Source: an uncultured Nitrospirales bacterium (GTDB taxonomy: Bacteria; UBA10199; JADGCS01). Taken from it: a DNA stretch of 64,000 nucleotides. The notes beneath the pieces are model-generated. The model did no database searches and was not told where the DNA came from. It saw only the letters and a program-made list of their open reading frames with translations. The stretch covers positions 19,063-83,062 of the forward strand of contig CAZGMS010000148.1 of the NCBI GenBank assembly GCA_964526915.1, read 5' to 3'. A program made the position numbers and the translations under genes. Positions 1 to 64,000 of this stretch are shown here, piece after piece (the stretch's first letter is position 1; every line of letters starts with the position of its first letter).

Positions 1-220
1 AATTGAACTTGGGTCATGGGTGTCCATTTGTATTGTGTGCGCTTGTACTGATAATATGGATGCTGTGAAAAAGGCAACACACATTGCACGAATAAAAGCC
101 TGTCCGTATAGCCAACTTGCCATAATAATAGTCGTAGTTGGCCATAATATGCATATCGATTCTAGCCAACTAACACTATTTTATTGCCTTGTTGGCTTGA
201 ATACATTATTCTCAGGTTGT

Positions 221-1678
221 ATGAAACCCATCACCATTAAGACCCACAATAATTTTGTCGGCAGGGAGCGCGAGTGCCAGGTCCTTCAAAAAATCGCTCA
301 ACAGAACGAAGCGTCCATCGTCGTCGTCTATGGTCGGCGTAGAGTCGGGAAGACCGCGCTTATAGAGCAAACACTGCGCCATCGTAACCTCCTCAAGTTT
401 GAGGGTATTGAAGGTCAACCGGTGGTCAGACAAAAAGAAAACGCTCTTTATCAACTGTCGAAATACGCAAAAGATCCCTTGTTTGCAAAGGTTCAGATTA
501 AGAGCTGGTTGGAGTTTTTTGACATTCTGGCTCCTTTTGTGGCCCAAGGGCAATGGACGCTGTACTTTGAAGAGGTTCAATGGTTGGCTAACTATGAGAA
601 CGATTTTATCACGGAGCTTAAACACGCCTGGGACAACTGCTTCAGGCACAATTCCCAATTGGCCATTGTGTTATGTGGCTCTTCTCCGTCATTCATGATT
701 CGACATGTTCTTGAATCCCGTGCCCTCTACAACCGATCGCAACACGAAATCCAGCTGAAGGAATTTGATCTGCTAGAGGCCAGAAATTTTCTGCACAAAA
801 GATCGTTACGCGAAGTCATGGACGCTTATCTGAGCGTGGGGGGCATTCCCGAATATCTCAAATGGGTGAACAGGGAATCTTCTGTTATGCTGGGGTTATG
901 CCATAATGCTTTTGTTTCAGACGGCTTCTTTGTAAATGAACACAAACGAATATTCACCAGCAGTCTTGCCCAGAATAAAAATTACAAAAAAATCATTCAA
1001 TATTTAAGCAAAAAACGTTTTGCGACACGCAACGAAATCCTTAAACATCTCAAAACCGAATCAGGGGGGACTCTGAGCGCCCTCCTGCTGGACCTGGAAA
1101 TGGCTGGTTTCATTACCCGCTATGTCCCTTTTTATCTGGTTGAAAAAAGCGCACTCGCCAGATACCACATCAGTGACTTTTATCTTCAGTTTTATTTCAA
1201 ATTCATACAGCCCATCGAAAAAAACATAGCCGCCGGGGATTATAACAAAAATCCCATTAGCGCCTTACCCCAGACATCTTATCAAACGTGGGCTGGCTTT
1301 GCTTTTGAGAGAGTGTGTAAAAAATTCCATCGGGTCATTGCTCGCATTCTTGGGTTTGATTCTGTCAAGTATCGCGTCGGTGCTTTTTTCAGCCGCGAAA
1401 CTCAAAAACAAGATGCGGGTTGCCAAATTGATCTGGTTTTTGATCGAGATGATCGCGTGTACACGATCTGCGAAATCAAATACACACAGGGGTTGGTTGG
1501 CCTATCGGTGCTCAAAGAGTTCGAGAACAAGCTCGCCATTTTCCCCAACCGCAAAAAACACACCATCCAAAAAGTCCTGATCACAACTGATGGCGCGGAC
1601 ACAGCGCTCACCAATCGGGTTTATTTTGACAGGATCATCACATTAAAAGATATATTCAATCCTCATTATTGGGGGTAA
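221..1678 (+). CDS. AAA+ ATP-binding protein (Arch_ATPase / DUF234 type)
   Basis: Walker A reads VVVYGRRRVGKTALI after FVGREREC, the typical PF01637 N-terminus; the C-terminal half resembles DUF234. Start re-picked at ATG 221 (MKPITIK); the listed ORF begins further upstream at 20 in the same frame. Confidence 0.55.
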   Translation: MKPITIKTHNNFVGRERECQVLQKIAQQNEASIVVVYGRRRVGKTALIEQTLRHRNLLKFEGIEGQPVVRQKENALYQLSKYAKDPLFAKVQIKSWLEFFDILAPFVAQGQWTLYFEEVQWLANYENDFITELKHAWDNCFRHNSQLAIVLCGSSPSFMIRHVLESRALYNRSQHEIQLKEFDLLEARNFLHKRSLREVMDAYLSVGGIPEYLKWVNRESSVMLGLCHNAFVSDGFFVNEHKRIFTSSLAQNKNYKKIIQYLSKKRFATRNEILKHLKTESGGTLSALLLDLEMAGFITRYVPFYLVEKSALARYHISDFYLQFYFKFIQPIEKNIAAGDYNKNPISALPQTSYQTWAGFAFERVCKKFHRVIARILGFDSVKYRVGAFFSRETQKQDAGCQIDLVFDRDDRVYTICEIKYTQGLVGLSVLKEFENKLAIFPNRKKHTIQKVLITTDGADTALTNRVYFDRIITLKDIFNPHYWG

Positions 1679-1703
1679 TGAGTCATGGGTGCAACATCAA
1701 AGA

Positions 1704-3320
1704 TCAAAAGCCCAACTGTACTTGAACTTGTCCCACATGATAAACGCGGTCATCGGGACCAACAATGCCATCTAAATTAAAGGTATATTCAGCTTGAATT
1801 TTTGCGTTTTTTCCAGCAAAATAATACCCCATGCAGAGTGTGCCCGCATATTCATTTGCGGAATCACCATCGATATCACCACCCGATAACGTAGCTACAT
1901 TCGGCGCAAAAAAACCATCGTCGTTCGCACCATCCATCATCAAGTTTACACCTGCATCTGTGATATCATCCAACAAAGCATCGCCCCTAAGTGCAATTTC
2001 AAGTTTTTTAGGAATCACGAAATAGCTAGCCATAACAGTTGCCCCAACATCCGTTTGAGCTCTTGTAAATTGGTCAGGATCTACCTGCCGATAATTCCCG
2101 CCGACAATCAATGAAAAACCTTTGTATTTAAAACGGGTGTCTCCTGCGCCACCGAGCACCCTTGCCTGTGTCCCATCATCCATGTGACCAAAAGCAACTC
2201 CAAACCCGAATGTAAATATGGGGCTTTCTGAATAGGCAATATCTCCTTGGGCCGAATCCATTTTTCCCAGCACATTAAAATCGAACCTGCTAGTATAAAA
2301 CATCTCGGTGTTGGTATTTTCTTTGTAGGCCAAAGCCTGGCCGTTGGCCACGGACAATTTATAACTAAACCAACCAATTTCTCCAGTGGTTTCCAAACCA
2401 ACAGCATCGCCGTAGTCGAATCTGAACGCTGTTAAAGGCACCGAAATAAACATGAGCCCACCAGAACTCAAGACAATATTAGAAATCCCGCCCGGTTGTT
2501 TTGTAGCATTCACAATAAACGCGGGGTGAAATGCATAGCCAATAGCAAAAGTGTAAAGCGAGGTAGAACTAGCCGGAGAAAGTGTAATGTTGTAGGTAAA
2601 TTTTTCACTAAACGCATTTCCATCGATATTGAAATAAAGTCTTCTCAAGTTAAATGTGTGCCCATCCTCCAGGTCCTCCGCAAGAATAAAAGAATATTTA
2701 AACTGCAATCTGCCCGAAAAAATAATTTTAAATTTACCATCTTCGCTTTGTATAAAAAAACCTCCGTCGTATCCCGATGACTTGCCTTCTCCCTTGCCAG
2801 TTCTCATTTCAGCAAGTTCTTGTCTTAGATTGCCTATTTCTGTTAAAATGTATGATGTGTTATACTGGTTGGACTGGAAAGAGTGTTCTCTTCGTTGTTT
2901 CGGTTTTTTTTCTTCTGTCACAGGTTCTGGGATTGAAGATGACGCTGGTTCCGCCACCGGTGCAACAGCTTCAGGCTGAACCCGTTGCACCACAGGTGTA
3001 TCCTGCGTTTTCACCACATTGATAGTGGGTTGTGGTGGGGATGTGGCTTCTTCGACCACCTCGGTCTCGGGGTCCGCTGAAGGCGCTGTTGTATCGGAAG
3101 GCAGGGGTTTTAAGGAATTGTAATACGATTCGGGCAGAGTATTGGGGACATCCGTTGTGACTACAATGTTTTGTTGCTGGGTGGCGGCTGGGGAAACCTC
3201 TGCCACAACAGGCTCAATCCCGTTATAGGCCCGCCGTTTGATCTGGGCACTGGCCAGAACAGTGGCCGACAACAACACGCTCACACAAAAAATACAAATG
3301 ATCACGATATAACGTTTCAT
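1704..3320 (-). CDS. outer-membrane beta-barrel porin-like protein with Pro/Glu/Thr-rich linker and coiled coil
   Basis: Signal peptide MKRYIVIICIFCVSVLLSATVLASA; low-complexity P/E/T linker; alternating beta-strand pattern; C-terminal VQVQLGF with terminal Phe as in OMP barrels. Upstream ORF extension (IPAFAGMT) is translation of a hairpin repeat and was trimmed to ATG 3320. Confidence 0.5.
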   Translation of the reverse strand: MKRYIVIICIFCVSVLLSATVLASAQIKRRAYNGIEPVVAEVSPAATQQQNIVVTTDVPNTLPESYYNSLKPLPSDTTAPSADPETEVVEEATSPPQPTINVVKTQDTPVVQRVQPEAVAPVAEPASSSIPEPVTEEKKPKQRREHSFQSNQYNTSYILTEIGNLRQELAEMRTGKGEGKSSGYDGGFFIQSEDGKFKIIFSGRLQFKYSFILAEDLEDGHTFNLRRLYFNIDGNAFSEKFTYNITLSPASSTSLYTFAIGYAFHPAFIVNATKQPGGISNIVLSSGGLMFISVPLTAFRFDYGDAVGLETTGEIGWFSYKLSVANGQALAYKENTNTEMFYTSRFDFNVLGKMDSAQGDIAYSESPIFTFGFGVAFGHMDDGTQARVLGGAGDTRFKYKGFSLIVGGNYRQVDPDQFTRAQTDVGATVMASYFVIPKKLEIALRGDALLDDITDAGVNLMMDGANDDGFFAPNVATLSGGDIDGDSANEYAGTLCMGYYFAGKNAKIQAEYTFNLDGIVGPDDRVYHVGQVQVQLGF

Positions 3321-3364
3321 AAGACTCTTCCCTTTTGCTACCAAACCCAACTTCATATTAATCA

Positions 3365-3452
3365 TCCAGCTTTGACTTGTCATTCCAGCGAAAGCTGGGA
3401 TCCATGAATAGAAAAATATGGATTCCAGCTTTCGCTGGAATGACAAACATGT
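3365..3452. repeat. MITE-like nested inverted-repeat element (two inverted ~28-bp hairpin units TGTCATTCCAGCGAAAGCTGG[G/A]ATCCATG)
   Basis: Unit 1 at 3377-3406 and unit 2 at 3418-3446 are reverse complements; each unit is itself a hairpin (ATTCCAGC/GCTGGAAT around a GAAA/TTTC loop); extra CCAGCTTT/AAAGCTGG arms flank them. Confidence 0.55.
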
Positions 3453-4249
3453 CACTCACAAACAGCTGTGGTCGCGGAATTTTCGATATAACTTTCGACA
3501 TCCCCCATATCATAAGAGTTACCAGAGTAGCTCACAATCCCATCCAACCCATCGCTGGATAAACTCGTGCTCAGATAATATGTAAAACTGTAGCTTTGAT
3601 CCGCCGCCGTGCTTCCCACAGAAACATCGAGCGCAACACTCGTGCCTGAAGAAACTTCTGTTGTATCGGAAATACCTTGGCCACTTACATCATTACCTCC
3701 CAACACATATTCTAAATTAATATCCGTTTGGAGTTCACCTGTTACCGTTGGTGTAATAGCACATGTTCCGCTTTCTGTTTCGAGTACAATAATGTCCTGA
3801 CAACTACTATACTGAATAACAAACGAACCGACTAGCGTACCAGAATTCTGTGATGCCCCCAACGTGAACGTTGCGGACCCAATTATGTTCTTCGTACCTG
3901 CTGTAGTACAATCAATATCTTCACTCAGATCTATTGTAACACTTTGCTCATCTCCTCCGGGGTTGATGCTAAATTTTACCTGGTTATAGGCACCCGGCTC
4001 ATCATAACTTCCTGTAACCTCGGCAATATAATCTTCAAGCTTCCCCCTAATAGTATTAACCTTAGCCAGCACATCGGTACTCACCAACAAGTCCACCGGT
4101 CCCACGTTGGTGGCCACATCGTCTGTGACCGCAGACACATTGGGGTTGACATCGTCATTATTAACGGAATTGCTGTCGCAGTTAACAAAAAGAAACGAAA
4201 ACAACACCACAAGACACAAAATAAAAACTTTTTTTGAACAAATGGACAT
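3452..4249 (-). CDS. secreted/lipoprotein-like hypothetical protein (Thr/Ser/Gly/Val-rich)
   Basis: Start ATG 4249 gives MSICSKKVFILCLVVLFSFLFVNC, a signal peptide with a Cys; no recognisable catalytic motif. Confidence 0.4.
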   Translation of the reverse strand: MSICSKKVFILCLVVLFSFLFVNCDSNSVNNDDVNPNVSAVTDDVATNVGPVDLLVSTDVLAKVNTIRGKLEDYIAEVTGSYDEPGAYNQVKFSINPGGDEQSVTIDLSEDIDCTTAGTKNIIGSATFTLGASQNSGTLVGSFVIQYSSCQDIIVLETESGTCAITPTVTGELQTDINLEYVLGGNDVSGQGISDTTEVSSGTSVALDVSVGSTAADQSYSFTYYLSTSLSSDGLDGIVSYSGNSYDMGDVESYIENSATTAVCE

Positions 4250-4347
4250 GGTGACTCCCACAAATATCGCCAACGACCTGAACCTGAGCATTAGCGATAA
4301 TCCCAACGAGAATCAAGAGATAATACAAGAGGATGGCTTAGAAAAAA

Positions 4348-5304
4348 TCACACCAGATCGCAGGCAATTTGGTGATTTTCCCCAATGCGCCTGAGCTGGG
4401 GAACTTTTTGGGCACATTCCGGCAACGCCCGTGGGCAACGGGGGTGAAACACACAACCCGTGGGAGGGTTGATGGGAGAAGGCACATCACCTTCCAGTAT
4501 TTGGCGCTGTTTTTTGACCGTGGGGTCCGGCACGGGGATGGCCGAGATCAGACTCTTGGTATAGGGGTGCTGAACTGTATTCATGTTTACGGCCCTGAAC
4601 AGTTCCATCACCCTGCCTAGGTACATCACGCAAATCGTGTCGGAAACATGCTCCACCACCTTGAGGTCATGCGCAATAAAAATGAGCGTGAGTCCGAATT
4701 GTTCTTTGATGTCCTGCACTAAATTGATGATCTGCGCCTGGATCGAAATGTCCAGCGCCGACACGGCCTCATCGGCAATAATGAGTTTGGGGTTGACTGA
4801 CAACGCGCGCGCGATGCCAATGCGTTGACGTTGACCACCAGAAAACTCGTGTGGGTATTTGAGCATGACGTCTTCGTCCAGCCCCACCAATCGAAGTATC
4901 TCTACGGCTTTATCAAAAAGGTCCGCACGCGCGCAAATTTTATGGATGCGCAAGGGCTCCATGATGGCCTTGCCAATACACATTCGCGGGTTGAGAGACG
5001 AAAAAGGGTCCTGAAAAATCACCTGCATGTCTTTGCGCAAGGGCCTCATCTGCGCATTAGAAAACGATGTGATGTTCACCCCGTTGAACAGGATATCACC
5101 CCGATCGGGCTTGATGAGTCTCAAGATGAGCCGTCCCAGTGTGGTCTTGCCACAACCCGATTCCCCCACAAGCCCCAGGACTTCGCCCTGTTTTAGCTCC
5201 AGACTGACATCAGTTACCGCCTTGACACTCTGCCGCCGTCCCCCAAACAGGCCCTGGCGCACCGGAAACGTTTTATGAAGATTTTTTATTTCTAAAATAT
5301 TCAT
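4348..5304 (-). CDS. oppF: oligopeptide/dipeptide ABC transporter ATP-binding protein (OppF/DppF-like)
   Basis: Walker A GESGCGKTT, ABC signature LSGGQRQR, Walker B LIIADEAVSALD, C-terminal oligopeptide-transporter extension; start ATG 5304 (MNILEIKNL). Confidence 0.8.
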   Translation of the reverse strand: MNILEIKNLHKTFPVRQGLFGGRRQSVKAVTDVSLELKQGEVLGLVGESGCGKTTLGRLILRLIKPDRGDILFNGVNITSFSNAQMRPLRKDMQVIFQDPFSSLNPRMCIGKAIMEPLRIHKICARADLFDKAVEILRLVGLDEDVMLKYPHEFSGGQRQRIGIARALSVNPKLIIADEAVSALDISIQAQIINLVQDIKEQFGLTLIFIAHDLKVVEHVSDTICVMYLGRVMELFRAVNMNTVQHPYTKSLISAIPVPDPTVKKQRQILEGDVPSPINPPTGCVFHPRCPRALPECAQKVPQLRRIGENHQIACDLV

Positions 5305-5351
5305 GTCAAAAACAGCTGAAAGCTCAAAGCTCAAAGCTCAAAGGAAGAAAA

Positions 5352-5500
5352 CGAATGTCGAATAATGAGCAAGGATTTTCGAAGTGATTGTCATTCCTGC
5401 GCAAGCAGGAATCCATGTTTACATTAATTCTGGATCCCTGCCTTCGCAGGGATGACAAATTTCGATATTCGACATTCCTTGTTCGATATTCGATATTCAG
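5352..5500. repeat. large imperfect palindromic element (MITE-like) containing a second family of TGTCATTCCTGCG-AAGCAGG-ATCCA hairpin units plus TTCGATAT tandem triplet
   Basis: Outer arms GAATGTCGAATA (5353-5364) and TATTCGACATTC (5466-5477) are reverse complements; inner units 5388-5417 and 5430-5460 are inverted copies related to the 3377-3446 units. Confidence 0.5.
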
Positions 5501-5544
5501 TACCATATGCCTTTCGCCTTAAGCCTTTGGCCTTGAGCCAAAAA

Positions 5545-6519
5545 TTAATACGTATTCACACACCGCCATTGCCTCTCCCCCTCTTGTGTTAAGCCAATGG
5601 GACCGAGCCCACATTCCGGTGCTTTGCGTTCACACCGAGCCTGAAACCGACACCCTATCGGCAAATCCAACAAACTGGGCACCATACCGGGAATCGCGTG
5701 CAACCTCTTTTCAGCCTTGCCCTGAAGACTGGGGATCGATGCCAGCAAACCTTTGGTATATGGGTGTTTGGGGCTTTTGAACAACGACATCGTGTCGGCT
5801 TCCTCTACGATTTGTCCTGCGTACATCACGGCCACCTTGGTGGCATACGCGGCCACAATCCCCAAATCATGCGTGATGAGCAAAACCGACATGCCCGTTT
5901 CGTCGACCAATTTCTTGATGAGTTCCAATATCTGCGCCTGAATGGTCACGTCGAGCGCCGTAGTGGGCTCATCGGCGATCAACAATTCGGGCTCGCATGA
6001 AAGCCCCATGGCGATCATCACCCGCTGTCGCATGCCGCCACTCATTTCGTGCGGGTAATTATCGATCCGCGATTCGGGGTTGGGAATGCCCACACGCTCC
6101 AGCAGATCGACAGCCAGTGCCCGAGCCTGAATCCCGCTCACCTTCTGGTGCAGGGCAATGGCCTCCATGATCTGGTCTCCCACCGTGTACACGGGATTGA
6201 GACTGGTCATGGGCTCCTGAAAAATCATGGCAATGCGGGTGCCTCGCACTGTTTGCCTCACCTGTTCTTCCGCCAGAGCCAACACATCCCGCTCACCATC
6301 CTGTGTGTGCAACAAAACCCTGCCCCCCTCAACCCTGCCGGGCGCCTGAATCAAACGCAACACACTCATGGCCGTCACGGACTTACCGCTTCCGGATTCG
6401 CCGACCAGTGCAGTGATTTTGCCCTTTGGCAAATCCAGGCTCACATCATCGACCGCATAAATCTTGCCCTGACGGGTGGTAAAGGATGTTCGGAGGTTTT
6501 TGATTTCTAAAATATTCAT
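5545..6519 (-). CDS. oppD: oligopeptide ABC transporter ATP-binding protein (OppD/DppD-like)
   Basis: Walker [10 protein letters not shown], signature MSGGMRQR, Walker [14 protein letters not shown]-loop ITHDL. Confidence 0.85.
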
Positions 6520-6600
6520 GTTAAAAACAGCTCAAAGGAAAAGCGTATCGCGTAGAAGGTTTCGCTTGTGCCCTTGAGGGTACTTATCGTCATCAACTGT

Positions 6601-6675
6601 AGCAATTACTGCAATTGTTGCAATCATTGCAATTGCCGCAATTGCTACGATTGCCCATTGCAAATTGCTCAATTG
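6601..6675. repeat. tandem array of about 8 units of a 9-bp repeat built on the 8-bp palindrome GCAATTGC
   Basis: agcaattac tgcaattgt tgcaatcat tgcaattgc cgcaattgc tacgattgc ccattgcaa attgctcaa; period 9, each unit contains the self-complementary CAATTG. Confidence 0.6.
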
Positions 6676-6681
6676 TTTCGT

Positions 6682-6719
6682 CCCTCGCCTGCCCTGAGCG
6701 CAGTCGAAGGGTCCCTCGT
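6682..6719. repeat. 38-bp dispersed intergenic repeat, copy 1 (CCCTCGCCTGCCCTGAGCGCAGTCGAAGGGTCCCTCGT)
   Basis: Identical 38-mer recurs at 7817-7854; both copies lie 25-55 nt beyond the 3' ends of consecutive minus-strand genes (oppC, oppB). Confidence 0.7.
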
Positions 6720-6743
6720 AAGCTCGTGCGCTCGTAAGCTCGT

Positions 6744-7760
6744 TTATCCCCCCCGTGGATCCACCGCGTCCCTCAGGCCCTCTCCCATCAAATTAAACGC
6801 TGTGATCGTTAAAAAAATGGCCGCGCCCGGAAAGGCCATGAGCCACCAGGCGATGTCCATATATTCGCGCGACTGACTTAAAATCTGTCCCCAACTCGCC
6901 GTGGGCGGCTGTACCCCAAAACCCAAAAAGGAAAGAGAGGATTCCACCAAAATCGATGACGCCACACCAAACGTGATCGACACCAAAACCGGCGACAACG
7001 CGTTGGGCAAAATGTGTCTGAAAATGATTCCTGTCGTCGACACCCCCAGGGCCCGGGCACTCGTCACAAAATCCTGCCCACGAAGTTTCATGAACTCGCC
7101 CCTCACCAGACGGGCAATGCCCGTCCAGCCCGTAAAGCCAATAACGATCATGATTTTGTACAGACTGGGCTCAATGAACGCGATGATCGCCAGGATCAAA
7201 AAGAAGGTGGGAAAGCACATCACGATTTCAATAAACCGCGAAATGATGATGTCGGGCCAGCCGCCAAAATAACCGGCCAGAGAACCGATGATGATCCCGA
7301 TGAGCACATAGATTCCCACTGCCACAAAACCAACCGACAGACTGATTTGGGCCCCGTAGAGCATGCGGGCCGCCACATCGCGGCCTTGATCATCCGTGCC
7401 CATCAAGTGATCCTTCGAAGGAGGCAGAAGAATGCTGTCCAAATCGAACTCGTACGGCGAATACGGAATAGGGGGCATCACAAACGAGTGAGCTGATTTG
7501 TTTTGTAATTTGCGAAAATCAGTTTCTAAAAACTGGGGGTAGGTCACAAAGCGGCCGACGAGAAACACATCCTCCAAAACAGGAAACGTTGTTTTCCCTT
7601 CGTGTTGATAGTAATAGGGCTTGTTGTTGGCCAAAAACGGTGCCGCCAGGGCCAACAAGACAGCAAGCAGAACAAACACAAACCCCACACGATTGAGGTA
7701 GGCGCCCCAAAATTTATCCCAGATCAAACGTGAGAATGTTTTGCGTTTCTGTTTTTTCAT
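6744..7760 (-). CDS. oppC: oligopeptide ABC transporter permease (OppC/DppC-like)
   Basis: N-terminal OppC-type extension, 6 TM segments, ABC permease EAA-like loop SARALGVSTTGIIFRHILPNALSPV. Confidence 0.85.
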   Translation of the reverse strand: MKKQKRKTFSRLIWDKFWGAYLNRVGFVFVLLAVLLALAAPFLANNKPYYYQHEGKTTFPVLEDVFLVGRFVTYPQFLETDFRKLQNKSAHSFVMPPIPYSPYEFDLDSILLPPSKDHLMGTDDQGRDVAARMLYGAQISLSVGFVAVGIYVLIGIIIGSLAGYFGGWPDIIISRFIEIVMCFPTFFLILAIIAFIEPSLYKIMIVIGFTGWTGIARLVRGEFMKLRGQDFVTSARALGVSTTGIIFRHILPNALSPVLVSITFGVASSILVESSLSFLGFGVQPPTASWGQILSQSREYMDIAWWLMAFPGAAIFLTITAFNLMGEGLRDAVDPRGG

Positions 7761-7816
7761 TAGTTCATTGTTTCATTTCTTGATTGATTCATTCATTCAT
7801 TCATTTGTTTATTCGC

Positions 7817-7854
7817 CCCTCGCCTGCCCTGAGCGCAGTCGAAGGGTCCCTCGT
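7817..7854. repeat. 38-bp dispersed intergenic repeat, copy 2
   Basis: Exact match to 6682-6719. Confidence 0.7.
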
Positions 7855-7870
7855 CCTTTCGTTCTTCCCC

Positions 7871-8971
7871 TCACTCCAGCCTGATCCTCGGATCCACAAC
7901 CACATACATCAGATCCGCCAACAGCAGGCTGAGCAGGGTCAAAAAAGCACCAATCGTGGCCGTGCCCATGATCAGGTTATGATCGCGACCTAACACGGCC
8001 TCGAACGACAACATCCCCATGCCAGGGATTGAAAATATTTGTTCAATGATTACAGACCCGCCCAGCAGAGCGGGCAACAAGGTCCCCATCAAGGTCACAA
8101 AGGGAATGAGGGCATTGCGCAGGCCGTGTTTGAACAACACCTTGGATTCAGGCAACCCCTTGGCCCTGGCGGTTCTGATGTAGTCTTGACTGATCACGTC
8201 CAAAAAATTACTGCGCGAAAAACGGGTCAAAAAAGCAAAGCCACCAATGGTTGAGGCGGCGATAGGCAACACCAAATGCCAGGCCACATCGAACATTTTT
8301 CCCAATAAACCAAGCTGATTAAAATAATCGGATTTGTATCCAACGATGGGAAACCAGTTCAGGTATTCACCCCCCGCCAGAAACATGAGCAACATGGTCG
8401 CCACCCAGAACGTGGGCAGAGAATACAACACAAACAATTTGACCATCACCATTTTGTCGATCACGCTCCCCTGTTTAATCGCCGACCAAATCCCCAAAGG
8501 AACGGAGACTGAGTACACAATGAGGATCGCGAGGATATTGATGAGCAAGGTGATCGGCAAGGCGCTCTTGATTTTTTCGATGACTGGTTGTCGATCCTTG
8601 AACGACCGGCCAAAATCGAGCACAGCGATGTTTCTGAGCCACTTGAGATAAAACACGGTGTTCTCACCAACATATTTGGCTGTCTTGTAAGACCTGTCTT
8701 GCTCATAGTCCGCCAAGGCCTTCTTTTTACCCGAAACAGCATCGCTAATTTTGCGGGCAAATTCCAGATACTCTTCGGACAACTGGATGGCGGGGGTTTC
8801 GCTCTTGAGGACAGCGGCCAGCGCGTCGGCATCCACACCCTCTTCCACGAACATGAGCTTGAGTTTGACCGGATCACCGGGAGCGAGCTTCATGATGAGG
8901 AACGTCATGAACGTGATCCCGATGAGTGTGGGAATCATGAGGAGGAGGCGTTTGAATATATAGAAAAACAT
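7871..8971 (-). CDS. oppB: oligopeptide ABC transporter permease (OppB/DppB-like)
   Basis: Start ATG 8971 (MFFYIFKRLLLMIPTLIGITF, the canonical OppB N-terminus); EAA motif IRTARAKGLPESKVLFKHGLRNALIP. Confidence 0.85.
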   Translation of the reverse strand: MFFYIFKRLLLMIPTLIGITFMTFLIMKLAPGDPVKLKLMFVEEGVDADALAAVLKSETPAIQLSEEYLEFARKISDAVSGKKKALADYEQDRSYKTAKYVGENTVFYLKWLRNIAVLDFGRSFKDRQPVIEKIKSALPITLLINILAILIVYSVSVPLGIWSAIKQGSVIDKMVMVKLFVLYSLPTFWVATMLLMFLAGGEYLNWFPIVGYKSDYFNQLGLLGKMFDVAWHLVLPIAASTIGGFAFLTRFSRSNFLDVISQDYIRTARAKGLPESKVLFKHGLRNALIPFVTLMGTLLPALLGGSVIIEQIFSIPGMGMLSFEAVLGRDHNLIMGTATIGAFLTLLSLLLADLMYVVVDPRIRLE

Positions 8972-8975
8972 AATA

Positions 8976-9046
8976 GTGGATCGTGGATCGTGGTTCGTGG
9001 ATCGCAAAACAGCTCTTTCACGATTCACTATACACGATCCACGATC
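8976..9046 (-). promoter_or_regulatory. intercistronic stem-loop between oppA and oppB (GTGGATC x4 tandem heptads paired with CACGATCCACGATC)
   Basis: 14-bp perfect inverted repeat with alternative slipped pairings; overlaps the oppA stop codon; position is analogous to REP/stem-loops that stabilise the upstream binding-protein mRNA in opp/mal/his operons. Confidence 0.45.
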
Positions 9047-10607
9047 AACGGTTTCTCACCGTCCACTCCCTCAGCTCCAACCCCGCGGGGTGGGTCTTCA
9101 CGTTGCCAAACCGCTTTGACACGGCAATGATGTTGGGCTGGTTATACAAAAACGTATACGGCTGTTCCTCGTGAATAATTTTGTGAAACAGCCGATATTT
9201 GACATTCCGCTTTTCTTCATCAAATTCTTCGCGCGCCTCGCGCATGAGCTTGGAGGCCTCCACGTTCACGTAGGAAATGTAGTTTGAACTGCTTTTGATG
9301 TTGGCCTGCGACATATCCCACACCTGATACGGATCGGCCTCAAACGGCATTGTGCACGCCAGTGTCACCACGTCAAAATCGCGGTTATAGAGCTTATCGA
9401 GGAAGGCCGCCCATTCCAGGCGACTCATGTTCATCTCGATGCCCACCCGCTGGAGGGCCTCCTTATAAATTGTCCCCACACGTTCAGCGAACTTGCTGCC
9501 CGATGGAAACAAATAAGTAAAGCTAAACCTCTTGCCCTCCTTGTCTAAAATGCCATCTCCATCAGAATCACGCCAACCCGCCGCTTTCAATAACGCCTTA
9601 GCTTGGGCAATGTTGTATTCGTGGGGCTCGATGGTGCTGTCGTACTGTTTGCTCCCTACAAAAAATGGCCCTGTCACAATCTCCCCCAGCCCAAAATTTA
9701 TTTTTTCGTTGATTTTTTTCCTGTTGAGCAATTGTGTCATGGCCTGACGCACCCGCGGATCCTGAAATATCGGGTGTTTGTTGTTCCAACCAATGTAGGA
9801 ATACCCCGTAGAGGGATATTTCAGGACATGAAACATGTCGGCAAATTTTTGGGAGCTTGTCTGGCGGGCCCATTGAATCGTGGTGAGGCCCATCACATCA
9901 AGTTCACCCTTCTTGAGAATCTGTAATCCGATTGCTGTATCGGACACAACCTTGAATTCAATAACCCTGATGGCTGGTTTGGGCCCCCAATAGGCCTCGT
10001 TTCGCTCCAAAACAATGTGACCATTGGTTACCCATTCCTTGAATTGATAGGGCCCCGTCCCCACGGGATGGCGCGAGAAGGGACTGGCATCAAAATCCTT
10101 ATAAGGGGACACAATGTGTTTGGGGACTATGGGAAAGGCGCCGCACATGATGAGTCCGCGAAAATAAACCTTATCGTACTCAAAGCGTACCGTGTACTCA
10201 TCGACCTTGTACACACGCTTGACGTCCTGATAATAACTCTTGAGTGCCGGAGCATTGAACTCGGGATTCATGAACACATCATTGTAGGAATACACCACGT
10301 CCTCAGCCGTAAAGGGCTGGCCATCGTGCCAGGTCACATCTTTGCGCAAATAAAACGTATAAATTTTTTTGTCGTCTGAGATTTCCCACCGCTCTGCCAG
10401 GGCAGGAATGTATGCCAGCGTATCTTTGTCTTGATCAATAAGGGTATCAAAAACGTAATTATTGACCATGTGGGCATACCCGTCCGAAGCAGTCATGGGA
10501 TTGAGCGTCGATGGATCGGAAGCGATCGCAATGCGGATGTGGTCTGGCGCCACAGAGCGGTTAACGTCACACGCACCCAGAACAAACACGACCAGCACCA
10601 CTGTCAT
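9045..10607 (-). CDS. oppA: oligopeptide-binding periplasmic lipoprotein (SBP family 5, OppA-like)
   Basis: Family-5 SBP motifs throughout; ATG 10607 gives lipoprotein signal MTVVLVVFVLGAC (lipobox LGAC); an in-frame ATG at 10664 abuts the upstream gene stop, so the start is ambiguous. Confidence 0.8.
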   Translation of the reverse strand: MTVVLVVFVLGACDVNRSVAPDHIRIAIASDPSTLNPMTASDGYAHMVNNYVFDTLIDQDKDTLAYIPALAERWEISDDKKIYTFYLRKDVTWHDGQPFTAEDVVYSYNDVFMNPEFNAPALKSYYQDVKRVYKVDEYTVRFEYDKVYFRGLIMCGAFPIVPKHIVSPYKDFDASPFSRHPVGTGPYQFKEWVTNGHIVLERNEAYWGPKPAIRVIEFKVVSDTAIGLQILKKGELDVMGLTTIQWARQTSSQKFADMFHVLKYPSTGYSYIGWNNKHPIFQDPRVRQAMTQLLNRKKINEKINFGLGEIVTGPFFVGSKQYDSTIEPHEYNIAQAKALLKAAGWRDSDGDGILDKEGKRFSFTYLFPSGSKFAERVGTIYKEALQRVGIEMNMSRLEWAAFLDKLYNRDFDVVTLACTMPFEADPYQVWDMSQANIKSSSNYISYVNVEASKLMREAREEFDEEKRNVKYRLFHKIIHEEQPYTFLYNQPNIIAVSKRFGNVKTHPAGLELREWTVRNR

Positions 10608-10664
10608 TAAGTGCCAATAAGAAAACCTGCCGAGAGTCACTTTTTTGGGTCCAGCCTGATACAT

Positions 10665-11210
10665 CTACATGAGCCTTTTAAATTTAATCCACTTCAAATC
10701 AAAAGAATTTTTTTTATGTTTGATCGAGATGTGTCTTGGATACCATCTGCCCGCCTTGACTTTGATGAAATCGTCAAACCCAATAAACAGGTCTTTCGTT
10801 TTGGGTTTGTGCCAACAAATCTGACTTTGTTGCTTCACGACCGTAAAACTTTTCCCCGGATCAAAAGAAATGATCTCTAAAAATTCCTTTTGCGACAATG
10901 GCAACGACACAAGTTTGGCAAACTTGTCTTTCTTGGCAAAACGCACCTCACCCGCCGCGCCAACCAGCATACCTCGAGCGTCAAAACTGATCCGGAACAC
11001 CTCTCCCCCGAAATCATCGAGACCCACAAAAGAAGCACCGTTTGGCCCCACGGACACAACTTGGTCCATTTCCAAATAAAGTTTTTTGCCTTCCAGCCTG
11101 ACCAAGGCCAACCCCTCAATTGCTGTCTCCGCGGCCTTGGCCGCTTGGGCCCAACAAAAGACGCACAAGAATACGGGGACGCTGAACAACACAAGCGCCG
11201 CATTTGTCAT
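10665..11210 (-). CDS. periplasmic hypothetical protein (possibly LolA-like fold), translationally coupled to oppA
   Basis: Signal peptide MTNAALVLFSVPVFLCVFCWAQA; about 180 aa and beta-rich; stop TAG at 10665-10667 lies immediately next to the 10664 oppA ATG. Confidence 0.35.
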   Translation of the reverse strand: MTNAALVLFSVPVFLCVFCWAQAAKAAETAIEGLALVRLEGKKLYLEMDQVVSVGPNGASFVGLDDFGGEVFRISFDARGMLVGAAGEVRFAKKDKFAKLVSLPLSQKEFLEIISFDPGKSFTVVKQQSQICWHKPKTKDLFIGFDDFIKVKAGRWYPRHISIKHKKNSFDLKWIKFKRLM

Positions 11211-11287
11211 TGTGAGAAGCCCAGCACCAAAAGTATTTTGGTGCTGGACGACGTGGCAATCTCCTTGTGACATACTTCAAGGCACCT

Positions 11288-12904
11288 CTAAAACTGTCCC
11301 AATTTACTTTTGATTGATTCCAGAATTTTTTTGTCATCGGCGGATTTCTTTTCGATCTTTTCGATCAGCAGCAACACTCGTTCGTAATACCCTCTGGCCT
11401 CTCTTTTGTTTTTGAGCTGAAAACACACATCGGCGAGGTGTTCCAAAATGGCCGGTTCGTTCGGACTCTGCCGATTCGCCCGCAACAGATGGCCCAGGGC
11501 TTTTTGATAATCCCCTTTCTGGTAATAATACCAACCAACGCTGTCGGTGATGTGTCCGTCATTTGGCTTAAGCTTGGCCGCCTTAAAGATGTATTGGGAG
11601 GCCTCTGTCAGATCATCCTTTTTTTCCAACATGGTGTATCCCAAATAATTCAGCACATCGTCAGCGTCTGGATTTTTGGTTACGATCTCCAACAAGGACC
11701 TTTTGGCTTCTTTCCAATCTCCCAGCCGATCTAAAATGATGGCGCGTTGAAACGACAACCGTTCCTCTTCGCCAAACATCATGAGCGCTTCATTCACCTG
11801 CGTCAGCGCTTGTCGGTACTCGGCCGCATACACCAGCAAAGATATTTTGAGCGCGTAAGATTCCGTTGTCTGGTTTTTTTTGCTGATCTTCTGATCAATC
11901 ATGGCAACAGCCGCCTTCACATCGTCCTTTTCCCTTAAAATATATAACAACCGGCTCAGCGCCTCCTTGAACAAGGGAGAATCCTCTCCCACACGGTCGA
12001 GGTACTTGAAGGCCTCTGGTAAATTCTTTTTTTCCAAATACAAAAGACCAAGAAAATAGTTGATGCGATCTGACTCGGGAAATCTTTTCACCACATCCAA
12101 AAACTCTGTGATGGCTTCATCAATTTGTTTGAGTTCGTAATAGGTTAATCCCGTACGTATGTAATACGTGACATCTTGCGGGTAAAGTTTTTTGAGCTGT
12201 GAAAAAATCTCGAGGGCCTTGACGTATTCTTTTTTCTGGAGATAGATTTCGCCCACCGTCTGCAAGACCTTGGGGTTCTCGGGATCTGCCTCTTGAATCA
12301 TGTCAAAATACTTCAGGGCCTGATCATGTTGTTTTTGCTCAAGGTAGATGGTTGCCAGATAATACAAACAGCCCATGGGTTCGCTGATTTCGTCCAGACA
12401 TGCGTTGAGTGACGTGATAGCATTGTTTTGAAGCCCCAGCGTCAGGTATTCCCGTGCCATGATATTGTAAAGCTCCTCGTTTCTTCTGTCCTGCTCGAGG
12501 GCCTTTTTATAATAAGCAATTGCCATATCGGGATCTTTTTTGGCCGCATACAATTTGCCGAGCAAAATGAGGATCTCCACATTGTTGGGATCCTTCTCCA
12601 TGGATTTTTGTGCAAATTTAAGGGCCTCATCCCAATTGGATTTGCGGGCAACCGAGATGGCCTTCTGGGCCCACAAGTAGGCTGAGTCCTTGTCCTTCTT
12701 GACGGCCATATCCAACATGAGGTCAGACTCATCGATGGTTTCCTGCCGATTGAGCAGTTGTGCCATCATGAAATAGTAATAACTATTTTGCTTGCCGTTC
12801 ATTTTTTTGAGATATGCCGATGTGGCTGTTTTGGAGGCCCCGCCGCAGGACGAGGCCAGGATAGCCATGACGAGAATGATCATCGTTGAGTGTACTGTTT
12901 TCAT
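11288..12904 (-). CDS. TPR-repeat lipoprotein
   Basis: Lipoprotein signal MKTVHSTMIILVMAILASSCGG; more than 10 TPR-like 34-residue repeats (e.g. AxxYYKKALEQDPxN). Confidence 0.6.
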   Translation of the reverse strand: MKTVHSTMIILVMAILASSCGGASKTATSAYLKKMNGKQNSYYYFMMAQLLNRQETIDESDLMLDMAVKKDKDSAYLWAQKAISVARKSNWDEALKFAQKSMEKDPNNVEILILLGKLYAAKKDPDMAIAYYKKALEQDRRNEELYNIMAREYLTLGLQNNAITSLNACLDEISEPMGCLYYLATIYLEQKQHDQALKYFDMIQEADPENPKVLQTVGEIYLQKKEYVKALEIFSQLKKLYPQDVTYYIRTGLTYYELKQIDEAITEFLDVVKRFPESDRINYFLGLLYLEKKNLPEAFKYLDRVGEDSPLFKEALSRLLYILREKDDVKAAVAMIDQKISKKNQTTESYALKISLLVYAAEYRQALTQVNEALMMFGEEERLSFQRAIILDRLGDWKEAKRSLLEIVTKNPDADDVLNYLGYTMLEKKDDLTEASQYIFKAAKLKPNDGHITDSVGWYYYQKGDYQKALGHLLRANRQSPNEPAILEHLADVCFQLKNKREARGYYERVLLLIEKIEKKSADDKKILESIKSKLGQF

Positions 12905-12927
12905 ATTTCGATTTCCAACATGCTGGA

Positions 12928-13734
12928 TCAAAAACCCAAAACATCACGCATATCGTACAGGCCTGGTTTTTGCTCAGCAATCCATTTGGCCGCTCGCAAG
13001 GCTCCTTGGGCAAACGTCTGTCTGTTCGTGACCACGTGTTTTAACTCAAGCCGCTCCCCTTGGCCACAAAAATAAACACAGTGTTCTCCCACGATATCGC
13101 CACCGCGCATGACCTGCATCCCAATCTCGCTTTTCCTGCGAGGTTCTTGCCGGGCCTGTCGCTCATAAGACAAGTCTTGTGGGTACTGTCGGCCTGTCTT
13201 TTCGCACAAAATCTGGGCAATGCGTTTGGCCGTTCCCGAGGGAGCATCAACTTTATTTTTGTGATGAGCTTCGGAGATTTCAATGTCAAAATCTTCGTTC
13301 AGCACCTCGGCCACCTGCGCCAAGATCGAAAACAAAACATTCACGCCTGTGCTCATATTGGGCGCCCGAACAATGGGGATAAATTTGCCTGTTTCTAAAA
13401 TGATCTGCTCTTGCCCGGCATTCAAGCCCGTTGTCCCAACGATCAGGGGCGCTTTATGCTTTTGGCAAATGCCGACATGATGTATCGTGCTGACGGGGGA
13501 AGAAAAGTCAATCACCACACCAAAGTTCTCCTTGAAAACACTGTCAAGATCTGACCCGATGATCACCCCCAGATGTGCTCCACCAGCATTCGCGCCGGCA
13601 TCTTTGCCCAACGCAGAACAATGCACAGAATCAGTCGCCCCCACCAGCCTGAGCTGGGGATCTGCCTGAACGGCCTGGATCACATTCTTACCCATGCGTC
13701 CATTGGCCCCCACAATGATGATGTTCGTTGTCAT
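12928..13734 (-). CDS. dapB: 4-hydroxy-tetrahydrodipicolinate reductase
   Basis: N-terminal NAD(P) fold IIIVGANGRMGKNV, DapB motifs HHxxKxDAPSGTA (EAHHKNKVDAPSGTA). Confidence 0.85.
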   Translation of the reverse strand: MTTNIIIVGANGRMGKNVIQAVQADPQLRLVGATDSVHCSALGKDAGANAGGAHLGVIIGSDLDSVFKENFGVVIDFSSPVSTIHHVGICQKHKAPLIVGTTGLNAGQEQIILETGKFIPIVRAPNMSTGVNVLFSILAQVAEVLNEDFDIEISEAHHKNKVDAPSGTAKRIAQILCEKTGRQYPQDLSYERQARQEPRRKSEIGMQVMRGGDIVGEHCVYFCGQGERLELKHVVTNRQTFAQGALRAAKWIAEQKPGLYDMRDVLGF

Positions 13735-13735
13735 T

Positions 13736-14647
13736 TCACACCCTTTCCTTTCGGTGTTGCCTGCTGGTTATCGAAAAACCTTTATCGGCCAAAACGGTCT
13801 TTAGTTTATCGCGATTCTCTGGGCTCAAACACACCAGCGGCAGGCGATATTCTTCTTGTATGAACCCCATCATGGCCAAGACTGCTTTGACTGGAATCGG
13901 ATTCGTTTCGACAAATAGGATTTTGTGCAAAGCCAACAAGTCTTCGTGAATTTTTTGGGCCGTGTCAAAATCACCTTCCTGAACAGCTCGGTACTGCCTC
14001 GCACATTCCCTTGGTGTGATGTTACAGGTCACCGAAATCGCCCCTCGTGCCCCCAAACGATAGAGATCACAAGTCAAAGCATCTTCGCCGGACAGCAAGG
14101 CAAAAAAATCATCCGTTTCCTGTATAATCGTTTTGGCTTGGTCCAGATTCCCACTGGCCTCTTTGATCCCAACGATCGTATCGATCTTCGACAACCTGAC
14201 AGTCGTCTGCGGCAACATATTCACCGCGGTTCTGCCCGGCACATTGTACAACACGATGGGCAGGTCCGCAGATTTTGCGATGGCCTGAAAGTGCTGATAC
14301 AGCCCCTCTTGCGGGGGTTTGTTGTAATAAGGTGTGATTTGCAATGATCCCTGCGCACCAGCGGCTTTACAAAATTTGTGCCTCTTGATCGCCCTTTGTG
14401 TGTCGTTGGAACCAGCCCCCGCCAAAACCTTTGCCCTGCCCGCAACATGTTCGACGGTAATCGCGACAACCCTTTCGAACTCCTGTTCGGACAAGGTTGC
14501 CGATTCCCCCGTGGTGCCACAAGGAACGACACACGAGGTTCCCGCCCCAAGCTGAAAATCGATCAGGCCCCGCAGAGCCAGTTCATCAATGAACCCACCC
14601 TTGAAGGGTGTTACGATTGCCACCATGGAACCTTGAAAATCTTTCAT
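13736..14647 (-). CDS. dapA: 4-hydroxy-tetrahydrodipicolinate synthase
   Basis: DapA motifs VAIVTPF, CGTTGES, active-site Lys region GIKEASGN. Confidence 0.85.
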   Translation of the reverse strand: MKDFQGSMVAIVTPFKGGFIDELALRGLIDFQLGAGTSCVVPCGTTGESATLSEQEFERVVAITVEHVAGRAKVLAGAGSNDTQRAIKRHKFCKAAGAQGSLQITPYYNKPPQEGLYQHFQAIAKSADLPIVLYNVPGRTAVNMLPQTTVRLSKIDTIVGIKEASGNLDQAKTIIQETDDFFALLSGEDALTCDLYRLGARGAISVTCNITPRECARQYRAVQEGDFDTAQKIHEDLLALHKILFVETNPIPVKAVLAMMGFIQEEYRLPLVCLSPENRDKLKTVLADKGFSITSRQHRKERV

Positions 14648-14670
14648 GAATTCCTTTCAGCTTTCACCTT

Positions 14671-15567
14671 TCAGCTTTGAGCTTGTATCTCCCCCTCAAA
14701 CACAGTGGTCGCCGGACCTGTTTTGATGACGTGTCCGGTCCTCTGCGACCATTTGATTTCCAGATCACCTCCTTTGAGTGAAACGGTCACGTTTTTATCT
14801 GTCATGTTGTTGAGCACACTGGCCACCACAGAGGCACAAGCACCTGTCCCACAAGCCAGAGTCTCTCCCACGCCGCGTTCCCACGTACGTTGTTTGATGC
14901 GGTTGCGGTCGATGATTTGAACAAACTCAACATTCGTGCGATTGGGAAACCTGGGGTGGTTTTCAAAATAAGGGCCAACGCGCTCAACGGGATAATGTTC
15001 CACATCGTGAACAAAGATCACGCAATGCGGATTTCCCATGGATATTTCATTAATAAAAAACCTGCGCTGATCGTCTGACCGCCAGGATGCCGGGACTTGA
15101 TCAACGGTAATCGGAACCTCAATGTTCCAGGGCGGCAACTGGACAACAGCAGGAGACGTTTTGGCGTGAATGGATTGGGGTTCACCCATGTCGACCTTCA
15201 CCCAAAGGGTGCTCGGTATTGTTCTTGGATGATCGAGAACAATCTCTGGTTTGATCAGTCCTGCCGCTGTTTCGACCACTAACTCAGTTTGTTGCGTGAG
15301 TCCCTGGTCTCGAACGTACTTGGCAAAACAGCGAATCCCGTTGCCGCACATTTCGACCTCACCACCATCGGCGTTGAAAATGAGCATCTTAAAATCGGCC
15401 GCTGTGCTTGGTTGTACGACCAAAACCTGATCGGCACCAATGCCAAACCGTCGGTCACAGATTTTTTTGGACAACTGACCTAAGTAAGGGGGAAGCGTTT
15501 GACTAATCCCATTGAGAATGATGAAATCATTGCCCGTCCCGTGCATTTTTGTGAATGAAATTTGCAT
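14671..15567 (-). CDS. dapF: diaminopimelate epimerase
   Basis: MHGTGNDFIIL, catalytic Cys motifs CGNGIRC and ACGTGACA. Confidence 0.85.
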   Translation of the reverse strand: MQISFTKMHGTGNDFIILNGISQTLPPYLGQLSKKICDRRFGIGADQVLVVQPSTAADFKMLIFNADGGEVEMCGNGIRCFAKYVRDQGLTQQTELVVETAAGLIKPEIVLDHPRTIPSTLWVKVDMGEPQSIHAKTSPAVVQLPPWNIEVPITVDQVPASWRSDDQRRFFINEISMGNPHCVIFVHDVEHYPVERVGPYFENHPRFPNRTNVEFVQIIDRNRIKQRTWERGVGETLACGTGACASVVASVLNNMTDKNVTVSLKGGDLEIKWSQRTGHVIKTGPATTVFEGEIQAQS

Positions 15568-15615
15568 CGTACCCAGCTAACAGAAGGTTGCCCATTGGTC
15601 AAATAACCCCCGTTT

Positions 15616-16623
15616 TCACCCCGCGTGAAACTCCCGCGCCATATTGGCAAATTGTTTGAGTGAAGAAAATCCATCGATCACGGCACTGGGCTCGTAACCG
15701 CAACTCACCATGCAGTCCGCACATTTGGGATTTGTTGTATGCCCGTATTTTTCCCAGTCCGTGCTATTGACAAGCTCCTGATACGTTTGGGCAAAGCCTT
15801 CTTCCAGAAGATAACAGGGTCTTTGCCAGCCAAATACGTTACGGGTGGGGCATCCCCAAGGGGTACAGCTATAATCTTTCTCACCAGTCAAAAATTTGAG
15901 ATAAAACGGAGACTGATTGAATTGCCAGTGTGCTTTTTTATCTGACAAAACCTTACGAAAATATTCCCGTGATTTTGTACGATGGAGGAATCCGTCCTGG
16001 TCCTTTGCCTTCACATAGGGATAGGCTGGTGACAACACCATGCCCTCAACACCAAGCCCCATGGCAAAATCAAAAAAAGAACGAACCCGTTCCGGGTCAA
16101 CCCAATCAAACAGGGTTGTGTTCGTGGTCACACGAAACCCTTTTGCCAGGGCCTCCTTAATGCCGGCAACAGCCTGATCAAAAACCCCATCACGACACAC
16201 AGCCCGATCATGCTCTTCCTTGAGTCCATCAAGATGCACACTGAAGGTGAGGTACTTAGAGGGCTGGAACAGCGATAACTTGCGTTTGAGCAAGATGGCA
16301 TTGGTACAAAGATAAATGTAGCGTTTCTGTTTGATGAGCCCCGCCACAATTTCGCCAATCTCTGGGTGAAGCAGGGGCTCTCCTCCGGGAAGGGACACCA
16401 CGGGAGCACCACATTCGTCGGCGGCTGATAAACAGTCCTTAACCGAAAGTTGTTTGTTCAGAATTTCTTCTGAATATTGTATTTTGCCACAACCTGCGCA
16501 CGACAAATTGCACCTGAAGAGAGGCTCCAGCATCAAAACCAGTGGGTATTTATTATTGCCCCTGAGTTTTTGCCCAACAATGTACGAAAAAACCCTGAGG
16601 CCTTGTGAAAGAGGTATGGACAT
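15616..16623 (-). CDS. hpnH: radical SAM protein, HpnH-family (adenosylhopane synthase-like)
   Basis: CX3CX2C cluster RCNLSCAGCGK preceded by YPLVLMLEPLF, then GAPVVSLPGGEPLLH and TPWGCPTRNVFGWQRPCYLL; these match the conserved HpnH sequence signature as I recall it. Confidence 0.6.
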   Translation of the reverse strand: MSIPLSQGLRVFSYIVGQKLRGNNKYPLVLMLEPLFRCNLSCAGCGKIQYSEEILNKQLSVKDCLSAADECGAPVVSLPGGEPLLHPEIGEIVAGLIKQKRYIYLCTNAILLKRKLSLFQPSKYLTFSVHLDGLKEEHDRAVCRDGVFDQAVAGIKEALAKGFRVTTNTTLFDWVDPERVRSFFDFAMGLGVEGMVLSPAYPYVKAKDQDGFLHRTKSREYFRKVLSDKKAHWQFNQSPFYLKFLTGEKDYSCTPWGCPTRNVFGWQRPCYLLEEGFAQTYQELVNSTDWEKYGHTTNPKCADCMVSCGYEPSAVIDGFSSLKQFANMAREFHAG

Positions 16624-16648
16624 AATAGCCAGTTAACAGAGGTGTTCG

Positions 16649-17296
16649 TTATTTGAATGAGGAGGCGATCGTGGCAATGAAGGCGCTAAACGTGAAGGCA
16701 AACACCCCCAACAGACAACAACAGCCACACGCCAATAACAAAACAGAGCACGCCGCACGCGTGGTAGAAATTTCGTGCGCCTTGGCCTGCCCGCCAATGT
16801 TGACCAGCAGGTGATACACAATGCCGACGATCGTTCCCAACACAGGCACGATGCCAAAGATACCGATCAACGTCCCCAAACCATACACCGTAGCCGTCGT
16901 TCTGTAATCTTTTTTTGACCCTCCCACCAGAGTGAACAGCAGGTGATAGATGCCAGCCAAGACATAGGTGATTCCCAAAAAAACAAACGGCAAAACAATG
17001 ATGCCGCACAAATAGCCCGGAAGGCCCGCCACGACCTGTGCTGGTTTGTGGGTAACAAACTGCACCATAGACTGCGAAATGAAAGAGGAAACTGTGACCA
17101 AAATACAATTGATATAGATGAATACTGACAGACTAAAATAGTTTTGAAACGGTTTGATCGTGGCAAAATAACTTACTGGGTGTAATATGACCTGCCACAC
17201 CGTATTAACATATGACCGCAAGGGATCCGTCTTGTAATTGGCTTCCCATTCGCACATGACTTGGACGTTATTTGTTGGGGGGGTTGTGTTTTCCAT
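16649..17296 (-). CDS. Yip1-family multi-pass membrane protein
   Basis: About 215 aa, 5 predicted TM helices, N-terminal cytosolic region with PVSYFATIKP-type Yip1 pattern; contains a G7 tract at 17277-17283 in codons 5-7. Confidence 0.4.
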   Translation of the reverse strand: MENTTPPTNNVQVMCEWEANYKTDPLRSYVNTVWQVILHPVSYFATIKPFQNYFSLSVFIYINCILVTVSSFISQSMVQFVTHKPAQVVAGLPGYLCGIIVLPFVFLGITYVLAGIYHLLFTLVGGSKKDYRTTATVYGLGTLIGIFGIVPVLGTIVGIVYHLLVNIGGQAKAHEISTTRAACSVLLLACGCCCLLGVFAFTFSAFIATIASSFK

Positions 17297-17337
17297 GTTG
17301 CTTCACTATTAGGCACCAGACAAGATGACAAGCATTT

Positions 17338-18276
17338 TTGCGTGCGTACGTGTTGACGTACGTGCGTGCGTGCGTTAGAAAAGTGTTCGTGAGCACACAA
17401 AAACAGCAAAACTGGCTGGAAGCCAAATGGCTGATTGATCCCTCAAACACCGAACTCTTTCAGGAGAGGCTGGAACAATACGGCTCCCTGGGCAGTTATG
17501 AAAATCTCCCCATGGAGCCCACAGGACAAGAAACAGACATCGAGCTGATCTCCTATTTTCCAGACACTGCTGATGTCAATGCTCTGGCCGCTCAATTACA
17601 ATCCCTCGAAAACAACACAACCAGGTTGTTGACCGTCAAAAAAATCCCGCAGGGCAACTGGGCCACCGAATGGAAAAAATATTTCAAACCTTTTCTTTTT
17701 GCCGATAACATTGTCATCCGCCCCAGCTGGGAACCCTACACACCCAAACAAAATGAAATCGTTCTCACGATCGATCCGGGCATGGCGTTCGGGACAGGGC
17801 AACACGACACCACACAGTTTTGTGCGAGTCTGATTTGCAAAATCAAAAAACAAAGACCTGAACTATCCACCTTGATTGACGTCGGTTGCGGGAGCGGCAT
17901 TTTGTCCCTATTGGCCAGCCTGATTGGGTTTCAAAAAGTCGTGGGGTTCGATGTGGATGAAACAGCCATTGAGACCGCATTTGAAAATCTGGAAAAAAAT
18001 CCCTCAGTCCGTAATGTTGATTTCAGACTCAGCAAAGGCACCATCAGTGAACTTTTCCTTCATCCGGCGGATGTGGTGGCGGCAAACATCATTGCCGAAA
18101 CATTGGTAGAGTTGCGCGATGATCTTGTGTCGTTGGTCGCAAAAAATGGTTGCCTGATCTTATCCGGAATTTTGCCCGACAAAGACGAGCTCATCAAAAA
18201 AAGTTTTTCTGATCTTGTCCTTTGCGAAATGGCGCAGTCACAAAATTGGTATGCCTATCTTTATTGTAAAAAATAA
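17338..18276 (+). CDS. prmA: ribosomal protein L11 methyltransferase
   Basis: DPGMAFGTGQHDTT and SAM motif IDVGCGSGILSL. The listed ORF starts at TTG 17338 inside a GT/CG alternating tract; the true start is more likely GTG 17386/17392 (VFVSTQKQQNWLEAKW aligning with the E. coli MPWIQLK N-terminus). Confidence 0.75.
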   Translation: MRAYVLTYVRACVRKVFVSTQKQQNWLEAKWLIDPSNTELFQERLEQYGSLGSYENLPMEPTGQETDIELISYFPDTADVNALAAQLQSLENNTTRLLTVKKIPQGNWATEWKKYFKPFLFADNIVIRPSWEPYTPKQNEIVLTIDPGMAFGTGQHDTTQFCASLICKIKKQRPELSTLIDVGCGSGILSLLASLIGFQKVVGFDVDETAIETAFENLEKNPSVRNVDFRLSKGTISELFLHPADVVAANIIAETLVELRDDLVSLVAKNGCLILSGILPDKDELIKKSFSDLVLCEMAQSQNWYAYLYCKK

Positions 18277-18955
18277 CCCCTCCCTCGCAAATCCCATCAA
18301 ACTCGACAAAGATGATGAACACCACCTGTTGCGCGTGATGCGCATGAAACCAGGTTCCCGTGTTACCCTGACAGACAATCAGGGAACTCTTGCCTTGGCT
18401 TGCCTCGATCACATTTCCCCTGTGGTCCTGACACGACTGTCAACATCACAGCAACCTCCCCCTCCACCTCTCGTGGTTTGTCTACCCCTCATTGAGCAAC
18501 GACACATGGAATGGGCCGTGGAAAAAATTACTGAACTCAATGCCGGAACCATTCAACTCATCACAACAGCACGGTGCCAACAACAAACACTATCAGCACG
18601 TAAGATGAATCGCCTAGAAAAAGTGGCGCTGGCCGCTCAAAAGCAATCAGAGCGCGCCTGGCCGCTACAAATTCTTGATCCTGTGCCTCTCAAAAAATTG
18701 CTTGTGGCAAAAAAGATCATCGTGGTGGGCACGCTCTCCAAAAACGGACAGCCCTTCTCCCAAGAAGCCCTTATCGACCGACAGCCCATTTTCTGCCTGG
18801 TCGGTCCAGAAGGAGGTTTTACCTCGGAAGAAACCAATCTCCTCGAAAAAGCAAAGGCTTTCACGATCAATCTTGGCCCAACCGTCTTGCGCTCCGAGAC
18901 CGCCGCAATGGCAATAACCTCAATCACACAATTCTTGATTTTTTTGCAACATTAA
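18251..18955 (+). CDS. rsmE: 16S rRNA (uracil1498-N3)-methyltransferase
   Basis: ATG 18251 MPIFIVKN...HLLRVMRM aligns with the RsmE N-terminus; C-terminal LVGPEGGFTSEE...LGPTVLRSETA SPOUT motifs; overlaps the prmA 3' end by 26 nt. Confidence 0.75.
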   Translation: MPIFIVKNNPSLANPIKLDKDDEHHLLRVMRMKPGSRVTLTDNQGTLALACLDHISPVVLTRLSTSQQPPPPPLVVCLPLIEQRHMEWAVEKITELNAGTIQLITTARCQQQTLSARKMNRLEKVALAAQKQSERAWPLQILDPVPLKKLLVAKKIIVVGTLSKNGQPFSQEALIDRQPIFCLVGPEGGFTSEETNLLEKAKAFTINLGPTVLRSETAAMAITSITQFLIFLQH

Positions 18956-19031
18956 TGATTTCAAAGAGATGAGCAGTGTTTTGCCCTTGCTCTCTCAAAC
19001 CCATTTTACATGTTTCTTCGTTATCAATCTC

Positions 19032-19934
19032 ATGACATCACTGAAAAACAAGTTGCTATTTTTTGGTTTGGCAATCTCTCTTTTCTGTTCCGCCTGCGGT
19101 GCCAATTTATATAGTGAATCCCTGAGCATAGCACTCGTCAACGAACAATATACCTATCAACTCTACGCTGAAGACGAATCCTGGAGTGTTTTTGACGATG
19201 CCCTCCTCCTCTTTGCGCAAACGGGTGGTGTGTTGCCAGATGGGGTATCTGTCGGTTCCAATGGCCTCATTTCGGGCGTCCCAACAGAGGTCGGCAATTT
19301 CGAATTTCGCATCACCGCCTACGCCATTGATGATGAATGGGACGTTTGGGACGATTGCTGCGAAGATGATGAAGACGTCACATCTGATCGTGAGTGGTTT
19401 ACACTCTTTGTCACCGAAGCCAGCACAAACGAATATTGTCCCTGGCCTAATGATGAGCAAACCAGCGGGCTTTATTTTTGTGCGGGCAATTTGGTTCAAA
19501 CATCACTCAATGCCGACGAATCCGTGGATTTAGACATCACCTATTTCATCGATTTCAATAATGCCAAAGGTTATGCGATCGACACCCTTGAATTCACTGT
19601 TTTCTTTGACCCAGAATTTTTTTACGTCGAATCATCCACCTTAAGTTCACAAATCCTGCGTGAAGCGGCCACCCGCGCAGGCGCCTCTCTGGAAATCACC
19701 ATAGGCGATGATTATGTGACCTTTTTTGTTCAAGGACAGGACATGGATTTTAATAGATCCGGAAGGCTTGTTGATTTGCCCATTTTTGCCTCTCAAAACC
19801 TTGCTGAGGGAGACTACTATTTTCCGATCATCATCGATCAAATAGGATCATCCACAAATGAAGGTTCATTTCCCACTGCCTACGAAGTCGACGGTTTCCT
19901 GACCATTCAGCCCGAAGATAGCGATGATGCCTGA
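19032..19934 (+). CDS. secreted acidic lipoprotein with putative Ig-like (He_PIG-type) domain
   Basis: Signal MTSLKNKLLFFGLAISLFCSAC; motif LPDGVSVGSNGLISGVPTEVGNFEF typical of the putative-Ig domain; D/E/W-rich acidic stretch. Confidence 0.45.
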   Translation: MTSLKNKLLFFGLAISLFCSACGANLYSESLSIALVNEQYTYQLYAEDESWSVFDDALLLFAQTGGVLPDGVSVGSNGLISGVPTEVGNFEFRITAYAIDDEWDVWDDCCEDDEDVTSDREWFTLFVTEASTNEYCPWPNDEQTSGLYFCAGNLVQTSLNADESVDLDITYFIDFNNAKGYAIDTLEFTVFFDPEFFYVESSTLSSQILREAATRAGASLEITIGDDYVTFFVQGQDMDFNRSGRLVDLPIFASQNLAEGDYYFPIIIDQIGSSTNEGSFPTAYEVDGFLTIQPEDSDDA

Positions 19935-20026
19935 TTCTAAGACTCCTCTAAAAACATCTTTTTTTACTAAATATTGAAAAAACTGTTTATGAGCCGACAA
20001 AAATGTGTCATGAGGATTGGTGTGAC

Positions 20027-22399
20027 ATGAAAGTACATTCGCTTAAAAAGCATGACCTTTCTACCATCATGGACCTGGCGGTCCTCATTCAAAAACCCGA
20101 AGACTTGGGCAACGTGTTGCACGTTCTGGTAGAAAAAGTTTCTGGCCTCATGGAAACGGATGCCTGTTCTTTGTTTCTTTACGACAATGTTTTAGAGGAA
20201 ATCACCCTCAAAGCAACTTTTGGGCTCAATCAGGATATGGTGGGACAGGTTACCATCAAACCCGGGGAGGGTCTGACTGGCACTTGTCTCAAACTGCTCA
20301 AACCTGTGTCTGTCGTCGATGCCAAAAGCACAAAACCCTTCCTGCCCATCGCCGACCTCGGCGAAGAAAACTATGCCTCTTTTCTCGCCATCCCCTTGGT
20401 GTATAACGCTCGTCCCGTGGGCGTGTTGTCGGTACAAAATCGAAACGTCACAAAGTTTGGGAAAAAAGATATCGACATCCTCTTGTCCTTGTCCATCCCC
20501 GCTGTGAGCATTATTGAAAAGGCCAGATTTTTGGAAACCGTTGGTTCCGTCACTAAAGCGGCTGTTGCCAAGGCCTCTCCCGACAAGGCAGACCAAGAAG
20601 TGACTTACGAATATTTGAAAGATCATTTCATCAGAGGGATCCCTGCCGTTCCCGGAATTGCGATGGGCCAACTGAAAATCGTTGCACATGAATTCGCCAA
20701 ACGGTTCGACGCGAGTTCCAAACAAAATATTCAAATCGAAATCGACAGACTCAAGGAAGCCTTTTTGCAGGTAAGTTTCGAAATCCGCGAAACAAAAAAA
20801 CAGGCTGAGGCCAAGTTCGGACCAGACGAGGCCAGCATTTTTGAGGCCTATCTCCTTTTTTTGGAAAGCAATAATTTCCAGCAACAAATCATCAATCAGA
20901 TCAAAAAAGGGGAGTCTGCGGTCAAGGCCCTCGAAATCATCGTCCAGCAATACATGGATCGCATGTCGCTGGCTCACGATGAATACATCAAAGAACGCGC
21001 GTATGATATTCAAGACATCTCCCGCAAGATCGGCGATTTCCTTCTCTACGGAGAATCCTCAAAAATGAATTCTTTCAACATTGGAGAGGACACCATCTTT
21101 TTCAATGACTTTTGGTCCATATCCGATTTCATCAACCTCGATCTCAAAAAAACCAAGGGCATCATTTCGACAACAGGCGGGGCCAACTCTCATATCTCCG
21201 TTTTGGCAGACACATTGAATTTACCCACAGTCCTCGGTTTGCACTCTCTTCCCACGCAATTGAAGGACGGAGATTACATCATCGTGGACGGGTATGCGGG
21301 TAGCGTCATCGTGAACCCAACCAAAACCACTGTCGATTTATACAAACACGAACTCGATGAGCTCAACAAACGAACAAAAATATTCTCCGCTTATAAAAAC
21401 AAGCACATCCGCCTCGGGGCAGATCACAAGCGCCCCCTCATGATCGGTGCCAACTTGGGAATGGTGGTGCACGCCAAAACAGCCCTGGAACACGGTGCCG
21501 ACATGGTTGGGCTTTACCGCACAGAATTTCCTTTCCTGATCCGAAAACAGTTGCCCACGGAAGAGGAACAATTTCTCATTTACAAGCGAACCCTCGACAT
21601 CATGAAGGACCGCCACGTGGTGTTCCGCACATTGGATATCGGCGGCGACAAGTATGTGGCTTATCTCAATCTGCCTAAAGAGAACAACCCCTCTCTGGGC
21701 TGGCGCGCCATTCGCTTTTCACTCGAACGCAAAGACTTGTTCAGGATTCAACTGCGCGCCATTTTGCGGGCCTCCCGCTACGGCAAAATAAAACTCCTCT
21801 TTCCCATGATCACGTCAATCGAACAGGTCCAGGAAATCAAGGTCATTCTTGAATCAGTGAAAAAGGAACTTTCCGAGGAGGGAATCGCCTACGCCCGCAA
21901 CATCCCCTTGGGAATCATGATCGAAGTCCCCGCCGCCGTCACCATCGCCGACAAATTGGCCGAAGAGGTTGATTTCTTTTCCCTGGGAACAAACGATCTG
22001 GTGCAGTATTGTTTGGCTGTGGACCGCAGCAATCCTCTCGTAGCCAAACTTTACGATCCTTACCACCCCGCCGTGGTCAGAATGATTGCGCAAACCATAC
22101 GCGCCGCCCATCACAAAGGCATCAAAGTCACCGTGTGCGGAGACACGGCCTCTCAACCTTTGCTGGCAGCTCTCTTGATCGGTCTTGGTGTCGACAACCT
22201 TTCCATGACGCCACGATCGATCCCCAAAATCAAATCCCTGGCAAGCGTGTTAGATGAATCTGCCGCGGTCAAATTGGCCTACGTGTGTGAAAAACTGCGA
22301 ACCGGCATCGAAATTCGTCAAGAACTCGAACAGTTTTTCATCAGAAATAAATTTGATCATTTCCTGCACGAAACCAGGGCCGCGCTGACGGATTATTAG
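20027..22399 (+). CDS. ptsP: phosphoenolpyruvate-protein phosphotransferase with N-terminal GAF domain (EI-Ntr, PtsP)
   Basis: N-terminal GAF region; phospho-His motif [13 protein letters not shown]; PEP-utilizing C-terminal TIM barrel [26 protein letters not shown]; ATG 20027 with AGGA SD (alternative ATG 20003). Confidence 0.75.
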
Positions 22400-22407
22400 A
22401 AGTGCCC

Positions 22408-22893
22408 TTAAGCCAAATAGGTTAACCCAACCTCGACCCAATGCAGAATTTGGGGAAAGAACAACAACAAAAGCCCTGCCTGCACCCCCGCCACCAGATC
22501 ATCACCAACAACGGCCAACCCGCCATCCAAATGGTCTTGCGCTTGTCTCGCGGGAAAAATTTTGGCAATGTCGAACAAGCGAAACAAAATGAATCCCATC
22601 ACCAGATTGAAAAGTGAATACGGGACAAACAGGTAACATACCAGCACGCCAGCCACCTCATCGATCACGATCTTTTGGCAATCCTTTTCTCCAAACTCTT
22701 TTTCTGCCAGATGAGCGATGACTAACGAAAACAAGACAACCACCAAGGTCAGATTGATAAGCCACGCGTGCGATTGCATACGGACCAGATAAAAAATCAC
22801 ACTCCCCAGAACGGTCCCGAAGGTGCCGGGCGCCAGTGGAAGGTAACCGAGACCGAGGCCCGAAGCCAAAATCCGAATGATTTTTTCGTACAT
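22408..22893 (-). CDS. pgpA: phosphatidylglycerophosphatase A
   Basis: SGLGLGYLPLAPGTFGT and the C-terminal FDIAKIFPAR-type PgpA motif; start ATG 22893. Confidence 0.7.
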   Translation of the reverse strand: MYEKIIRILASGLGLGYLPLAPGTFGTVLGSVIFYLVRMQSHAWLINLTLVVVLFSLVIAHLAEKEFGEKDCQKIVIDEVAGVLVCYLFVPYSLFNLVMGFILFRLFDIAKIFPARQAQDHLDGGLAVVGDDLVAGVQAGLLLLFFPQILHWVEVGLTYLA

Positions 22894-22968
22894 GCTGTGG
22901 CCACTAAAATGGGGGGTGGAAAAAGGAAAGAAAAAAGTATCGCAATCGATGAGCCGCACGCCATCCGC

Positions 22969-24915
22969 TCACGTATACACGCTGTGGCTTATGTAGAGAT
23001 CAGGTTGAGAACCTGATCCCTCGACAGAAAGATCATCACGAGTTTGTTTTTTGGTTTGGGTCGCTCTCTTTTTGACCACCGTTTTTGTGCGCTCATCGTG
23101 TCCCTGATGCATGCCCTGTCCCGTTGTTGCTGTGTTACTAGACACAGTGTAATATTGTCTGGCTTGGGCGATTTCTAACAACGTGCTGTCCACACTGGCC
23201 CGAGTTTGTTCGTTGTGCGGTGTAAAACACATGAGCAGTCCCGCGTGGATGAATATTTGCCCCTGCGCCATGTCCGCGTTGTTTTCGGTAGCACGTCGTC
23301 GGCTTGTGTTTTGTTCGGCCATTTGACCAGCCCCAAGAAGCCCTGCCGTACCAGAGGAGAGGTCGTATCCCACCACTGATAGACCACGGGGTTGTGTCCC
23401 TTCACGCGTACCGACGACAAACCAAGGGCTGTCCTGCTTTTTATCACCACCCACAAAGCGAAGGGCAGATTGTTCGCTTGCCCAGGTCATGCCATCACGC
23501 TCGGCACTTTCGTGTCCACACAGTGTCGTCTGACGATCCAGATCACCCTGTTGTTTGGGCCTCTCCAGCATTAAACGAGAATCATTTTCTTCGCCATAAT
23601 CGCCCTGCGACACAGTGCCAGTTTTCCAAGGGTCTGCCATTACCAAAACCGACCCGACCTCTTCATCAACACCTTCACAGGTCTCTTCTGTGCTCAACAC
23701 ATCCCCATTGGCAGAGGGGGAATCCTGCAACTGTGGGCTATCTGTTTCTGATGTCGGGACAACCTCAGTGGTGAGTTCATCACTCATTTCCTGTTGTTCT
23801 GCAGGAGCACTCTCAGAGCAAACCACAACAGGTGGTTCGCTTGCCGGGTCTGTTGTGGCTGCTTTGGGAACAACAACAGGCTGTGTTGCTACTGTCACAA
23901 CGGGCTGGTCTTGGGGTGATGGAGGCTGGCGTGTGGCTGTCGAAGTGGTTCCGGCACCCTCCTGTCCAGTGGGCTGCCTCAGTGTGCTGTAGATGATAAG
24001 TGGTTGGGGTTCATTCGGAACCGCGGCCACCAATTCCGTGATTGGCATTAAGAATTCTTGTTGATTCTCATTTGTCTCAAGCTCCTCTTGCTCATCACTC
24101 GTCTCCTCTGCATTGTCAGTTTTTAATTCTTGCTCACACTCTTCGTACCAACAACTGGCAGAATAATCCTCGCTGGAAAAACAAACATCGTCTTCACTGT
24201 AATCACTTTCGTCCTCAGACCATTCTTGCTCTTCGTACACGTCTTCTTCGTTTGCTACGAGCTCTGCTTTTTCTTCATCTTCTCTTAGCATTTCATGATA
24301 AACACTCTCAATACTGTCCCTCACTTCTCGCTCTGCCTTTTCGAACGAAAAATCATCCAGTCCTGTTTTTTGAGTCACTTCTCTGGCCAGCGCCTTGGCA
24401 CCATCAAGCACCTCATACACAAAACCTTTCGGCTCTTGTGACCCCCACATTGTTTCGTTGTTTGTTGTGTCTCTATCGGCCGACACATAGTTCCTGTATC
24501 CCCGCAGAAGGACATTGGCGACCTCTTGCGCTGGGCCGTTGCCCAATATTTTCATCAGCGGCGGTTTGGTGATTGCCAGAAATTGATCCTGCGCGAAGGA
24601 TGCGTTTGACACGTGTTCTGCGCTCATCAGTGTTCGCCTCGCGACGTTATCTTCTTTAAAGTACACATCATCGTCAACTCCGAAGGCTCTCGTAGCGAGC
24701 AAACACGATTTTTCGGCATAGGCCTCTGAAGCACAAGCTTCGAAATCAGATTCCTCCGCCTCGCATGTGTTTTGCTCACCCAGATCATCATAGTCATCAT
24801 AACAATAGTCAGACTCTATGTAGTGTATCTCGTTGCTCATCGGGTCTTTCTTTATTATCGGTTTAGATACCTTGAAAATCCTTTCATTGTAGTCTTTACA
24901 ATTCAATTTTGCCAC
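22969..24915 (-). CDS. large, highly acidic, low-complexity (predicted disordered) protein of unknown function
   Basis: About 648 aa, D/E/S/T/P/Q-rich with DYSEDD and EEQEWSEDESDYSEDD runs, no signal peptide or TM, basic C-terminal tail; start uncertain (GTG 24915 or ATG 24840). Confidence 0.4.
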   Translation of the reverse strand: MAKLNCKDYNERIFKVSKPIIKKDPMSNEIHYIESDYCYDDYDDLGEQNTCEAEESDFEACASEAYAEKSCLLATRAFGVDDDVYFKEDNVARRTLMSAEHVSNASFAQDQFLAITKPPLMKILGNGPAQEVANVLLRGYRNYVSADRDTTNNETMWGSQEPKGFVYEVLDGAKALAREVTQKTGLDDFSFEKAEREVRDSIESVYHEMLREDEEKAELVANEEDVYEEQEWSEDESDYSEDDVCFSSEDYSASCWYEECEQELKTDNAEETSDEQEELETNENQQEFLMPITELVAAVPNEPQPLIIYSTLRQPTGQEGAGTTSTATRQPPSPQDQPVVTVATQPVVVPKAATTDPASEPPVVVCSESAPAEQQEMSDELTTEVVPTSETDSPQLQDSPSANGDVLSTEETCEGVDEEVGSVLVMADPWKTGTVSQGDYGEENDSRLMLERPKQQGDLDRQTTLCGHESAERDGMTWASEQSALRFVGGDKKQDSPWFVVGTREGTQPRGLSVVGYDLSSGTAGLLGAGQMAEQNTSRRRATENNADMAQGQIFIHAGLLMCFTPHNEQTRASVDSTLLEIAQARQYYTVSSNTATTGQGMHQGHDERTKTVVKKRATQTKKQTRDDLSVEGSGSQPDLYISHSVYT

Positions 24916-25070
24916 GCCAACAATGACAACAAAAGAATTAAAAATGGGGTAATATATACCTGTTTTACAAGCATGGCTTTGTAGCCTGAATCATGAACTG
25001 TTTTATGGTCTGTTCAAGAATTTTTTCTATTGTTGGTGGGGTGTTCTCGTTTTGACAATAATAACAGTGG

Positions 25071-26003
25071 TCAAGAGACACTGGTTGCGTCGTTTTTTTT
25101 ATGGTTTATCAGGCGTTTTGCCCTGATGACGTCCCGTTCAAGGGTCGCCAGACCAAGAAACTTTTTATCATGAAAGACCTTACACACATTGTTCGTCAGC
25201 CCCTGAGTGGCAGACATTGCTGAAGGAGGCAGCTCTGAAATGACACATTCCCTGCCGATCAGCTTACCTTGAAAAAGCCTCTTTTCACCTTCTTGATTCA
25301 AATAAAGACTTCGATATTGTGACAACATGTCTGCTATCGCAATCTGCTGGGACAACAAAACTTCTTCCTGGTCAAGAGACATCGCCTGTTCCAGGCCTGC
25401 ACCACACAAACCCGTGCGTGACAATTCGGACAAATACCCCATCGTGCCAAGGACCTTGGCCAGATCACTGGCCAACACACGTATGTAAGTCCCCCTGGAA
25501 ACTGTAGTGACTATTTTGAGCACCGGGGATTCCCAAAACAACACATCAAGCTCAAAAACAAAAATCCTCCTGGCTTGTCGAGGAATAGCAACGCCCTGTC
25601 TGGCAAGCTCATATAATTTTTTCCCATTAACCTTGATGGCCGAAAACATGGGGGGCGTTTGCTGGGACTCCCCCAAAAAAGTCGCCATAGCCAATACAAT
25701 CTGTTCACGCGACAAGTATGGAACCTCTCCTGATGCCACCTCGCGCCCTGTCACATCCAGAGAATCGGTCTGTTTGCCAAACACAATCGTGGCCTGATAG
25801 GTTTTCTTTTCGTCATCGATATAGCAAAAATACTTTGTTGCCTCGTTCACGCCAACAAGCAACAGACCTTCTGCGAAGGGATCAAGGGTCCCGTGATGGC
25901 CAATTTTTTTGATTTTGTGTTTTTTTTTGAAGATGGTCAAACACGCCTGGGAGGTCATCCCCTTGGGTTTGTGTAGAAAAAGAAAATAGGATGGTTCACT
26001 CAT
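25071..26003 (-). CDS. truB: tRNA pseudouridine(55) synthase
   Basis: HKPKGMTSQ...GHHGTLDPFAEG, the TruB catalytic Asp motif; start ATG 26003 overlaps the nrnA stop (ATGA). Confidence 0.8.
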   Translation of the reverse strand: MSEPSYFLFLHKPKGMTSQACLTIFKKKHKIKKIGHHGTLDPFAEGLLLVGVNEATKYFCYIDDEKKTYQATIVFGKQTDSLDVTGREVASGEVPYLSREQIVLAMATFLGESQQTPPMFSAIKVNGKKLYELARQGVAIPRQARRIFVFELDVLFWESPVLKIVTTVSRGTYIRVLASDLAKVLGTMGYLSELSRTGLCGAGLEQAMSLDQEEVLLSQQIAIADMLSQYRSLYLNQEGEKRLFQGKLIGRECVISELPPSAMSATQGLTNNVCKVFHDKKFLGLATLERDVIRAKRLINHKKNDATSVS

Positions 26004-26983
26004 TTTCGTAGAGAAAAAAGAATCTCCGTCAGAATCTGTTTTTTGATCTCTGTCAGGCTTCCCTCTATGGTACAACCACTGGCCCGCACATGACCTCCCC
26101 CGCCAAATTTTGCGGCGATCGCGGCCACGTCCACAAACTCTTTTGACCGCATGCTGACCTTATAGACCCGAGAGCTCTTCTGCTTGAACAACACCGCCAC
26201 TTCAACCCCTTCAATAAAACGGGGATAATTGATAAATCCCTCAGCGTCCTCAGACTTGGCACAAGTCACCTTGAAATCATGTTGCGTCAATACGACCCAG
26301 GCAATCTTGCCGCAGGGGTGCACTTCTATCTTGGGCATGAGCCGCTTGAGCAGGGCCATACGTGGGAGCGAGTACATTTCAAAACAATTTTGCGACACCT
26401 GCCAAACATCCACACCCAGCGCCAGCAAACGGGCCGCCGTTGTGAGTGTTTGTGGTTTTGTGTTTGAGTATTTGAAAGACCCTGTGTCCGTGGCAATGGC
26501 CGTGTACAAATTCGTGGCCATCTCTTTGGTGATCTGGACAGGCAATTTCGCAAGAAGGGAATAAATCAACTCGCCACACGAAGCCTGTTGCGGGCGTGAA
26601 AAAATATAATCAGTATCGGGGCTGCCTGTAACATGGTGATCAATGCTGATGACGGTTCCCAGAAATCGATGCGCAAGAAAAACATCACTCACGCGTTTTC
26701 TCTCGGCCACATCCAACACCAAAGTGAGATCAAACTTTTTGTGGAGATCCAATTTCTGACAGACTGACTTTTGCCCAGGCAAAAATTGATAGATCCGCGG
26801 CACCCCATCTTTGGAATAGAGACATGTTTTCTTGCCCAATTGAACCAGCCCCTGACCCAAAGCAATCATCGCCCCCAGCCCGTCTCCGTCGATATTCTCG
26901 TGGGTGGTGACAAGAATCTGTGAGGCACCCAGAAGGGACGAAATGATTTTTTTCTGACTAATCTTTTTGGTTTTGGACGTCAT
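26000..26983 (-). CDS. nrnA: DHH/DHHA1 phosphoesterase (NrnA-type oligoribonuclease / pAp phosphatase)
   Basis: DHH motifs TTHENIDGDGLGA and SIDHHV; DHHA1 GGGHVRASG. Confidence 0.7.
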   Translation of the reverse strand: MTSKTKKISQKKIISSLLGASQILVTTHENIDGDGLGAMIALGQGLVQLGKKTCLYSKDGVPRIYQFLPGQKSVCQKLDLHKKFDLTLVLDVAERKRVSDVFLAHRFLGTVISIDHHVTGSPDTDYIFSRPQQASCGELIYSLLAKLPVQITKEMATNLYTAIATDTGSFKYSNTKPQTLTTAARLLALGVDVWQVSQNCFEMYSLPRMALLKRLMPKIEVHPCGKIAWVVLTQHDFKVTCAKSEDAEGFINYPRFIEGVEVAVLFKQKSSRVYKVSMRSKEFVDVAAIAAKFGGGGHVRASGCTIEGSLTEIKKQILTEILFSLRK

Positions 26984-27336
26984 TGTTGATCAGGGGACCT
27001 CTTGACTTCCGCAAACAGTTGATCGACGCGTTCTTGCAACGCAGCCGTTTCGTCAAAATAAAACACAAGATCGGGCATGTATTTGATGTTGACCCGACGA
27101 GCCAGTTCCTTTTTGATATACCCTTTGGCTTTTTGAAACCCTTTTTCTACAGCGACAACACGTTCACGCCCACCCGGAATGTCGTAATATACCTTGGCCA
27201 ACCGCAAATCGGGCGTAATCACCACATCGGTCACACACAGACCATCGAGCCGAGGATCACGAACTTCGTAGAGCAAAATGCTCGTAAGCTCCTTCTGGTA
27301 GGCCTGTGAAATCCTGTTTTGTCTTTTGTCTTTCAT
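26980..27336 (-). CDS. rbfA: ribosome-binding factor A
   Basis: RIS.....E....LL...DPRL....VTDV..TPDLRLAKVY pattern typical of RbfA; start ATG 27336. Confidence 0.75.
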   Translation of the reverse strand: MKDKRQNRISQAYQKELTSILLYEVRDPRLDGLCVTDVVITPDLRLAKVYYDIPGGRERVVAVEKGFQKAKGYIKKELARRVNIKYMPDLVFYFDETAALQERVDQLFAEVKRSPDQQ

Positions 27337-27349
27337 GTAAAAAAAGGCC

Positions 27350-29962
27350 CTATAGCGTTTTTTGAACTTTAGTGAGTTCAAAAGCCTCAAGCACATCACC
27401 CGGTTTGATGTCGCCATAACCTTCAATCCCTATGCCACACTCAAACCCCTGTTTGACATCCTTCGCGTCGTTCTTGAAACGCTTCAACGACATGATCGCT
27501 CCCTCAAATAAAACCACGTTGTCTCTCAACAACCGCAAACGCCCGGCCCTGGTGATCATGCCATCGGTCACCATGCAACCAGCGATGGTGCCCACTTTGG
27601 ATATCTCAAAGGCTTGTCTGACTTCGGCTCGCCCCAAATAGGTCTCTTTGATGTCGGGAGCCAGCAATCCCTGCATCGCCAGCTTCACTTCATTGACCAG
27701 ATCGTAAATCACCTTGTACATCTTGATATCCACATGATGTTCTTTGGCCAAGTGTAAGGCCTTGATTTCTGGTCGGACATTGAAACCAATGATGATCGCT
27801 CGAGAGGCCATGGCCAATTGCACATCTGATTCATTCACACCACCAACGCCAGCATGAATGATCCTCGCCCTGACTTCTTCGTTGCCAATTTTGAGAACGG
27901 CATCACGAATGGCTTCGAGCGAACCCTGAACATCTGTTTTCAAGATCAAGCTCAACTCGCTGATCTCCCCTGCCTTCATCTTGGTGAACATGTCCTCCAG
28001 AGTCACTTGCGTCTGTGCCTCCTGAACCTTGCGACGTTTTTCGATAATTCTGTTGTCAACAATATCCTTGGCATCTCTCTCCGACTCAACAGCATAAAAT
28101 GCATCACCGGCATCAGGAACACCTTCCAACCCAATGATTTCAACGGCCACAGAGGGCGTCCCTTTTGCAACAGGGGTCCCCATCCAATCAGTCATGTTGC
28201 GCACTTTACCGGAAAAACAGCCCGCCACGATGTGGTCCCCTGCCATCAGGGTTCCCTCCTGCACCAGGAACGTACACACAGGCCCTCGCGCGCGATCCAG
28301 TCTGGCTTCAAGCACGACCCCTCTGGCACGTGCCTCTGTGCTCGCGTTCAACTCCAGGACTTCCGCCTGCACCAGAATGCTCTCCAACAAAGCCTCAATG
28401 CCAATTCCCTGTTTGGCAGACACATGATTGAAAATCACATCGCCGCCCCACTCTTCCGACACCAAACCCTTTTCGGACAGCTGTCGCTTGATTTTTTCGG
28501 GATCTGCTTCGGGTTTGTCGATTTTGTTGACGGCCACAATGATGGGAACTCCAGCCGCCTGTGCGTGTCGGATAGATTCCTCGGTTTGTGGCATCACACC
28601 ATCATCTGCAGCCACAACCAGAACAACAATATCGGTCGCTTTGGCTCCCCTCAAACGCATGGTGGTAAAGGCTTCGTGCCCTGGCGTGTCCAGGAAAGTG
28701 ATCTTGCCTTGAGGAAGAACCACCGTGTAGGCACCAATGTGCTGAGTGATGCCACCCGCTTCGCCACTGGCAACATTGGTTGAACGGATTTTATCCAACA
28801 AGGATGTTTTGCCGTGGTCAACATGGCCCATGATCGTCACCACAGGAGGCCTCGAGGGATTACCATTTTCATTTTCTGCAACTGACTGCTTCGCCATGAG
28901 AAGCTTGTCTTCCTTAAAAGAGATATCCCTTACCTCATATTGATATTCTGCCGCGATGAGTGTGGCGGTCTCTTTATCGATTTCTTGATTGATCGTGGCC
29001 ATGACACCTAAATCCATCAACCTCTTGATAATCTCCCCGGCCTTGACACCCAGCCCTTGCGCAAAATTGCCCACAGTAATTTTCTGATCGATCTCAACGT
29101 AGCGCTTCGATGTTTTCTTTTCGGTCAGGACTGTTTGTTTGAGATTCTTGCGGGACACGACCTTCTTTTTCTTTCGCCCCATATCCGAAGGACGAAAAAT
29201 CCGTTCGGCCGGCACCAATCTTGATAACTGAGCCAGGGTTTGGGTGCGCCCGTAACCTTCAATGTCAAGATCCCCGCCGATGGCCTTGACACCCTTGCGT
29301 GACCTGATGAGCTTCTTTTGTTTTTCTGCCTTCTCCTCAGCTGTTTCGTTGCCCGCATCAACATGTCCTGCGAGGCCCGGTTCACCGGCAACACGCAGTT
29401 TCTGCTCTTTCGCGACATCTTCTGGTTTTGTCTTTTTGAGATCAATGTGTCCCCTGATTCTGTCTTTGAAAGAAAGAATTCTGGGTCTTTCCTCCTCTTT
29501 GGGTTTGGGTTTCTTCGATGCCTTAAGTTCTGCCTCATCGATGATCCTGGCCGTAGTATCGAACTCTTCCTTCTTCTCCGGAACAGCAACCGACACCTCT
29601 GGGACAGGCGGCTTGATGTGTCTTTGAACATTTTCCTCTGCACGTTTGCGGGCCTCATCGCTCAAAACAAATCTCTTTGTTTTGGACTCCGTCGTTTCTT
29701 TGGTCCCCTGCGCCACAACGGGCACCGGTTCTTTTGGGGGTAGCACGGTCTCTGCTTGCTTTGTAACCAGCTTAAGGTCTTCTTTCCCAACAGGCCTGGT
29801 GGCCTCTCTTTTTTTGATCCTGAGTTCCGGTTTTTCTTTTTGGCTGTCAACTGGTGCTGGTTCGGCGTGGGAATCAGGCATTTCTGATGCACGCGTGCGA
29901 CGACGAATAACACCCCGACTCAATCTCTGTTGGACAATAACCGTTTTTTCTTGTTCTTCCAT
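27350..29962 (-). CDS. infB: translation initiation factor IF-2
   Basis: G-domain [21 protein letters not shown]; long basic/charged N-terminal region; C-terminal beta-barrels. Confidence 0.9.
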
Positions 29963-30030
29963 AATAGTATCTGAATTCGATGATTAAATAATCAAGCTGA
30001 CAAAAAAGAATAGCCGGCATTTTCTTGCCG

Positions 30031-31368
30031 TTAGACTTCATCGTCTTGCATCACTTCTTCTTGTGCAGGCTTGCCTTCCAAAACCACCGTGATTTCTTCA
30101 CCACCACCCAGCTCTGGCTGATTCGGTTGTTCACCATATTTCACAACAGCAACCGCTTTGCGGTGAATCATGCAAAGTGTTTCTTTATCCATGCCTGGAA
30201 TCCCCGTGAATTCATCGATGTCGGTCTCTGCAATCTCTTCGACTGACCGGAAGGCATGCCCATAAAGCACTGTCGCCAGTGAATCACTGAGTCCCAGCAC
30301 CTCCACAAGTTTTCCTTTGGCAAATTTTGCCATTTCATCGACCTTCGTTTCGCTAAAGACATCGATGTTCCACCCTGTCAAGCTGGCCGCCAAACGCACA
30401 TTCTGCCCCTTGCGCCCAATGGCCAAAGATAATTGATCATCTGGAACAATGAGTTCCATGGATTTTCTTTTCTCAATGATGATGACCTTGGCAACCTGGG
30501 CTGGCGCGATGGCATTACAGACGAATCTCGCCGGATCATTATCCCACAAAACGATATCGATCTTTTCCCCGCGCAGTTCTTGCACAACAGATTGAACACG
30601 GGACCCCTTCATGCCCACACAGGCCCCCACCGGATCCACATCACTGTCTGAAGAATACACTGCGATTTTGGAACGTACGCCAGGGTCTCTCGCCACATTT
30701 TTGATCTCGACAATGCCCTCGGATATTTCGGGAACTTCCATTTCAAAAAGCGATTTTACAAATTGAGGATCTCTTCTAGACAAGATCAGCATTTGAGCCC
30801 GAGCCCGCGTGTCGATCTCGATAAGCAGGGCTTGTATGCGATCACCTGTTTTGAACGTTTCCCCCTCAACCAGTTCCCGACGATAAATCACAGCTTCTGT
30901 TTTGTTGAGATCAATCACCAGGTTCCCTTTTTCAAAACGTCTCACCACGCCGGAAAGGATTTGTCCCAGCTTGCTCTCATACTCATTCACGATAACGTCT
31001 TTTTCTGCCTCGCGTAATTTTTGAATGATGACCTGTTTGGCCGTCTGTGCGGCAATGCGCCCCAGATCTTTTTGGTCAATTTTAACGCCAAAACTGTCTC
31101 CCACCATGGCTTCACCATCCAGCTTTCTGGCGGTAATCAAGTCCATTTCGAGTTGATCATCTTCCACTTCTTCGGCGACAGTTTTATACTGAAACAGTTC
31201 CACCTCGCCCATTTCGGGATTGTATTGTGCCTCAAGGTCACCGTAGAATCCTAATTTTTTTCTGGCCGCTGACATCATAGCCGCTTCAATGGCTTCGATC
31301 AGCGTCTCTTTTGCAATGCCCTTCTCTTTCTGAATTTGCTCAAGCACGTGATTGAGATCGACTATCAT
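30031..31368 (-). CDS. nusA: transcription termination/antitermination factor NusA
   Basis: S1 and two KH domains (GxxG loops GMKGSRVQSV, GRKGQNVRLA), acidic C-terminal repeats; start ATG 31368 with GGAGAGG SD. Confidence 0.9.
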   Translation of the reverse strand: MIVDLNHVLEQIQKEKGIAKETLIEAIEAAMMSAARKKLGFYGDLEAQYNPEMGEVELFQYKTVAEEVEDDQLEMDLITARKLDGEAMVGDSFGVKIDQKDLGRIAAQTAKQVIIQKLREAEKDVIVNEYESKLGQILSGVVRRFEKGNLVIDLNKTEAVIYRRELVEGETFKTGDRIQALLIEIDTRARAQMLILSRRDPQFVKSLFEMEVPEISEGIVEIKNVARDPGVRSKIAVYSSDSDVDPVGACVGMKGSRVQSVVQELRGEKIDIVLWDNDPARFVCNAIAPAQVAKVIIIEKRKSMELIVPDDQLSLAIGRKGQNVRLAASLTGWNIDVFSETKVDEMAKFAKGKLVEVLGLSDSLATVLYGHAFRSVEEIAETDIDEFTGIPGMDKETLCMIHRKAVAVVKYGEQPNQPELGGGEEITVVLEGKPAQEEVMQDDEV

Positions 31369-31437
31369 CTTCCTCTCCTTTTGTATCAAGACACCTCTCA
31401 TTATACTCGCGCCTAACCCCCTCCCGCTTCGCAGTGA

Positions 31438-31920
31438 TTAAGAAGAGGGCGTTAGAGCTGTCTTAAAATGATAATCCAAGTTTGCCTTGGATAGTTTGTT
31501 CAAAGGGACCTTAAAGTCCTGATTATCAATTGTGATGACCAGCGTGTCACCCTCAACTTGTTTTAACACGCCGCGGTAACGTCGCCGCCCATCAATTTTT
31601 TCTTCGGTAGAGACAGTGACTGTTTGACCAATCACCGCCTCAAAATGTTCCTTTGTCCGCAAAGGGCGATTCAGTCCGGGAGAAGACACCTCCAGATGGT
31701 AAGCCCCGCTGATCACGGCTTCTACTTCCAGCACATCTTCAACAGCATGTGAAATCGTGGCACACTCGCCCAGGCTGATCCCGCCTGGTTTGTCTACAAA
31801 AAGTCTTACAATCTTACGCCCGCCTTCCTGCGCCAATTCCACATCCACCAGCTCATAGCCTGCTTGGGTCACAAGCGGCATAACAAGGCTGCGCAGGACT
31901 TCTCGTGTGTCGTTTTGCAT
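31438..31920 (-). CDS. rimP: ribosome maturation factor RimP
   Basis: LVDVEL...LRLFVDKPGGISLGEC...LEVSSPGLNRPL; start ATG 31920. Confidence 0.8.
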   Translation of the reverse strand: MQNDTREVLRSLVMPLVTQAGYELVDVELAQEGGRKIVRLFVDKPGGISLGECATISHAVEDVLEVEAVISGAYHLEVSSPGLNRPLRTKEHFEAVIGQTVTVSTEEKIDGRRRYRGVLKQVEGDTLVITIDNQDFKVPLNKLSKANLDYHFKTALTPSS

Positions 31921-32265
31921 AAGCACCCCCGACAGTGTGCGGGTAAAAAAAAGGGGGCCTTCCGTGTAAGCCCCCAAAAGATATCGCCAGATTGAGCACG
32001 GACCTTATAGGAAAACCCTTTGGGAAATGCAATAAAAAAGCCACTCTCCTGTAATTCATTGCAAACAGTTGCTCTTGTTGCCAGGCAAGGCTACAAAACC
32101 CTCTTTTCCTATAGAAAGACATGCTCAGGCAATTTTTTCCTAGCCAAAACAGTCATTCGCTCACAAAACACAATAATCTCTTGCTGATATCAACGTGTTA
32201 GCCGACAGGCTCTCTGGCATTATTCTTGCTTATAGTGTCTGTAGGACACAGGGGGAGTGTAAACA

Positions 32266-33264
32266 ATGAGACTCACACAACAAGAGTTTGCTACACTGAG
32301 ACAGAGCATCATTGATGGAAACGGGGCAACTGAACTATCCAAAATGCTGTGTTTGTCGGAGACTCATCAACAACAGTTGATTGAGGCGCTCTTCACCAGC
32401 GCTCAAGCACAAACCACGTCAAGTGAGCCCACCATCTTGTTCATTGTTTCGGCCTTGCCCTTTGTCCCTCAGTCGCGGCAGTTTGCCTACCTCATGCGAC
32501 TTATTCCCTTGTTTGGCAAAATCAAGGATGCGCACAAGGCCAATTTGCGGAACCTCATTGATGAAGAGGTTGCGAACAATTTAAGGCCGCTCGAACAGAT
32601 TTCTCTAGCACACGAACTGTCAAATCTGCTCAAAGACTCAAACCCCATTCAGGTTGAAATCGCCTTAGGGGGGCTCGTCAAGATCATTCCCCAGCTGCAC
32701 CTTGTGAATCAAAAAGAATTTTTGCACGACATTCTCGATCTCAGCCAACAGAGTGCTCTGCATGAGCTTACGAGGGAGGCCTTAACAGCCCTCCTGCTCT
32801 CGCTTGAGTCCAGCCATTGTGCTGACCTGGCACTCTTTTTTGCCGATCTTCTCAAAAAAGAAAATTGGCTCTCGCGCAGGTATTTCATCATCGATTTGCT
32901 CAAACAGATAGTATCGCTCCTGCCCGAAAATGATCGCCTCATGCTGGCAGACCAGGTCGCGCCCATGATCTATTTTTCCGACATGACGTTGGTCAAAAAA
33001 ACCATATCTTTTTTTGCCACGACCATCAGTCTATTGCCCATCACGCAGAGGTTTTATTACGCCCAGATGATCGCCAGCCTGATCAATGACTACAACATGC
33101 GTGCTGACGTCATTGATGCCGTAGAAAAAGCGATTCCCCATTTGGCCAACGAACACGAAAAATTATTATTTCTTGAACTATTATCCCAATTCCAACCCGG
33201 ACAAAGCGCCCTGCTGGAAACAGATCACGCGTACATTCCCGTGTATTACCGCTCCGGGGACTAA
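32266..33264 (+). CDS. alpha-helical (HEAT/ARM-like) hypothetical protein
   Basis: ATG 32266 with GGGGGAG SD; repeated approximately 35-40-residue helical units (LLxxLxxxI); no enzymatic motif. Confidence 0.35.
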   Translation: MRLTQQEFATLRQSIIDGNGATELSKMLCLSETHQQQLIEALFTSAQAQTTSSEPTILFIVSALPFVPQSRQFAYLMRLIPLFGKIKDAHKANLRNLIDEEVANNLRPLEQISLAHELSNLLKDSNPIQVEIALGGLVKIIPQLHLVNQKEFLHDILDLSQQSALHELTREALTALLLSLESSHCADLALFFADLLKKENWLSRRYFIIDLLKQIVSLLPENDRLMLADQVAPMIYFSDMTLVKKTISFFATTISLLPITQRFYYAQMIASLINDYNMRADVIDAVEKAIPHLANEHEKLLFLELLSQFQPGQSALLETDHAYIPVYYRSGD

Positions 33265-33326
33265 CCTCTTCCCCAGTATCCTTTTGACTTTACCGTTTAT
33301 CGGACATAAACCGAAGGAAACAGGAG

Positions 33327-35060
33327 GTGCTTTTGGCAGAATTGACCGTCTACCAAAAAAACAAAAAATTTTTTTGTGTCCCCTTGGATTCAAGCCAGCT
33401 CACGATTGGAAGGTCCTCAAAAAACGATCTCATCCTCACAGGTGACCAGGTTTCGCGTCATCACGCTGTGATTGAAAAAATGAATACTGTCTTCTGGCTT
33501 CGCGACATGTCTACAGCAGGAACTTTCCTCAACGATCATAAGCTTGTCGTCCCCACACAGTTGCAACCTGGCAACACAATTGCCATCGCAGATTGGCAAC
33601 TTGTTTTTGCATCAGACTCATCAGTACAGGCCGCCGAAACGGAACGCAAAGAAACACAAATCACCAAGCTCACAGAAGAGCTCCCCGGCGACACAACACA
33701 AATTCTTAAATTTGAGCCCGACGCCTTGTTTTACAAGCAACTCAAGCCCTGTCTGATCATTGAAGATGCCAAAAACGGCAATCGCACCTGTCTGGTCAAA
33801 AAAAACCGTTTGGTGGTTGGCTCCGCAAAAAACTGTGACATTCTTTTGGATGACGAGTTCGTGTCGAAATACCATGCGGAATTTCGTCTTTCCGATCTGG
33901 GGTTTCACGTGGTCGACCTTGATTCAACCAACGGAACGTTCGTCAACAACTTCAAAATCAAAGAGTGCTATCTCAAGGGCGGCGAGAAAATTGAGTTGGG
34001 CAATTCCCGCATCGTCGCTGTGTTCGAAGAGGGTTCCTCGGTGACCTTGGATCCTTTTCACGATAATCATTTTTGTGGCATTTATGCACAGTCACATTCC
34101 ATGCGGTTGCTGTTTTCCAAAATTCAAAAAATTGCCGCTACCGACATGACCACCCTGATCGTTGGAGAAACAGGGTCTGGCAAGGAAATGGTCGCCCGTG
34201 CCCTACACGATCTTTCTGACCGTCGTCACAAACCCTACTTGGTCATCAACTGCGGAGCCATCACAACCACCCTCATCGAAAGCGAGTTGTTTGGTCACGA
34301 AAAAGGGGCCTTTACCGGTGCCGATCAAAGACATCTGGGTGCCTTTGAACAAGCCAATGCCGGCACTGTGTTTTTGGATGAAATTGGAGAGTTGCCGTTG
34401 GAACTCCAATCAAAATTATTGCGCGTCCTGGAATATCAAACACTCAGACGCGTCGGTGGCAGTCAGGACATTAAAATCAACGTCCGCATCATTGCGGCCA
34501 CGCATCGTGATTTGCCTTCCCTGGTCGAACACAAAGCCTTTCGTGAAGACCTTTTTTACAGGCTCTACGTCATTTGTCTCAAGCTTCCTCCCCTGCGAGA
34601 AAGAAAAGAGGACATCCCGTTGCTCACAAAGGTCTTTATCGACAAATGCTCTCCCGACAAACTTTTGTACCTGGATCAGTCCTCCATCGAAAAACTAAAA
34701 AATCATTCCTGGCCTGGCAATGTTCGTGAACTCAAAAACACCATCATGCGCGCCATTGCTTTTTGCCAAAGCAACATCATCACAGCCAGTGACATTGAGT
34801 TCTTGCTGCCTCACAAGGGGCCTGCTATCGAGATGGCAGAGAACGCCGATCCGGCGACTGCGCTGCCGCAAACTCGGGAAGAGGTCATGGCCCCTGAGGC
34901 ACTTCGGGCGCAGGAAAAAAGTCGGATCGAAGGGGTTCTAAAAACCACAAACCACGATAAAACACGTGCCGCAAAACTATTGGGAATGGGAAGGTCCACC
35001 CTGTTTCGAAAAATGAAAAGTCTGGGCATTGCGCTTGACGACACCGACAAACAGGAATGA
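33327..35060 (+). CDS. sigma-54-dependent transcriptional activator with two N-terminal FHA domains
   Basis: Two FHA cores (TIGRSSKNDLIL...SRHHAVIE and VVGSAKNCDILL...SKYHAEF); AAA+ sigma54-interaction domain with GETGSGKE, GAFTGA, ESELFGHEKGAF; C-terminal Fis-type HTH. Confidence 0.75.
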   Translation: MLLAELTVYQKNKKFFCVPLDSSQLTIGRSSKNDLILTGDQVSRHHAVIEKMNTVFWLRDMSTAGTFLNDHKLVVPTQLQPGNTIAIADWQLVFASDSSVQAAETERKETQITKLTEELPGDTTQILKFEPDALFYKQLKPCLIIEDAKNGNRTCLVKKNRLVVGSAKNCDILLDDEFVSKYHAEFRLSDLGFHVVDLDSTNGTFVNNFKIKECYLKGGEKIELGNSRIVAVFEEGSSVTLDPFHDNHFCGIYAQSHSMRLLFSKIQKIAATDMTTLIVGETGSGKEMVARALHDLSDRRHKPYLVINCGAITTTLIESELFGHEKGAFTGADQRHLGAFEQANAGTVFLDEIGELPLELQSKLLRVLEYQTLRRVGGSQDIKINVRIIAATHRDLPSLVEHKAFREDLFYRLYVICLKLPPLRERKEDIPLLTKVFIDKCSPDKLLYLDQSSIEKLKNHSWPGNVRELKNTIMRAIAFCQSNIITASDIEFLLPHKGPAIEMAENADPATALPQTREEVMAPEALRAQEKSRIEGVLKTTNHDKTRAAKLLGMGRSTLFRKMKSLGIALDDTDKQE

Positions 35061-35103
35061 GTCCGGACACCACCCTTTCAACGGTTTTGCCCAAGAGGAA
35101 GAT

Positions 35104-36135
35104 ATGAAAGCCAAGGAACGCCTGATTAACGCCTGCCTCAACAAAACCGTAGACCGCCCGCCCGTTTGGGTCATGCGCCAAGCCGGACGCTATTTGCCGG
35201 AATACCGTTCTCTCAAGGCAAAACACAGCACCAAGCACATGATGACGACACCCAGCATTGCTGCCGAAATCACGACACAACCCGTTTCTATTCTGGGCGT
35301 GGATGCCGCCATTCTTTACAGTGATATCCTCATGATCTGTGACGCCATGGGTCTGGGGTTGCACTTCATCACGGGAGAAGGGCCTCAATTTGATTTTTGT
35401 GTGCGAGACTGTGACGCCGTCAATAGACTGCACACCGACAACATCAACGAGAAGCTGTCTTTTGTGTTCGAAACGATCAAACTCTGCCACAAGAAACTCC
35501 CCAAAGACTTCCCCATCATCGGCTTTGCGGGGGGGCCTTTCACTGTGGCAGCCTACATGTTTTCGGGAAATCATCAGCTCAATTTTTCGGCCATCAAAAA
35601 CTTTGCCTGGACGCAGCCGAAGGTTTACGAACAATTGCTCGACATCATCACGCAACTGACCATCGATTATCTGCTGGCGCAGTCTCGTGCAGGGGTGGCT
35701 GTGGTTCAGGTCTTCGACACGTGGGCAGGGCAATTGTCTTGTGATGATTATGCGCTCTTGGCGAAACCCTTTTCACAAAGAGTCTTTCGTGCCCTGCAAG
35801 AGGCCTACGTCCCGTCAATTCATTATGTGCTTAATGGATTTCATTTGCTGCCAGAAATGATTCACGTGCCGTCAGACGCGCTGGGCATTGATTGGCGAAC
35901 CGGCATCGACGTGTGGAAAAAACACTCACACGAAAAATTTGCCATTCAGGGCAATTTTGATCCTGATGTGCTGTTAACCACACCCGCTCTGATAGAAGAA
36001 CGTCTGCAAAAAATGGCCGACTCAGTCAAAAATCCACGCAAGGGTTTCATTGTGAACTTGGGACATGGTGTGAAGCCAGAAACCCCGGTCAGGAACATGC
36101 GGTTCTTTGTGGAGAAGGCAAAGACGTTTTTTTGA
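35104..36135 (+). CDS. hemE: uroporphyrinogen decarboxylase
   Basis: PVWVMRQAGRYLPEYR hallmark; ATG 35104 with AGGAAG SD. Confidence 0.85.
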   Translation: MKAKERLINACLNKTVDRPPVWVMRQAGRYLPEYRSLKAKHSTKHMMTTPSIAAEITTQPVSILGVDAAILYSDILMICDAMGLGLHFITGEGPQFDFCVRDCDAVNRLHTDNINEKLSFVFETIKLCHKKLPKDFPIIGFAGGPFTVAAYMFSGNHQLNFSAIKNFAWTQPKVYEQLLDIITQLTIDYLLAQSRAGVAVVQVFDTWAGQLSCDDYALLAKPFSQRVFRALQEAYVPSIHYVLNGFHLLPEMIHVPSDALGIDWRTGIDVWKKHSHEKFAIQGNFDPDVLLTTPALIEERLQKMADSVKNPRKGFIVNLGHGVKPETPVRNMRFFVEKAKTFF

Positions 36136-36154
36136 CAACCTGCCAGAAAACACA

Positions 36155-36328
36155 TCACTTCATCTTGGTTTCTTTAAACGCAACGTGTTTGCGCACAACG
36201 GGGTCGTATTTATTCATTTTGAGTTTCTCGGTCGTGTTTTTTTTGTTTTTGATGGTCGTGTAGAAATAGCCCGTATCGGCTGTGCTTTCGAGTTTGATAA
36301 TTTCTCGCGCTTGAGTCTTTTTTGCCAT
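36155..36328 (-). CDS. rpmG: 50S ribosomal protein L33
   Basis: [29 protein letters not shown]; ATG 36328 with GGAG SD; the listed longer ORF is an upstream extension. Confidence 0.8.
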
Positions 36329-36558
36329 AACATCTCCTTTTAACACGCCATAGCATCCCACAACACCGGCACATGCCTGGCGCGTAGCGAAGGCGGTTTT
36401 TAACGTCGACAATGCAACGGGGCGGCTGTATAGCGTCAACAGATCAGGAAAGTCAATTCAAGGGAATATCGTGTATCATTTCATGCGAGTATCCCTATGC
36501 CACAATAACAGACTGTACCAAAACCTGTTTTAACAAATCTTTTGGATAGGTTTTTTAT

Positions 36559-37569
36559 ATGGTGAAGCTCATATCGCACTTACTCGTTGCCCTCGTTTTT
36601 TTCGTAGCGCTTGTCGGTGCCGTTGTCTATTACGCCTGGTTACCAACTGGCACCATGACAATTCATAACGAAATCGTTTCGCAAGATCCCCTCTCTTTAA
36701 AAAAACCCGATCAACGCATCAAGCAGCTGACAGTTGTCACATACAACATCGGCTACGCCTATGGTCTGGAGAACAATAAAGGGGGACGGCTGACCAAAAG
36801 CGATGTCACGCGTAACCTGTTACAAATGATCGACGCTTTGCGACAGTCAAATCCTGATATTTTATTTTTGCAAGAAGTGGATTTTCACTCTCGACGCACG
36901 TATGACATCAATCAAGCCGTACTCATCGCCAACGCCCTCAACATGCCTTACTCAGCACACAGCCTCACTTGGGACCACACATACCTCCCGTGGCCTTTTT
37001 GGCCAATCTCCTCACACTATGGCCGGGTGGTTTCGGGTCAAGTGGTCATGAGCCGATTTCCCATCGTGAGCCAGGACGTTCTTGTCTTCGATAAACCTCA
37101 AAGCAATCCTTTTTGGTACAATTGGTTTTATCTTGATCGCGTTGTGCAAAAAATCACCCTGCTCATCAACAATCAACGATATTCTGTCTTTCATGTTCAT
37201 CTGGAGGCGTTCGACGAGAAGGCGCGCCAACAACAAACCGCACGGCTATCCCGTTGGGTATCAGAAAATCGGGAAACCGCGTTGCTGGCGGCCGGTGATT
37301 TTAACAGCACGACTAACATTGGTCCCTCGTTGTCAATTAGGGAGGCAAACGAGTTGCTGGCCTCAAAAGTTTTTTTAAAAACCCTCGAAAAGGAAACCCT
37401 TTTAACAAACGCCGAAACGGCCAACCTGCTCACCTACCCCAGCGACCTACCTCAAATGAAACTGGATCACATTTTTTATTCCTCCAAACTCAAGCCTGTA
37501 AAAACGACTGTCCTGAATTCAAACGCAAGTGACCACGCCGCCGTCTTGTCCACATTCAAACTAAAATAG
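36559..37569 (+). CDS. endonuclease/exonuclease/phosphatase (EEP) family membrane-anchored protein
   Basis: N-terminal TM helix; EEP motifs TYNIGYA, LQEVDF, and C-terminal SDHAAV catalytic His. Confidence 0.6.
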   Translation: MVKLISHLLVALVFFVALVGAVVYYAWLPTGTMTIHNEIVSQDPLSLKKPDQRIKQLTVVTYNIGYAYGLENNKGGRLTKSDVTRNLLQMIDALRQSNPDILFLQEVDFHSRRTYDINQAVLIANALNMPYSAHSLTWDHTYLPWPFWPISSHYGRVVSGQVVMSRFPIVSQDVLVFDKPQSNPFWYNWFYLDRVVQKITLLINNQRYSVFHVHLEAFDEKARQQQTARLSRWVSENRETALLAAGDFNSTTNIGPSLSIREANELLASKVFLKTLEKETLLTNAETANLLTYPSDLPQMKLDHIFYSSKLKPVKTTVLNSNASDHAAVLSTFKLK

Positions 37570-37620
37570 CATGATAATTTTTTCTGAGAATATTTTGACA
37601 CCACATTCAAAACAACAGCC

Positions 37621-37778
37621 TGTGGATAAGGCACAAACTACTTTATTATGAATTACGCGCTGTTACAAAACATTGTCCACAACCACAGACAAGCTTGCTT
37701 TGACCACACAATAACCAAGTCGACTCAAGGAGTTAGGCTTGGAGGCTTTGCCATACACAACAACGCTTCTGTGGATAA
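37621..37778. promoter_or_regulatory. cluster of DnaA-box-like 9-mers (TGTGGATAA x2, TTGTCCACA x1) next to an AT-rich tract
   Basis: Perfect TTATCCACA complements at 37621-37629 and 37770-37778; a 1-mismatch box at 37673-37681; A/T runs at 37780-37870. Confidence 0.4.
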
Positions 37779-37968
37779 GTTTTTTGTAATGTTTTTTCCT
37801 CAATGATTCCGAGAATGAAAAAAATGTCATTTTTTTTTGTTGTCTCTGAGAAGAAAAAAACATTTAATGGGCCATGGCATAGCGCCAGATAAAGATTGAC
37901 AGAGCACAAAGACCCGGCGTCGGTAGGGGCACTTATGAAGCGCCCTTACAGGCCCGGGCCTTTGTGTT

Positions 37969-39528
37969 TTAAAACGCATTGTTTCCCGCCATGCGGTCAA
38001 AACTGCGGTATTGAATCGCCTCCAACAGATGATCCATTTTTATTGCCTCACTTTCTTCCAGATCGGCAATCGTCCGCGAAACCTTGAGAATCCGGCTAAT
38101 CGCCCTTGCGGACAAATGAAATTTTTCCATGGATGACTTTAGGATTTTTTCGCCAGCGACATCCAACTCACAGTGTTTTTCGATGAGCTTGGTTGTCATC
38201 TGTGAATTCAAATAAAGGTCGCTTCCCAGAAAACGTTTTCTTTGAATCCCCCGCACTTTTGTAATGCGCTTGGCCACAACACATGAGGTTTCAACATTGT
38301 TGTTGCGTCGCCTCATATCCTCATAAGCCACGGGTGGTACATCTACATGAAGATCAATCCGGTCCAGTAACGGTCCGGAAAGTTTGGCTCGGTAGCGTTG
38401 TACCTGCTGTGGCGTGCAGGAACATCCAATTTTGGGGTGTCCCAAATACCCACAGGGACAAGGGTTGCAGGAGGCCACCAATATGAAACGTGCCGGATAT
38501 GTTAAACTCGCAGCGGAACGCGAGATGCAAACCTCGTGGCTTTCTAATGGTTGCCTCAGCAACTCAAGAACATTTTTTTGAAACTCAGGCAGTTCGTCCA
38601 AAAATAGTACCCCATTATGGGCTAGGCTCACCTCTCCGGGACGAGGGAATGTGCCCCCTCCAATCAACCCCGCATTGGATACGGAATGATGGGGATCCCT
38701 AAAAGGTCTTTGTGACAGCAACTGGTGTTTTCTTTTGAGAAGCCCCATCACACTGTATATTTTCGATGTCTCCAGAGATTCCTCAAATGTGAGTGGAGGC
38801 AGAATGGTGGGAATCCGAGAGGCCAACATCGTTTTGCCTGATCCTGGGGGACCACTCAACATGATATTATGGCCACCACCAGCGGCCACCTCGATAGCCC
38901 TCTTGGCCTGGTATTGACCGTATATGTCGGAAAAATCCCTGCTCCAGGCTCGCGGGAGTGTTTCTTCGAATTCATTATTGGGTTCCGTCTTTTCTATCTT
39001 GAATTGGCCCGTGAGAAAACCCACAACCTCACTCAAATGAGCAAACCCAAGTACATTCAGGCCTTTGACCATGCCCGCTTCTCCCTGATTTTCCTTTGGT
39101 AAGATGATGTTGCTTATCTTAAGATCTCTCGCCAGTATGGCCATCGGCAACACTCCTTTTATTGGTCTGAGGTCTCCTGTCAGACTCATCTCTCCAATAA
39201 AAAGAGAATCATTAATAAGCTTGGTGTGCAAATTACCCGAAGCCGCCATCAACCCTATGGCAATGGGCAAATCGAAAGCAGTACCATCCTTTTTTGTGTC
39301 GGCTGGTGCCAGATTGATTGTGACACGACGAAAAATAAAATCGTAACCCGCATTGCGTATAGCGGCTATCACCCTATCCTTGCTTTCTTTGACCGCTGAA
39401 TCAGCAAGTCCCACTGTGCTCCATTGAGGCAATTGCGACATACGAATATCGACCTCAACATTAATAAGATAGGCCTCAACCCCAAACAACCCCGCACTGA
39501 AAATTCTTGCAAACATAATCGCTCCCAT
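37969..39528 (-). CDS. Mg-chelatase-like AAA+ ATPase YifB/ComM family
   Basis: N-terminal Lon-protease-like (ChlI-N) domain; Walker A GPPGSGKT; sensor and C-terminal Mg_chelatase_C motifs; alternative start ATG 39516 (MFARIF). Confidence 0.8.
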   Translation of the reverse strand: MGAIMFARIFSAGLFGVEAYLINVEVDIRMSQLPQWSTVGLADSAVKESKDRVIAAIRNAGYDFIFRRVTINLAPADTKKDGTAFDLPIAIGLMAASGNLHTKLINDSLFIGEMSLTGDLRPIKGVLPMAILARDLKISNIILPKENQGEAGMVKGLNVLGFAHLSEVVGFLTGQFKIEKTEPNNEFEETLPRAWSRDFSDIYGQYQAKRAIEVAAGGGHNIMLSGPPGSGKTMLASRIPTILPPLTFEESLETSKIYSVMGLLKRKHQLLSQRPFRDPHHSVSNAGLIGGGTFPRPGEVSLAHNGVLFLDELPEFQKNVLELLRQPLESHEVCISRSAASLTYPARFILVASCNPCPCGYLGHPKIGCSCTPQQVQRYRAKLSGPLLDRIDLHVDVPPVAYEDMRRRNNNVETSCVVAKRITKVRGIQRKRFLGSDLYLNSQMTTKLIEKHCELDVAGEKILKSSMEKFHLSARAISRILKVSRTIADLEESEAIKMDHLLEAIQYRSFDRMAGNNAF

Positions 39529-39853
39529 TCCGTGTTACCGTTTTCCATTCAATTTTCATGCCAAAGGCTTCATGTTTTAGTGTTCGATTATCACTTGCTA
39601 TTTTTTTTATCTCTCACAATAAAGATCGTGCGTCCCGTCCGTGGGACGCATTGTGGGACGAATAGAGAGTTTGAGTGGGATTTGCAGCGGGACTTTTTGG
39701 CCAAATTTGACCTTTTGTAAACTGTGTGCTAACCGGCCTCTCCAATTTTTGGTTGTTCTTTTTTTACATCCGCTAGGTAGCAGGTGGGTGAGGGGGCGAC
39801 ACAAGAAAATGGAAATTAGAAAATAGAGGGAAAATTTGCTACCGCAAATTTTC

Positions 39854-39926
39854 GGGGATGTAGCTCAATTGGTAGAGCGCTTGAATGGCATTCAAGAGGT
39901 AGTCGGTTCGATCCCGATCATCTCCA
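39854..39926 (+). tRNA. tRNA-Ala (anticodon GGC)
   Basis: Cloverleaf folded by hand: acceptor GGGGATG/CATCTCC with G3:U70; D-arm GCTCAATTGGTAGAGC; anticodon stem CTTGA/TCAAG with loop ATGGCAT; T-arm GGTTCGATCC; CCA not encoded. Confidence 0.85.
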
Positions 39927-40135
39927 CGAAAAATGGCTCGCGTTAGCGAGACATTTTGAGTGAGCCCCGCGATGAGCGAAGCGAATTTTGCGGGGCCAGA
40001 CTCGCTCGCCATCTCGTGGCAAGCCGCAACTGTTGCACACCAACTATCACTGGCAATTTGGCAGGACATGAATTATACGCCCCATGGGGTAACGATGTGA
40101 AAAAGTACGACAAAAACGTAAAGGCCATTCAGGAT

Positions 40136-40261
40136 ATGTTAAAAAAAAATGGCGTCAAGATGTCTGCCATCGAAATTCGGGAGCTCATGAAGACCAATGG
40201 ACTTTCTGCCGATGAAGACAAAATAAAATCCTATGTCCGCCAACTTCGCCGCGGCTATTGA
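40136..40261 (+). CDS. small hypothetical protein (41 aa)
   Basis: ATG 40136 with AGGA upstream; the listed longer ORF starts inside the post-tRNA hairpins and is unlikely to be coding. Confidence 0.2.
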   Translation: MLKKNGVKMSAIEIRELMKTNGLSADEDKIKSYVRQLRRGY

Positions 40262-41060
40262 TTTCCCTATCCACAACACAGACCCTTCTCCCTCCGGGTC
40301 TATCGTGCTGGACGGCCAAACAGTGAATTTTTGCATTCGGCAAAACAAACGCCTTCGGAGAACACGACTCCTTATCTCACCAGAACTTGGCGTGATCATC
40401 GAATCAAAGAAACATATTTCCGTCAGCGCGGCACAACAACTCGTCTTGTGCAAACAAGCCTGGCTAGTCAAAAACCTCGAAATCACCAACAATCGACGCG
40501 AACGTTTTGTCGCCCTCAAAAAGCTCCCAAACAGCACCCTCGTCTTCGGACAAGAAAAGATCATCGTCATCAAAACGGGCCTGCCACAGCAATGCGTCAT
40601 GGAAACAGCGACACAGATCCTGCTTGGGTTTGCCGATCACCAGATCACAACCACACGCCTCAACAAGATCCTCTCAAATTGGTTGAAAGAAAAGGCCCGG
40701 AACTATCTCCCCACCAGGCTCCGTCACCTGAACCGACAGTTCTTCCCTGTCCACAAAAGCTGTGTGCGTGACCAAAAATCTCTGTGGGGATCCTGTAACT
40801 CAAAACACCATCTCAATTTGTCCTGGCGACTGGTCATGGCCCCCGTTCATGCCAGTGACTACATTCTGGTCCACGAGTTGTGTCACACGCAACACCTCAA
40901 CCACTCAAAGTCCTTCTGGGCTCTGGTGCAAACACTCTTTCCGCAATACCAAAAAGCGGAGCAATGGTTCAAGGATTACGGTTTTGTGTTGCATTCCCTG
41001 CCTGAGAGCGCATTTCTCACTGTACTCGGTAAGCAATGCGGGCTAAAGGGCGTCTCATGA
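40233..41060 (+). CDS. YgjP-like (DUF45 / WLM-type) zinc metallohydrolase
   Basis: HELCHTQHLNHSKSFW zincin-like motif characteristic of YgjP/UTP-pyrophosphatase-like proteins; stop overlaps the speA start (ATGA). Confidence 0.6.
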   Translation: MSANFAAAIDFPIHNTDPSPSGSIVLDGQTVNFCIRQNKRLRRTRLLISPELGVIIESKKHISVSAAQQLVLCKQAWLVKNLEITNNRRERFVALKKLPNSTLVFGQEKIIVIKTGLPQQCVMETATQILLGFADHQITTTRLNKILSNWLKEKARNYLPTRLRHLNRQFFPVHKSCVRDQKSLWGSCNSKHHLNLSWRLVMAPVHASDYILVHELCHTQHLNHSKSFWALVQTLFPQYQKAEQWFKDYGFVLHSLPESAFLTVLGKQCGLKGVS

Positions 41061-42991
41061 AAAAACCTTCTTGGAACAAAATAAAATCGGACGAGGTTTT
41101 CAACATTTCGGGCTGGGGCTCACCCTATTTCTCGATCAACCGTCACGGTGACGTGGCTGTTCACCCACGGGGAAAAAAGAATCGCTCATTCAGCCTAAAA
41201 ATATTGGTCGATCAGATTATCGAAAGAAGCATCCAAACACCTTTCCTGCTCAGATTCAATGATATCCTGCTTCACAGATTGGCCTGCATCAAGCAGGCCT
41301 TCGAAACTTCAATCTCCGAATATGATTACAAAGGAGGACACTCCATCATTTATCCCATCAAGGTCAACCAACAAAGACATGTAGTAGAACGCATTGCGGA
41401 CTTTAATCAAAAAAACAACAACGGCCTGGAGGCGGGTTCAAAGCCCGAACTCCTGGCCATCATGGCGCTTTCCAGGGATCCCAAAACCCCCATTGTGTGC
41501 AACGGCTACAAAGACGAAGAATATTTTGAAATCGCCCTCATGGGCATGAAGATCGGCAAGCAGATATACCCTGTCATCGAAAAATATTCGGAATTCGAAA
41601 CCTTGATCAAGGTATCAAAAAAACTCAATATCAATCCCGAATTTGGTGTCCGCATCAAGCTCTCTACGAAAGGATCGGGCCGCTGGCAAAAGTCTGGCGG
41701 GTTTCGTTCGAAGTTTGGACTCACCATCAATGAAGTCGTAAAAGGCGTCGGCGTGCTGAAAAAAGCAGGCCTGCTCGATGGCTTCAAACTATTGCATTTT
41801 CACCAAGGCTCGCAAATCACCAACATCAGCACTATCAAGAGTTCGCTCAAGGAAGCGGGGCGCGTGTACGTCGAGCTGATTAAGCTGGGTGTGCCTCTGT
41901 CCATTTTAGATGTCGGCGGCGGTTTGGGCGTTGATTACAACGGAACCGGCACGAATGATGACAGCTCCGCCAACTACACTTTGCAGGAATACGCCAATGA
42001 CATCATCTTTCAGGTCAAAGAAATCTGCGATGAAGCTGGTATTGATCACCCCACCATCTTTACCGAAAGCGGACGCGCGGTCGCGGCACATCACTCGGTG
42101 CTCGTTTTTGAGGTGTTGGGGTTTTCCGGTTATGATCGCTCGGACCTTCCCACAAAAACAAAAAAAGCCTGGACCAAACCACTCAAGGAATTATTTGAAA
42201 TTCGCCAAGCCCTCAAGTGGGAAAAAGACAGCACCCGCACGATGGAACATTATCACGATTCCGTCTCTAATTTTCAAGAATGTCAAAATCTGTTTGGACT
42301 CGGCTACATGAACATCGAGGAGCGGGGCCTGGCGGAGGAGTTTTATTTCAGTTCCCTCAAGCGCTGTCTGACCATTCTGGAAAAAGACGAAGAATACAAA
42401 AACGAAGTGGCCGACCTGGAAGAGACACTGTCTGACACCTACTTTGGCAACTTTAGTGTGTTCCAATCATTACCCGACCATTGGGCCATTGGCCAACAAT
42501 TTCCAATCATGCCCATTCACCGTCTTAACGAAGAACCCACCTCCTCCGCCATCATCGCCGACATCACCTGCGACAGCGACGGCAAGGTGGACCGCTTTGT
42601 GGGCGAAGGTGAAGGCAAACGAACCATCAAACTCCACCCACTGGATGATAAGGAATATTATCTCGGCGCGTTTCTGGTGGGTGCGTATCAGGAAACCCTG
42701 GGCGATTTGCACAATCTTTTCGGAGACACCAATGCCGTGCATGTGAGCATCGACAATAAAGGCCGACCGCTCATTGACACAATTGTCAAAGGTGATACCG
42801 TGAGAGAAATTCTGGGTTATGTACAGTACGACGTGGAATCTCTGTTGGACAAAATGCTCAAGCAGGTGGAAAAGGCCGTACACAAAGGGCTTATCTCGTT
42901 CAAGGAGTCAGGCACGCTTTTTAAATTCTACGAAACCGCCATTGAAGGTTACACCTATCTGGAAGACTGGGTGACACGGGGTGAGTATTGA
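41057..42991 (+). CDS. speA: biosynthetic arginine decarboxylase
   Basis: PLP Lys motif YPIKVNQQ, GSKPEL, CDSDG; about 640 aa SpeA architecture. Confidence 0.85.
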   Translation: MKKPSWNKIKSDEVFNISGWGSPYFSINRHGDVAVHPRGKKNRSFSLKILVDQIIERSIQTPFLLRFNDILLHRLACIKQAFETSISEYDYKGGHSIIYPIKVNQQRHVVERIADFNQKNNNGLEAGSKPELLAIMALSRDPKTPIVCNGYKDEEYFEIALMGMKIGKQIYPVIEKYSEFETLIKVSKKLNINPEFGVRIKLSTKGSGRWQKSGGFRSKFGLTINEVVKGVGVLKKAGLLDGFKLLHFHQGSQITNISTIKSSLKEAGRVYVELIKLGVPLSILDVGGGLGVDYNGTGTNDDSSANYTLQEYANDIIFQVKEICDEAGIDHPTIFTESGRAVAAHHSVLVFEVLGFSGYDRSDLPTKTKKAWTKPLKELFEIRQALKWEKDSTRTMEHYHDSVSNFQECQNLFGLGYMNIEERGLAEEFYFSSLKRCLTILEKDEEYKNEVADLEETLSDTYFGNFSVFQSLPDHWAIGQQFPIMPIHRLNEEPTSSAIIADITCDSDGKVDRFVGEGEGKRTIKLHPLDDKEYYLGAFLVGAYQETLGDLHNLFGDTNAVHVSIDNKGRPLIDTIVKGDTVREILGYVQYDVESLLDKMLKQVEKAVHKGLISFKESGTLFKFYETAIEGYTYLEDWVTRGEY

Positions 42992-43016
42992 AAAACCGGT
43001 TCCCTGTTCACTAAAC

Positions 43017-43046
43017 TAGACTTTATATAGTCTGATTTATAAAGTT
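43017..43046 (+). terminator. weak intrinsic terminator after speA
   Basis: AGACT-TTATAT-AGTCT hairpin followed by a T-rich run. Confidence 0.35.
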
Positions 43047-43093
43047 TGGTTTATGATTGGGACTACAAATCGTTTTGCGGCGGTAAATGTTGG

Positions 43094-43178
43094 GGATCAC
43101 CAGTTTTTTGCCAAAATCGTTTATGGGCAAACTATTCATGTTCATAAAATGATTGGCCTATGTGCACATTGAGGGCGA
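43094..43178. repeat. ~85-bp direct repeat, copy 1 (about 85% identical to 44884-44968) containing palindromic operator ATGTGCACAT
   Basis: GGGGATCACCAGTTTTTTGCCAAAATCGTTTATGGGCAAACTATTCATGTTCATAAAATGATTGG...TGTGCACATTGA versus the second copy; 10-bp perfect palindrome at 43160-43169. Confidence 0.7.
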
Positions 43179-43226
43179 AAATAACGCTTTTTAAATTTGA
43201 TTGTGTAGGTTTTTTTTACATCACTA

Positions 43227-43255
43227 TTGACAAATATATTTACATTGCTGATAAT
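43227..43255 (+). promoter_or_regulatory. sigma70-type promoter for the HTH-Panacea gene
   Basis: TTGACA (43227-43232), 17-bp spacer, GATAAT (43250-43255); 27 nt upstream of ATG 43283. Confidence 0.55.
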
Positions 43256-43282
43256 GGATGAATCAAGAACGGGGCTCCTGAT

Positions 43283-44056
43283 ATGCTGGCAAAATTCATT
43301 CAACAACAACGCCACCTGCACAAGCTGACGCAAGGCCATCTCGCCTCGCTGCTGGGCATTTCACGCCCCACCTACATTCAAATCGAACGCGGCGAACGGG
43401 AATTGACGATCACTGAAGCGAAAAAACTGGCAAACGTTTTCGATCTTTCTTTCGAAGATTTTCTAGCTGGCAAAACTCATCAACACAAAGTGATTCTGGA
43501 ACAGAGTAAAAAAGTGGATGCTCCGATGACAAAACTTCAAATCCGCATCACAGAAAAAAATCTTGGTAAGTTCAAGCAGGTTTTGTTGTACATTCTGGGA
43601 AAAGTCGGGGGCAAACCGAACGTGGGCGAAACCGTTCTCCACAAGCTGCTCTACTTCATCGATTTCGATTACTACGAAAAATATGAAGAAAATCTGATGG
43701 GAGCCACCTACATCAAAAATTATCACGGCCCCACTTCCGTTGAGCTTGGCGCGGTTCTCAAGGATATGCAGAAAAACGGAGACCTCGAGGCCGTAACCAG
43801 CAACTATTTTAAGTACGAACAAAAAAAATATCTGCCGCACAAAAAGGCAAATCTGGCCCAGCTTTCGGCGCGCGAGATTGAACACATCGACAACGTCTTG
43901 GCCAGGCTTTCGGATAAAAATGCCAAAGAGATAGAAAATTATTCCCACGACGACATCCCGTGGAAAACAGCCAAAAAAGGCGAACCACTATCATACGAGA
44001 GCGTCTTTTATCGTGATGAAAAGTATTCCGTAAGAAATTATGACGATACGCTTTAA
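43283..44056 (+). CDS. XRE-family HTH fused to Panacea (DUF4065) domain, putative type II antitoxin
   Basis: N-terminal HTH_3 (LTQGHLASLLGISRPTYIQIERGER); C-terminal GGKPNVGETVLHKLLYFIDFDYYEKYEENLMGATYIKNYHGP matching DUF4065/SocA-like Panacea. Confidence 0.6.
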   Translation: MLAKFIQQQRHLHKLTQGHLASLLGISRPTYIQIERGERELTITEAKKLANVFDLSFEDFLAGKTHQHKVILEQSKKVDAPMTKLQIRITEKNLGKFKQVLLYILGKVGGKPNVGETVLHKLLYFIDFDYYEKYEENLMGATYIKNYHGPTSVELGAVLKDMQKNGDLEAVTSNYFKYEQKKYLPHKKANLAQLSAREIEHIDNVLARLSDKNAKEIENYSHDDIPWKTAKKGEPLSYESVFYRDEKYSVRNYDDTL

Positions 44057-44378
44057 CGAGTTGCCGTCTTTTGCAAAAGAATTTCGGCGACTCGCAAAAA
44101 AATACAAATCATTGCCAGCGGATCTAGAAGAATTTAAACACATTCTCTCTTCCCTGCCTTTGGGCACCAACAAACATTTCAATGTCATCACAAAAAATGA
44201 GCAATGCGTCGTTCTGAAAGCGCGCTTTTTTTGTCGCTACCTGAAAGGTTCATCGTTGCGAATCATTTACGGGTACAAAGAAAAAACAGCCTCCATCGAT
44301 TTCATCGAAATATATTTCAAGGGCGAAAAAGAAAGTGAAGACCGAAATAAGATTTGTGAATATTTAGAATCCATTTGA
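44040..44378 (+). CDS. small RelE/ParE-superfamily-like putative toxin
   Basis: 112 aa, overlaps the upstream gene by 17 nt; C-terminal SLRIIYGYKEK...IDFIEIYFKGEKE resembles the RelE/YafQ beta-sheet core. Confidence 0.35.
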   Translation: MTIRFNELPSFAKEFRRLAKKYKSLPADLEEFKHILSSLPLGTNKHFNVITKNEQCVVLKARFFCRYLKGSSLRIIYGYKEKTASIDFIEIYFKGEKESEDRNKICEYLESI

Positions 44379-44379
44379 T

Positions 44380-44979
44380 TTACACCGACGCCACCATCAA
44401 GCGGGCGCGCTCTGCCAAACTGAGGCTGCTCAAGCCAAAAAACCGGTAAAGACGCTTGAAATATTCCACATCACCCAGAGCATCACGATACCCATTGAGC
44501 CTCACCAAACTTCCCAGCGGCAAAGAAATAACGGGACGGAATTTGAACTCCAAATCCATTCCCTGTTCCGCATAAATCGTCTCCAATTGATTTTGAATGA
44601 AAAACAATCTTTCGACAGGTTCATTGATTGCGGGCATATCGCGCATCCCCATAATCTGGCGTACAACAACCACAAAATCTTGAGGCACAGAATCCAGTTC
44701 AAATATCTCTCGCGCGTTCTCTGTTACATAAGAAACCATTTTCTCCTGTGAATCGGGTGTTACCGCAAACAACAACCGGAAAAGATTCTTGAAAAGCCCA
44801 ATCCCCTGATTGGGCCCTGTCTCTATAGCAGAATCAAAACTACGATCAAAACGAGCATAATCTGTTCTGACCAGATGTTTGGGGGTCACCAATTTTATGC
44901 CAAAATCGTTTATGGGCAAACTATTCATGTGCATAAAATGATTTGTTGACTTATATGCACATTGATATAAAATGTGCAT
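44380..44979 (-). CDS. hypothetical protein (5' end and promoter duplicated in the 43094-43178 repeat)
   Basis: 199 aa with no recognised motif; N-terminal codons MHMNSLPINDFGIKLVTP are also present at 43094-43150 (reverse strand). Confidence 0.3.
   Translation of the reverse strand: MHILYQCAYKSTNHFMHMNSLPINDFGIKLVTPKHLVRTDYARFDRSFDSAIETGPNQGIGLFKNLFRLLFAVTPDSQEKMVSYVTENAREIFELDSVPQDFVVVVRQIMGMRDMPAINEPVERLFFIQNQLETIYAEQGMDLEFKFRPVISLPLGSLVRLNGYRDALGDVEYFKRLYRFFGLSSLSLAERARLMVASV
44884..44968. repeat. ~85-bp direct repeat, copy 2, with operator ATATGCACAT-N9-ATGTGCATAT overlapping a TATAAT box
   Basis: Inverted repeat 44953-44982; TATAAT at 44979-44984; lies between divergent genes 44380-44979 (-) and fic (+). 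Confidence 0.7.
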
Positions 44980-44989
44980 ATAATGTTTC

Positions 44990-46069
44990 GTGACTTTTTA
45001 TGCACATTTTATGAATTTTGAAACCAGAAAAAACAAAATCATTGAATTTCTTAAGACCTATGGACGCATCACCAGCAGAGATGTCCAGGGTTTGACAGGA
45101 GGGCATCGTAACACAGCGCTTCAGGATTTGAAAAAACTTGAGGAAGCGAAGATGATCCAGGCGTTTGGTGTCGGCAAAGGCACCTATTATCAACTCGTCC
45201 AACAAATCATTTTTGAGCCTGCTGTCATCCTGAAAATCTTTGAGAAAAAACAAAAAGAAAAGCTGGAAAAATATTTCAAACAGGCCGGCCGTCGTCCGGT
45301 TTTCTTTGATAGGGTTAAAGACTTGGCCTTACAGGCGGATTTTTCTGTGCCAGACCTTTTCAATCAAAAAATCAATGTGTTTAATTCGCGTGTTAATGAC
45401 ACAAAAAAACTTTTATCTGCTCACGAACAAAAAAGAAAAAAACAGAAACTGGTGATCGATTTGTCCTGGGCCTCTTCGCACATAGAAGGCAACACCTATT
45501 CTCTTTTGGAAACGGAGAGCTTGATCGAACATCAAGAAACGGCTCATGGCAAAAAGTATACCGAAGCCAAAATGATTCTCAATCATAAACAGGCCATCGA
45601 GCACATCAGGAAATACAAGGGTTATAAAACATTGCACAGAAGAGGGATTTTTGAATTGCACCAGATTCTTATTGATGGTCTGGATGTTGAAACGGGTTTG
45701 AGAAAACAGTTGGTCCGCATTTCAAACAGCAGTTTCGTGTCTTGTGACAATGAATTCCAGATCACCCAGACGCTGGATGAAATCATAACGGTGATCAATG
45801 AAAGAGAATCGGTTCTGGAAAAAGCCGTGATGGCTAATCTCCTCGTGGCCTTTCTACAACCCTTTGCTGACGGGAACAAAAGAACATCGCGCATGCTGGG
45901 CAACGCCATTCTGGTGTCACACGGGTTGTTGCCCATTTCATTTTCACACACACCGAAAGACGATTACATCAAAGCCATGCTCTTTTTTTACGAAAAGCAG
46001 AATCCCCGCTACTTTATGTCCCTTTTTTTCAACGAGCTGAATCAATCGTTTGTGGAGTACATTGGTTAA
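44990..46069 (+). CDS. Fic/Doc-family protein with N-terminal winged-helix and degenerate Fic motif
   Basis: Fic core ...SHIEGNTYSLLETE... and motif QPFADGNKRTSR (canonical HPFx[DE]GNGRxxR: His replaced by Gln, GNGR by GNKR). Confidence 0.65.
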   Translation: MTFYAHFMNFETRKNKIIEFLKTYGRITSRDVQGLTGGHRNTALQDLKKLEEAKMIQAFGVGKGTYYQLVQQIIFEPAVILKIFEKKQKEKLEKYFKQAGRRPVFFDRVKDLALQADFSVPDLFNQKINVFNSRVNDTKKLLSAHEQKRKKQKLVIDLSWASSHIEGNTYSLLETESLIEHQETAHGKKYTEAKMILNHKQAIEHIRKYKGYKTLHRRGIFELHQILIDGLDVETGLRKQLVRISNSSFVSCDNEFQITQTLDEIITVINERESVLEKAVMANLLVAFLQPFADGNKRTSRMLGNAILVSHGLLPISFSHTPKDDYIKAMLFFYEKQNPRYFMSLFFNELNQSFVEYIG

Positions 46070-46205
46070 TAAATTTTTCTTTCAGATAGTCTTGAGATAC
46101 TTTTGATAAACCCAAGAGGAATATTGGCGTGAATGTTTCTTCAGTTTTTTTGTTCAACCGGTCACAATAAAGCATTTCAGTAAAGAGAGGCAAGACACTC
46201 CTACA

Positions 46206-46236
46206 CTCCTAATTATTATTTTTTAGGAGCTTTTTG
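46206..46236 (+). terminator. intrinsic terminator downstream of fic
   Basis: CTCCTAA-N10-TTAGGAG hairpin followed by CTTTTT. Confidence 0.4.
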
Positions 46237-46754
46237 AGGAATTCCAGATCCTGCTTATCACGTGAGTCTCCTCGCGACGTGACGGCCAGTTGCTTGAGTT
46301 GAAAAAGGTGTGTTGGGGAAGCAATCCAAAATGTCTTTGAATCTATTTTTAGTTTTATGGCTTCTTTGAGGAGCTTTGACGCTGAAATGGGAAAATCGAA
46401 TAGAAGGTCAATTTTTAGGCCTGTTTTGCTATTATAAAAGAAAGCACTTGTTGGCTTATTAATTTTTAAATGATGAATTGCCTCCTGTTTAGTTTTAAAA
46501 GTCTTTATAATTTGGCCACGATCGTTGATCTGAGACGCAAGAACAAATCCTTTTTTATAAAAGGTCTTCACGAATTCATCAATCCGGTGGCGTGGATTTT
46601 TTATCACGAAATCAACATCCCTGGTCACTCGCTCAGAACCAAGAATCACAAGTGCCAAGCCACCGATCATGACAGGCCGCCAACCCTGCACAACAAGATC
46701 GTTGAGAATATCGCCAATCATTGAAGGATCAATGAGACTGATTTTGTTTTTCAT
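46209..46754 (-). CDS. nucleotidyltransferase-fold protein (putative)
   Basis: GGLALVILGSERVTRDVDFVI fits the minimal NTase hG[GS]...DxD pattern; about 180 aa. Confidence 0.35.
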   Translation of the reverse strand: MKNKISLIDPSMIGDILNDLVVQGWRPVMIGGLALVILGSERVTRDVDFVIKNPRHRIDEFVKTFYKKGFVLASQINDRGQIIKTFKTKQEAIHHLKINKPTSAFFYNSKTGLKIDLLFDFPISASKLLKEAIKLKIDSKTFWIASPTHLFQLKQLAVTSRGDSRDKQDLEFLKKLLKNNN

Positions 46755-46974
46755 AAGCAGATCTTAAAGCGTCGATGGTGTTGACATAGGCAAAGTTCAA
46801 TTTAATCCGCTTGGCTGCCAGTAGCGAAAAAGCACGGGCCTGGCCACCCATCGAGGCAATTTCTTTCTTTCTTTCAGGTAACAATTTTTTTGCCCGAGCC
46901 TGACCTCCCAAACTCCCCAGTTTTTTGGCCATGCTGTTGATTTTCATGATAATATTATACTTCGCGCTAAGCAT
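46729..46974 (-). CDS. KGG-repeat general stress protein-like (YciG-like)
   Basis: Two KKLGSLGGQARA / KKEIASMGGQARA repeats resembling the KGG stress-protein repeat; true start probably ATG 46947 or 46932. Confidence 0.35.
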   Translation of the reverse strand: MLSAKYNIIMKINSMAKKLGSLGGQARAKKLLPERKKEIASMGGQARAFSLLAAKRIKLNFAYVNTIDALRSAYEKQNQSH

Positions 46975-47072
46975 AATTTCAAGAGACTTTTTCGATAATA
47001 GGTGGGGGGCTTTTTTGTCGACAGAACCAGAATGGCCTGCCGTTACCGTAACATTGACCGATCAGGAAAAAA

Positions 47073-48521
47073 TTATTTTCTCTGATAATCAAAAATATTC
47101 CCGCGTCCAAAGATCCAATCGGGATCCCACTTGTTTTTGATGGCCAACATCTGGCGGATGACCTTGCTGTTGTGTTGCACCACCAGTAAATTGCGCTTGA
47201 TCTTGCCGAGTCCATGTTCGCCAGCTACGCCGCCATCATAATAAACAACTTGTTCGCATTGTTGCCGCACAAAATCCAGGGCCTTTTGCCTCTGTTCGGC
47301 GTCTTTGGTCAAAAAGTTCCAATGAGGGTGGCCATCACCAATGTGTCCAAAAACAATGAAAGGGATTTTGAGTTCATTGGCTTTTTTATACACGCGTGTC
47401 ATCATATCGTACAGATGTTGCGGTGGCACCCACCAATCGGTCCCCACCTTCCCGCCACCTTGCTCCGTGTATTTCATGTATTCCTCATTGACCATGAGCG
47501 GAATGTAATGACGGCTTTCGTGAATGTCCTTCATCTGCTGATCGGTCTTGGCCAAAAACACACGATCAATGGCCTCTTGGTCGCCAACTTGTCGGTAGAT
47601 TTGTGTCAGCAACATGTACCAAACATCCAGCTGTTCTTTAAAATCGCTTTCGTGGGCATATTCTTCTTTGACGTACAAAAAACAAGCCTCATTGTGGAGT
47701 TCCGTGGGGCACGCCGGACAGGCCTTGAAATAGTCCACCGCACCCGGCCCAATCAGCTCAAGGGCCACAGGAAGCCGTTCCTTTTTTAACAACAAGGTGG
47801 CCGCCTTGATGCATTTTTCAAAGCCCGTGAAGGGCAACAAGAGCAAAAACTCATTAGAGCGCTCTCTCTTGATGATCTTCAATTTGATTTTTTTGATCAG
47901 ACCCAAGGTGCCCTCAGAGCCAATCAATTCGTCGATCTCTTCGCCCTCTAAACAATAACCAGCGGTATTTTTGAGGATCATCATGGGCACGCGCTTTGCC
48001 CGAGATAATATTTTGATCTGTCCGTCTGGACGTAGAACCTCGATCTCGATCACATACTTGCGCGTGGCACCGTATTTGAGACTTCCCTCACCAGTAGCGT
48101 TGGTCGCTACCGTAGAGCCCACAAGGGCCTCCTGGTAACTGGTGGGATCCGGTGGATAATAATAACCCGCCTCCTGAACCGCCTTTTTCAAATCTCCCAA
48201 GATGACCCCCGGTTCAGTTACCACAAAGGCCTCGCCCGTTGCAGAGTCCGTACCAATATCGAGAATCTTGTTTTTGAGTGACAGGGCAATGGCCACACCG
48301 TTGTCGGCAACGGACGCACCTGTCATGGATGTCTGTGAGCCACAAAAGGTCACGGGGATTTTATGAGCGTGACAGTGCGCAACAACTTCCGCGACCGTCT
48401 CCCAATCACCCGCGCGGTACACATAATCGGGTTTGCCACGGTACACAGAATCCTTGGAATATCTTTCGAGCATTTCCGGATCGGAATAAAAATAGTCCTC
48501 AATGTTGATCTTGATTTTCAT
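47073..48521 (-). CDS. FAD-linked oxidase (GlcD / D-lactate dehydrogenase family)
   Basis: PCMH-type FAD-binding N-terminal domain (VTFCGSQTSMTGASV) and FAD-oxidase C-terminal domain. Confidence 0.7.
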   Translation of the reverse strand: MKIKINIEDYFYSDPEMLERYSKDSVYRGKPDYVYRAGDWETVAEVVAHCHAHKIPVTFCGSQTSMTGASVADNGVAIALSLKNKILDIGTDSATGEAFVVTEPGVILGDLKKAVQEAGYYYPPDPTSYQEALVGSTVATNATGEGSLKYGATRKYVIEIEVLRPDGQIKILSRAKRVPMMILKNTAGYCLEGEEIDELIGSEGTLGLIKKIKLKIIKRERSNEFLLLLPFTGFEKCIKAATLLLKKERLPVALELIGPGAVDYFKACPACPTELHNEACFLYVKEEYAHESDFKEQLDVWYMLLTQIYRQVGDQEAIDRVFLAKTDQQMKDIHESRHYIPLMVNEEYMKYTEQGGGKVGTDWWVPPQHLYDMMTRVYKKANELKIPFIVFGHIGDGHPHWNFLTKDAEQRQKALDFVRQQCEQVVYYDGGVAGEHGLGKIKRNLLVVQHNSKVIRQMLAIKNKWDPDWIFGRGNIFDYQRK

Positions 48522-48536
48522 AGGCGTCTTTCCCTA

Positions 48537-49295
48537 TCAAAACACAAACAACCCCGACCCTCCATCAACTTCAAAAATCTGCCCCGTCGTGTAATTGGCT
48601 TGTTCACTGCATAGAAACGTGATGGTGTTGGCGATGTCTTCGGGTTTGCCAAAGCGTCGCATGGGAATTGATTTTTTCATACGCTCCAACATGTCGCCGC
48701 GAATGAAGGTCATGGCAGCTTCGGTTTCCATGATCCCCGGCGCCACAACGTTCACTGTGATGTTCTTGCGCGCTCCCTCCAAGGCCAATGATTTGGCCAA
48801 TCCGATGACGCCCGCCTTGGTCGCCGAATAACTCGTTTGGCCAGAACCACCGCGCGTTCCCGCCACACTGCTCATAAAAACCACTCGTCCCCATTCGTTC
48901 TTTAACAAATGGGGCCAAACCGCACGTGTGACATTGGCAGAACCAATCAGATTGACCTGTATATCACGATCCCATTTTTCGACCGGGATGTCGGCGAAAA
49001 AGCCAACCGTGTTGAGAATGCTGGCGTTGTTGATCACAATGTGAAGACCTCCCAAGTCTGTCACAATTTTTTCTACCGTCTTGGTCACATCGTTCACAGC
49101 GGCGATATCGCACTGGTAGCCCTTGATTGCTATTCCGAGGGCAGACAATTCGCTGACTGTTGCCGAAAGATCGGCGACGTCCATCACGGCAATCTTGGCC
49201 CCGGCCTTACCCAACGCCAGAGCATCGGCCCTTCCCAACCCTTTTCCCGCCGCACCCGTAATGAGCGCCACTTTTCCTGATAAATTGATATTCAT
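48537..49295 (-). CDS. short-chain dehydrogenase/reductase (FabG-like)
   Basis: TGAAGKGLG Rossmann motif, NNAS, catalytic S...YSATK; ATG 49295 with AAGGAG SD. Confidence 0.8.
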   Translation of the reverse strand: MNINLSGKVALITGAAGKGLGRADALALGKAGAKIAVMDVADLSATVSELSALGIAIKGYQCDIAAVNDVTKTVEKIVTDLGGLHIVINNASILNTVGFFADIPVEKWDRDIQVNLIGSANVTRAVWPHLLKNEWGRVVFMSSVAGTRGGSGQTSYSATKAGVIGLAKSLALEGARKNITVNVVAPGIMETEAAMTFIRGDMLERMKKSIPMRRFGKPEDIANTITFLCSEQANYTTGQIFEVDGGSGLFVF

Positions 49296-49349
49296 ACGAG
49301 GTCTCCTTTGTGACCATTGATACCTGCGACGGACGTGTGAAGCAAGATT

Positions 49350-49655
49350 TTATTCAAACACGAAATAGCGAAACAGCTCTTGTGGTTTTATAAAGGAAAT
49401 ATCAGAAGGGTGTAATGCCCCATGAGCCACACGTTGCGGTGCCGGTGAGGATGGGGGTGCAGGCCTTTGGATACGGTCAACTTGGACCGCATGGGTCTTG
49501 TCCTGGGTGCTTTGTGCCTGATGCTGTTGCACATAGGGCGTGAGATCATACCAGGCAACCTGTTGCTGTTGCTCTTGGGCATTGGGTTGTGCTCCAATCA
49601 CAAGCAGAACCAATCCACCAACCAGACCAAACATATATAATACCGCGCGTTTCAT
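49350..49655 (-). CDS. small secreted Gln/Pro-rich hypothetical protein
   Basis: ATG 49655 with GGAGG SD; signal peptide MKRAVLYMFGLVGGLVLLVIGAQP. Confidence 0.35.
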   Translation of the reverse strand: MKRAVLYMFGLVGGLVLLVIGAQPNAQEQQQQVAWYDLTPYVQQHQAQSTQDKTHAVQVDRIQRPAPPSSPAPQRVAHGALHPSDISFIKPQELFRYFVFE

Positions 49656-49985
49656 ATGCCAAACCTCCTTCTCTTGGAAGCACTCCGTGTATTTTGTGTG
49701 CAAGCACAATGCCAAAACAACACAAACATATCTCGTCGGAATCAAAGCGATTTTAGGCAACCCCCCGGTGGCGACCCGGTCGATTTTTTGACGTTTTTCT
49801 CGTTTTGATGGGCATTTTTTGTCCTCCTTGATAATATCCTGTTAGCATGATAGTTTGGGCGCTCCAGTAGTTCTTTGACTCGTGGATTTCTGACTATTCG
49901 GTATTTGCTGTTTTTTATTTGTGCGTATAGAATATGAATCTTGAAGCGCAATGCCCGAATTACGAACTATGAACCTAGAACTACG

Positions 49986-50007
49986 AAATTTGGCAGCTGC
50001 CAAATTT
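49986..50007. promoter_or_regulatory. perfect 22-bp palindrome AAATTTGGCAG|CTGCCAAATTT immediately 5' of tmRNA
   Basis: Loop-less inverted repeat ending 2 nt before the tmRNA 5' G; followed by TTTT. Confidence 0.4.
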
Positions 50008-50009
50008 TC

Positions 50010-50385
50010 GGGGCCGATAACGGTTTCGACGGGGATGACGCGTGTATGATCGGCAGGCCGAGTTGAAGGCACTCGTTAAACGACTTCACAAATCCAATTG
50101 CAAACGATAACTTTGCACAGGCACCTGAGCTTGCTCTGGCTGCTTGACCTGATCTCATAGTAGATCACGTTCATGTTGTGGATCGCCTCAGTCGATGGCA
50201 TGGGCGTAACCAATTGGGGCTCGCTTGGTAGTTTTGTCTACTGGCTACCGGGCTAAATAAAAATGGGCTGGCCAAAAAAATCCGGTCACGGGGAAACTTT
50301 TTTGGTAAGATTCAAACTGTGGCTAAGCTTGTAGAAGGCATACACAAACATTTTCGGACGTGGGTTCGACTCCCACCGGCTCCAC
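50010..50385 (+). ncRNA. ssrA: tmRNA (ssrA), one-piece
   Basis: 5' GGGGCCGATAACGGTTTCGACGGGG; 3' GGACGTGGGTTCGACTCCCACCGGCTCCA(C) tRNA-like end; internal tag reading frame GCA AAC GAT AAC TTT GCA CAG GCA CCT GAG CTT GCT CTG GCT GCT TGA gives ANDNFAQAPELALAA. Confidence 0.85.
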
Positions 50386-50430
50386 TTTTTGGGTTGTTTC
50401 ATACGATCCAATAACATTCAAAGAAATACT

Positions 50431-50458
50431 AAAAACCCACGTAACAGTGGGTTTTTTA
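50431..50458 (+). terminator. intrinsic terminator downstream of tmRNA
   Basis: AAAAACCCAC-GTAACA-GTGGGTTTTTT. Confidence 0.6.
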
Positions 50459-50564
50459 TTGCTTTTCATATCCTAGGACGTCTTTTTTTATGCGTTGACA
50501 TCTTAGGGCTAGTTGAGGCAACTTTGGGGGCAACTGCAAAACGCGGAAAGGAGTTGCCCCCAAA

Positions 50565-51809
50565 ATGAACTTAAGCAACACGCAAATCAATAACGCCAAA
50601 TCTTTGGATTCACCCTACCGACTTTTTGATGGAGACGGTCTATATTTGGAAGTGCGCCCCAATGGTTGCAAGTGGTGGCGGTTCAAATTCAGATTTAACG
50701 GAAAAGAAAATCGCATCTCGTTTGGTGTGTATCCCGAAATCAGTCTTAAACGCGCACGCGAAAGACGCGAAGAGGCTCGTAGGCAAATTGCCGAGGGCAT
50801 CAACCCAAGCGAACATCGCAAGGCCACCAAATTCGCCAAGGCAGAAAGTGACGCCATGACGTTTGAGGTGATTGCGCGAGAATGGATTGAGCATAAATCC
50901 AAAAACAAAAAACAGTCGGGTGGATTTGTAGAACGCTACGCCAAAGATTTGCTGAGACGAATTGAATACGATCTGTTTGGCCCTTTGGGCAAAAAACCGA
51001 TCACCGAAATTACAGCACCAGAAATCTTGCGTGTTTTACGAAAGGTTGAAGAGCGCGGTGCGTACGAAACCGCTCACAGGCTTTTGCAAAACTGCGGACA
51101 GATTTTTCGTTACGCCATTTCTACCAGCCGTGCCAAATACGATCCGTCACGTGATCTTAAAGACGCCCTTGTGCCTGTTTTACGCAAACACCACGCCGCC
51201 ATTATTGATCCCAACGGTGTAGCGCATCTTTTAAGGGCCATTGATGGTTACAAAGGCAGCCCCATTGTTCGCGCCGCTCTTAAGCTTGCCCCACTCTTTT
51301 TTGTGAGACCTGGGGAACTCAGAAAAGCAGAATGGACAGAGATCAACCTTGATACCGCCGAGTGGAACATCCCTGCCGAGCGGATGAAGATGAAACAACC
51401 GCATCTTGTGCCGTTGTGCAGACAAGCCATTGAGGTTTTAAAAGACCTGCACACCGTTACAGGTTCGGGACAATATCTGTTCCCCAATCCACGCTGCAGA
51501 CTCAAACCCATGAGCGACAACGCCATCCTCGCCGCACTGCGCGGCATGGGGTACACAACTGATGAAATGACAGGTCATGGTTTTAGAGCAATGGCCAGAA
51601 CGATTATGGATGAAGTGCTTGGCATCCGTCCTGATTTTATTGAACACCAACTCGCTCACGCTGTCCATGATCCCCTTGGCCGAGCGTATAACCGCACGTC
51701 ACACCTTCTTGAACGCAAAAAAATGATGCAACAATGGGGGGATTATTTGGACAATCTTAGAATGAATGTGGGTGCGGAGGTGATACCGCTGAAAAGGGAG
51801 GCGCTGTGA
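50565..51809 (+). CDS. tyrosine-type integrase (phage P4-like, DUF4102 N-terminal)
   Basis: N-terminal LSDxxxxxAK...GLYLxVxPxGxKxWRFKxRxNGKE; catalytic-domain R...HxxR...Y region (HGFRAMARTIM, HQLAHAV). Confidence 0.85.
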   Translation: MNLSNTQINNAKSLDSPYRLFDGDGLYLEVRPNGCKWWRFKFRFNGKENRISFGVYPEISLKRARERREEARRQIAEGINPSEHRKATKFAKAESDAMTFEVIAREWIEHKSKNKKQSGGFVERYAKDLLRRIEYDLFGPLGKKPITEITAPEILRVLRKVEERGAYETAHRLLQNCGQIFRYAISTSRAKYDPSRDLKDALVPVLRKHHAAIIDPNGVAHLLRAIDGYKGSPIVRAALKLAPLFFVRPGELRKAEWTEINLDTAEWNIPAERMKMKQPHLVPLCRQAIEVLKDLHTVTGSGQYLFPNPRCRLKPMSDNAILAALRGMGYTTDEMTGHGFRAMARTIMDEVLGIRPDFIEHQLAHAVHDPLGRAYNRTSHLLERKKMMQQWGDYLDNLRMNVGAEVIPLKREAL

Positions 51810-52615
51810 AAACAAACGGCAAACTACTTCCACAGCAGACCCTGCTCATTGAACTTGAGCACGTTTTAGAAACATTCACATTGGAAGAACGCAAGAGCCT
51901 ATTCGAGTACTGGGAGCATCGTGACAAATCACATGTGTTAAGAAGAGACTGGTGGCACCAAAAATTCTACCGCAGAAAAGATGAAAATGAAAAAAATGAT
52001 GGTTTTGTTGAACAATCTTTTGCCCTGAAGAGCATTGTTGTTACAGAAAAACCATACACCAGAGAGATGTTTTATAATTCCGACGGAAGATTTGGTTTGC
52101 CTAATAAACCGGTTGCCTACTTTTCAGACTGGCTGACCGGCACATGTGAGATGCTACCCGCCTTTCGAGACAATCCTCTTCTGACATCAGAGGAGTTGGA
52201 ATTATACATGTCACGCAAACTTGACCCTGATCCCACGGGGGGAAAGCTATGTGGTTATCCACGTGTATTCTTCTTACATCCTGATGTTGTGATACTAAAT
52301 TTATCCAGGCCGACAGCTTCTTTTTTTAGTATTTTGCAAAACAAATCCAGAGATCTGTTTGGCTTTGTTGTCAGCAGTATAATGAGTAGAGACAAATCGT
52401 GTTATCTATTAACCCAGGTTATTTCTTCTTTTGCCCACAAGTTCGGATTTCATGGGGCATTATATCGCTCGGTTCGCATTCCTCGTGATTGGCACTTTAC
52501 CGGTGGTGAAAATTTGGTTTTGTTTTGTGACCAAATCAATGGTGTGCCCATTGTAGAAAGAAGGATGGATAGGATTGAACGTAACAAAACTCACAACTTG
52601 AAAAACAATCAATGA
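51806..52615 (+). CDS. RES-domain-like protein (putative NAD-targeting toxin family), co-transcribed with the integrase
   Basis: GTG start overlaps the integrase stop (GTGA) with GGGAGG SD; GRFGLPNKPVAYFSDWLTGTCE and RSVRIP...ENLVLFCD resemble the R...E...S core of RES domains. Confidence 0.4.
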   Translation: MKTNGKLLPQQTLLIELEHVLETFTLEERKSLFEYWEHRDKSHVLRRDWWHQKFYRRKDENEKNDGFVEQSFALKSIVVTEKPYTREMFYNSDGRFGLPNKPVAYFSDWLTGTCEMLPAFRDNPLLTSEELELYMSRKLDPDPTGGKLCGYPRVFFLHPDVVILNLSRPTASFFSILQNKSRDLFGFVVSSIMSRDKSCYLLTQVISSFAHKFGFHGALYRSVRIPRDWHFTGGENLVLFCDQINGVPIVERRMDRIERNKTHNLKNNQ

Positions 52616-52630
52616 ATCAAAAGGAGTCTC

Positions 52631-52951
52631 ATGGCTAAGGGTGGTCACAGGGAAGGTGCGGGGAGAAAAAAGGGAAGCGCAAACCTTCTTACTCAAAAAC
52701 TTCGCGAACAGATCAACGCGCCCAGGCTGATTCGGTTGTTACAAGAAATTGCCGATGGCACGGTTGAAGGTGGTGCGTCTGTGGCCGAGAGAAAAGACGC
52801 GGCCATCGCCCTGCTACGCAAGGTATTGCCAGATTGCCGAACGGAAGATGTTGGGGCATCAACTGCCCCCACGACGGTTGTTATTCACAGCAATGTGCCG
52901 ATGGGGTTTAGTAGGAATAAAGAGAATTTTGATCTAATAAAGCATCAGTAA
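52631..52951 (+). CDS. hypothetical protein with basic N-terminus (MAKGGHREGAGRKKGS)
   Basis: ORF with AAGGAG SD; the N-terminus resembles phage small DNA-binding / terminase-small-subunit leaders; otherwise unassignable. Confidence 0.3.
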   Translation: MAKGGHREGAGRKKGSANLLTQKLREQINAPRLIRLLQEIADGTVEGGASVAERKDAAIALLRKVLPDCRTEDVGASTAPTTVVIHSNVPMGFSRNKENFDLIKHQ

Positions 52952-53008
52952 CCAGTTAAAATTATTCATTTTTTGATTAATATTCATCTAAAACCCATCT
53001 AAATTCAT

Positions 53009-54634
53009 CTAATTTGAACGGGTGATCCGCCACCGTCCTTTAAGTGATGATCCGTCATAAAATATCTTTCCGTTCTTTTTTAGTTCCTGAAGTATGTTGG
53101 AAATATCTTGAGGCAGATATTCAGAGAAGCCACTGATCAGGTCTTCGCGCCTAGACGGTTTCCCGGCTCGTATATGATTCAGTACCAATTCTTTGATCTG
53201 GTCGCGAGTCAGGCCTTTTAATCTTGTATGTTTTCCACTTTGACCAATTGTTTCGTAATAGCGGTGGGAAAGAATGTATTTGGTACCACTCGTTTTACCA
53301 ACAGCTTCAATAATACCCGCTTTAAGAAATTTTTTCTTTAAGTCGGCATTAACCATGGATTCCCCGCGTCTAACACGCTCCAATTCCAAAATTTCGTGAA
53401 CATCCAAAAGAATTTGATTTTCGCGTGCGACCTTTTCCAAAAACAAAACAAACGACTTGTCCTGCACCTGTGCTGGAATTTTAATGACAACCGAATAATG
53501 GTCACTACTCGACAAATCAGGAAGCCCTTTGCCATCACGAATACAGTGCGCAAAAATATCGTCCATTCCCTGGCCGGATCGTTCGACGAGCCCCACCTTT
53601 TCAAGCGTTTCGGCAAGTCGTCGGTTACGCCAACTCTTTTGATCAATCACATTTTCGGGTGTAATGCCCGGCAAAAACCCACCGGGGCTTTCAATCGTAA
53701 TGGACTTAGAATTGGCAAGAATGAATATCGAGCGACCACGGATTGAATAATCGCGGTGCGTGATGGCGTTTAACCAAGCCTCGCGAACTGATTTTTCATC
53801 AAACGCCATGATCTCTTTTTGAAAAAGCCCGTCTTGATACGGAATACGAAAGTTACGGGCATTAATAATCTGCCAAACGACATCATGAATTTTAAAATAG
53901 GGCTCGCGCCAACATTCGCGAAAGTCGTGGTGCGTCTGTTCCGCTGTGCTACGCCACTCAAAGATGATCTCTGAGTCAGCCAACAGTCTGTCCAAAAATG
54001 ATTTTTTACCCAAGAGAATCAGGCAGGCGTAATTCAGCCGGTTGTTTTCTATGAGATTGAGGGCATCCAAAATTTTGTGGGTGCTGTAGTTGAGAATTTC
54101 TGGACGTTTCTTTTTGTCGGCCCAAATACTTTTTAAGTTCTTAAGCGCATCGGGATCAAGATCATCAGTGGTCATGCCCTCAACAATAGTGGCCGAAAAA
54201 TCGGGCTGTACCTCATTAAGAATTTGACGTGTTTTATGGTCATCCATTTCAACAAGCGATTCACCGACTCTCATGGGATAGGTGTAATCGCCTGTTGATC
54301 GAACGCGCTGTCCTTTGTGTCTGGCGGGGATATGAAAGACGAGCACGCGCCCGTCTGAATGATTTAGTTCTTCAACATCGATTCTGATTTTAAGCTTTTG
54401 CAACAGTTCGTGTGGGAGTTTGTTATAAGTTCCAGAAAAGGCATTTGTGCCAACGACAACCCGACCATCGGTCACTCCCAATATCAGTTTGCCACCACCT
54501 TCGTTGGCTAGGGCTGCGCAATAATCGGGCAAATCCTTGTCTTTGCTAAAGCTGTTTTTTGCCGTCTTGAATTCAAGATTCAAGCCTTCTGGTTGTTTCA
54601 GCCAATGGGTGAATTGTTCGAGAGTGGTTTTCAT
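53009..54634 (-). CDS. AlbA_2 (Schlafen-like) + HATPase_c_4 + C-terminal wHTH protein
   Basis: N-terminal EGLNLEFKTAKNSF...ALANEGGGKLILGV (AlbA_2 core); central HRDYS...GRSIFI...ITIESPGG (HATPase_c_4); ATG 54634 with GGAGGG SD. Confidence 0.55.
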   Translation of the reverse strand: MKTTLEQFTHWLKQPEGLNLEFKTAKNSFSKDKDLPDYCAALANEGGGKLILGVTDGRVVVGTNAFSGTYNKLPHELLQKLKIRIDVEELNHSDGRVLVFHIPARHKGQRVRSTGDYTYPMRVGESLVEMDDHKTRQILNEVQPDFSATIVEGMTTDDLDPDALKNLKSIWADKKKRPEILNYSTHKILDALNLIENNRLNYACLILLGKKSFLDRLLADSEIIFEWRSTAEQTHHDFRECWREPYFKIHDVVWQIINARNFRIPYQDGLFQKEIMAFDEKSVREAWLNAITHRDYSIRGRSIFILANSKSITIESPGGFLPGITPENVIDQKSWRNRRLAETLEKVGLVERSGQGMDDIFAHCIRDGKGLPDLSSSDHYSVVIKIPAQVQDKSFVLFLEKVARENQILLDVHEILELERVRRGESMVNADLKKKFLKAGIIEAVGKTSGTKYILSHRYYETIGQSGKHTRLKGLTRDQIKELVLNHIRAGKPSRREDLISGFSEYLPQDISNILQELKKNGKIFYDGSSLKGRWRITRSN

Positions 54635-54737
54635 TGGGTTGAACCCTCCAGCATTTTGATGGCATCCTCAGCATGGCCATAAGAACCCATGAATACCTTG
54701 TGTCTGTCTTTTGTGGTGTTGAAGAGGGTGGATTTGA

Positions 54738-54755
54738 GGGGGGGGGCGTTTTTTT
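54738..54755. repeat. homopolymeric G9 tract followed by T7 in the intergenic region upstream of the Schlafen-like gene
   Basis: GAGGGGGGGGGCGTTTTTTTGAG read directly from the sequence. Confidence 0.6.
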
Positions 54756-54816
54756 GAGTCCTCGGCTTCTTGTTTTGTTTTGGTTTCATAATCTATCATT
54801 TCGAAAGATTGCAGAG

Positions 54817-56694
54817 TCACCACAATTCATCTGCAACGATTCCTGTAATGTCGGAAATAATTCTCTTTAATTCTTGAACTTTTGTATTTGTACTATCTTC
54901 AAGATACGTACTGAGGTCGTTTTGGCAAAAATTGATAACATGGAAGAGTCCCTTTTGAATGCCAAGATAAATTTCTAAATCACCTTCTTTTAAGACATAA
55001 GTTCCATTCGGATATTCCTCTTCAATTTTGGCAACAACATCAGTATGGTTTGCTAAAAATTGGGAAGCAAGTTGCACAGTATTTATTTTGGTAGCAGTTT
55101 CGGTTGGATAATACTTCCAAGCAGAGTCAAGGTCGGTTATAAAAAATGTTTTCAAACCAAACGGCTCAAATAAACTTCTCCATTTTGAATCGTTATTTTT
55201 GTCATTGATATCCAGAATTGTAATATCTTGAACTAACCCTTTTTTGATATTCATTTCTATCTCACCAAGTAAAGCGCGAAAAAAATATCGGTCAGAATCA
55301 CCTTCAACGAGCAATATTTTGCTCCCAAAAAATGCGTGGGTAGATCGCTTGTTGTCCAGAATTTTTACGAGCCATTTTTGATCAGTGGTAATGTTAGGCC
55401 TATTGATTTTTGTGTAACCATTGTTATCAAGAGAAAGGCGTACCACATTACTAATAGTTGCAGAATTTATAAGAGATTCCGAATGGGTTACAAGAATATA
55501 CTGGCAACCTTGTTCGATATTTAGTTTTTCTATGACACGGAGATATTCGCTCTGAAATTGATAGTGTAAATGGATTTCTGGCTCATCAATGATAACAAGG
55601 CCACCTTTCAAATCGCCTCGTCCATACGCCTCGAAAACTAAATGTGTTATGGCTTTTTGTCCTGCGCTTAGAGAGTTTATATTTGAAACGATTCTATTTC
55701 TTTTCGTATCAACAAATGAAAAAGTGAAGTTCCACTGGGAATAATCAAGGAGTTTAATTTCAACTTTGAGATTAACAATATTGAGCTTGTCATTAATGTT
55801 TTTTATAAAATCTAGATCGTTGGCTGCGGTTTCGCATTCTTTTTGATCTCTTTTGGTTCTTATCAAGTCAAAGCACGTTCCTGCCATTCTCAATCTAACC
55901 AAACTAAAAATTGATGGCTCGCTATTTTCGGCCGAGTTCATGCTCCTAGAGTATTCCGCCAATCTGATTTCTGAAATTTGTTTTGGGGCTGTATTCCCAC
56001 CACCAAGAGAAACATGAGCAGCGTAGGAGTTGTAATTTCTATATCCGCCAATCAATGCAAATGATTCGGCTAAATTGTTTATTGGCGTGCCTGGATTTTC
56101 TTCGTTATATATTTCTATTATCTCTTTATACAAGTTGTATGCGCTTAAATATGTATAGCCAATGTCTTGGTTGGTTTGGATAGCATAAGTTTTATTCACG
56201 CTGTCTAAAGTGATATCAAGTTGATATTCTCCCTGAGGTGTGCCGTCAGCAAACATTTGTTCTGCAGAATAAAGGCCGATTATTGGTGCGAGCTTATCCT
56301 TATTGTTCTTGAGGTGTTGGATATTCGCTCGGTCAATATCATCCAATTCCACTACAACTCGAATTTTTTGTTCCCTGTCCTCAAAATCGTAATTTCTATC
56401 AAGACGAAAGTCCCGGTAATATTGAACATTCGTTATTTTCGATAAAATGTTCCTTTTGTCATTAACATTAATCGTTGTCCTTTTTGTGTATAAATCCGCA
56501 TTTCTGTTGTACGGAACAAAAACAACTCTCCTAAAAATAAAATTGATCACTTCTAACACTGTTGATTTGCCAGAGCCATTTTGACCAATCAGAATGCTTA
56601 AATTTTCATCAAAGGTGATTTTTTGCGCATGCGCAATGTTAGCAACATAGGCGAAGCTAAGCACATTTGAAATTTGGAGAGCTTTGATTTTCAT
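54817..56694 (-). CDS. OLD-family nuclease-like protein (N-terminal ABC-type ATPase + C-terminal Toprim/DUF4435-like domain)
   Basis: Walker A GQNGSGKST, signature LSAGQK, Walker B VIIDEPEIHLH, H-loop VTHS; C-terminal ILLVEGDSDRYFF Toprim motif. Confidence 0.6.
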   Translation of the reverse strand: MKIKALQISNVLSFAYVANIAHAQKITFDENLSILIGQNGSGKSTVLEVINFIFRRVVFVPYNRNADLYTKRTTINVNDKRNILSKITNVQYYRDFRLDRNYDFEDREQKIRVVVELDDIDRANIQHLKNNKDKLAPIIGLYSAEQMFADGTPQGEYQLDITLDSVNKTYAIQTNQDIGYTYLSAYNLYKEIIEIYNEENPGTPINNLAESFALIGGYRNYNSYAAHVSLGGGNTAPKQISEIRLAEYSRSMNSAENSEPSIFSLVRLRMAGTCFDLIRTKRDQKECETAANDLDFIKNINDKLNIVNLKVEIKLLDYSQWNFTFSFVDTKRNRIVSNINSLSAGQKAITHLVFEAYGRGDLKGGLVIIDEPEIHLHYQFQSEYLRVIEKLNIEQGCQYILVTHSESLINSATISNVVRLSLDNNGYTKINRPNITTDQKWLVKILDNKRSTHAFFGSKILLVEGDSDRYFFRALLGEIEMNIKKGLVQDITILDINDKNNDSKWRSLFEPFGLKTFFITDLDSAWKYYPTETATKINTVQLASQFLANHTDVVAKIEEEYPNGTYVLKEGDLEIYLGIQKGLFHVINFCQNDLSTYLEDSTNTKVQELKRIISDITGIVADELW

Positions 56695-57659
56695 AAGCTT
56701 CTCTCCACAATTTTGATTTTATGTTCGGTGGGACCGTAGAGCTTGTCACCCGAATCATGTCGTTTCTTATGCTCCCCGTAATATTCGGTAAGTTTTGTGC
56801 ATATACGGTTTTTCAGATCAGGAAATTCATTAAAGGGATAATATGTCACTGTGTTTTTTACTGACTCAAGAAAGGATTTTAATTCGCTGGTCTGCTGTGA
56901 TTGGGCATCTGTAAACAAAAACCGGTGTTTGCTATGCGCAGCATTGAACTCTTTTTTAACCGCGGGTCTTATTTCATTACGAAACATTCCAATGTAAACG
57001 TCACAGTTCTTCACAGCTTCCAAATAAAGTTCTTCCGGGGGCTCTGGGGCTGGGCTGGCATCTGATTCGAATACAAACACATGATAGAGTCGTCCAATCA
57101 CTGGATCAGTTTCTATGAGAAATTTTAGAAGTTTTCGTTCATGCAAAAACTCATCCTGTGCAGAACTCAAAAAAACCTTGAGTTTATCATTGAGCTTAAG
57201 GCCCATCTCTTCCCATAATATGTGACAGTTTAATTTTGTTTTGCTTATTTCTATCTCAATTTGATGTGCTTGTTGATCCTTTATTCTGCCGGCTGTCATT
57301 GTGTCACCACGCATCAAATCATCAATGACCTGAAATAGATGATCCTTGTTATGAAAAGAAAACAACTCCTGCTCAACCATCGTCCTAAAATCACCACTTG
57401 GCAGTACATTGTACTCCACACAAAGGCGCCTTACCTCGCCAATGCAATCATCGACAATTCTTCTTCTTGTGGCCATAAATAATTCAATCTGATTATGATG
57501 CCTCATGCCGGAATTTAATGTACCCCTTGCGTTATGCCCATTATCTATTTTTATTTTGTCCTTTCGTGACTCATCAAGGTGAGCTTCAGAAATTCTTGTT
57601 TTATGATTTTGCCACAAATCAAAAATGCGTTTTTCAAATGGATTAAGTTGATTGTTCAT
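56691..57659 (-). CDS. hypothetical protein, operon partner of unknown function (possible C-terminal DUF4062-like Rossmann region)
   Basis: ATGA overlaps on both sides; no confident motif; the C-terminal segment LYHVFVFESDA...CDVYIGMFRNE weakly resembles the DUF4062 nucleoside-deoxyribosyltransferase-like pattern. Confidence 0.3.
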   Translation of the reverse strand: MNNQLNPFEKRIFDLWQNHKTRISEAHLDESRKDKIKIDNGHNARGTLNSGMRHHNQIELFMATRRRIVDDCIGEVRRLCVEYNVLPSGDFRTMVEQELFSFHNKDHLFQVIDDLMRGDTMTAGRIKDQQAHQIEIEISKTKLNCHILWEEMGLKLNDKLKVFLSSAQDEFLHERKLLKFLIETDPVIGRLYHVFVFESDASPAPEPPEELYLEAVKNCDVYIGMFRNEIRPAVKKEFNAAHSKHRFLFTDAQSQQTSELKSFLESVKNTVTYYPFNEFPDLKNRICTKLTEYYGEHKKRHDSGDKLYGPTEHKIKIVERSL

Positions 57660-60600
57660 TTCCCCACCCCCTCCACAATTTTGATTTCGTCATCAGTGAG
57701 GCCGTAGAGGGAATAGACAAGCTGGTCGATTTTCTTTTCGTATTCTTTGACTTGAACCTGTTTTTGCGGATTTTTTAAGTAGTCATCGGATTTGGTGATC
57801 TCTAATATTTTATCAACAATTTCGATGAGGGGTTTTTGATTTGATTCTGAAACCGTTACAAGCGGCAAATTTATTAATGGCTCTTTATCAATCTGAAAAT
57901 TATTTCCCTGCATTTTGCCTTTGTGGCGCAACCAAAATACAACTAACTTTGAATTTAACAAGGCAACCAAATATTTAAGACTCATTCTTTCCGTTTTGAT
58001 TACATAAAATGTTGCGGAAACGTAACTGTCAAAATCAACATAACTAAAAGTTGGCTCTTCACACTTTCTTGCAACAATAATTTTTTCTCCGATAAAGTAT
58101 CTCTCATCTCTGGATCTGTGCAACCCGTATGGTTTATTGTCAGAAGTGATTACTTTTGAAAATTGATCGAGATGTTTTTTGATATTGGGATAGCCTTCAA
58201 TCTTTTTTACGTTTTTAAAACTTGAGTCGGTATAAATCACCCATTCTTTATTATTTGGATTCCCATACCAGCGAAATAATTCTTTGGTCGTATAAGATGG
58301 TTTAATTAGGCCACGCTCATTTTCTGTAAAAGGTATTCTCTCTCTTTCAGAATTGCTAAGTACAAATATGCCATCTCCAATACTGTAATTACCACCCAAC
58401 TTTGTCTGGCTTGCTTTGTTAACATAATCTTGAGGATATACGATGCCTTGCTTAACCTCTGTATCACAATCCAACTGAATATTTTGTTTGGAACATATTT
58501 TTTCTAAAACTGGGCTGACAGCTGAATTGCTAAAAGTGAGGGGTTTATTCACCATCTCTGTTCTGATTATATTTGGTTCTAAGTATTCTGTTTTATTATT
58601 TTGGCATTTGCCCAAAACAGCTAGAACATCCTCGAACTGCAATTCCTGCTCAATGAGCCTGCGGAAATCAAAATTATAGTTTTCATTGCTAGCGTCTTTT
58701 TGAAAAATCATCACCATAGTTTGAATGCCTGCACATTCAAATATTTTGTAGTCTCCAAAATCAACTAAATGCAAAATCTGGGTGTCACTCATTATCTTGT
58801 TCCTGAGCACAGAGGCACCATAGCTCGTCACCCAGTTGTTTTGAGCAATAAAAGACAAAATGCCAGTGTTGTTTCTGAGAAGATCAATGCTCTTACATGC
58901 AAAGAAATACCACAGGTCCATTTTCCCCTGATAATAGGGGGACTTTCTAAGCCCATCGAAAGCCGATTTTTGGGTATATTCTTTAATATACGGCGGATTC
59001 GCGATTACGATATCGAACCCGCCATTCTCAAACACCTCAGCAAAGTGAAATTTCCAAAGAAAAAATGGTTTTGTTTTTGATTTCTTGAATTGCTCTAGTT
59101 TCTTGAGTTCTGAAGTTTTGTTTTGTTCCTGAAGCGTGGCTTCAATAAGGCACCATTCCATCTTATCGATTTGATTTCTCAGTTTCTTTTTATTCTCTTT
59201 TTCATTCGTTTCAAAATACTCTTTATGCAACCGTTTTAATTCGTCACTCAAAGATTGAGCCCCTAACTGTTCGTATAAGTTAAGCTCTCTTTGCTGCTTT
59301 GTCTTTTCAAAGCCTTTTAACTCGGTAGCTAAAGCCATTTTTCTCGCATCCAATGCTTTTCTACAATTTTCCAATACTAGTAAATCGGCAGGTTTTTCTA
59401 AGTTATTCTTCCTCATCCAATTCGGATTTCTCTGATAATACTTTAGCCGCTCACTATCATTTTCCTGCAATTGCAGATCAATTTTACTAATTTGAGCAAC
59501 AATGTCTTGTTTTGATGTTTGAGAAAGATATTTTTCATCAAATAGTTTTACACCTTCATACTCCTCCAACAGACTATTGCCCTGCATGATTTTGAAATCC
59601 AAATTCGGTAAAGGCTGAATATCGTCTTTGTCCTCGTCAACCAATAGAGAAATAAAGAAACGTAACTTTGCTATTTCTACGGCAATTTGTTGAACGTCCA
59701 CGCCGTAAATGCACCTTTGAATTAAATACAGCTTCCTCCAATAATCAGGTTTCTTTGTCTGAAAATATTCTTTTATCTCTTTTATTGTCTTGGCTTTAAG
59801 GTTTTGGTCGGGGATCGCATCTGCAGATTTTAGCTGGGCTTGTTCCCAGAGTTTATTGTCGCGATCTACTTTATTAAGAATGAAAACCAGTTTGTTGAGC
59901 ACCCCCATGGGGAAGGCACCAGACCCAACCGCAGGATCAACAATTTTGACACTTTCAACCAGCTCTACCAACTTCTTTTTTTCCTGATCATTAAAAAGAT
60001 TTTCTTGGCTCTCGACAGAGAATAATACGCCCAATTTTTCATCCAGATTTTCTATGCCCTCAAGGTGTGTTTTGAAATAGACTTTGAGCGATTCGCTCAC
60101 CATGTAATCAACAATCTCCCTTCGCGTGTAATAACTACCTGTGGCCTTGCGAGCCGTGGTGGAGGTTTCGGGATTAAAGCTAGCCAGAAGGTTTTCAAAA
60201 ACTCTACCCAAAAGTTCAGGGTCCAGGGCAACCTCGGCATCGTCTGGTGAGTTTTCGTCAATTGTGAAGTTAAACGAAGACAGAATATTTAGCAGTCCGC
60301 TGACCAGATATTTTTTGTTTTTAGTGTCAAAATCTTTATTGAGATCAACCTTTTTCTCTTGGCTGAAAAACAGTTCATTGGGAACAACTGGCTGATTTTT
60401 TTTTGTTCTAGAAAATCCGTCTATGATAATTCCATTGGGCCTATCATCCAAACACTCAAAGAGACCGCCGTTCAAAAATGGAATGCTCTCAAAATATTTT
60501 TTCAAATCTTCCGGACTTTTAAAAAGCTCCTGATAACGAAAGACGTATTGATTACCAAAATCGGAATTGTATCCTTTGTGTCCTCTCGCCTCGCTACCAA

Positions 60601-61423
60601 AGTCCCGTTCTTCTTTTTTGGTGCTCAGCGTCGCAAAAAACAAATTCTGAAGAATGCCCGTGTAATAAGTGGTAGCTTCATCATCTAAACTCTTGAGAAT
60701 TGAATCGATGCTCTTTTTTTCAAACAATTCTCTTGGGACCAGACCTCGCTCTCGCATAAACCAGATAAAAATCATTCTGGTAATCAGTCTGATAACGGCA
60801 ATGTTTTTGCCGTTATCCTCTGCTATCGCATCTTTGGGAAATTGGGTTGTTTTTACAGCCCAAAAATACCAATAAGAAATGCGCTCGTAGAATTCTTTGG
60901 TAACCTTATCTACCGAGAAAGCATCTTTAATTTTTTCTAAACTGGAAAAATCACCGTCGCCGATTCGTTGTTTAAATGTTTTATTCGTAACTTGCAGTTC
61001 AGAACTGACAAAATAAGTAAATCGGCGGAAATTATTCCACTGCCGACGGGTGCCGATTGATTCTGGATAGACGAGAGAAAAACGAAAGTTTCCACTTGGA
61101 TCGTGGAAAACAAAAATACCTGCCGAAAACATCTGGTTTTCTGCCGACCTCAAGATGCTTTTAGCTTTTTCATACTGAGCCTTTTTGCCCAAACGCTCAG
61201 AAAGCTCTTTTTTAACCTTAAAGGAGCATACGATTAGACTGTCACCATCAGAAAAATTGATTTCACCAAGTTTCGTTCCATTTCCAAAGTCAGGGTCATC
61301 AAAGTGAGTATAATTCTCTCCGCCAGGCTTATATTGGCGGGTTTTTACTCGAAAATATTTGTTCAGCGTTTCAACAGAAAAATGTTCAATGAGGGCTTCT
61401 AAAATTTGTCTGGTTTCACTCAT
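57656..61423 (-). CDS. large N6-adenine DNA methyltransferase, PglX / DrmMI / Type IIG-like (about 1255 aa)
   Basis: SAM motif I VDPAVGSGAF, motif IV NPPY (IANPPYIKEY), C-terminal TaqI_C-like target-recognition region (LVALLNSKLVVFWL). Confidence 0.7.
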   Translation of the reverse strand: MSETRQILEALIEHFSVETLNKYFRVKTRQYKPGGENYTHFDDPDFGNGTKLGEINFSDGDSLIVCSFKVKKELSERLGKKAQYEKAKSILRSAENQMFSAGIFVFHDPSGNFRFSLVYPESIGTRRQWNNFRRFTYFVSSELQVTNKTFKQRIGDGDFSSLEKIKDAFSVDKVTKEFYERISYWYFWAVKTTQFPKDAIAEDNGKNIAVIRLITRMIFIWFMRERGLVPRELFEKKSIDSILKSLDDEATTYYTGILQNLFFATLSTKKEERDFGSEARGHKGYNSDFGNQYVFRYQELFKSPEDLKKYFESIPFLNGGLFECLDDRPNGIIIDGFSRTKKNQPVVPNELFFSQEKKVDLNKDFDTKNKKYLVSGLLNILSSFNFTIDENSPDDAEVALDPELLGRVFENLLASFNPETSTTARKATGSYYTRREIVDYMVSESLKVYFKTHLEGIENLDEKLGVLFSVESQENLFNDQEKKKLVELVESVKIVDPAVGSGAFPMGVLNKLVFILNKVDRDNKLWEQAQLKSADAIPDQNLKAKTIKEIKEYFQTKKPDYWRKLYLIQRCIYGVDVQQIAVEIAKLRFFISLLVDEDKDDIQPLPNLDFKIMQGNSLLEEYEGVKLFDEKYLSQTSKQDIVAQISKIDLQLQENDSERLKYYQRNPNWMRKNNLEKPADLLVLENCRKALDARKMALATELKGFEKTKQQRELNLYEQLGAQSLSDELKRLHKEYFETNEKENKKKLRNQIDKMEWCLIEATLQEQNKTSELKKLEQFKKSKTKPFFLWKFHFAEVFENGGFDIVIANPPYIKEYTQKSAFDGLRKSPYYQGKMDLWYFFACKSIDLLRNNTGILSFIAQNNWVTSYGASVLRNKIMSDTQILHLVDFGDYKIFECAGIQTMVMIFQKDASNENYNFDFRRLIEQELQFEDVLAVLGKCQNNKTEYLEPNIIRTEMVNKPLTFSNSAVSPVLEKICSKQNIQLDCDTEVKQGIVYPQDYVNKASQTKLGGNYSIGDGIFVLSNSERERIPFTENERGLIKPSYTTKELFRWYGNPNNKEWVIYTDSSFKNVKKIEGYPNIKKHLDQFSKVITSDNKPYGLHRSRDERYFIGEKIIVARKCEEPTFSYVDFDSYVSATFYVIKTERMSLKYLVALLNSKLVVFWLRHKGKMQGNNFQIDKEPLINLPLVTVSESNQKPLIEIVDKILEITKSDDYLKNPQKQVQVKEYEKKIDQLVYSLYGLTDDEIKIVEGVGK

Positions 61424-64000
61424 AGTTTCTTGTTTTCAATAGCAATGATGATTTCCCTTTTTTGATCTTTTAGCCGACTATTTTCTTTGACTAAATATTC
61501 TTCACCAAGTTCGTCTTTTAATTCCAAAAGATCTTTGACGAAAGCTTCTCTAATATTGGCAATTCGACGCAAGGTATAATCTGCCAAAGTGCCGTAGCTG
61601 AGAATGTCTTCTTTCAGCGTGCGCAGAAACTTTTTACAGGGCATCAGATTCTCGCTGGCGCTTTTGATCAGAAAGTTGAGATTGTTCAGCGCCTTCATCT
61701 CCAAGCTTTGCTCACTTGTTGGGCCTAAACGATAATTTCTGAAGTCCTGAATTGCCTGATAGGCCTGCCAAAATTGGTCGGTGTTCCATTGCAACGGTTT
61801 TTCATCCGGCAAACAAGCGATTTTTTCAAACACGTCTTCAAAAACAGTTTGATAGGATTCAACCTTTTCTGCGTCAGTGCGGGCTCCACTTACATACAGC
61901 CGCCCCTTTTTAAAAAACACCAAGAGTTCGTTTTCGTTGTACCCCTTCGAGGATTTAATGCGTGGCGGGTAATTATTAAGATTTTCTATCAATTCGGGAT
62001 GTTCTTTTTTAATTCTCAAAAACTCCTTCAAAACCTTAGTATAAAAACCTTCCTCCTCTTGATCGTCCGGATTTTGCTGAATACGCTTAAATAGACCTGC
62101 AGGGGTAGGTTCCTCTTCTATGTCAAAAATTTTGCAGTCTTCACCAAGTGCGTTGTGAATCAGGAACATCTTGTTGGCCGCGATCTCACGCGACTTAACA
62201 AGTTCCGCACCCTGCTCCGTGGGGAAAAAGTTAACAATGTATAACTCCTCAAAAACCTTCTTGCTGATACGATTGATTCGCCCCAGTCGCTGGATCACGC
62301 GCACGGGATTCCAAGGAATATCGTAGTTGATGACCATTCCAGCCCGATTAAGGTTGAATCCTTCGGAAATCTTGTCTGAAGAAAGAAGAAGCTCAAAGTC
62401 ATTCTCCTGCTCCGGATAAGAAGCATCGAAGTTTTTATTTATTTTAACAATTTTTGAAGCAGGCAAATCCCCTGCGACAACTAGCATTTTACCGCCATAA
62501 TGTTTTGAGAGTTTTTTTTCTAAATAGAGCACTGTATCAACGTATTCTGTAAAAATAATAATTTTCCGTTTGGGGGCCCCCTTTTTCGACGGCTTGGAAA
62601 ATTCATCCTCAAGGTGGTCTATTAGACAGGCTGCTTTTGGATCATGCTTTATCAAAGCTAATTTTGAAAGCTTGCATAATACTTCATCAAATAATTTTAA
62701 ATCCAACTCTATTGCTTCAATAAACCCTGCTCTATTTTTGAATTCCTTGAGTTTATAGCGCTTGTGGCTTTTAGGGTATTCACCTCGACTAATTTTTTTC
62801 TCATACTCAAGCAGATATTTTTCAATCTCATCATCGCCCAATTCGTAAATTTTGTCCAAAAGAGCCCGATCCAGTATATATTCATCGGTTTTCTTGATAA
62901 ATTGATAACTGTTTTCGGTAATTATTTTAAAATTCTTGATGCTTTGCTCAAAAGAGCCAAACGAACTTTCAAAACGCTTAACGAGCAAGCGGCGCATAAA
63001 ATCAAACAAATTTCGTTGTTGAATAAACTGACGATTGTCTTCCTCATTCCTTTTTTCATGGGGATCTCTTTCATATTCAAACGGCCGGTAGATAGCTCCT
63101 TTGAAACGTCCACCATTTTCGGGGTCTCCAAAATAGTTTTCAATAATTTCTGAGTAAAATTCTGACTGTTCTTTGTTTAATTCAAAGAACCATTCTTTTG
63201 GGCCTGCAACTTTTGATAATTCTTTGACCTCGTTTTTATAAAATGGATTGTTTTGCAAATCCAAACGATTGCGCCTGATCGTCACCGGTTCAATGACATT
63301 CCTGATTTGCCTGGCTAGGTAATGCGCTCTTCCTGTGATTTTTTTGAGATCAACAGTTCCATCCCCAAATAAGGTCTTATAGTAATTTTGTGCTTTAGTT
63401 CTTTTGTTCACATCTGAAGAATTCCAATATTTTTTAATATAACCAAGTCGGTCAAAAACACCCTTAAAGCCTTTGAATTGGTCAACGAGATTGCTTTCCA
63501 ATGTGATCGATGATTTTTTGGGGGTAATGAACAACTTAAGAAGCGAAAGAATGTCACCTGGTCGATTGTTAAATGGTGTTGCAGTCAATAGAATGACCTG
63601 TTTATTGCGGCAAATATTTTTGAGGATTTCATAATCTTGAGTGTCTTGATTTCTAAAACGATGGGCTTCATCAACAATCACAACCTCGATTTCTTTTGTT
63701 TTGTTAACATACTCTAGAGTGCTTTCCAGATCACCAAGGGACCGAACCTCCCAATTTTGAAGCCCGAATTCTTCGGTATATTTATTCCAACCTGAGTTCT
63801 TATTTCTGTCTCCAACAAGTCCGGGTGGACAGATAATGACGCCTCGCGTTTTGAGCTGTTTTGCAATGGCACAAGCAATGATGGTCTTACCGAGTCCCAC
63901 AACATCAGCCACAATGACGCCATGATTGTTTTCTATAATAGACAGTGCCTGCCTGACCGCATCGAGTTGATATTGGTAGGGTATATAGCCATTTTCTTCC
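61420..64000 (-). CDS. SNF2-family (SF2) helicase, 5'-truncated by the window end
   Basis: Q-motif/motif I PYQYQLDAVRQAL...VADVVGLGKT, motif II VIVDEAHRFRN, motif III LLTATPFNN, helicase C motifs FTEYVDT and QRLGRINR. Confidence 0.7.
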   Translation of the reverse strand, partial: EENGYIPYQYQLDAVRQALSIIENNHGVIVADVVGLGKTIIACAIAKQLKTRGVIICPPGLVGDRNKNSGWNKYTEEFGLQNWEVRSLGDLESTLEYVNKTKEIEVVIVDEAHRFRNQDTQDYEILKNICRNKQVILLTATPFNNRPGDILSLLKLFITPKKSSITLESNLVDQFKGFKGVFDRLGYIKKYWNSSDVNKRTKAQNYYKTLFGDGTVDLKKITGRAHYLARQIRNVIEPVTIRRNRLDLQNNPFYKNEVKELSKVAGPKEWFFELNKEQSEFYSEIIENYFGDPENGGRFKGAIYRPFEYERDPHEKRNEEDNRQFIQQRNLFDFMRRLLVKRFESSFGSFEQSIKNFKIITENSYQFIKKTDEYILDRALLDKIYELGDDEIEKYLLEYEKKISRGEYPKSHKRYKLKEFKNRAGFIEAIELDLKLFDEVLCKLSKLALIKHDPKAACLIDHLEDEFSKPSKKGAPKRKIIIFTEYVDTVLYLEKKLSKHYGGKMLVVAGDLPASKIVKINKNFDASYPEQENDFELLLSSDKISEGFNLNRAGMVINYDIPWNPVRVIQRLGRINRISKKVFEELYIVNFFPTEQGAELVKSREIAANKMFLIHNALGEDCKIFDIEEEPTPAGLFKRIQQNPDDQEEEGFYTKVLKEFLRIKKEHPELIENLNNYPPRIKSSKGYNENELLVFFKKGRLYVSGARTDAEKVESYQTVFEDVFEKIACLPDEKPLQWNTDQFWQAYQAIQDFRNYRLGPTSEQSLEMKALNNLNFLIKSASENLMPCKKFLRTLKEDILSYGTLADYTLRRIANIREAFVKDLLELKDELGEEYLVKENSRLKDQKREIIIAIENKKL

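What the first reader, a model, noticed from the sequence alone, without database searches (positions are those of the whole stretch)
3365..5500. Two related MITE-like nested-hairpin elements in intergenic regions of the OMP/lipoprotein/opp gene array
Element 1 (3365-3452) and element 2 (5352-5500) each consist of two inverted copies of an approximately 28-bp unit. The units are TGTCATTCCAGCGAAAGCTGGGATCCATG and TGTCATTCCTGCGCAAGCAGGAATCCATG; each is itself a GNRA-like hairpin. Element 2 is additionally flanked by 12-bp terminal inverted repeats GAATGTCGAATA/TATTCGACATTC and a TTCGATAT triplet. They sit precisely between convergent or tandem genes and generate spurious ORF extensions (IPAFAGMT). 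This looks like a small non-autonomous mobile element family or REP/BIME-like mRNA-structure elements.
Basis: seen in the sequence. Interest (0 to 1): 0.5.

Follow-up and report, generated by a model that had tools for sequence, protein, structure and literature searches.

The report
Known Ssn-type hairpin repeats, paired
The two palindromic elements are real, but they are local copies of a hairpin DNA repeat already described in 2025 (the NTS/dRS3 or "Ssn-related motif" family, cut as single-stranded DNA by small GIY-YIG nucleases), so this is another instance of a known element and not a new kind of mobile element.

Summary
Window 3377-3446 (E1) and 5388-5458 (E2) are each two inverted copies of a ~28-nt hairpin unit. 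A covariance model finds exactly these four units in 64 kb (43-50 bits; next best 13 bits).

The unit is the published NTS/dRS3 hairpin of Neisseria, generalised as the Ssn-related motif (SRM; PMC11893778). Both E1 units fit the published SRM pattern exactly. The E2 units miss it only at a compensated stem pair. This genome's own 29-mer variant occurs in about 18 phylum-level groups, and inverted doublets like E1 are abundant in metagenomes.

Small GIY-YIG (Ssn-like) genes lie near units in 8 of about 360 fetched loci. No RAYT was detected, with low-sensitivity seeds. Neither gene is in the window, and the source genome could not be retrieved, so the partner protein and genome copy number are untested.

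The nearest relatives (~70% OppF identity) keep the same gene order with short junctions and no units. There are no target-site duplications. E2's "terminal inverted repeats" are heptamer arrays native to this lineage's spacers, and the oppA-oppB spacer is the same kind of palindrome without a doublet.

Verdict: a new member of a known kind, of low to moderate interest.

The parts
3378..3405 (+). E1 left unit TGTCATTCCAGCGAAAGCTGGGATCCAT (SRM/NTS-type hairpin with a GCGAAAGC apex)
   Evidence: Exact match to the published SRM pattern. Covariance-model hit 3375-3408 (+), 43.0 bits, E 2.5e-9.
3406..3417 (.). E1 spacer. It is AT-rich, and T-rich in the direction of transcription.
   Evidence: It forms the loop of the long hairpin. 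The first unit plus this tract is flagged terminator-like on the minus strand.
3418..3445 (-). E1 right unit (reverse complement TGTCATTCCAGCGAAAGCTGGAATCCAT)
   Evidence: Exact SRM pattern match. Covariance-model hit 3415-3448 (-), 49.6 bits.
3371..3452 (-). E1 as a whole: a single long hairpin between the lipoprotein stop codon (3452) and the OMP-like gene start (3320)
   Evidence: DNA fold -32.4 kcal/mol, RNA fold -49.9 kcal/mol, z = -12.1 for both. Identical in same-organism contigs L001, L002, L248, L249 and L280.
5389..5416 (+). E2 left unit TGTCATTCCTGCGCAAGCAGGAATCCAT (stem pair switched to T·A, compensated)
   Evidence: Covariance-model hit 5386-5419 (+), 48.1 bits. It misses the SRM pattern only at position V.
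5417..5430 (.). E2 spacer, unrelated in sequence to E1's spacer
5431..5458 (-). E2 right unit (reverse complement TGTCATCCCTGCGAAGGCAGGGATCCA)
   Evidence: Covariance-model hit 5427-5460 (-), 45.0 bits.
5350..5383 (.). E2 inner left arm, made of CGAATNT-type heptamers.
   Evidence: Inverted repeats I3 and I10.
5461..5498 (.). E2 inner right arm: TTCGATA x5.4 tandem array. It contains TATTCGACATTC.
   Evidence: TRF period 7.
5314..5343 (.). E2 outer left arm: AGCTCAA x4.3 heptamer array next to the oppF start
   Evidence: TRF. It pairs with 5509-5539 in the fold.
5509..5539 (.). E2 outer right arm: GCCTTNN heptamers next to the oppD stop
   Evidence: TRF. A related AAGGCGT array sits at the same site in relative L243, which has no hairpin units.
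1704..3320 (-). OMP-like gene downstream of E1
   Evidence: Translation. Syntenic 505-532 aa gene in relatives.
3452..4249 (-). Lipoprotein-like gene upstream of E1
   Evidence: Translation. Syntenic 267-aa gene in relatives.
4348..5304 (-). oppF-like ABC ATPase downstream of E2
   Evidence: Pfam ABC_tran and oligo_HPY.
5545..6519 (-). oppD-like ABC ATPase upstream of E2
   Evidence: Pfam ABC_tran and oligo_HPY.

Best explanation
E1 and E2 are inverted doublets of the SRM/NTS hairpin repeat (the dRS3 superfamily). This is a pan-bacterial, REP-like family of ~28-nt units.

**The unit.** Each unit is an 8-bp hairpin, ATTCCNGC / GCNGGAAT. Its apex is often GCGNNAGC, a motif reported to be extraordinarily stable as DNA. 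The hairpin sits between two fixed unpaired flanks, 5' GTC and 3' C, which give the unit an orientation.

**Shown elsewhere (PMC11893778).**
- Small single-domain GIY-YIG nucleases (Ssn) bind and cut this motif.
- They do so only as single-stranded DNA, only on the forward strand, and just 5' of the hairpin.
- In Neisseria this reduces integration of incoming motif-bearing DNA.
- ssn genes are themselves bracketed by the motif.

**Inferred for this window.**
- When either strand of the locus is single-stranded (replication, repair or DNA uptake), each doublet presents one forward unit per strand to an Ssn-type nuclease encoded elsewhere in the genome.
- The doublets reached these two spacers by a single-strand route that leaves no duplication. 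E2 landed at the apex of a pre-existing heptamer-array palindrome.
- Both elements are transcribed within a co-oriented gene array and fold into very stable RNA hairpins. As a side effect they probably alter mRNA processing or stability, and E1's first unit plus its T-rich spacer may weakly terminate transcription.
For: **Identity of the unit.**
- Both E1 units fit the published SRM pattern exactly, against 0.2 expected per shuffled window.
- The four units keep the GTC and C flanks that the paper found critical for cleavage and binding.

**Family breadth.**
- A 21-specified-base pattern hits at least 120 viral contigs.
- This genome's own 29-mer hits at least 120 stretches in about 18 phylum-level groups, including at least 8 in the complete Desulfonema magnum genome.

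**Hairpin covariation.**
- 148 of 150 units are complementary at the free stem position.
- In a 48-unit alignment that pair uses all four Watson-Crick types (CG 19, GC 11, UA 11, AU 7), with 100% pairing.

**The doublet is a real unit.**
- Convergent pairs outnumber divergent pairs 32 to 4.
- At least 120 E1-type doublets occur in metagenomes, including families with conserved spacers and flanks; about 25 come from one sample.
- The two units of a doublet share the same stem variant in 108 of 113 cases.

**Partner gene.**
- GIY-YIG single-domain ORFs lie next to or between units in 8 loci.
- Published association: 71% of ssnA homologues have an SRM nearby, and 81% of genomes with more than 200 SRMs carry ssnA.

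**Insertion.**
- Relatives L243 and L247 have the same synteny with 64/26-nt and 169/31-nt junctions that lack units.
- The oppA-oppB spacer is a heptamer palindrome without a doublet.

**Structure.** Fold z-scores run from -6.9 to -12.1.

**RNA detection elsewhere.** E1 hits Rfam WsnRNA46 at 45 bits and E = 9e-8, and both elements weakly hit FtrB. The FtrB Northern probe contains a unit.

**Apex motif.** GCGNNAGC is a reported mini-hairpin DNA motif (abstract of PMC13037366).
Against: - No Ssn (GIY-YIG) gene is in the 64-kb window, and the rest of the genome could not be examined. The partner protein is assumed, not shown.
- Only four units lie in 64 kb, and both doublets sit within 2.1 kb. 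High copy number in this genome is unproven.
- Contig breaks at the units are only suggestive. One same-organism contig also breaks inside oppF, at window 4930.
- The relatives with empty sites are distant (~70% OppF identity), and no presence/absence polymorphism was seen among the four same-organism assemblies. Insertion is inferred, not observed.
- The E2 units fail the published pattern by one position each. One apex (GCGAAGGC) is not a GCGNNAGC mini-hairpin.
- In Neisseria the same sequence has been attributed to RAYT-mobilised REPINs, so the mobilising enzyme is disputed.
- All collection scans stopped at 120 rows, and the search patterns fix most positions. Conservation at those positions is by construction.
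Confidence: 0.72

Rival explanations
1. REPINs mobilised by a RAYT. The doublets would be REP doublets copied by a domesticated IS200-like Y1 transposase encoded once in the genome, as proposed for the same sequence in Neisseria.
For: - The architecture matches the REPIN definition: two inverted REP-like units, a short spacer and one long hairpin.
- Bertels and Rainey list ATTCCCGCGCAGGCGGGAATC as the Neisseria REPIN, linked to a Group 2 RAYT.
- Absence of a target-site duplication fits single-strand Y1 transposition.
- Genome-specific doublet families with conserved spacers exist.
Against: - No RAYT is in the window.
- None was detected in about 2.3 Mb flanking units in about 360 loci, by phmmer with two seeds and by a motif regex, while 8 GIY-YIG genes were found. 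The seeds were written from memory, so sensitivity was low.
- The units start with GTCA, not the GT[AG]G that I recall for RAYT-associated REPs (from memory, not tested).
- E1 and E2 differ in stem variant and spacer, so they are not a tight REPIN population.
Confidence: 0.13
2. Primarily an RNA-level element in the manner of REP/BIME: a stem-loop in the polycistronic transcript that terminates transcription, protects upstream mRNA from 3' exonucleases or creates an RNase III site. That would uncouple expression of oppD from oppF and of the lipoprotein gene from the OMP-like gene.
For: - Both elements lie in spacers of a co-oriented gene array, one of them inside the opp operon.
- RNA folds are -49.9 and -97.4 kcal/mol, with z of -12.1 and -8.7.
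- E1's first unit followed by CCATATTTTT is flagged terminator-like.
- The 8 nt after units are T-enriched in other genomes, about 50% T against 28%, with at least 5 of 8 T in 30% of copies.
- Homologous repeats are catalogued as sRNAs, WsnRNA46 and FtrB; FtrB was verified by Northern blot.
Against: - No U-tract follows either complete hairpin, and E2's spacer is not T-rich.
- The unpaired GTC and C flanks that give the unit an orientation have a known role in ssDNA recognition by Ssn, which does not act on RNA.
- The same 29-mer is kept across about 18 phylum-level groups and in prophage contexts, which is hard to explain by local mRNA needs.
- Deleting ftrB gave no phenotype in the growth, stress, macrophage and mouse tests reported.
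- This reading is best treated as a secondary effect, compatible with the main explanation.
Confidence: 0.3
3. A classical MITE: a deletion derivative of a DDE-transposase insertion sequence, mobilised in trans through its terminal inverted repeats.
For: - Small size, terminal inverted repeats and intergenic location.
- Absent from the orthologous sites of relatives.
Against: - No target-site duplication at either element.
- The 'TIRs' of E1 are the SRM hairpins themselves. Those of E2 are lineage-typical heptamer arrays, which also occur without a doublet.
- No transposase with matching ends was found in the window.
- E2's composite is not repeated anywhere in 5.8 billion predicted proteins.
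Confidence: 0.04

Closest known systems
NTS / dRS3 of Neisseria and the generalised Ssn-related motif (SRM), partner of Ssn GIY-YIG ssDNA nucleases (PMC11893778)
   Same: - Same unit, with GTCATTCC, an 8-bp stem, a 4-nt G-rich loop and GGAATCC.
- E1 fits the published SRM pattern exactly.
- Intergenic location.
- The two doublets bracket genes (oppF and the lipoprotein gene), like the NTS-gene-NTS layout.
- The stem covaries while the flanks stay fixed.
   Different: - The stem pair is A·T or T·A here, against C·G in Neisseria.
- The suffix is CCAT, against CYRG.
- The units occur as tight inverted doublets with 12-15 nt spacers.
- The host is an uncultured bacterium whose nearest named relatives are 'Deltaproteobacteria' MAGs.
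- The presence of ssn in this genome is untested.
REPINs (REP doublets forming hairpins) with RAYT transposases (Bertels and Rainey; bioRxiv 10.1101/2021.07.10.451892)
   Same: - Two inverted hairpin units with a short spacer, folding into one long hairpin.
- No target-site duplication.
- The same core sequence is called a REPIN in Neisseria.
   Different: - No RAYT was detected in the window or near about 360 related loci.
- Spacers are much shorter than the Neisseria 56-nt type.
- E1 and E2 are too diverged from each other to count as one replicating population.
NIMEs (Neisseria intergenic mosaic elements) and BIMEs (E. coli REP mosaics)
   Same: E2 is a mosaic of several repeat types in one spacer, with hairpin units in alternating orientation, inside an ABC-transporter operon. 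That is the classic REP/BIME setting.
   Different: - NIMEs are described (from memory) as 50-150-bp RS units bounded by dRS3. Here the units bound only a 12-15-nt spacer, and the outer layers are heptamer arrays.
- There is no sequence similarity to E. coli REP.
Rfam RF02625 WsnRNA46 (Wolbachia) and RF02748 FtrB (Francisella) small RNAs
   Same: - The WsnRNA46 consensus is itself an inverted doublet of the Wolbachia SRM unit, and E1 aligns to both its outer and inner stem parts.
- The FtrB probe contains a unit.
   Different: - Scores are below the gathering thresholds: 45.3 against 65.3, and 26.7 against 66.
- The spacer is 47 nt longer in WsnRNA46.
- Expression of E1 or E2 as discrete RNAs is untested.

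Membership tests
SRM / NTS (Ssn-related motif) | Sequence fits the published degenerate pattern HGTCWYN(0-2)YYVSBRHN(0-5)WNVSBRGN(0-2)RNCYNB | tested here: met
   Both E1 units match exactly (3378-3405 +, 3418-3445 -), against 0.2 expected per shuffled window. The E2 units fail only at V, where they have T in the stem, compensated by A on the other side. They score 45-48 bits with the family covariance model.
SRM / NTS (Ssn-related motif) | Hairpin with fixed, orientation-giving unpaired flanks (GTC 5' of the palindrome, C 3' of it) | tested here: met
   All four units read GTCAT[T/C]CC...GG[G/A]ATCC. The role of these positions comes from the mutational data in PMC11893778.
SRM / NTS (Ssn-related motif) | Many copies per genome, enriched over shuffled expectation | not testable with these tools
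   There are only 4 units in the 64-kb window. Metagenome contigs of the organism end inside the units, which is only suggestive.
SRM / NTS (Ssn-related motif) | A small single-domain GIY-YIG (cd10448, Ssn) gene in the same genome, often flanked by the motif | tested here: inconclusive
   None in the window by regex, tblastn or phmmer --max. The rest of the genome is unavailable. In other genomes, 8 such genes lie next to units.
SRM / NTS (Ssn-related motif) | Strand-specific binding and cleavage as ssDNA by the cognate Ssn | not testable with these tools
   This needs biochemistry.
REPIN / RAYT | Two REP units in inverted orientation, close together, forming one hairpin | tested here: met
REPIN / RAYT | A population of near-identical doublets in the genome | tested here: inconclusive
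   Only two doublets were seen. Their units are 78-86% alike and their spacers are unrelated. The whole genome was not available.
REPIN / RAYT | A cognate RAYT (Y1 transposase) gene flanked by the repeat | tested here: inconclusive
   Not in the window. None was detected in about 2.3 Mb of flanks from other genomes, but the seeds were approximate and no Pfam profile could be run in bulk.
MITE (DDE-type) | Target-site duplication flanking the terminal inverted repeats | tested here: not met
   No direct repeat at the borders of E1 or E2.
MITE (DDE-type) | Presence/absence polymorphism at orthologous sites | tested here: inconclusive
   Absent in relatives at ~70-73% OppF identity. Present and identical in all four same-organism assemblies.
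Rfam WsnRNA46 / FtrB | Score at or above the family's gathering threshold | tested here: not met
   45.3 against 65.3 bits, and 26.7 against 66 bits. No hit at gathering thresholds.
Intrinsic terminator | GC-rich stem-loop directly followed by a U-tract | tested here: inconclusive
   A single E1 unit followed by CCATATTTTT passes a loose consensus scan. Neither complete hairpin is followed by a T-run.

The most novel reading that the evidence does not exclude
SRM doublets may be a class of non-autonomous single-strand hairpin elements whose spread is driven by the GIY-YIG nuclease Ssn and not by a transposase. They may preferentially land at the apex of existing hairpins.

**What does not exclude this reading.**
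- Each strand of a doublet carries one forward unit with its cut site just outside, so Ssn would nick both outer borders.
- Doublets with conserved spacers and flanks multiply within genomes.
- GIY-YIG genes, but no RAYT, were seen near units (8 against 0).
- E2 sits exactly at the centre of a heptamer-array palindrome of a type that also exists empty in the same operon.

**Status in the literature.** The Ssn paper notes only that NTS-ssnA-NTS looks like an insertion sequence. The mechanism of spread is open.
Probability: 0.2. Interest if true: 0.65.

Novelty: new member of a known kind. Interest (0 to 1): 0.27.

Why it matters
**For annotation.** These elements should be masked as SRM/NTS-type repeats. 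They produce spurious ORFs (WIPAFAGMT, NIEYRTRNVEYRN, LRRNDN), a false 45-codon N-terminal extension of the OMP-like gene, and contig breaks in metagenome assemblies.

**For biology.**
- The instance adds little beyond the 2025 description of the family. It does show the motif as tight inverted doublets in an uncultured lineage.
- It shows that an almost invariant 29-mer is shared by about 18 phylum-level groups, including Patescibacteria and Chloroflexota.
- It shows that at least two Rfam 'sRNA' families are built on this DNA repeat.
- If the genome proves to carry an Ssn gene, the locus offers a simple natural substrate (four variant units with compensatory stem changes) for testing Ssn specificity.
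- The empty and filled heptamer palindromes in one operon offer a way to ask how these repeats choose insertion sites.

Tried and rejected
- **Rfam at gathering thresholds.** Only tmRNA and one tRNA were found, with nothing on the elements.
- **Ssn or RAYT in the window.** None found by regex, tblastn or phmmer --max.
- **RAYT near units in about 360 loci.** Nothing. One weak hit (L086 143-496) had no Pfam match. The seeds were written from memory, so this is a weak negative.
- **Clustering of neighbouring genes.** Dominated by prophage genes because of the viral sampling, so uninformative.
- **Finding the source genome.** No fetched genome locus matched the window. The only same-organism sequences are short contigs L001, L002, L248, L249 and L280, all covering this same locus.
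- **Closer relatives for an empty-site test.** The best OppF homologue among 5.8 billion proteins is 73% identical.
- **E2 composite as a repeated element.** Its 60-aa spurious ORF has no homologue.
- **Heptamer arrays as a general companion of units.** Weak enrichment only, 11 of 276 against 3 of 264.
- **Considered and rejected without a dedicated test.**
  - Integron attC sites: no GTTRRRY/RYYYAAC cores and no integrase.
  - Correia elements: no sequence similarity and no TA duplication.
  - CRISPR: no regular array.
  - Chance palindromes: excluded.
Full report
**1. The observation**

- E1 has two 29-nt arms (3377-3405 and 3418-3446) that are 97% complementary and 12 nt apart.
- E2 has two 28-nt arms (5388-5415 and 5431-5458) that are 86% complementary and 15 nt apart.
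- A degenerate 25-mer finds exactly four matches in 64 kb, where none is expected.
- A covariance model built from 48 units of other genomes was run over the whole window with filters off. It finds the same four units at 43-50 bits. The next hit scores 13 bits, at E = 0.26. There are no degenerate relics elsewhere in the window.

All the genes here are tandem on the minus strand: oppB, oppC, oppD, E2, oppF, a lipoprotein gene, E1, and an OMP-like gene. So "convergent" in the finding is wrong.

The spurious coding is real. WIPAFAGMT is encoded on both strands of E1 and on one strand of E2. It gives a 61-aa phantom ORF and a 45-codon phantom extension of the OMP-like ORF.

E1 folds into one long hairpin: DNA -32.4 and RNA -49.9 kcal/mol, z = -12.1 for both. 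The entire 240-nt oppD-oppF spacer also folds into a single imperfect hairpin: RNA -97.4 kcal/mol with z = -8.7, and DNA -50.2 kcal/mol with z = -6.9.

**2. What the unit is**

In the 150 units recovered, the free stem position was Watson-Crick complementary in 148, using all four pair types. The consensus was YYGTCATTCCCGCGAAAGCGGGAATCCAG.

A full-text search for that sequence led to two papers.
- **PMC11893778 (Nat Commun 2025).** It defines the 28-nt Neisseria Transformation Sequence, CGTCATTCCCGCGMAVGCGGGAATCYRG. This contains the older dRS3 repeat, ATTCCC-N8-GGGAAT. The paper also defines a degenerate generalisation, the Ssn-related motif (SRM).
  - It shows that the small single-domain GIY-YIG protein SsnA binds and cuts this motif only as single-stranded DNA, only on the forward strand, and just 5' of the hairpin.
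  - The three bases 5' of the palindrome matter most for cutting. The C just 3' of it matters most for binding.
  - SsnA lowers transformation by motif-bearing DNA.
  - 71% of ssnA homologues have an SRM nearby, and 81% of genomes with more than 200 SRMs have ssnA.
- **bioRxiv 10.1101/2021.07.10.451892.** It treats the same Neisseria sequence as a REPIN tied to a Group 2 RAYT.

Both E1 units satisfy the published SRM pattern exactly, against 0.2 matches per shuffled window. The E2 units miss it only because their variable stem pair is T·A, a compensated change. All four units keep the GTC and C flanks.

**3. Breadth**

The single genome-collection scan used this genome's own 29-mer variant, TTGTCATTCCWGCGMAAGCWGGRATCCAT. 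The hits fall in about 18 phylum-level groups:
- Planctomycetota, Bacteroidota, Desulfobacterota, Nitrospirota, Omnitrophota and Ignavibacteria
- several Pseudomonadota, Chloroflexota, Myxococcota and Patescibacteria
- Poribacteria, Cloacimonadota, Caldisericota, Vampirovibrionales, Campylobacterota, Bdellovibrionales and Eubacteriales

At least 8 copies lie in the complete Desulfonema magnum genome. In a 48-unit alignment the variable stem pair is CG 19, GC 11, UA 11 and AU 7, with no unpaired case. The other stem pairs were fixed by my search pattern and carry no information.

**4. The doublet**

In other genomes, adjacent units are convergent (GTCA ends outermost, as here) 32 times and divergent 4 times. 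Short-spacer doublets like E1 occur in Flavobacteriaceae, Chloroflexi, Sedimentisphaerales and Desulfonema.

- Within single samples there are families whose spacer and outer flanks are conserved at many different sites. About 25 copies come from sample Ga0209148.
- One family carries extra palindromic outer arms, the same nested design as E2.
- The two units of a doublet share the same stem variant in 108 of 113 cases.

So elsewhere the doublet is a copied unit. In this genome, however, E1 and E2 differ in stem variant and have unrelated spacers. They are not recent copies of each other.

**5. Partner genes**

Neither an Ssn-like GIY-YIG gene nor a RAYT is in the window. Across about 360 fetched loci (about 2.3 Mb), 8 single-domain GIY-YIG ORFs lie beside or between units. 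Pfam confirmed the five of them that were tested. No RAYT was detected, but the RAYT seeds were approximate.

The only same-organism sequences are short contigs that cover this same locus: L001, L002, L248 (NCBI GCA_035290385.1), L249 and L280. They are 99.8-100% identical to the window and carry both elements unchanged. L001 and L002 end inside the units, which fits multi-copy sequence. Another contig breaks inside oppF, so this evidence is weak.

**6. Insertion**

The closest OppF homologues among 5.8 billion proteins are only 70-73% identical. Their loci keep the order oppA-B-C-D-F, lipoprotein, OMP-like.

| Junction | Window | L243 | L247 |
|---|---|---|---|
| oppD to oppF | 240 nt | 64 nt | 26 nt |
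| lipoprotein to OMP-like | 131 nt | 169 nt | 31 nt |

Neither relative has a unit at either junction. L243 keeps only a one-sided AAGGCGT heptamer array after the oppD stop.

Heptamer arrays occupy other spacers in all three genomes, so they are a trait of the lineage and not the termini of a mobile element. In the window, the oppA-oppB spacer is a 74-nt palindrome of GTGGATC heptamers with no doublet at its centre: 37-nt arms, 78% complementary, z = -6.2.

E2 therefore reads as such a palindrome with an SRM doublet at its apex. Its composite ORF has no homologue anywhere. No target-site duplication borders either element.

**7. RNA level**

A permissive Rfam scan gave E1 a sub-threshold hit to WsnRNA46 of Wolbachia: 45.3 bits against a gathering score of 65.3, with E = 9e-8. 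The WsnRNA46 consensus is itself an inverted doublet of the Wolbachia unit. Both elements also weakly hit FtrB of Francisella, whose Northern probe contains a unit. The many microRNA-precursor hits in that scan only reflect a long hairpin.

On the transcribed strand, E1's first unit is followed by CCATATTTTT and passes a loose terminator scan. In other genomes the 8 nt after a unit are about 50% T, against a 28% background. No T-run follows either complete hairpin. An effect on mRNA is plausible but secondary and untested.

**8. Verdict**

The finding is a genuine pair of SRM/NTS-type hairpin-repeat doublets, a known kind described in 2025, sitting in two spacers of an opp gene array of an uncultured bacterium.
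- The classical MITE half does not.
- What remains open is open for the whole family, namely which enzyme spreads these repeats, or needs the full genome, namely copy number and the presence of ssn.

The apex GCGNNAGC, present in three of the four units, matches the reported extraordinarily stable mini-hairpin DNA motif (abstract of PMC13037366). That fits a single-stranded DNA mode of action.

Noticed in passing
window 6679-6724 and 7813-7856: A second repeat family, unrelated to the hairpin units. A ~40-nt unit (minus strand CGAGGGACCCTTCGACTGCGCTCAGGGCAGGCGAGGG) is shared by the oppC-oppD and oppB-oppC spacers. Its exact 24-mer CCTTCGACTGCGCTCAGGGCAGGC also occurs on 5 viral contigs.
   Followed up: partly
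window 8976-9049: The oppA-oppB spacer is a 74-nt palindrome made of GTGGATC heptamers facing their reverse complement (37-nt arms, 78% complementary, DNA fold z = -6.2), with no hairpin doublet at its centre. It is an 'empty' counterpart of E2's outer shell.
   Followed up: yes
window 6594-6654, 6715-6743, 7755-7805, 14654-14684; L243 5911-5961 and 6934-7003; L247 5947-6005: Short tandem arrays of 7-9-nt units (GCAATTNNN, CTCGTAAG, TTCA, CTTTCAG, GTGGATA, TAGTGAC, AAGGCGT) fill intergenic spacers in this organism and in its two nearest relatives. From memory, this resembles the heptamer STRR repeats of cyanobacteria. Their function is unknown.
   Followed up: partly
window 5265-5345 and 6480-6560 (minus strand); also 9005-9018: oppD and oppF share a nearly identical ~40-nt stretch that covers the leader and the first 8 codons (CCTTTGAGCTGTTTTTRACATGAATATTTTAGAAAT). 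This suggests gene conversion between the paralogues. The motif AAAACAGCT[CG] recurs a third time at the centre of the oppA-oppB palindrome. No obvious Shine-Dalgarno sequence precedes these start codons.
   Followed up: no
L001 about 1026-1030, corresponding to window about 5636-5678: Metagenome contig L001 (JGI 3300025152) lacks 43 nt inside the 3' end of oppD relative to the window. That shifts the frame and lets the ORF run into E2's outer arm. It is either a population variant or an assembly error.
   Followed up: partly
Rfam RF02625 (WsnRNA46) and RF02748 (FtrB), matched at window 3359-3457 and 5372-5475: Two curated 'sRNA' families appear to be built on copies of the SRM DNA repeat. The WsnRNA46 consensus is an inverted doublet of the Wolbachia unit, and the FtrB Northern probe contains a unit. 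Neither source paper seen here makes that connection.
   Followed up: partly
L123-L242 (genome contigs): An almost invariant non-coding 29-mer, with 4 degenerate positions, is shared by about 18 phylum-level groups, including Patescibacteria, Chloroflexota and Caldisericota. This is wider than the mainly Pseudomonadati distribution stressed in the Ssn paper. The scan was cut at 120 rows, so the true breadth is larger.
   Followed up: partly
window 52000-64000: G+C falls to 0.37-0.41 here, against 0.44-0.51 over the rest of the window. This may be a foreign or specialised gene cluster, with large ORFs 57656-61423 and 61420-63912.
   Followed up: no
window 50010-50387 and 39854-39926: A standard one-piece tmRNA (183 bits) and one tRNA gene.
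   Followed up: no
L086 1897-2542 and similar Neisseria-type loci: Neisseria-type copies of the repeat generate the recurrent phantom peptides VIPAQAGIQ, SFPRKRESR and LRGNDG in called ORFs. These are the C·G-stem counterparts of WIPAFAGMT here.
   Followed up: no

Follow-up and report, generated by a model that had tools for sequence, protein, structure and literature searches.

When phages 21 and e14 integrate at icd, the incoming element brings with it a surrogate copy of the end of its target gene, and the same is true of tRNA-targeting islands. Inserts of this kind are flanked by imperfect direct repeats, which correspond to the end or control region of an adjacent gene that stays intact on one side. 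The locus described here lies within a stretch of 64 kb, the whole of which was analysed (hereafter, the window), and shared both of these properties; unlike the surrogate gene-end duplications, its insert was only 1.7 kb long. The insert carried a type II toxin-antitoxin (TA) module. Antitoxins of the HTH-PanA type paired with RelE-fold (MqsR-like) toxins are known (Kurata et al. 2022, PMC8832971; Ernits et al. 2023, PMC10440598), and the HTH of PanA has been suggested to mediate autoregulation (PMC8832971; PMC10440598). As in these PanAT type II systems, the antitoxin combined a SocA_Panacea domain with an N-terminal HTH, and its gene preceded and overlapped that of a small toxin; the difference was that the toxin family fell outside the MqsR, RelE and ParE sequence models. 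Beyond the insert was a gene encoding a Fic-family protein, which resembled those Fic/Doc proteins that possess a DNA-binding winged helix.

The repeats were attributed to the fic operator, the TA module had a promoter-operator of its own, its two genes were a conserved pair, and the minus-strand open reading frame beside them (ORF X) was chimeric. Therefore, the locus was interpreted as a 1.7-kb foreign segment inserted upstream of a probably self-regulating fic gene, with duplication of about 85 bp of the target; taken as a whole, this is the best explanation, with a probability of roughly two in three. The features involved are listed in Table 1.

Table 1. Features of the locus, by position in the window, with the evidence for each
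Feature	Position	Strand	Evidence
Spacer from speA stop to left repeat	42992..43086		ORF list; taken as original target DNA
R-left, putative decayed copy of the fic promoter-operator (distal half)	43087..43172	+	Repeat search, BLASTN, alignment with six intact copies
Predicted TA promoter-operator block	43204..43255	+	Promoter scan 11/12; regex; alignment of 32 copies
HTH-Panacea (PanA-type) antitoxin, 257 aa	43283..44056	+	Pfam, gene-pair survey
Toxin, RelE/HigB2-type fold, 112 aa	44040..44378	+	AF2, Foldseek, homologue search
Chimeric ORF X	44380..44934	-	ORF list, database searches, phmmer, tblastn
3' fragment (~166 codons) of giant M48/ABC1-kinase-like gene	44380..44878	-	phmmer, Pfam, MAFFT, tblastn
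R-right, intact copy	44875..44965	+	Repeat search, BLASTN, seven-sequence alignment
Predicted fic operator array	44927..45007	+	Motif search, promoter scan, inverted repeats; same spacing upstream of seven fic orthologues
Fic-family protein, N-terminal winged helix, 352 aa	45011..46069	+	Pfam, AF2, Foldseek, motif survey
Further TA-like pair of the low-GC islet	46209..46974	-	Weak Pfam and PADLOC matches

The toxin-antitoxin module and its control region

Searches of Pfam identified an HTH_3 domain in the antitoxin (residues 6-60, E = 3e-12, above the gathering score) and a SocA_Panacea/DUF4065 domain (PF13274, residues 119-228, 64.6 bits against a cutoff of 25.7, E = 2e-17), as the initial annotation had proposed. 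The antitoxin and toxin genes overlapped by 17 nt, and a full-length HTH-Panacea homologue was found directly upstream of the toxin gene in 80 of 80 loci, which came from Patescibacteria, Brocadia, Nitrospira, Gammaproteobacteria and others.

The 112-aa partner had been described as weakly RelE-like and possibly novel. No match to it was found in Pfam (even at E<=10), NCBIfam (E<=1) or PADLOC, nor in the PDB with a 34-sequence profile, and it fell outside the curated sequence models (RelE, ParE, HigB, YoeB, MqsR). The RelE affinity was borne out at the level of structure, where the AF2 model (pLDDT 87, pTM 0.82) displayed a RelE-type alpha/beta fold. The top 21 Foldseek matches in the PDB were all RelE, HigB2 or YoeB, with probabilities of 0.98-1.00; the best was 1wmi_A, an archaeal RelE (E = 1e-4; query TM 0.64, target TM 0.79), and HigB2 (8a0x, 5ja8) was among the further matches. 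The toxin is no one-off, having at least 760 homologues; a set of basic and aromatic residues was invariant in the family (K45, H46, K60, R62, Y67, Y77, E90, Y92 and K94). The predicted beta-alpha-alpha-beta4-alpha fold is that of the ribosome-dependent mRNases RelE, HigB2 and YoeB, although sequence identity to the solved structures was 14-24% and the partner was a Panacea antitoxin, not one of RelB or HigA type. The toxin may be a RelE-like translation-dependent mRNase that is neutralised by the antitoxin. These proteins constitute a large, unannotated family of predicted RelE-fold toxins, strictly partnered with HTH-Panacea antitoxins in the loci examined.

A putative promoter-operator block was placed in unique DNA, reading TGTAGG-N5-TTTACAT-N5-TTGACA(-35)-N6-TTTACAT-N4-GATAAT(-10) in the window and also given as TGTAaA-N6-TTTACAT-N5-TTGACAA-N7-TTTACAT. 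As a regular expression it had one match in the window (at 43215) and 31 in related loci totalling 1.1 Mb; of the 31, 29 were situated no more than 450 nt upstream of an antitoxin gene, in 29 other genomes or loci out of 80. The TA operon appears, then, to be transcribed from its own TTGACA-17-GATAAT promoter, which the antitoxin HTH may repress through the TGTAaA/TTTACA repeats, and the block represents a predicted operator architecture conserved among these HTH-Panacea antitoxins. By these comparisons, antitoxin and toxin form a conserved, self-contained and widely travelling module.

The direct repeats and the fic operator array

The initial annotation had reported direct repeats of about 85 bp, and these were recovered by BLASTN as 91 alignment columns with 87.9% identity and one 4-nt indel. 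A repeat search delimited a core of 65 nt at 94% identity (43090-43154 against 44879-44943); past the indel, similarity resumed for a further 20 nt at 85% (43153-43172 against 44946-44965). The shared 31-mer GCCAAAATCGTTTATGGGCAAACTATTCATG occurred exactly twice in the window and not at all in 100 shuffles. An independent megahit (k141) assembly, L003, spanned both copies and was 100% identical over 42469-49180; therefore, neither the copies nor the differences between them were attributed to assembly. Short-read contigs from other samples (L004 and L005) did break inside the repeats, as a false duplication produced by misassembly or by a mixture of strains might lead one to expect, but there are fixed differences between the copies as well as an indel, and such an origin is exceedingly improbable given L003. 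There was no similarity between the spacer preceding R-left, which contains an AT-rich hairpin (inverted repeat, 43012-43053), and the DNA to the left of R-right when the two were aligned.

A dispersed repeat or MITE was rejected for the window, where there were only two copies in 64 kb. A scan of 42800-47200 with Rfam returned sub-threshold chance matches only, and so the repeat is not explained by a known RNA element. A variant junction was seen in L001, at 44175/6.

Each repeat had been thought to carry a perfect palindromic operator. This held for R-left, where ATGTGCACAT occurs at 43160-43169; at the other end, ATATGCACAT-N9-ATGTGCATAT occupies 44953-44981, sharing its last bases with TATAAT (44979-44984), but since the repeat stops at 44965 the second arm is outside it. 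The right-hand palindrome was part of an array with half-sites at 44927-44934 (ATGTGCAT), 44955-44962 (ATGCACAT), 44972-44979 (ATGTGCAT) and 45000-45007 (ATGCACAT), that is, ATGTGCAT-N20-ATGCACAT repeated twice, of which R-right is the distal half. All four ATGTGCAT octamers on both strands of the window fell inside this array. A candidate fic promoter was identified with its -35 at 44946-44951 and its -10 at 44968-44973 or, alternatively, at 44979-44984. Seven fic orthologues (55-71% amino acid identity) had pairs of the form TGTGCA-N22-TGCACA within their 105 nt of upstream sequence, all with different neighbours and none with a TA neighbour; in one of these the change was symmetric, to TGTGCC...GGCACA. 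The palindromes of the repeats are thus assigned to fic, and not to the TA module.

The Fic protein was taken to start at ATG 45011, the gene caller having chosen GTG 44990. It contained a Fic domain (PF02661, 45.5 bits), and its AF2 model (pLDDT 90.8), in which an N-terminal domain with the order H-H-H-beta-beta precedes the Fic fold, matched FICD, BT_2513 and SoFic in Foldseek (E = 1e-8 to 1e-6). As expected for an autorepressor with a winged helix, palindromic sites overlapped the fic promoter, and fic is probably self-regulating. Unlike the canonical motif HxFx(D/E)GNGRxxR with its catalytic histidine, the motif here was QPFADGNKRTSR (QPFxDGNKRxxR), with glutamine in place of the histidine and a Doc-like lysine; in a motif survey, 119 of 120 homologues likewise had Q and K here. 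The predicted four-site operator is a conserved property of a Fic subfamily with the substitution of Gln for catalytic His.

The two copies were unequal. In R-right, about 50 nt of upstream DNA lead into sites 1 and 2 of the fic operator, with the -35 (TTGACT) between them, and the repeat runs on into the fic control region. The polarity of the changes in R-left was read from an alignment with six intact copies, in which R-left alone of the seven sequences deviated at site 1, in spacer length (4 nt shorter) and at the -35. Site 1 had become ATGTTCAT, four nucleotides were deleted, TTGGCC replaced the -35 TTGAC, and site 2 had been converted to ATGTGCACAT. Since the repeat ends at 44965, before the -10, R-left lacks a complete promoter. 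R-right, with its array architecture kept, may still serve the repression of fic by the Fic N-terminal winged helix, and the new perfect palindrome in R-left could in principle still bind a protein.

It had been suggested that the duplication places the same operator in front of the TA operon and fic, such that their two HTH proteins share one regulatory logic. The TA -35 is indeed preceded, at a distance of 58 nt, by the perfect 10-bp palindrome ATGTGCACAT (R-left as a whole lies more than 50 nt away), and related sites flank the fic promoter. However, across genomes the array tracks fic rather than the TA module, being conserved upstream of orthologues that have no TA genes nearby, while R-left has lost site 1, its spacing and its -35. 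The TA operon has its own conserved block, which differs from the array and travels with the module in other genomes (29 of 80 loci); among 70 TA upstream regions, a site of the ATGTGCAT type was noticed solely in that of the window, by inspection and not by a formal motif count. A shared operator is consequently improbable, and this tempting regulatory inference was corrected.

ORF X and its homology breakpoint

From ATG 44934, ORF X encodes 184 aa; its frame is open to 44979, giving 199 aa. Both repeats encode MxMNSLPINDFGxKLVxP on the minus strand, the R-left version being an 18-codon stub (MNMNSLPINDFGKKLVIP), and the initial annotation took this for the first 18 or so codons of the minus-strand gene 44380-44979. 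The sequence is real, but ORF X consists of 18 codons from R-right joined to a gene fragment. Exhaustive phmmer searches of 1.8 billion representatives matched residues ~19-175 to the C-termini of proteins of 1400-2600 aa, whereas a word-indexed search for homologues found a single further copy, 99% identical. The region of X homologous to the giant proteins starts with K19, at the repeat boundary; in tblastn, the alignments extended as far as 44874-44886. Pfam matched M48 and ABC1 in these giant homologues and nothing in X itself; in P0260 and P0246 the ABC1 profile covers roughly the first 30 residues of the X-like region and goes no further. The fragment begins at a DFG-like motif, KHLVRTDYA, and a MAFFT alignment showed that the catalytic loop of the giant homologues, FDPDGHxGNWLID, is missing from X; with neither an N-lobe nor an HxDxxxxN catalytic loop, X does not qualify as an ABC1/UbiB-like kinase. 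X owes its existence as an ORF to the reading frame of the gene fragment, which continues uninterrupted across the repeat as far as ATGs within operator site 1. As X is a chimera of repeat DNA and giant-gene fragment, no genuine gene start has been duplicated with the repeat. The fragment is probably a remnant brought in with the TA module.

Were X instead a genuine standalone gene, with its native 5' end and promoter in the repeat, R-left would be the relic of a deleted X paralogue after tandem duplication. X is an intact ORF of 184-199 codons, 99% conserved in other samples, and the same 18-codon frame is open in both copies, as such a history would have it. Yet near-identical copies apart, every homologue is the C-terminus of a giant protein; homology sets in precisely where the repeat ends, and X lacks the kinase catalytic loop. 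Moreover, the start codons sit in a fic operator site that is conserved where X is absent, the sequence shows no evident Shine-Dalgarno-like element ahead of the candidate starts, and a consensus promoter scan gave no minus-strand site there. A standalone gene is accordingly hard to credit, although X might be expressed and functional; what had seemed a plausible 199-aa gene was revealed as a chimeric ORF.

Proposed insertion with target duplication, and brackets in other genomes

The initial annotation's impression that the cassette had been inserted with a duplication was supported. Under the insertion model, the segment 43173-44874/8 would have entered the region upstream of fic and duplicated a target of ~85 bp, in which ~50 bp of upstream DNA precede the first two operator sites and the -35 between them. 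Two parts would make up the insert: a type II TA module, complete with its own promoter-operator, HTH-Panacea antitoxin and overlapping RelE-fold toxin, and the 3' remnant of a giant kinase-like gene, presumably the module's neighbour in the donor genome. R-right would have remained contiguous with fic and its operator sites 3 and 4, keeping the conserved architecture, and R-left would be a stranded, decaying relic without a complete promoter. Thus, the locus would be a clean, dated-looking snapshot of a TA module landing in a chromosome with its own promoter-operator and a scrap of a former neighbour, the recipient's regulatory DNA being partly duplicated, with one copy preserved by selection and the other decaying. 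It would be an ordinary, if neatly preserved, footprint of horizontal gene insertion, without a shared regulatory circuit.

G-C content was 0.36-0.45 across 43000-47000, compared with 0.47-0.51 in the flanks. An empty-site allele (speA, a single repeat and fic) was not found, exact-protein look-ups of Fic and speA giving the same arrangement or nothing, and a metagenome scan with Fic giving one distant locus only; the direction of the event is therefore inferred rather than observed. The copies differ by ~9-12%, and so either the event was old or the copies came from two diverged lineages; an old event fits uneasily with a gene fragment that is still an open frame.

The ORFs of the low-GC islet contained no transposase domain, the insert was not bounded by inverted repeats, and in place of the short, fixed-length duplication of a transposon the repeats measured ~85 bp here and 50-226 bp elsewhere. 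The segment might also be what remains of a decayed integrative element: the repeats would be attL/attR-type duplicates, left by an island that used the fic upstream region with a surrogate target copy and then lost its integrase and most of its cargo, save for an addictive TA module and one gene remnant. Consistent with this, the repeats are imperfect (~88%) and made of a gene's control region, X resembles leftover cargo, and the repeats bracketing the module elsewhere are typical att-type targets, namely a tRNA-Asn 3' end plus terminator (L054), a gene 5' end (L069) and a gene 3' end (L072). However, no integrase was found in 43173-44874 and no integrase or recombinase domain in the islet's other ORFs, no att core was shared between the repeats of different loci, and the tight brackets in four other genomes would require neat, independent deletions on both sides. 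Such an element is possible but doubtful.

Among those other genomes, tight, locus-specific direct repeats bracketed the same TA module in L009, L054, L069 and L072, and looser ones in L033 and L079. Since the result varied with how the search window was defined, bracketing is reported as a range: it affected 4-6 of 73 modules, compared with 0.15-1.5% of shifted controls. When tight bracketing was defined more strictly, the count was 3 of 65. In four other genomes the bracket held just the 1.1-kb TA module and ~100-200 nt. Element-borne terminal repeats were ruled out, the repeats of different loci being unrelated. A literature search for TA modules flanked by long target duplications returned nothing relevant. 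We tentatively suggest, as an unlikely generalisation of the insertion model, that the HTH-PanA/RelE-fold pair with its built-in promoter-operator is a minimal mobile unit of ~1.25 kb, which inserts across many phyla near gene ends, promoters and tRNA genes and leaves long (50-230 bp), locus-specific target duplications without an element-encoded recombinase. Candidate mechanisms would be templated insertion with offset re-priming and homology-facilitated illegitimate recombination. If true, the window would be one case of a general, undescribed route of TA-module spread, and the recurring duplications hint at a mobility mechanism worth a systematic survey.

In the second TA-like pair of the islet, the gene of an 81-aa protein precedes and overlaps that of a 181-aa DUF2204/AbiEii-like nucleotidyltransferase; in the surveyed loci, these two proteins and X were never near the antitoxin-toxin pair.

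Direct repeats and gene content of the islet

The initial annotation described a toxin-antitoxin (TA) cassette bracketed by direct repeats of about 85 bp, and these were borne out by several approaches. A repeat search of the window aligned 43090–43154 with 44879–44943 (94% over 65 nt) and, past a 4-nt indel, 43153–43172 with 44946–44965 (85%); BLASTN lengthened the pair to 43087–43172 (R-left) and 44875–44965 (R-right), two copies of a segment R that were 87.9% identical over 91 columns. A 31-mer common to both was present in exactly two copies in the window and did not occur in 100 shuffles, while the alignment showed similarity breaking off abruptly at the left and right ends. L003, assembled independently with megahit from a different sample, was 100% identical across 42469–49180; since this includes both copies, the two diverged repeats are real. 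Both palindromes previously assigned to the repeats were present, but the second arm of ATATGCACAT-N9-ATGTGCATAT lay outside the repeat.

The region from 43000 to 47000 (G-C content 0.36–0.45, versus 0.47–0.51 in the flanks) is a small TA/defence-type islet. Its genes are listed below, with two RNA genes that flank the wider region, neither of which adjoins the islet; the tmRNA tag is ANDNFAQAPELALAA.

Genes of the low-GC islet and flanking RNA genes
Feature	Position	Strand	Basis
tRNA-Ala(GGC)	39854–39927		
speA	end 42991	+	ORF list, Pfam
HTH_3 + SocA_Panacea antitoxin	43283–44056	+	Pfam
112-aa protein (toxin)	44040–44378	+	no match in Pfam, NCBIfam or PADLOC
ORF X	44380–44934/44979	-	no family match in Pfam, NCBIfam or PADLOC
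Fic-domain protein	45011–46069	+	Pfam
Weakly AbiEii/DUF2204-like nucleotidyltransferase and overlapping 81-aa partner	46209–46974	-	
FAD-linked oxidase	from 47073	-	FAD_binding_4/FAD-oxidase_C in L003 gene table
tmRNA gene	50010–50385		

The nucleotidyltransferase (181 aa) and its partner, which has KGG-like repeats, form a second TA-like pair, for which all profile matches were weak. Separately, a contig from another sample (L001) matched the window at 99.9% identity between 45430 and 44176. To the left of 44176 its sequence gave way to 84 nt (L001 positions 1256–1339) that bear no relation to the window and read in frame into the C-terminal two-thirds of the toxin. A contig from a second sample (L002) stopped at 44174, the same point as this divergence. 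Strain variation, an IS junction or a chimera may account for the L001 structure.

The toxin-antitoxin module and its promoter

The 112-aa protein had 760 homologues (56–77% identity) in very diverse MAGs, and scanning a single genome of each species for the toxin gave 157 loci; 80 of these were retained. At all 80 a full-length HTH-Panacea homologue lay directly upstream and overlapped the toxin start; neither X, the nucleotidyltransferase nor the 81-aa protein was found near the module in these loci. Alignment of the upstream regions identified a block, TGTAaA-N6-TTTACAT-N5-TTGACAA-N7-TTTACAt-N5-TAnaaT. A regular expression for its core matched 31 times in 1.1 Mb of TA loci, 29 of these ahead of the antitoxin gene at a distance of 450 nt or less, and once in the window, at 43215. 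Here the block lies past the right end of R-left, in unique sequence, and the module therefore came with its own promoter. The block is presumably the operator for the antitoxin HTH; an autoregulatory role has been suggested for HTH-bearing Panacea antitoxins (PMC8832971; PMC10440598).

The AF2 model of the toxin (34-sequence alignment; pLDDT 87, pTM 0.82) had a beta-alpha-alpha-beta4-alpha topology, and Foldseek matched it mainly to archaeal RelE (1wmi_A, E 1e-4), HigB2, RelE, YoeB and HigB1; a sequence search against PDB chains gave no match. By fold the toxin is a member of the RelE superfamily, from a sequence family that is unannotated, and we infer that it cleaves mRNA on the ribosome. 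The TA pair adds an uncharacterised member to the known PanAT kind, with a toxin that is RelE-like by fold only.

At many loci (L008, L030, L035, L046, L062, L066, L067, L078, L082 and others) a small gene was located directly upstream of the antitoxin gene. Its product ends in KHKQIHxNRKKRGKI and has motifs, HHIxPxxxGGxDxxxNL, that are HNH-like by eye, which points to a variant module of three genes.

The fic control region, ORF X and a probable insertion

With both strands counted, the octamer ATGTGCAT occurred four times in the 64-kb window, every time within 44927–45007. The four copies (sites 1–4) make up two inverted ATGTGCAT-N20-ATGCACAT pairs at a distance of 45 nt from each other. The stretch between sites 1 and 2 holds a -35 element (TTGACT); candidate -10 elements adjoin site 3. 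Fic orthologues (55–71% identity) were compared at seven loci (L086–L092), all with different neighbours. All seven carried TGTGCA-N22-TGCACA pairs no more than 105 nt ahead of the Fic start codon, including a symmetric TGTGCC...GGCACA variant in one pair of L091; five loci had two pairs, spaced 28/16–20/28 as in the window. Because the pairs were kept beside unlike neighbours, the four-site array belongs to the control region of fic itself.

Sites 1 and 2 were then aligned in seven sequences: R-left, R-right and five orthologues (L086–L089 and L092). Site 1 as ATGTGCAT, a spacer of 20 nt and site 2 as ATGCACAT were retained in R-right and all five orthologues; only R-left departed, with ATGTTCAT, a spacer 4 nt shorter, TTGGCC replacing TTGAC, and a derived ATGTGCACAT. 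Given these changes, and since R terminates ahead of the -10, R-left amounts to half an operator, decayed and lacking a full promoter. The proposal that one operator had been duplicated before both the TA operon and fic was not upheld, as the array tracks fic and R-left has decayed; the shared regulation read from it fails because the TA module brings its own promoter. The repeat is the footprint of an insertion rather than a device for regulation.

The AF2 model of the Fic protein (pLDDT 90.8) showed an N-terminal helix-helix-helix-beta-beta winged helix, in line with weak HTH profile matches in the protein and its relatives, and we infer that fic is autorepressed through this domain. The motif QPFxDGNKRxxR, with Gln in place of the catalytic His and, in place of Gly, a Doc-like Lys, was present in the window protein and in 119 of 120 retrieved homologues (P0122–P0241). 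These proteins seem to constitute a non-canonical Fic subfamily, conserved and with a winged helix at the N-terminus.

A word-indexed search with X returned one 99% identical copy and nothing else; exhaustive phmmer searching returned 25 matches, in which X residues ~19–175 aligned to the extreme C-termini of 1400–2600-aa proteins. Several of these had Peptidase_M48 or ABC1-kinase Pfam matches, and one was annotated 'M48 family metalloprotease'. Ahead of the matched region they carry FDPDGHxGNWLID, a kinase-type catalytic loop, and then KRLVRVDYAQ; the homology of X opens at K19, with KHLVRTDYARF. When the giant proteins were compared with the window by tblastn, alignments ended at 44874–44886, which is the repeat boundary. 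Both observations indicate that X is a chimera of 18 codons read through R and a catalytically incomplete 3' gene fragment, most likely the remnant of a neighbouring gene of the donor. Its start codons fall inside fic operator site 1. The repeat had been thought to duplicate the start of the X gene, a reading that does not hold, since the 5' codons are read-through of R and homology begins after it. The wider family (P0242–P0265) combines M48-peptidase and ABC1-kinase-like segments with a conserved C-terminal region, of which X is a fragment.

A single event, in which 43173–44874 was inserted and R duplicated, would account for the whole structure. The original joints would be that of the left flank with R and, on the right, that running from R through sites 3 and 4 into fic, the latter backed by the conserved array; the novel joints would be 43172/43173 and 44874–8/44875–9, the second of which shares an ATGT(T) microhomology with the left of the two original joints (alignment, by eye). 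The copies of R diverge by 9–12%. About half of the differences are at operator positions, all of them derived in R-left in the seven-sequence alignment, which points to relaxed selection on the left copy as one possible source of divergence. Another would be that the copies were drawn from diverged lineages, through homology-facilitated illegitimate recombination, Campbell-type integration or an element-borne surrogate target. Exact-protein look-ups with Fic and speA, and one metagenome scan with Fic, found no empty site.

Recurrence of bracketing repeats

In a self-BLAST of the 80 loci, 15 had the module enclosed by direct repeats 40 nt or longer. Tight brackets enclosed the TA module alone at L009 (57 bp, duplicating the 5' part of the gene downstream), L054 (50 bp, 82%; the final 15 nt of tRNA-Asn with its terminator), L069 (83 bp, 87%; the opening ~17 codons of a gene for an FAD oxidoreductase) and L072 (226 bp, 94%; a gene 3' end, on the complete chromosome OY843752.1); looser brackets were seen at L033, L079, L008, L016, L034, L046, L055 and L062. 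The repeats were 50–250 bp long and locus-specific, consisting of promoters, the ends of genes or the 3' end of a tRNA, without similarity from locus to locus. Tight bracketing affected 4–6 of 73 modules, against 0.15–1.5% of shifted pseudo-modules at the same loci; this was an enrichment (nominal p = 5e-6 to 7e-4, with controls that are not independent). Of all the findings, only these recurring long, locus-specific duplications around a PanA/RelE-fold module may prove novel.

Three of the 80 modules began about 130 nt or less downstream of a tRNA gene: L058 (tRNA-Ser, 3050–3139), L084 (tRNA-Pro, 3047–3123) and L054 (tRNA-Asn, 456–530), and within the fetched flank the tRNA end was duplicated at L054 only. 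Some Brocadia, Nitrospira, Elusimicrobia and Sumerlaeota loci (L016, L022, L033, L046, L062) contained several families of 40–250-bp direct repeats that also bracketed neighbouring small genes; this pattern resembles a cassette array and may be a separate phenomenon.

What the first reader, a model, noticed from the sequence alone, without database searches (positions are those of the whole stretch)
50386..64000. Genomic island inserted at ssrA, marked by a P4-type integrase and an AT-rich composition shift
The tyrosine integrase (DUF4102 N-terminus) starts 180 bp after the tmRNA 3' end, the classic ssrA attachment-site configuration. Everything from about 50.5 kb to the window end is visibly more AT-rich than the core genes, with many AAA/TTT codons in 55-63 kb. 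The defence cargo is therefore probably horizontally acquired. The right-hand att repeat should lie beyond 64000.
Basis: partly seen in the sequence, partly recalled or inferred. Interest (0 to 1): 0.6.

Follow-up and report, generated by a model that had tools for sequence, protein, structure and literature searches.

The report
Defence-carrying mobile island at ssrA
A mobile DNA island carrying anti-phage defence genes has very probably inserted at the end of the bacterium's tmRNA gene using a P4-type integrase; this is a well-known kind of element, and its far end lies outside the sequence available.

Summary
A full-length tmRNA gene (50010-50385) is followed 180 nt later, on the same strand, by an intact P4-family tyrosine integrase (50565-51809). 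GC falls from 0.48 in the core to 0.44 (51.8-54.8 kb) and 0.38 (54.8-64 kb). One correction: the integrase gene itself has core-like GC (0.488).

Two 62%-identical integrases, in a Sideroxydans genome and a Deltaproteobacteria MAG, start 177 and 176 nt after their own tmRNA genes. In the MAG, a 10.2-kb island is bounded by an exact 19-bp repeat of the tmRNA 3' end. A 13-mer, TTTGGGGGCAACT, flanks the integrase start here and recurs at both ends of the MAG island; it is a candidate arm-type integrase site.

Metagenome contigs identical to the window extend it to about 68.98 kb. They add an HTH regulator, a nickase-like gene, a type IV coupling protein and an AlpA-family excisionase gene. The element is therefore at least 18.6 kb and looks like an integrative mobilisable element, not a prophage.

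No att repeat occurs in the sequence available, and no empty-site comparator exists, so both boundaries remain inferred.

The cargo is a restriction-like pair (PLD-SNF2 helicase plus N6-adenine methyltransferase) with OLD-family, DUF4062 and Schlafen-type neighbours. It is a new member of a known kind.

The parts
50010..50385 (+). ssrA (tmRNA gene), the integration target. It is full length, but only the first C of the 3' CCA is encoded (the gene ends ...CTCCAC, followed by TTTTT).
   Evidence: ARAGORN; Rfam RF00023, 183 bits, model positions 1-374 of 374; sequence.
50369..50385 (+). Predicted attL core ACTCCCACCGGCTCCAC, running from the 3' part of the T-loop to the tmRNA 3' end. Inferred by homology, not shown here.
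   Evidence: It is positionally equivalent to the 19-bp ATTCCCGCCGCCTCCACCA that is exactly repeated at both ends of the 10.2-kb island in L142. No second copy exists in the window, L001 or L126.
50431..50456 (+). Intrinsic-terminator-like hairpin followed by a T run, lying between ssrA and int. A hairpin occupies the same place in the two related islands.
50523..50535 (+). TTTGGGGGCAACT, candidate arm-type integrase binding site (left copy of an inverted pair).
   Evidence: These are the only two matches in 64 kb even with 1 mismatch allowed (expected 0.23). The same 13-mer lies upstream of int and again near attR in L142. GGGGGCA clusters sit upstream of int in L138 and L142.
50552..50564 (-). 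Second copy of TTTGGGGGCAACT, inverted and abutting the int start codon.
50565..51809 (+). P4-family tyrosine integrase, 414 aa, apparently intact.
   Evidence: Pfam PF13356, PF22022 and PF00589. NCBIfam PRK09692, 247 bits, below its curated cut-off of 434. 40% identical to P4 Int. Catalytic R248, H338, R341, H365 and Y375 are invariant in the alignment.
51806..52615 (+). RES-domain-like ORF (269 aa from a GTG start) overlapping the int stop by 4 nt. The annotation is weak.
   Evidence: PF08808 RES, E 7e-6, 26.5 bits against a cut-off of 23.2. No PADLOC or NCBIfam hit.
52631..52951 (+). 106-aa ORF of unknown function.
   Evidence: No Pfam hit. phrog_15261, unknown function, E 7e-6.
53009..54634 (-). 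Schlafen/AlbA_2 plus HATPase_c_4 protein (541 aa), a class repeatedly found beside BREX-like systems.
   Evidence: Pfam. PMC12839542 describes this architecture next to BREX and BREX-related loci.
54817..56694 (-). OLD-family ABC ATPase fused to a TOPRIM nuclease domain (625 aa).
   Evidence: PF13175, PF13304 and PF20469. PADLOC AriA, Old, PtuA and GajA at 1e-22 to 1e-24. No NCBIfam equivalog reached its cut-off.
56691..57659 (-). DUF4062-domain protein (322 aa), lying between the methyltransferase and OLD genes.
   Evidence: PF13271, E 4e-8. No PADLOC hit. The single-sequence AlphaFold model was unusable (pLDDT 42.6).
57656..61423 (-). Eco57I-type N6-adenine DNA methyltransferase with a TaqI_C specificity domain (1255 aa). 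No recognisable nuclease domain.
   Evidence: Pfam. PADLOC REase_MTase_IIG, 3e-80, covering residues 304-1252 only. PDB BseCI and CamA methyltransferases. 40% identical over residues 55-619 to the methyltransferase next to the homologous helicase in P. distasonis.
61420..64000 (-). PLD (HKD) nuclease plus SNF2 helicase. The gene runs off the window; the full protein is 1107 aa and ends at window-equivalent 64743.
   Evidence: Reading frame open at 64000. Full gene on L001, which is 100% identical to window 54715-64000. PF13091, PF00176 and PF00271. PADLOC DrmD 5e-37 and 'HKD+Snf2' 1e-34.

Best explanation
Window 50386 to beyond 64000 is the left part of an integrative element at least 18.6 kb long. 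It very probably entered the 3' end of ssrA by site-specific recombination catalysed by its own P4-family tyrosine integrase.

Proposed mechanism.
- The integrase's N-terminal arm-binding domain recognises TTTGGGGGCAACT-type arm sites next to int. By analogy with the related island in L142, it should also recognise arm sites near the far end. This step is inferred.
- The catalytic domain exchanges strands within the tmRNA T-loop, so the element itself supplies the last ~17-19 nt of a functional ssrA. This is inferred from L142.
- An AlpA-family protein encoded about 18.5 kb downstream would direct excision. This is inferred from CP4-57 and CP4So.
- A type IV coupling protein and an adjacent nickase-like gene suggest that the excised circle can be mobilised by a conjugative apparatus supplied in trans or encoded further right. 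This would make it an integrative mobilisable element (IME-like). This step is also inferred.

The element is a mosaic. It has a core-GC integration module, a 0.44-GC segment (RES-like ORF, unknown ORF, Schlafen-type gene), a 0.34-0.39-GC defence operon, and a 0.38-0.43-GC mobilisation module.

The defence operon is a restriction-modification-like pair: a PLD-nuclease/SNF2 translocase acting as the restriction subunit, and an N6-adenine methyltransferase marking self DNA. It is joined to likely back-up or abortive-infection effectors (OLD ATPase-TOPRIM, DUF4062 protein, Schlafen-type protein) and sits under an HTH regulator.
For: Shown directly:
- tmRNA and int adjacency and shared orientation.
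- The integrase is full length with conserved catalytic residues and is 40% identical to P4 Int.
- GC step of 4-5 SD for the defence genes.
- Defence-type domains in the cargo.
- Contigs L001 and L126/L127 match the window exactly over the part they share. They extend it with an HTH gene, a 253/257-aa gene (phrog 'replication initiation by nicking', E 1e-4), a T4CP (TraG-D_C, TrwB_AAD_bind) and an AlpA N-terminus (PF05930, E 4e-8).

Comparative:
- Integrases P0187 (Sideroxydans sp. CL21) and P0212 (Deltaproteobacteria MAG), both 62% identical, start 177 and 176 nt after tmRNA genes.
- L142 has an exact 19-bp repeat of the tmRNA 3' end 10.2 kb apart. It encloses TIR-like, PLD, AlpA, toxin-antitoxin and Fic genes, at GC 0.488 against flanks of 0.534 and 0.514.
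- The terminator and GGGGGCA-motif layout between ssrA and int is conserved.
- The integrase clade occurs in Beta- and Deltaproteobacteria, Syntrophales and Anaerolineae records, as expected for a mobile element.

Literature: P4-like ssrA elements CP4-57 and CP4So carry restriction-modification and toxin-antitoxin genes and are excised by AlpA (PMC5148205).
Against: - No second att copy exists in the 18.6 kb available, so neither the right boundary nor the crossover point is demonstrated for this locus.
- No empty ssrA site could be shown. The only relatives retrievable (67-70% identical FAD oxidase) keep the small-protein/SDR/FAD-oxidase/ArgDC/YgjP/tRNA-Ala synteny but have no tmRNA there.
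- The integrase has host-like GC, so that module is either ameliorated or comes from a similar-GC donor.
- No relaxase was confidently identified and no mating-pair genes were seen.
- The extension comes from metagenome contigs (Rifle aquifer and a JGI sample), not from the window's own record. The overlap is 100% identical for L001 (9,286 nt); for L126 only the terminal 60 nt were tested, and they matched exactly.
Confidence: 0.85

Rival explanations
1. It is a decayed, immobile remnant. An element once integrated at ssrA but has lost its right att site, so the integrase, AlpA and T4CP genes are relics and the defence genes are now fixed chromosomal cargo.
For: No attR in the 18.6 kb available. 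The related Sideroxydans island (L138) also lacks an intact repeat within 11 kb. The integrase GC equals host GC, which fits long residence.
Against: The integrase is full length with all catalytic residues. The paired 13-mer candidate arm sites are exact. The AlpA and T4CP reading frames are open as far as they can be read. The sequence simply ends before any boundary could be seen.
Confidence: 0.12
2. It is a P4-like satellite or cryptic prophage (of the CP4-57 kind) rather than a mobilisable island.
For: P4-type integrase, an AlpA-family gene, and the same ssrA-int geometry as CP4-57 and CP4So (own knowledge; PMC5148205).
Against: No capsid, primase, Psu/Sid/Delta-like or other phage-function genes occur in 18.6 kb. 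PHROGs gave only the integrase, repressor-like HTH hits, one family of unknown function and one weak nickase hit. A TraD/VirD4-type coupling protein is present instead. No close relative of the integrase turned up in IMG/VR (best 44%, next to tRNA-Thr).
Confidence: 0.06
3. There is no island. An integrase gene merely happens to lie beside ssrA, and the low-GC stretch reflects native compositional heterogeneity.
For: Boundaries are not demonstrated. A second low-GC patch (43-47 kb) exists without an integrase.
Against: The same integrase-tmRNA spacing is seen in two distant lineages, with an att duplication in one. GC is 4-5 SD below the core. Every gene is of defence or mobility type. The 43-47 kb patch is itself an insertion relative to the relatives.
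Confidence: 0.02

Closest known systems
CP4-57 of E. coli K-12 and CP4So of Shewanella oneidensis (P4-like elements integrated in ssrA)
   Same: A P4-family integrase lies immediately downstream of ssrA on the same strand. An AlpA-family excisionase gene is present. The cargo consists of restriction-modification, toxin-antitoxin and defence genes. The element supplies the 3' end of ssrA (PMC5148205; the E. coli ssrA-intA layout is from own knowledge).
   Different: This element has a T4SS coupling protein and a nickase-like gene and no phage-derived genes in 18.6 kb. It comes from an uncultivated, probably deltaproteobacterial-type lineage. attR has not been seen. The integrase is only about 40% identical to P4 Int; identity to IntA was not measured.
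ssrA island of Deltaproteobacteria MAG JACOUP010000008.1 (locus L142) and of Sideroxydans sp. CL21 (locus L138)
   Same: The integrases are 62% identical. The gap between tmRNA and int is 176-177 nt against 180 nt here. The terminator and GGGGGCA/TTTGGGGGCAACT motifs upstream of int are shared. L142 has an AlpA gene and defence/toxin-type cargo.
   Different: The cargo is entirely different (TIR-like/PLD/Fic in L142; DUF6387/HTH_39 in L138). L142 is only 10.2 kb with a demonstrated 19-bp att repeat. Neither shows a T4CP in the stretch read.
Type-2 BREX-related (BR) systems (PMC12839542)
   Same: The helicase carries an N-terminal HKD/PLD nuclease fused to a Swi2/Snf2 core. It is paired with a large N6-adenine methyltransferase whose catalytic domain contains an insertion (Eco57I profile positions 2-171 spread over residues 571-895). 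OLD-ABC/TOPRIM and Schlafen-histidine-kinase-type genes lie alongside.
   Different: The two family-defining components, the DUF499 AAA+ ATPase and DUF3780, are absent here. They are also absent from the two homologous helicase-methyltransferase loci inspected.
Hma (helicase-methylase-ATPase) candidate system of PADLOC
   Same: Helicase, methylase and ATPase gene content with an extra 'embedded' gene. The helicase hits the HmaA model at E 1e-24. Gene embedding is typical of Hma (bioRxiv 10.1101/2024.01.29.577857).
   Different: HmaB is an m5C methyltransferase (PMC8565338), whereas this one is N6-adenine type. The characterised HmaA has a C-terminal PD-(D/E)xK nuclease (PMC11232893), whereas this one has an N-terminal PLD. 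The HmaA match covers only the helicase C-lobe.

Membership tests
P4-family (Arm-DNA-bind_3 / DUF4102) tyrosine integrases | Three-domain architecture: arm-type DNA-binding N-terminus, central core-binding domain, C-terminal catalytic domain | tested here: met
   PF13356 (residues 3-87), PF22022 (100-201) and PF00589 (216-376).
P4-family (Arm-DNA-bind_3 / DUF4102) tyrosine integrases | Full-length sequence similarity to phage P4 Int | tested here: met
   tblastn against X51522.1/NC_001609.1: 40% identity over residues 1-396, E 4e-74. NCBIfam PRK09692 scored 247 bits, below its curated cut-off of 434.
P4-family (Arm-DNA-bind_3 / DUF4102) tyrosine integrases | Conserved catalytic Arg, His-x-x-Arg, His and Tyr | tested here: met
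   R248, H338, R341, H365 and Y375 are invariant among 6 aligned clade members. Assignment of these positions to catalytic roles is by inspection.
P4-family (Arm-DNA-bind_3 / DUF4102) tyrosine integrases | Recombination activity on att sites | not testable with these tools
   Requires an in vivo or in vitro assay.
tRNA/tmRNA-gene-integrated genomic island | Integrase gene next to the 3' end of the RNA gene | tested here: met
   180 nt downstream on the same strand. The same spacing is seen in L138 and L142.
tRNA/tmRNA-gene-integrated genomic island | Direct repeat of the RNA gene's 3' end at the distal boundary (attR) | tested here: inconclusive
   None found in the window, L001 or L126 with up to 3 mismatches, but only 18.6 kb is available. 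It is present in the related island L142 (19 bp exact).
tRNA/tmRNA-gene-integrated genomic island | Unoccupied site in related genomes | tested here: inconclusive
   Relatives L130-132 and L146-150 keep the left-flank synteny but have no tmRNA at that locus.
tRNA/tmRNA-gene-integrated genomic island | Composition different from the core genome | tested here: met
   GC 0.378 for 54.8-64 kb against a core of 0.481. Per-gene values are 4-5 SD low, except for the integrase.
Integrative mobilisable/conjugative element | Type IV coupling protein | tested here: met
   612-aa protein on L126/L127 with PF12696, PF02534 and PF10412. It lies outside the window, at window-equivalent 67009-68847.
Integrative mobilisable/conjugative element | Relaxase and oriT | tested here: inconclusive
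   The 253/257-aa gene upstream of the T4CP has only a weak hit to phrog_9381 'replication initiation by nicking' (E 1e-4) and no Pfam hit.
Integrative mobilisable/conjugative element | Mating-pair formation (T4SS) genes, required for an ICE but not for an IME | tested here: inconclusive
   None in the 18.6 kb read. The sequence ends inside the AlpA gene.
Type-2 BREX-related (BR) system | HKD nuclease fused to the N-terminus of a Swi2/Snf2 helicase | tested here: met
   PLDc_2 at residues 113-188, with SNF2-rel_dom and Helicase_C. Definition from PMC12839542.
Type-2 BREX-related (BR) system | DUF499 AAA+ ATPase in the locus | tested here: not met
   No DUF499 hit in any ORF between 53.0 and 65.9 kb. 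The only ATPase is OLD-family ABC.
Type-2 BREX-related (BR) system | Stand-alone DUF3780 gene | tested here: not met
   No hit even at E<=1 for the DUF4062 protein or the methyltransferase N-terminus.
Hma (PADLOC) | HmaB m5C methyltransferase | tested here: not met
   The methyltransferase is Eco57I/N6_Mtase type. Definition from PMC8565338.
DISARM class 1 | DrmA and DrmB (DUF1998) alongside DrmD, DrmMI and the PLD protein DrmC | tested here: not met
   The only DrmA match is a weak hit of the helicase itself (E 7e-23), below its DrmD hit (5e-37). No separate DrmA gene and no DrmB match appears among the listed hits (lists are truncated at 25 for three proteins). NCBIfam DrmD scored 150 bits against a cut-off of 610.
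Gabija | GajA (OLD ATPase-TOPRIM) paired with the GajB UvrD-like helicase | tested here: not met
   GajA-like hits at 1e-21, but no UvrD-type partner gene is adjacent.

The most novel reading that the evidence does not exclude
The low-GC operon could be an undescribed defence system. It would have a two-gene restriction-like core (N-terminal PLD nuclease plus SNF2 translocase, and an Eco57I-type N6-adenine methyltransferase lacking its own nuclease). This core also occurs in Deinococcota and Bacteroidota, always without the DUF499 and DUF3780 components that define BREX-related systems. Here an OLD ABC-ATPase/TOPRIM protein and a DUF4062 protein have been recombined in at the 3' end of the methyltransferase gene, as a duplicated 39-nt gene end suggests. 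The whole unit would be carried between phyla by an ssrA-specific mobilisable element family that shares a conserved arm-site motif.
Probability: 0.25. Interest if true: 0.5.

Novelty: new member of a known kind. Interest (0 to 1): 0.3.

Why it matters
Islands at ssrA with P4-type integrases are textbook material, so the finding mainly gives a correct annotation. It identifies a defence-loaded, probably mobilisable element in an uncultivated aquifer bacterium. It also gives a testable att core and arm-site motif for an integrase clade that spans several phyla. The cargo adds one more example of restriction-like cores collecting OLD, Schlafen and TIR-like back-up effectors. The helicase-methyltransferase pair without DUF499 may deserve experimental testing as a minimal BREX-related system.

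Tried and rejected
Attempts to reach or identify the source genome
- Exact look-ups of the window's integrase, arginine decarboxylase and SDR proteins found nothing on record. A look-up of the truncated helicase ORF also failed, because the gene runs off the window.
- The single genome-contig scan, using the HTH protein, found only 36%-identical Myxococcales hits. The source genome is therefore not among the GTDB representatives.
- Protein tables mention an 88,062-nt contig carrying both the FAD oxidase and the T4CP, but it was not retrievable.

Searches for the att site and for related islands
- A scan of viral contigs with the 20-mer att core saturated at 120 unrelated tmRNA ends, so it is too unspecific. 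L016 and L090 turned out to be unrelated tmRNAs.
- An integrase search in IMG/VR gave only a 44%-identical hit next to tRNA-Thr.
- IMG/VR searches for the DUF4062 protein and the helicase found nothing.
- A fuzzy search for attR in L138 found nothing with up to 4 mismatches. A possible decayed copy, CGCCGCCAC near 15335, was seen by eye only.

Empty-site comparison
- It was attempted via two sets of relatives (70% and 67% identical FAD oxidase). Neither has ssrA at the syntenic locus.

Rejected leads
- I first took the Logan contig ends at window 54715 for a cassette boundary. A G9 homopolymer at 54738-54746 is a more likely cause (assembly artefact), and the JGI contig L005 reads straight through.
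- A single-sequence AlphaFold model of the DUF4062 protein had pLDDT 42.6 and was discarded; no fold search was run.
- Filing the operon as DISARM, Hma, Gabija or a Type-2 BR system was rejected because defining components are missing (see the membership test).

Full report
1. Observation

ARAGORN finds one tmRNA gene at 50010-50385 on the + strand, with tag ANDNFAQAPELALAA. Rfam RF00023 matches it over the full model at 183 bits. The next ORF, 50565-51809 (+), begins 180 nt after the tmRNA's last base. It carries Arm-DNA-bind_3 (the former DUF4102), Phage_int_M and Phage_integrase domains. It is 40% identical to phage P4 Int over 96% of its length (E 4e-74). In an alignment with five clade members, R248, H338, R341, H365 and Y375 are invariant, so it looks intact.

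Block GC values are:
- 1-43000: 0.481
- 47051-50009: 0.489
- 50386-51809 (integrase): 0.478
- 51810-54800: 0.436
- 54801-64000: 0.378

Thirty-five core genes average 0.487 +/- 0.024. The defence genes lie at 0.36-0.39, which is 4-5 SD lower, while the integrase is at 0.488.

2. What the window holds to the right of ssrA

In order, the region contains:
- a terminator-like hairpin at 50431-50456;
- an exact inverted pair of TTTGGGGGCAACT at 50523-50535 and 50552-50564, the second copy abutting the int ATG. These are the only two matches in 64 kb, against 0.23 expected;
- int;
- a weak RES-domain ORF (51806-52615) and a 106-aa ORF;
- on the minus strand, a Schlafen/AlbA_2 plus HATPase_c_4 protein (53009-54634);
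- an OLD-family ABC ATPase-TOPRIM protein (54817-56694);
- a DUF4062 protein (56691-57659);
- a 1255-aa Eco57I-type N6-adenine methyltransferase (57656-61423);
- an SNF2 helicase that runs off the window.

3. Extending the sequence

Exact-protein look-ups returned metagenome contigs that match the window.
- L001 (Logan SRR446576) is 100% identical to window 54715-64000 and continues to window-equivalent 66202.
- L126/L127 (JGI 3300025152) continue to about 68983.
- L005 matches window 52866-57519 apart from a 6-nt indel.

These contigs show three things.
- The helicase is 1107 aa and has an N-terminal PLD/HKD nuclease domain.
- A 326-aa double-HTH regulator lies upstream of it.
- On the window's + strand there follow a 253/257-aa gene (weak 'replication initiation by nicking' hit), a 612-aa TraD/VirD4-type coupling protein (NCBI EKD47095.1, 'uncultured bacterium'), and the first 37 codons of an AlpA-family gene (PF05930, E 4e-8).

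Three independent assemblies stop inside the AlpA gene. The tmRNA 3' 21-mer, with up to 3 mismatches, occurs nowhere else in the window, L001 or L126. The element is therefore at least 18.6 kb, its right end remains unseen, and it carries mobilisation-type rather than phage-type genes.

4. Comparative evidence that this integrase clade targets ssrA

The exact integrase is not in the protein collection; the best hit is 84% identical. Hundreds of relatives at 60-66% identity occur in records labelled Gallionellaceae, Nitrotoga, Sideroxydans, Deltaproteobacteria, Syntrophales and Anaerolineae.

I fetched the loci of two relatives on long contigs. In Sideroxydans sp. CL21 (L138) the tmRNA ends at 9823 and int starts at 10001. 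In a Deltaproteobacteria MAG (L142) the tmRNA ends at 9824 and int starts at 10001. The gaps of 177 and 176 nt compare with 180 nt here.

In L142 the last 19 nt of the tmRNA (ATTCCCGCCGCCTCCACCA) recur exactly at 20018-20036. They enclose 10.2 kb of TIR-like, PLD, HTH, AlpA, Gp49/HTH and Fic genes at GC 0.488, against flanks of 0.534 and 0.514. The repeat starts in the T-loop, the usual crossover place for P4-type integrases (own knowledge). The equivalent segment here is 50369-50385, ACTCCCACCGGCTCCAC.

All three loci share the same layout between ssrA and int: a hairpin terminator followed by clustered GGGGGCA motifs. The full 13-mer TTTGGGGGCAACT is shared with L142. There it occurs upstream of int and again, in tandem with a second GGGGGCA copy, 1.4 kb inside attR. 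L138 has a similar tandem pair at 15251/15263. I read these motifs as arm-type binding sites; that is an inference.

The L142 AlpA is 67% identical to the fragment found here and lies 2.1-2.4 kb from attR. This suggests that the right end of the present element may be only a few kb past 69 kb, which is also an inference.

5. The empty-site test could not be completed

The flanking FAD oxidase has an identical copy in the Rifle aquifer data. Its nearest relatives are 70% and 67% identical and come from unclassified or Deltaproteobacteria-labelled MAGs. Their loci (L130-132, L146-150) keep the order small secreted protein, SDR, FAD oxidase, arginine decarboxylase, YgjP-like, tRNA-Ala. They have no tmRNA gene there by either ARAGORN or Rfam. 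Synteny breaks exactly where ssrA and the element sit in the window. That fits a variable region but is not an empty att site.

6. Nature of the cargo

The helicase and the methyltransferase form a conserved pair.
- On Allomeiothermus silvanus pMESIL02 the helicase is 41% identical over its full length, with a methyltransferase nearby.
- In a Parabacteroides distasonis record the helicase is 34% identical, and the adjacent methyltransferase is 40% identical over residues 55-619.
- The P. distasonis locus also has an HTH gene, a Schlafen-type 'RNA-binding' protein, a TIR protein and an SF1 helicase.

An HKD-SNF2 helicase paired with an N6 methyltransferase is the effector/modifier pair of the 'Type-2 BREX-related' systems described in PMC12839542. 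That paper also reports OLD-ABC/TOPRIM and Schlafen-histidine-kinase genes as recurrent back-up effectors. However, the family-defining DUF499 ATPase and DUF3780 are absent here and in both homologous loci.

Other known systems also fail on defining components:
- Hma requires an m5C methylase (PMC8565338), and its characterised helicase has a C-terminal PD-(D/E)xK nuclease (PMC11232893).
- DISARM requires DrmA and DrmB.
- Gabija requires GajB.

None of these is met. I therefore describe the operon as a restriction-modification-like module with accessory effectors, related to known kinds but not a member of them. Its function is untested.

7. Mechanism and verdict

The best-supported reading (confidence 0.85) is an integrative, probably mobilisable element inserted in the 3' end of ssrA by its own P4-family integrase. 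The evidence for each step stands as follows.
- Shown: the gene content, the ssrA-int geometry, the composition shift, and the clade-wide association with ssrA.
- Shown in a relative only: the att duplication.
- Inferred: the crossover point, the role of the 13-mer motifs as arm sites, AlpA-dependent excision, and transfer through the coupling protein.

The rivals are a decayed remnant (0.12), a P4-like satellite or cryptic prophage (0.06) and no island at all (0.02).

This is a new member of a well-known kind. Its interest is modest, and comes mainly from the cross-phylum integrase family with a defined att core and arm motif, and from the DUF499-less helicase-methyltransferase core.

Noticed in passing
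window 43000-47050: A second foreign block lies to the left of ssrA, at GC 0.414. It holds an HTH plus SocA/Panacea gene (43283-44056), 112-aa and 199-aa ORFs, a Fic gene (44990-46069) and an AbiEii/DUF2204-like nucleotidyltransferase (46209-46754). In relatives L130-132 and L146-150 the FAD-oxidase gene abuts the arginine decarboxylase gene directly, so this 4-kb toxin-antitoxin/abortive-infection-type block is an insertion. No integrase or repeat was seen.
   Followed up: partly
window 56703-56741 and 57671-57709: A 39-nt direct repeat (82% identical) sits at the 3' ends of the DUF4062 gene and the methyltransferase gene, giving both proteins the C-terminus LYG(P/L)T..IKIVE. It looks like a footprint of a cassette recombining in at the methyltransferase gene's end, as in 'embedded' defence genes.
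   Followed up: partly
window 54738-54746: There is a G9 homopolymer in the intergenic region between the Schlafen-type and OLD genes. Two Logan contigs (L001, L004) end at 54715 just beside it, while JGI contig L005 reads through. The contig ends are therefore probably an assembly artefact, not an element boundary.
   Followed up: yes
window 50380-50390: The tmRNA gene encodes only the first C of its 3' CCA (...CTCCAC then TTTTT). The tmRNA genes next to the related integrases in L138 and L142 encode CCA in full. If the element supplies this end, integration may have made ssrA dependent on the CCA-adding enzyme.
   Followed up: no
window 49296-50009; loci L130, L146: Synteny with the 67-70% relatives ends exactly at the small secreted-protein gene (homologous at 34% identity, E 2e-9). 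Beyond it the relatives carry unrelated genes and no tmRNA gene, so the position of ssrA is lineage-specific here.
   Followed up: partly
L127 6749-6853, L128 and L129 ends (window-equivalent about 68879-68990): Three independent assemblies (JGI, NCBI AMFJ01027710.1, Logan) all terminate within the first 37 codons of the AlpA-family gene. This suggests a sequence repeated among several islands in the community, or strain variation at that point.
   Followed up: no
window 53936-53941: A 6-nt indel (CTGTTC) in the Schlafen-type gene is the only difference between the window and JGI contig L005 over 4.65 kb, giving 541-aa and 539-aa versions of the protein.
   Followed up: yes
window 56-4291: The first three genes of the window have somewhat low GC (0.44; GC3 0.41-0.49). 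They are an ATPase_2/DUF234 protein and two proteins with no Pfam family. This may be another accessory patch.
   Followed up: no
L139 (Logan ERR4084226) versus L138: A 6.3-kb Logan contig of the Sideroxydans island starts exactly at the first base of the 19-nt tmRNA-end core (L138 9805). This would be expected if both attL and an alternative junction (such as an excised circle) exist in that sample. No intact attR was found in L138.
   Followed up: partly
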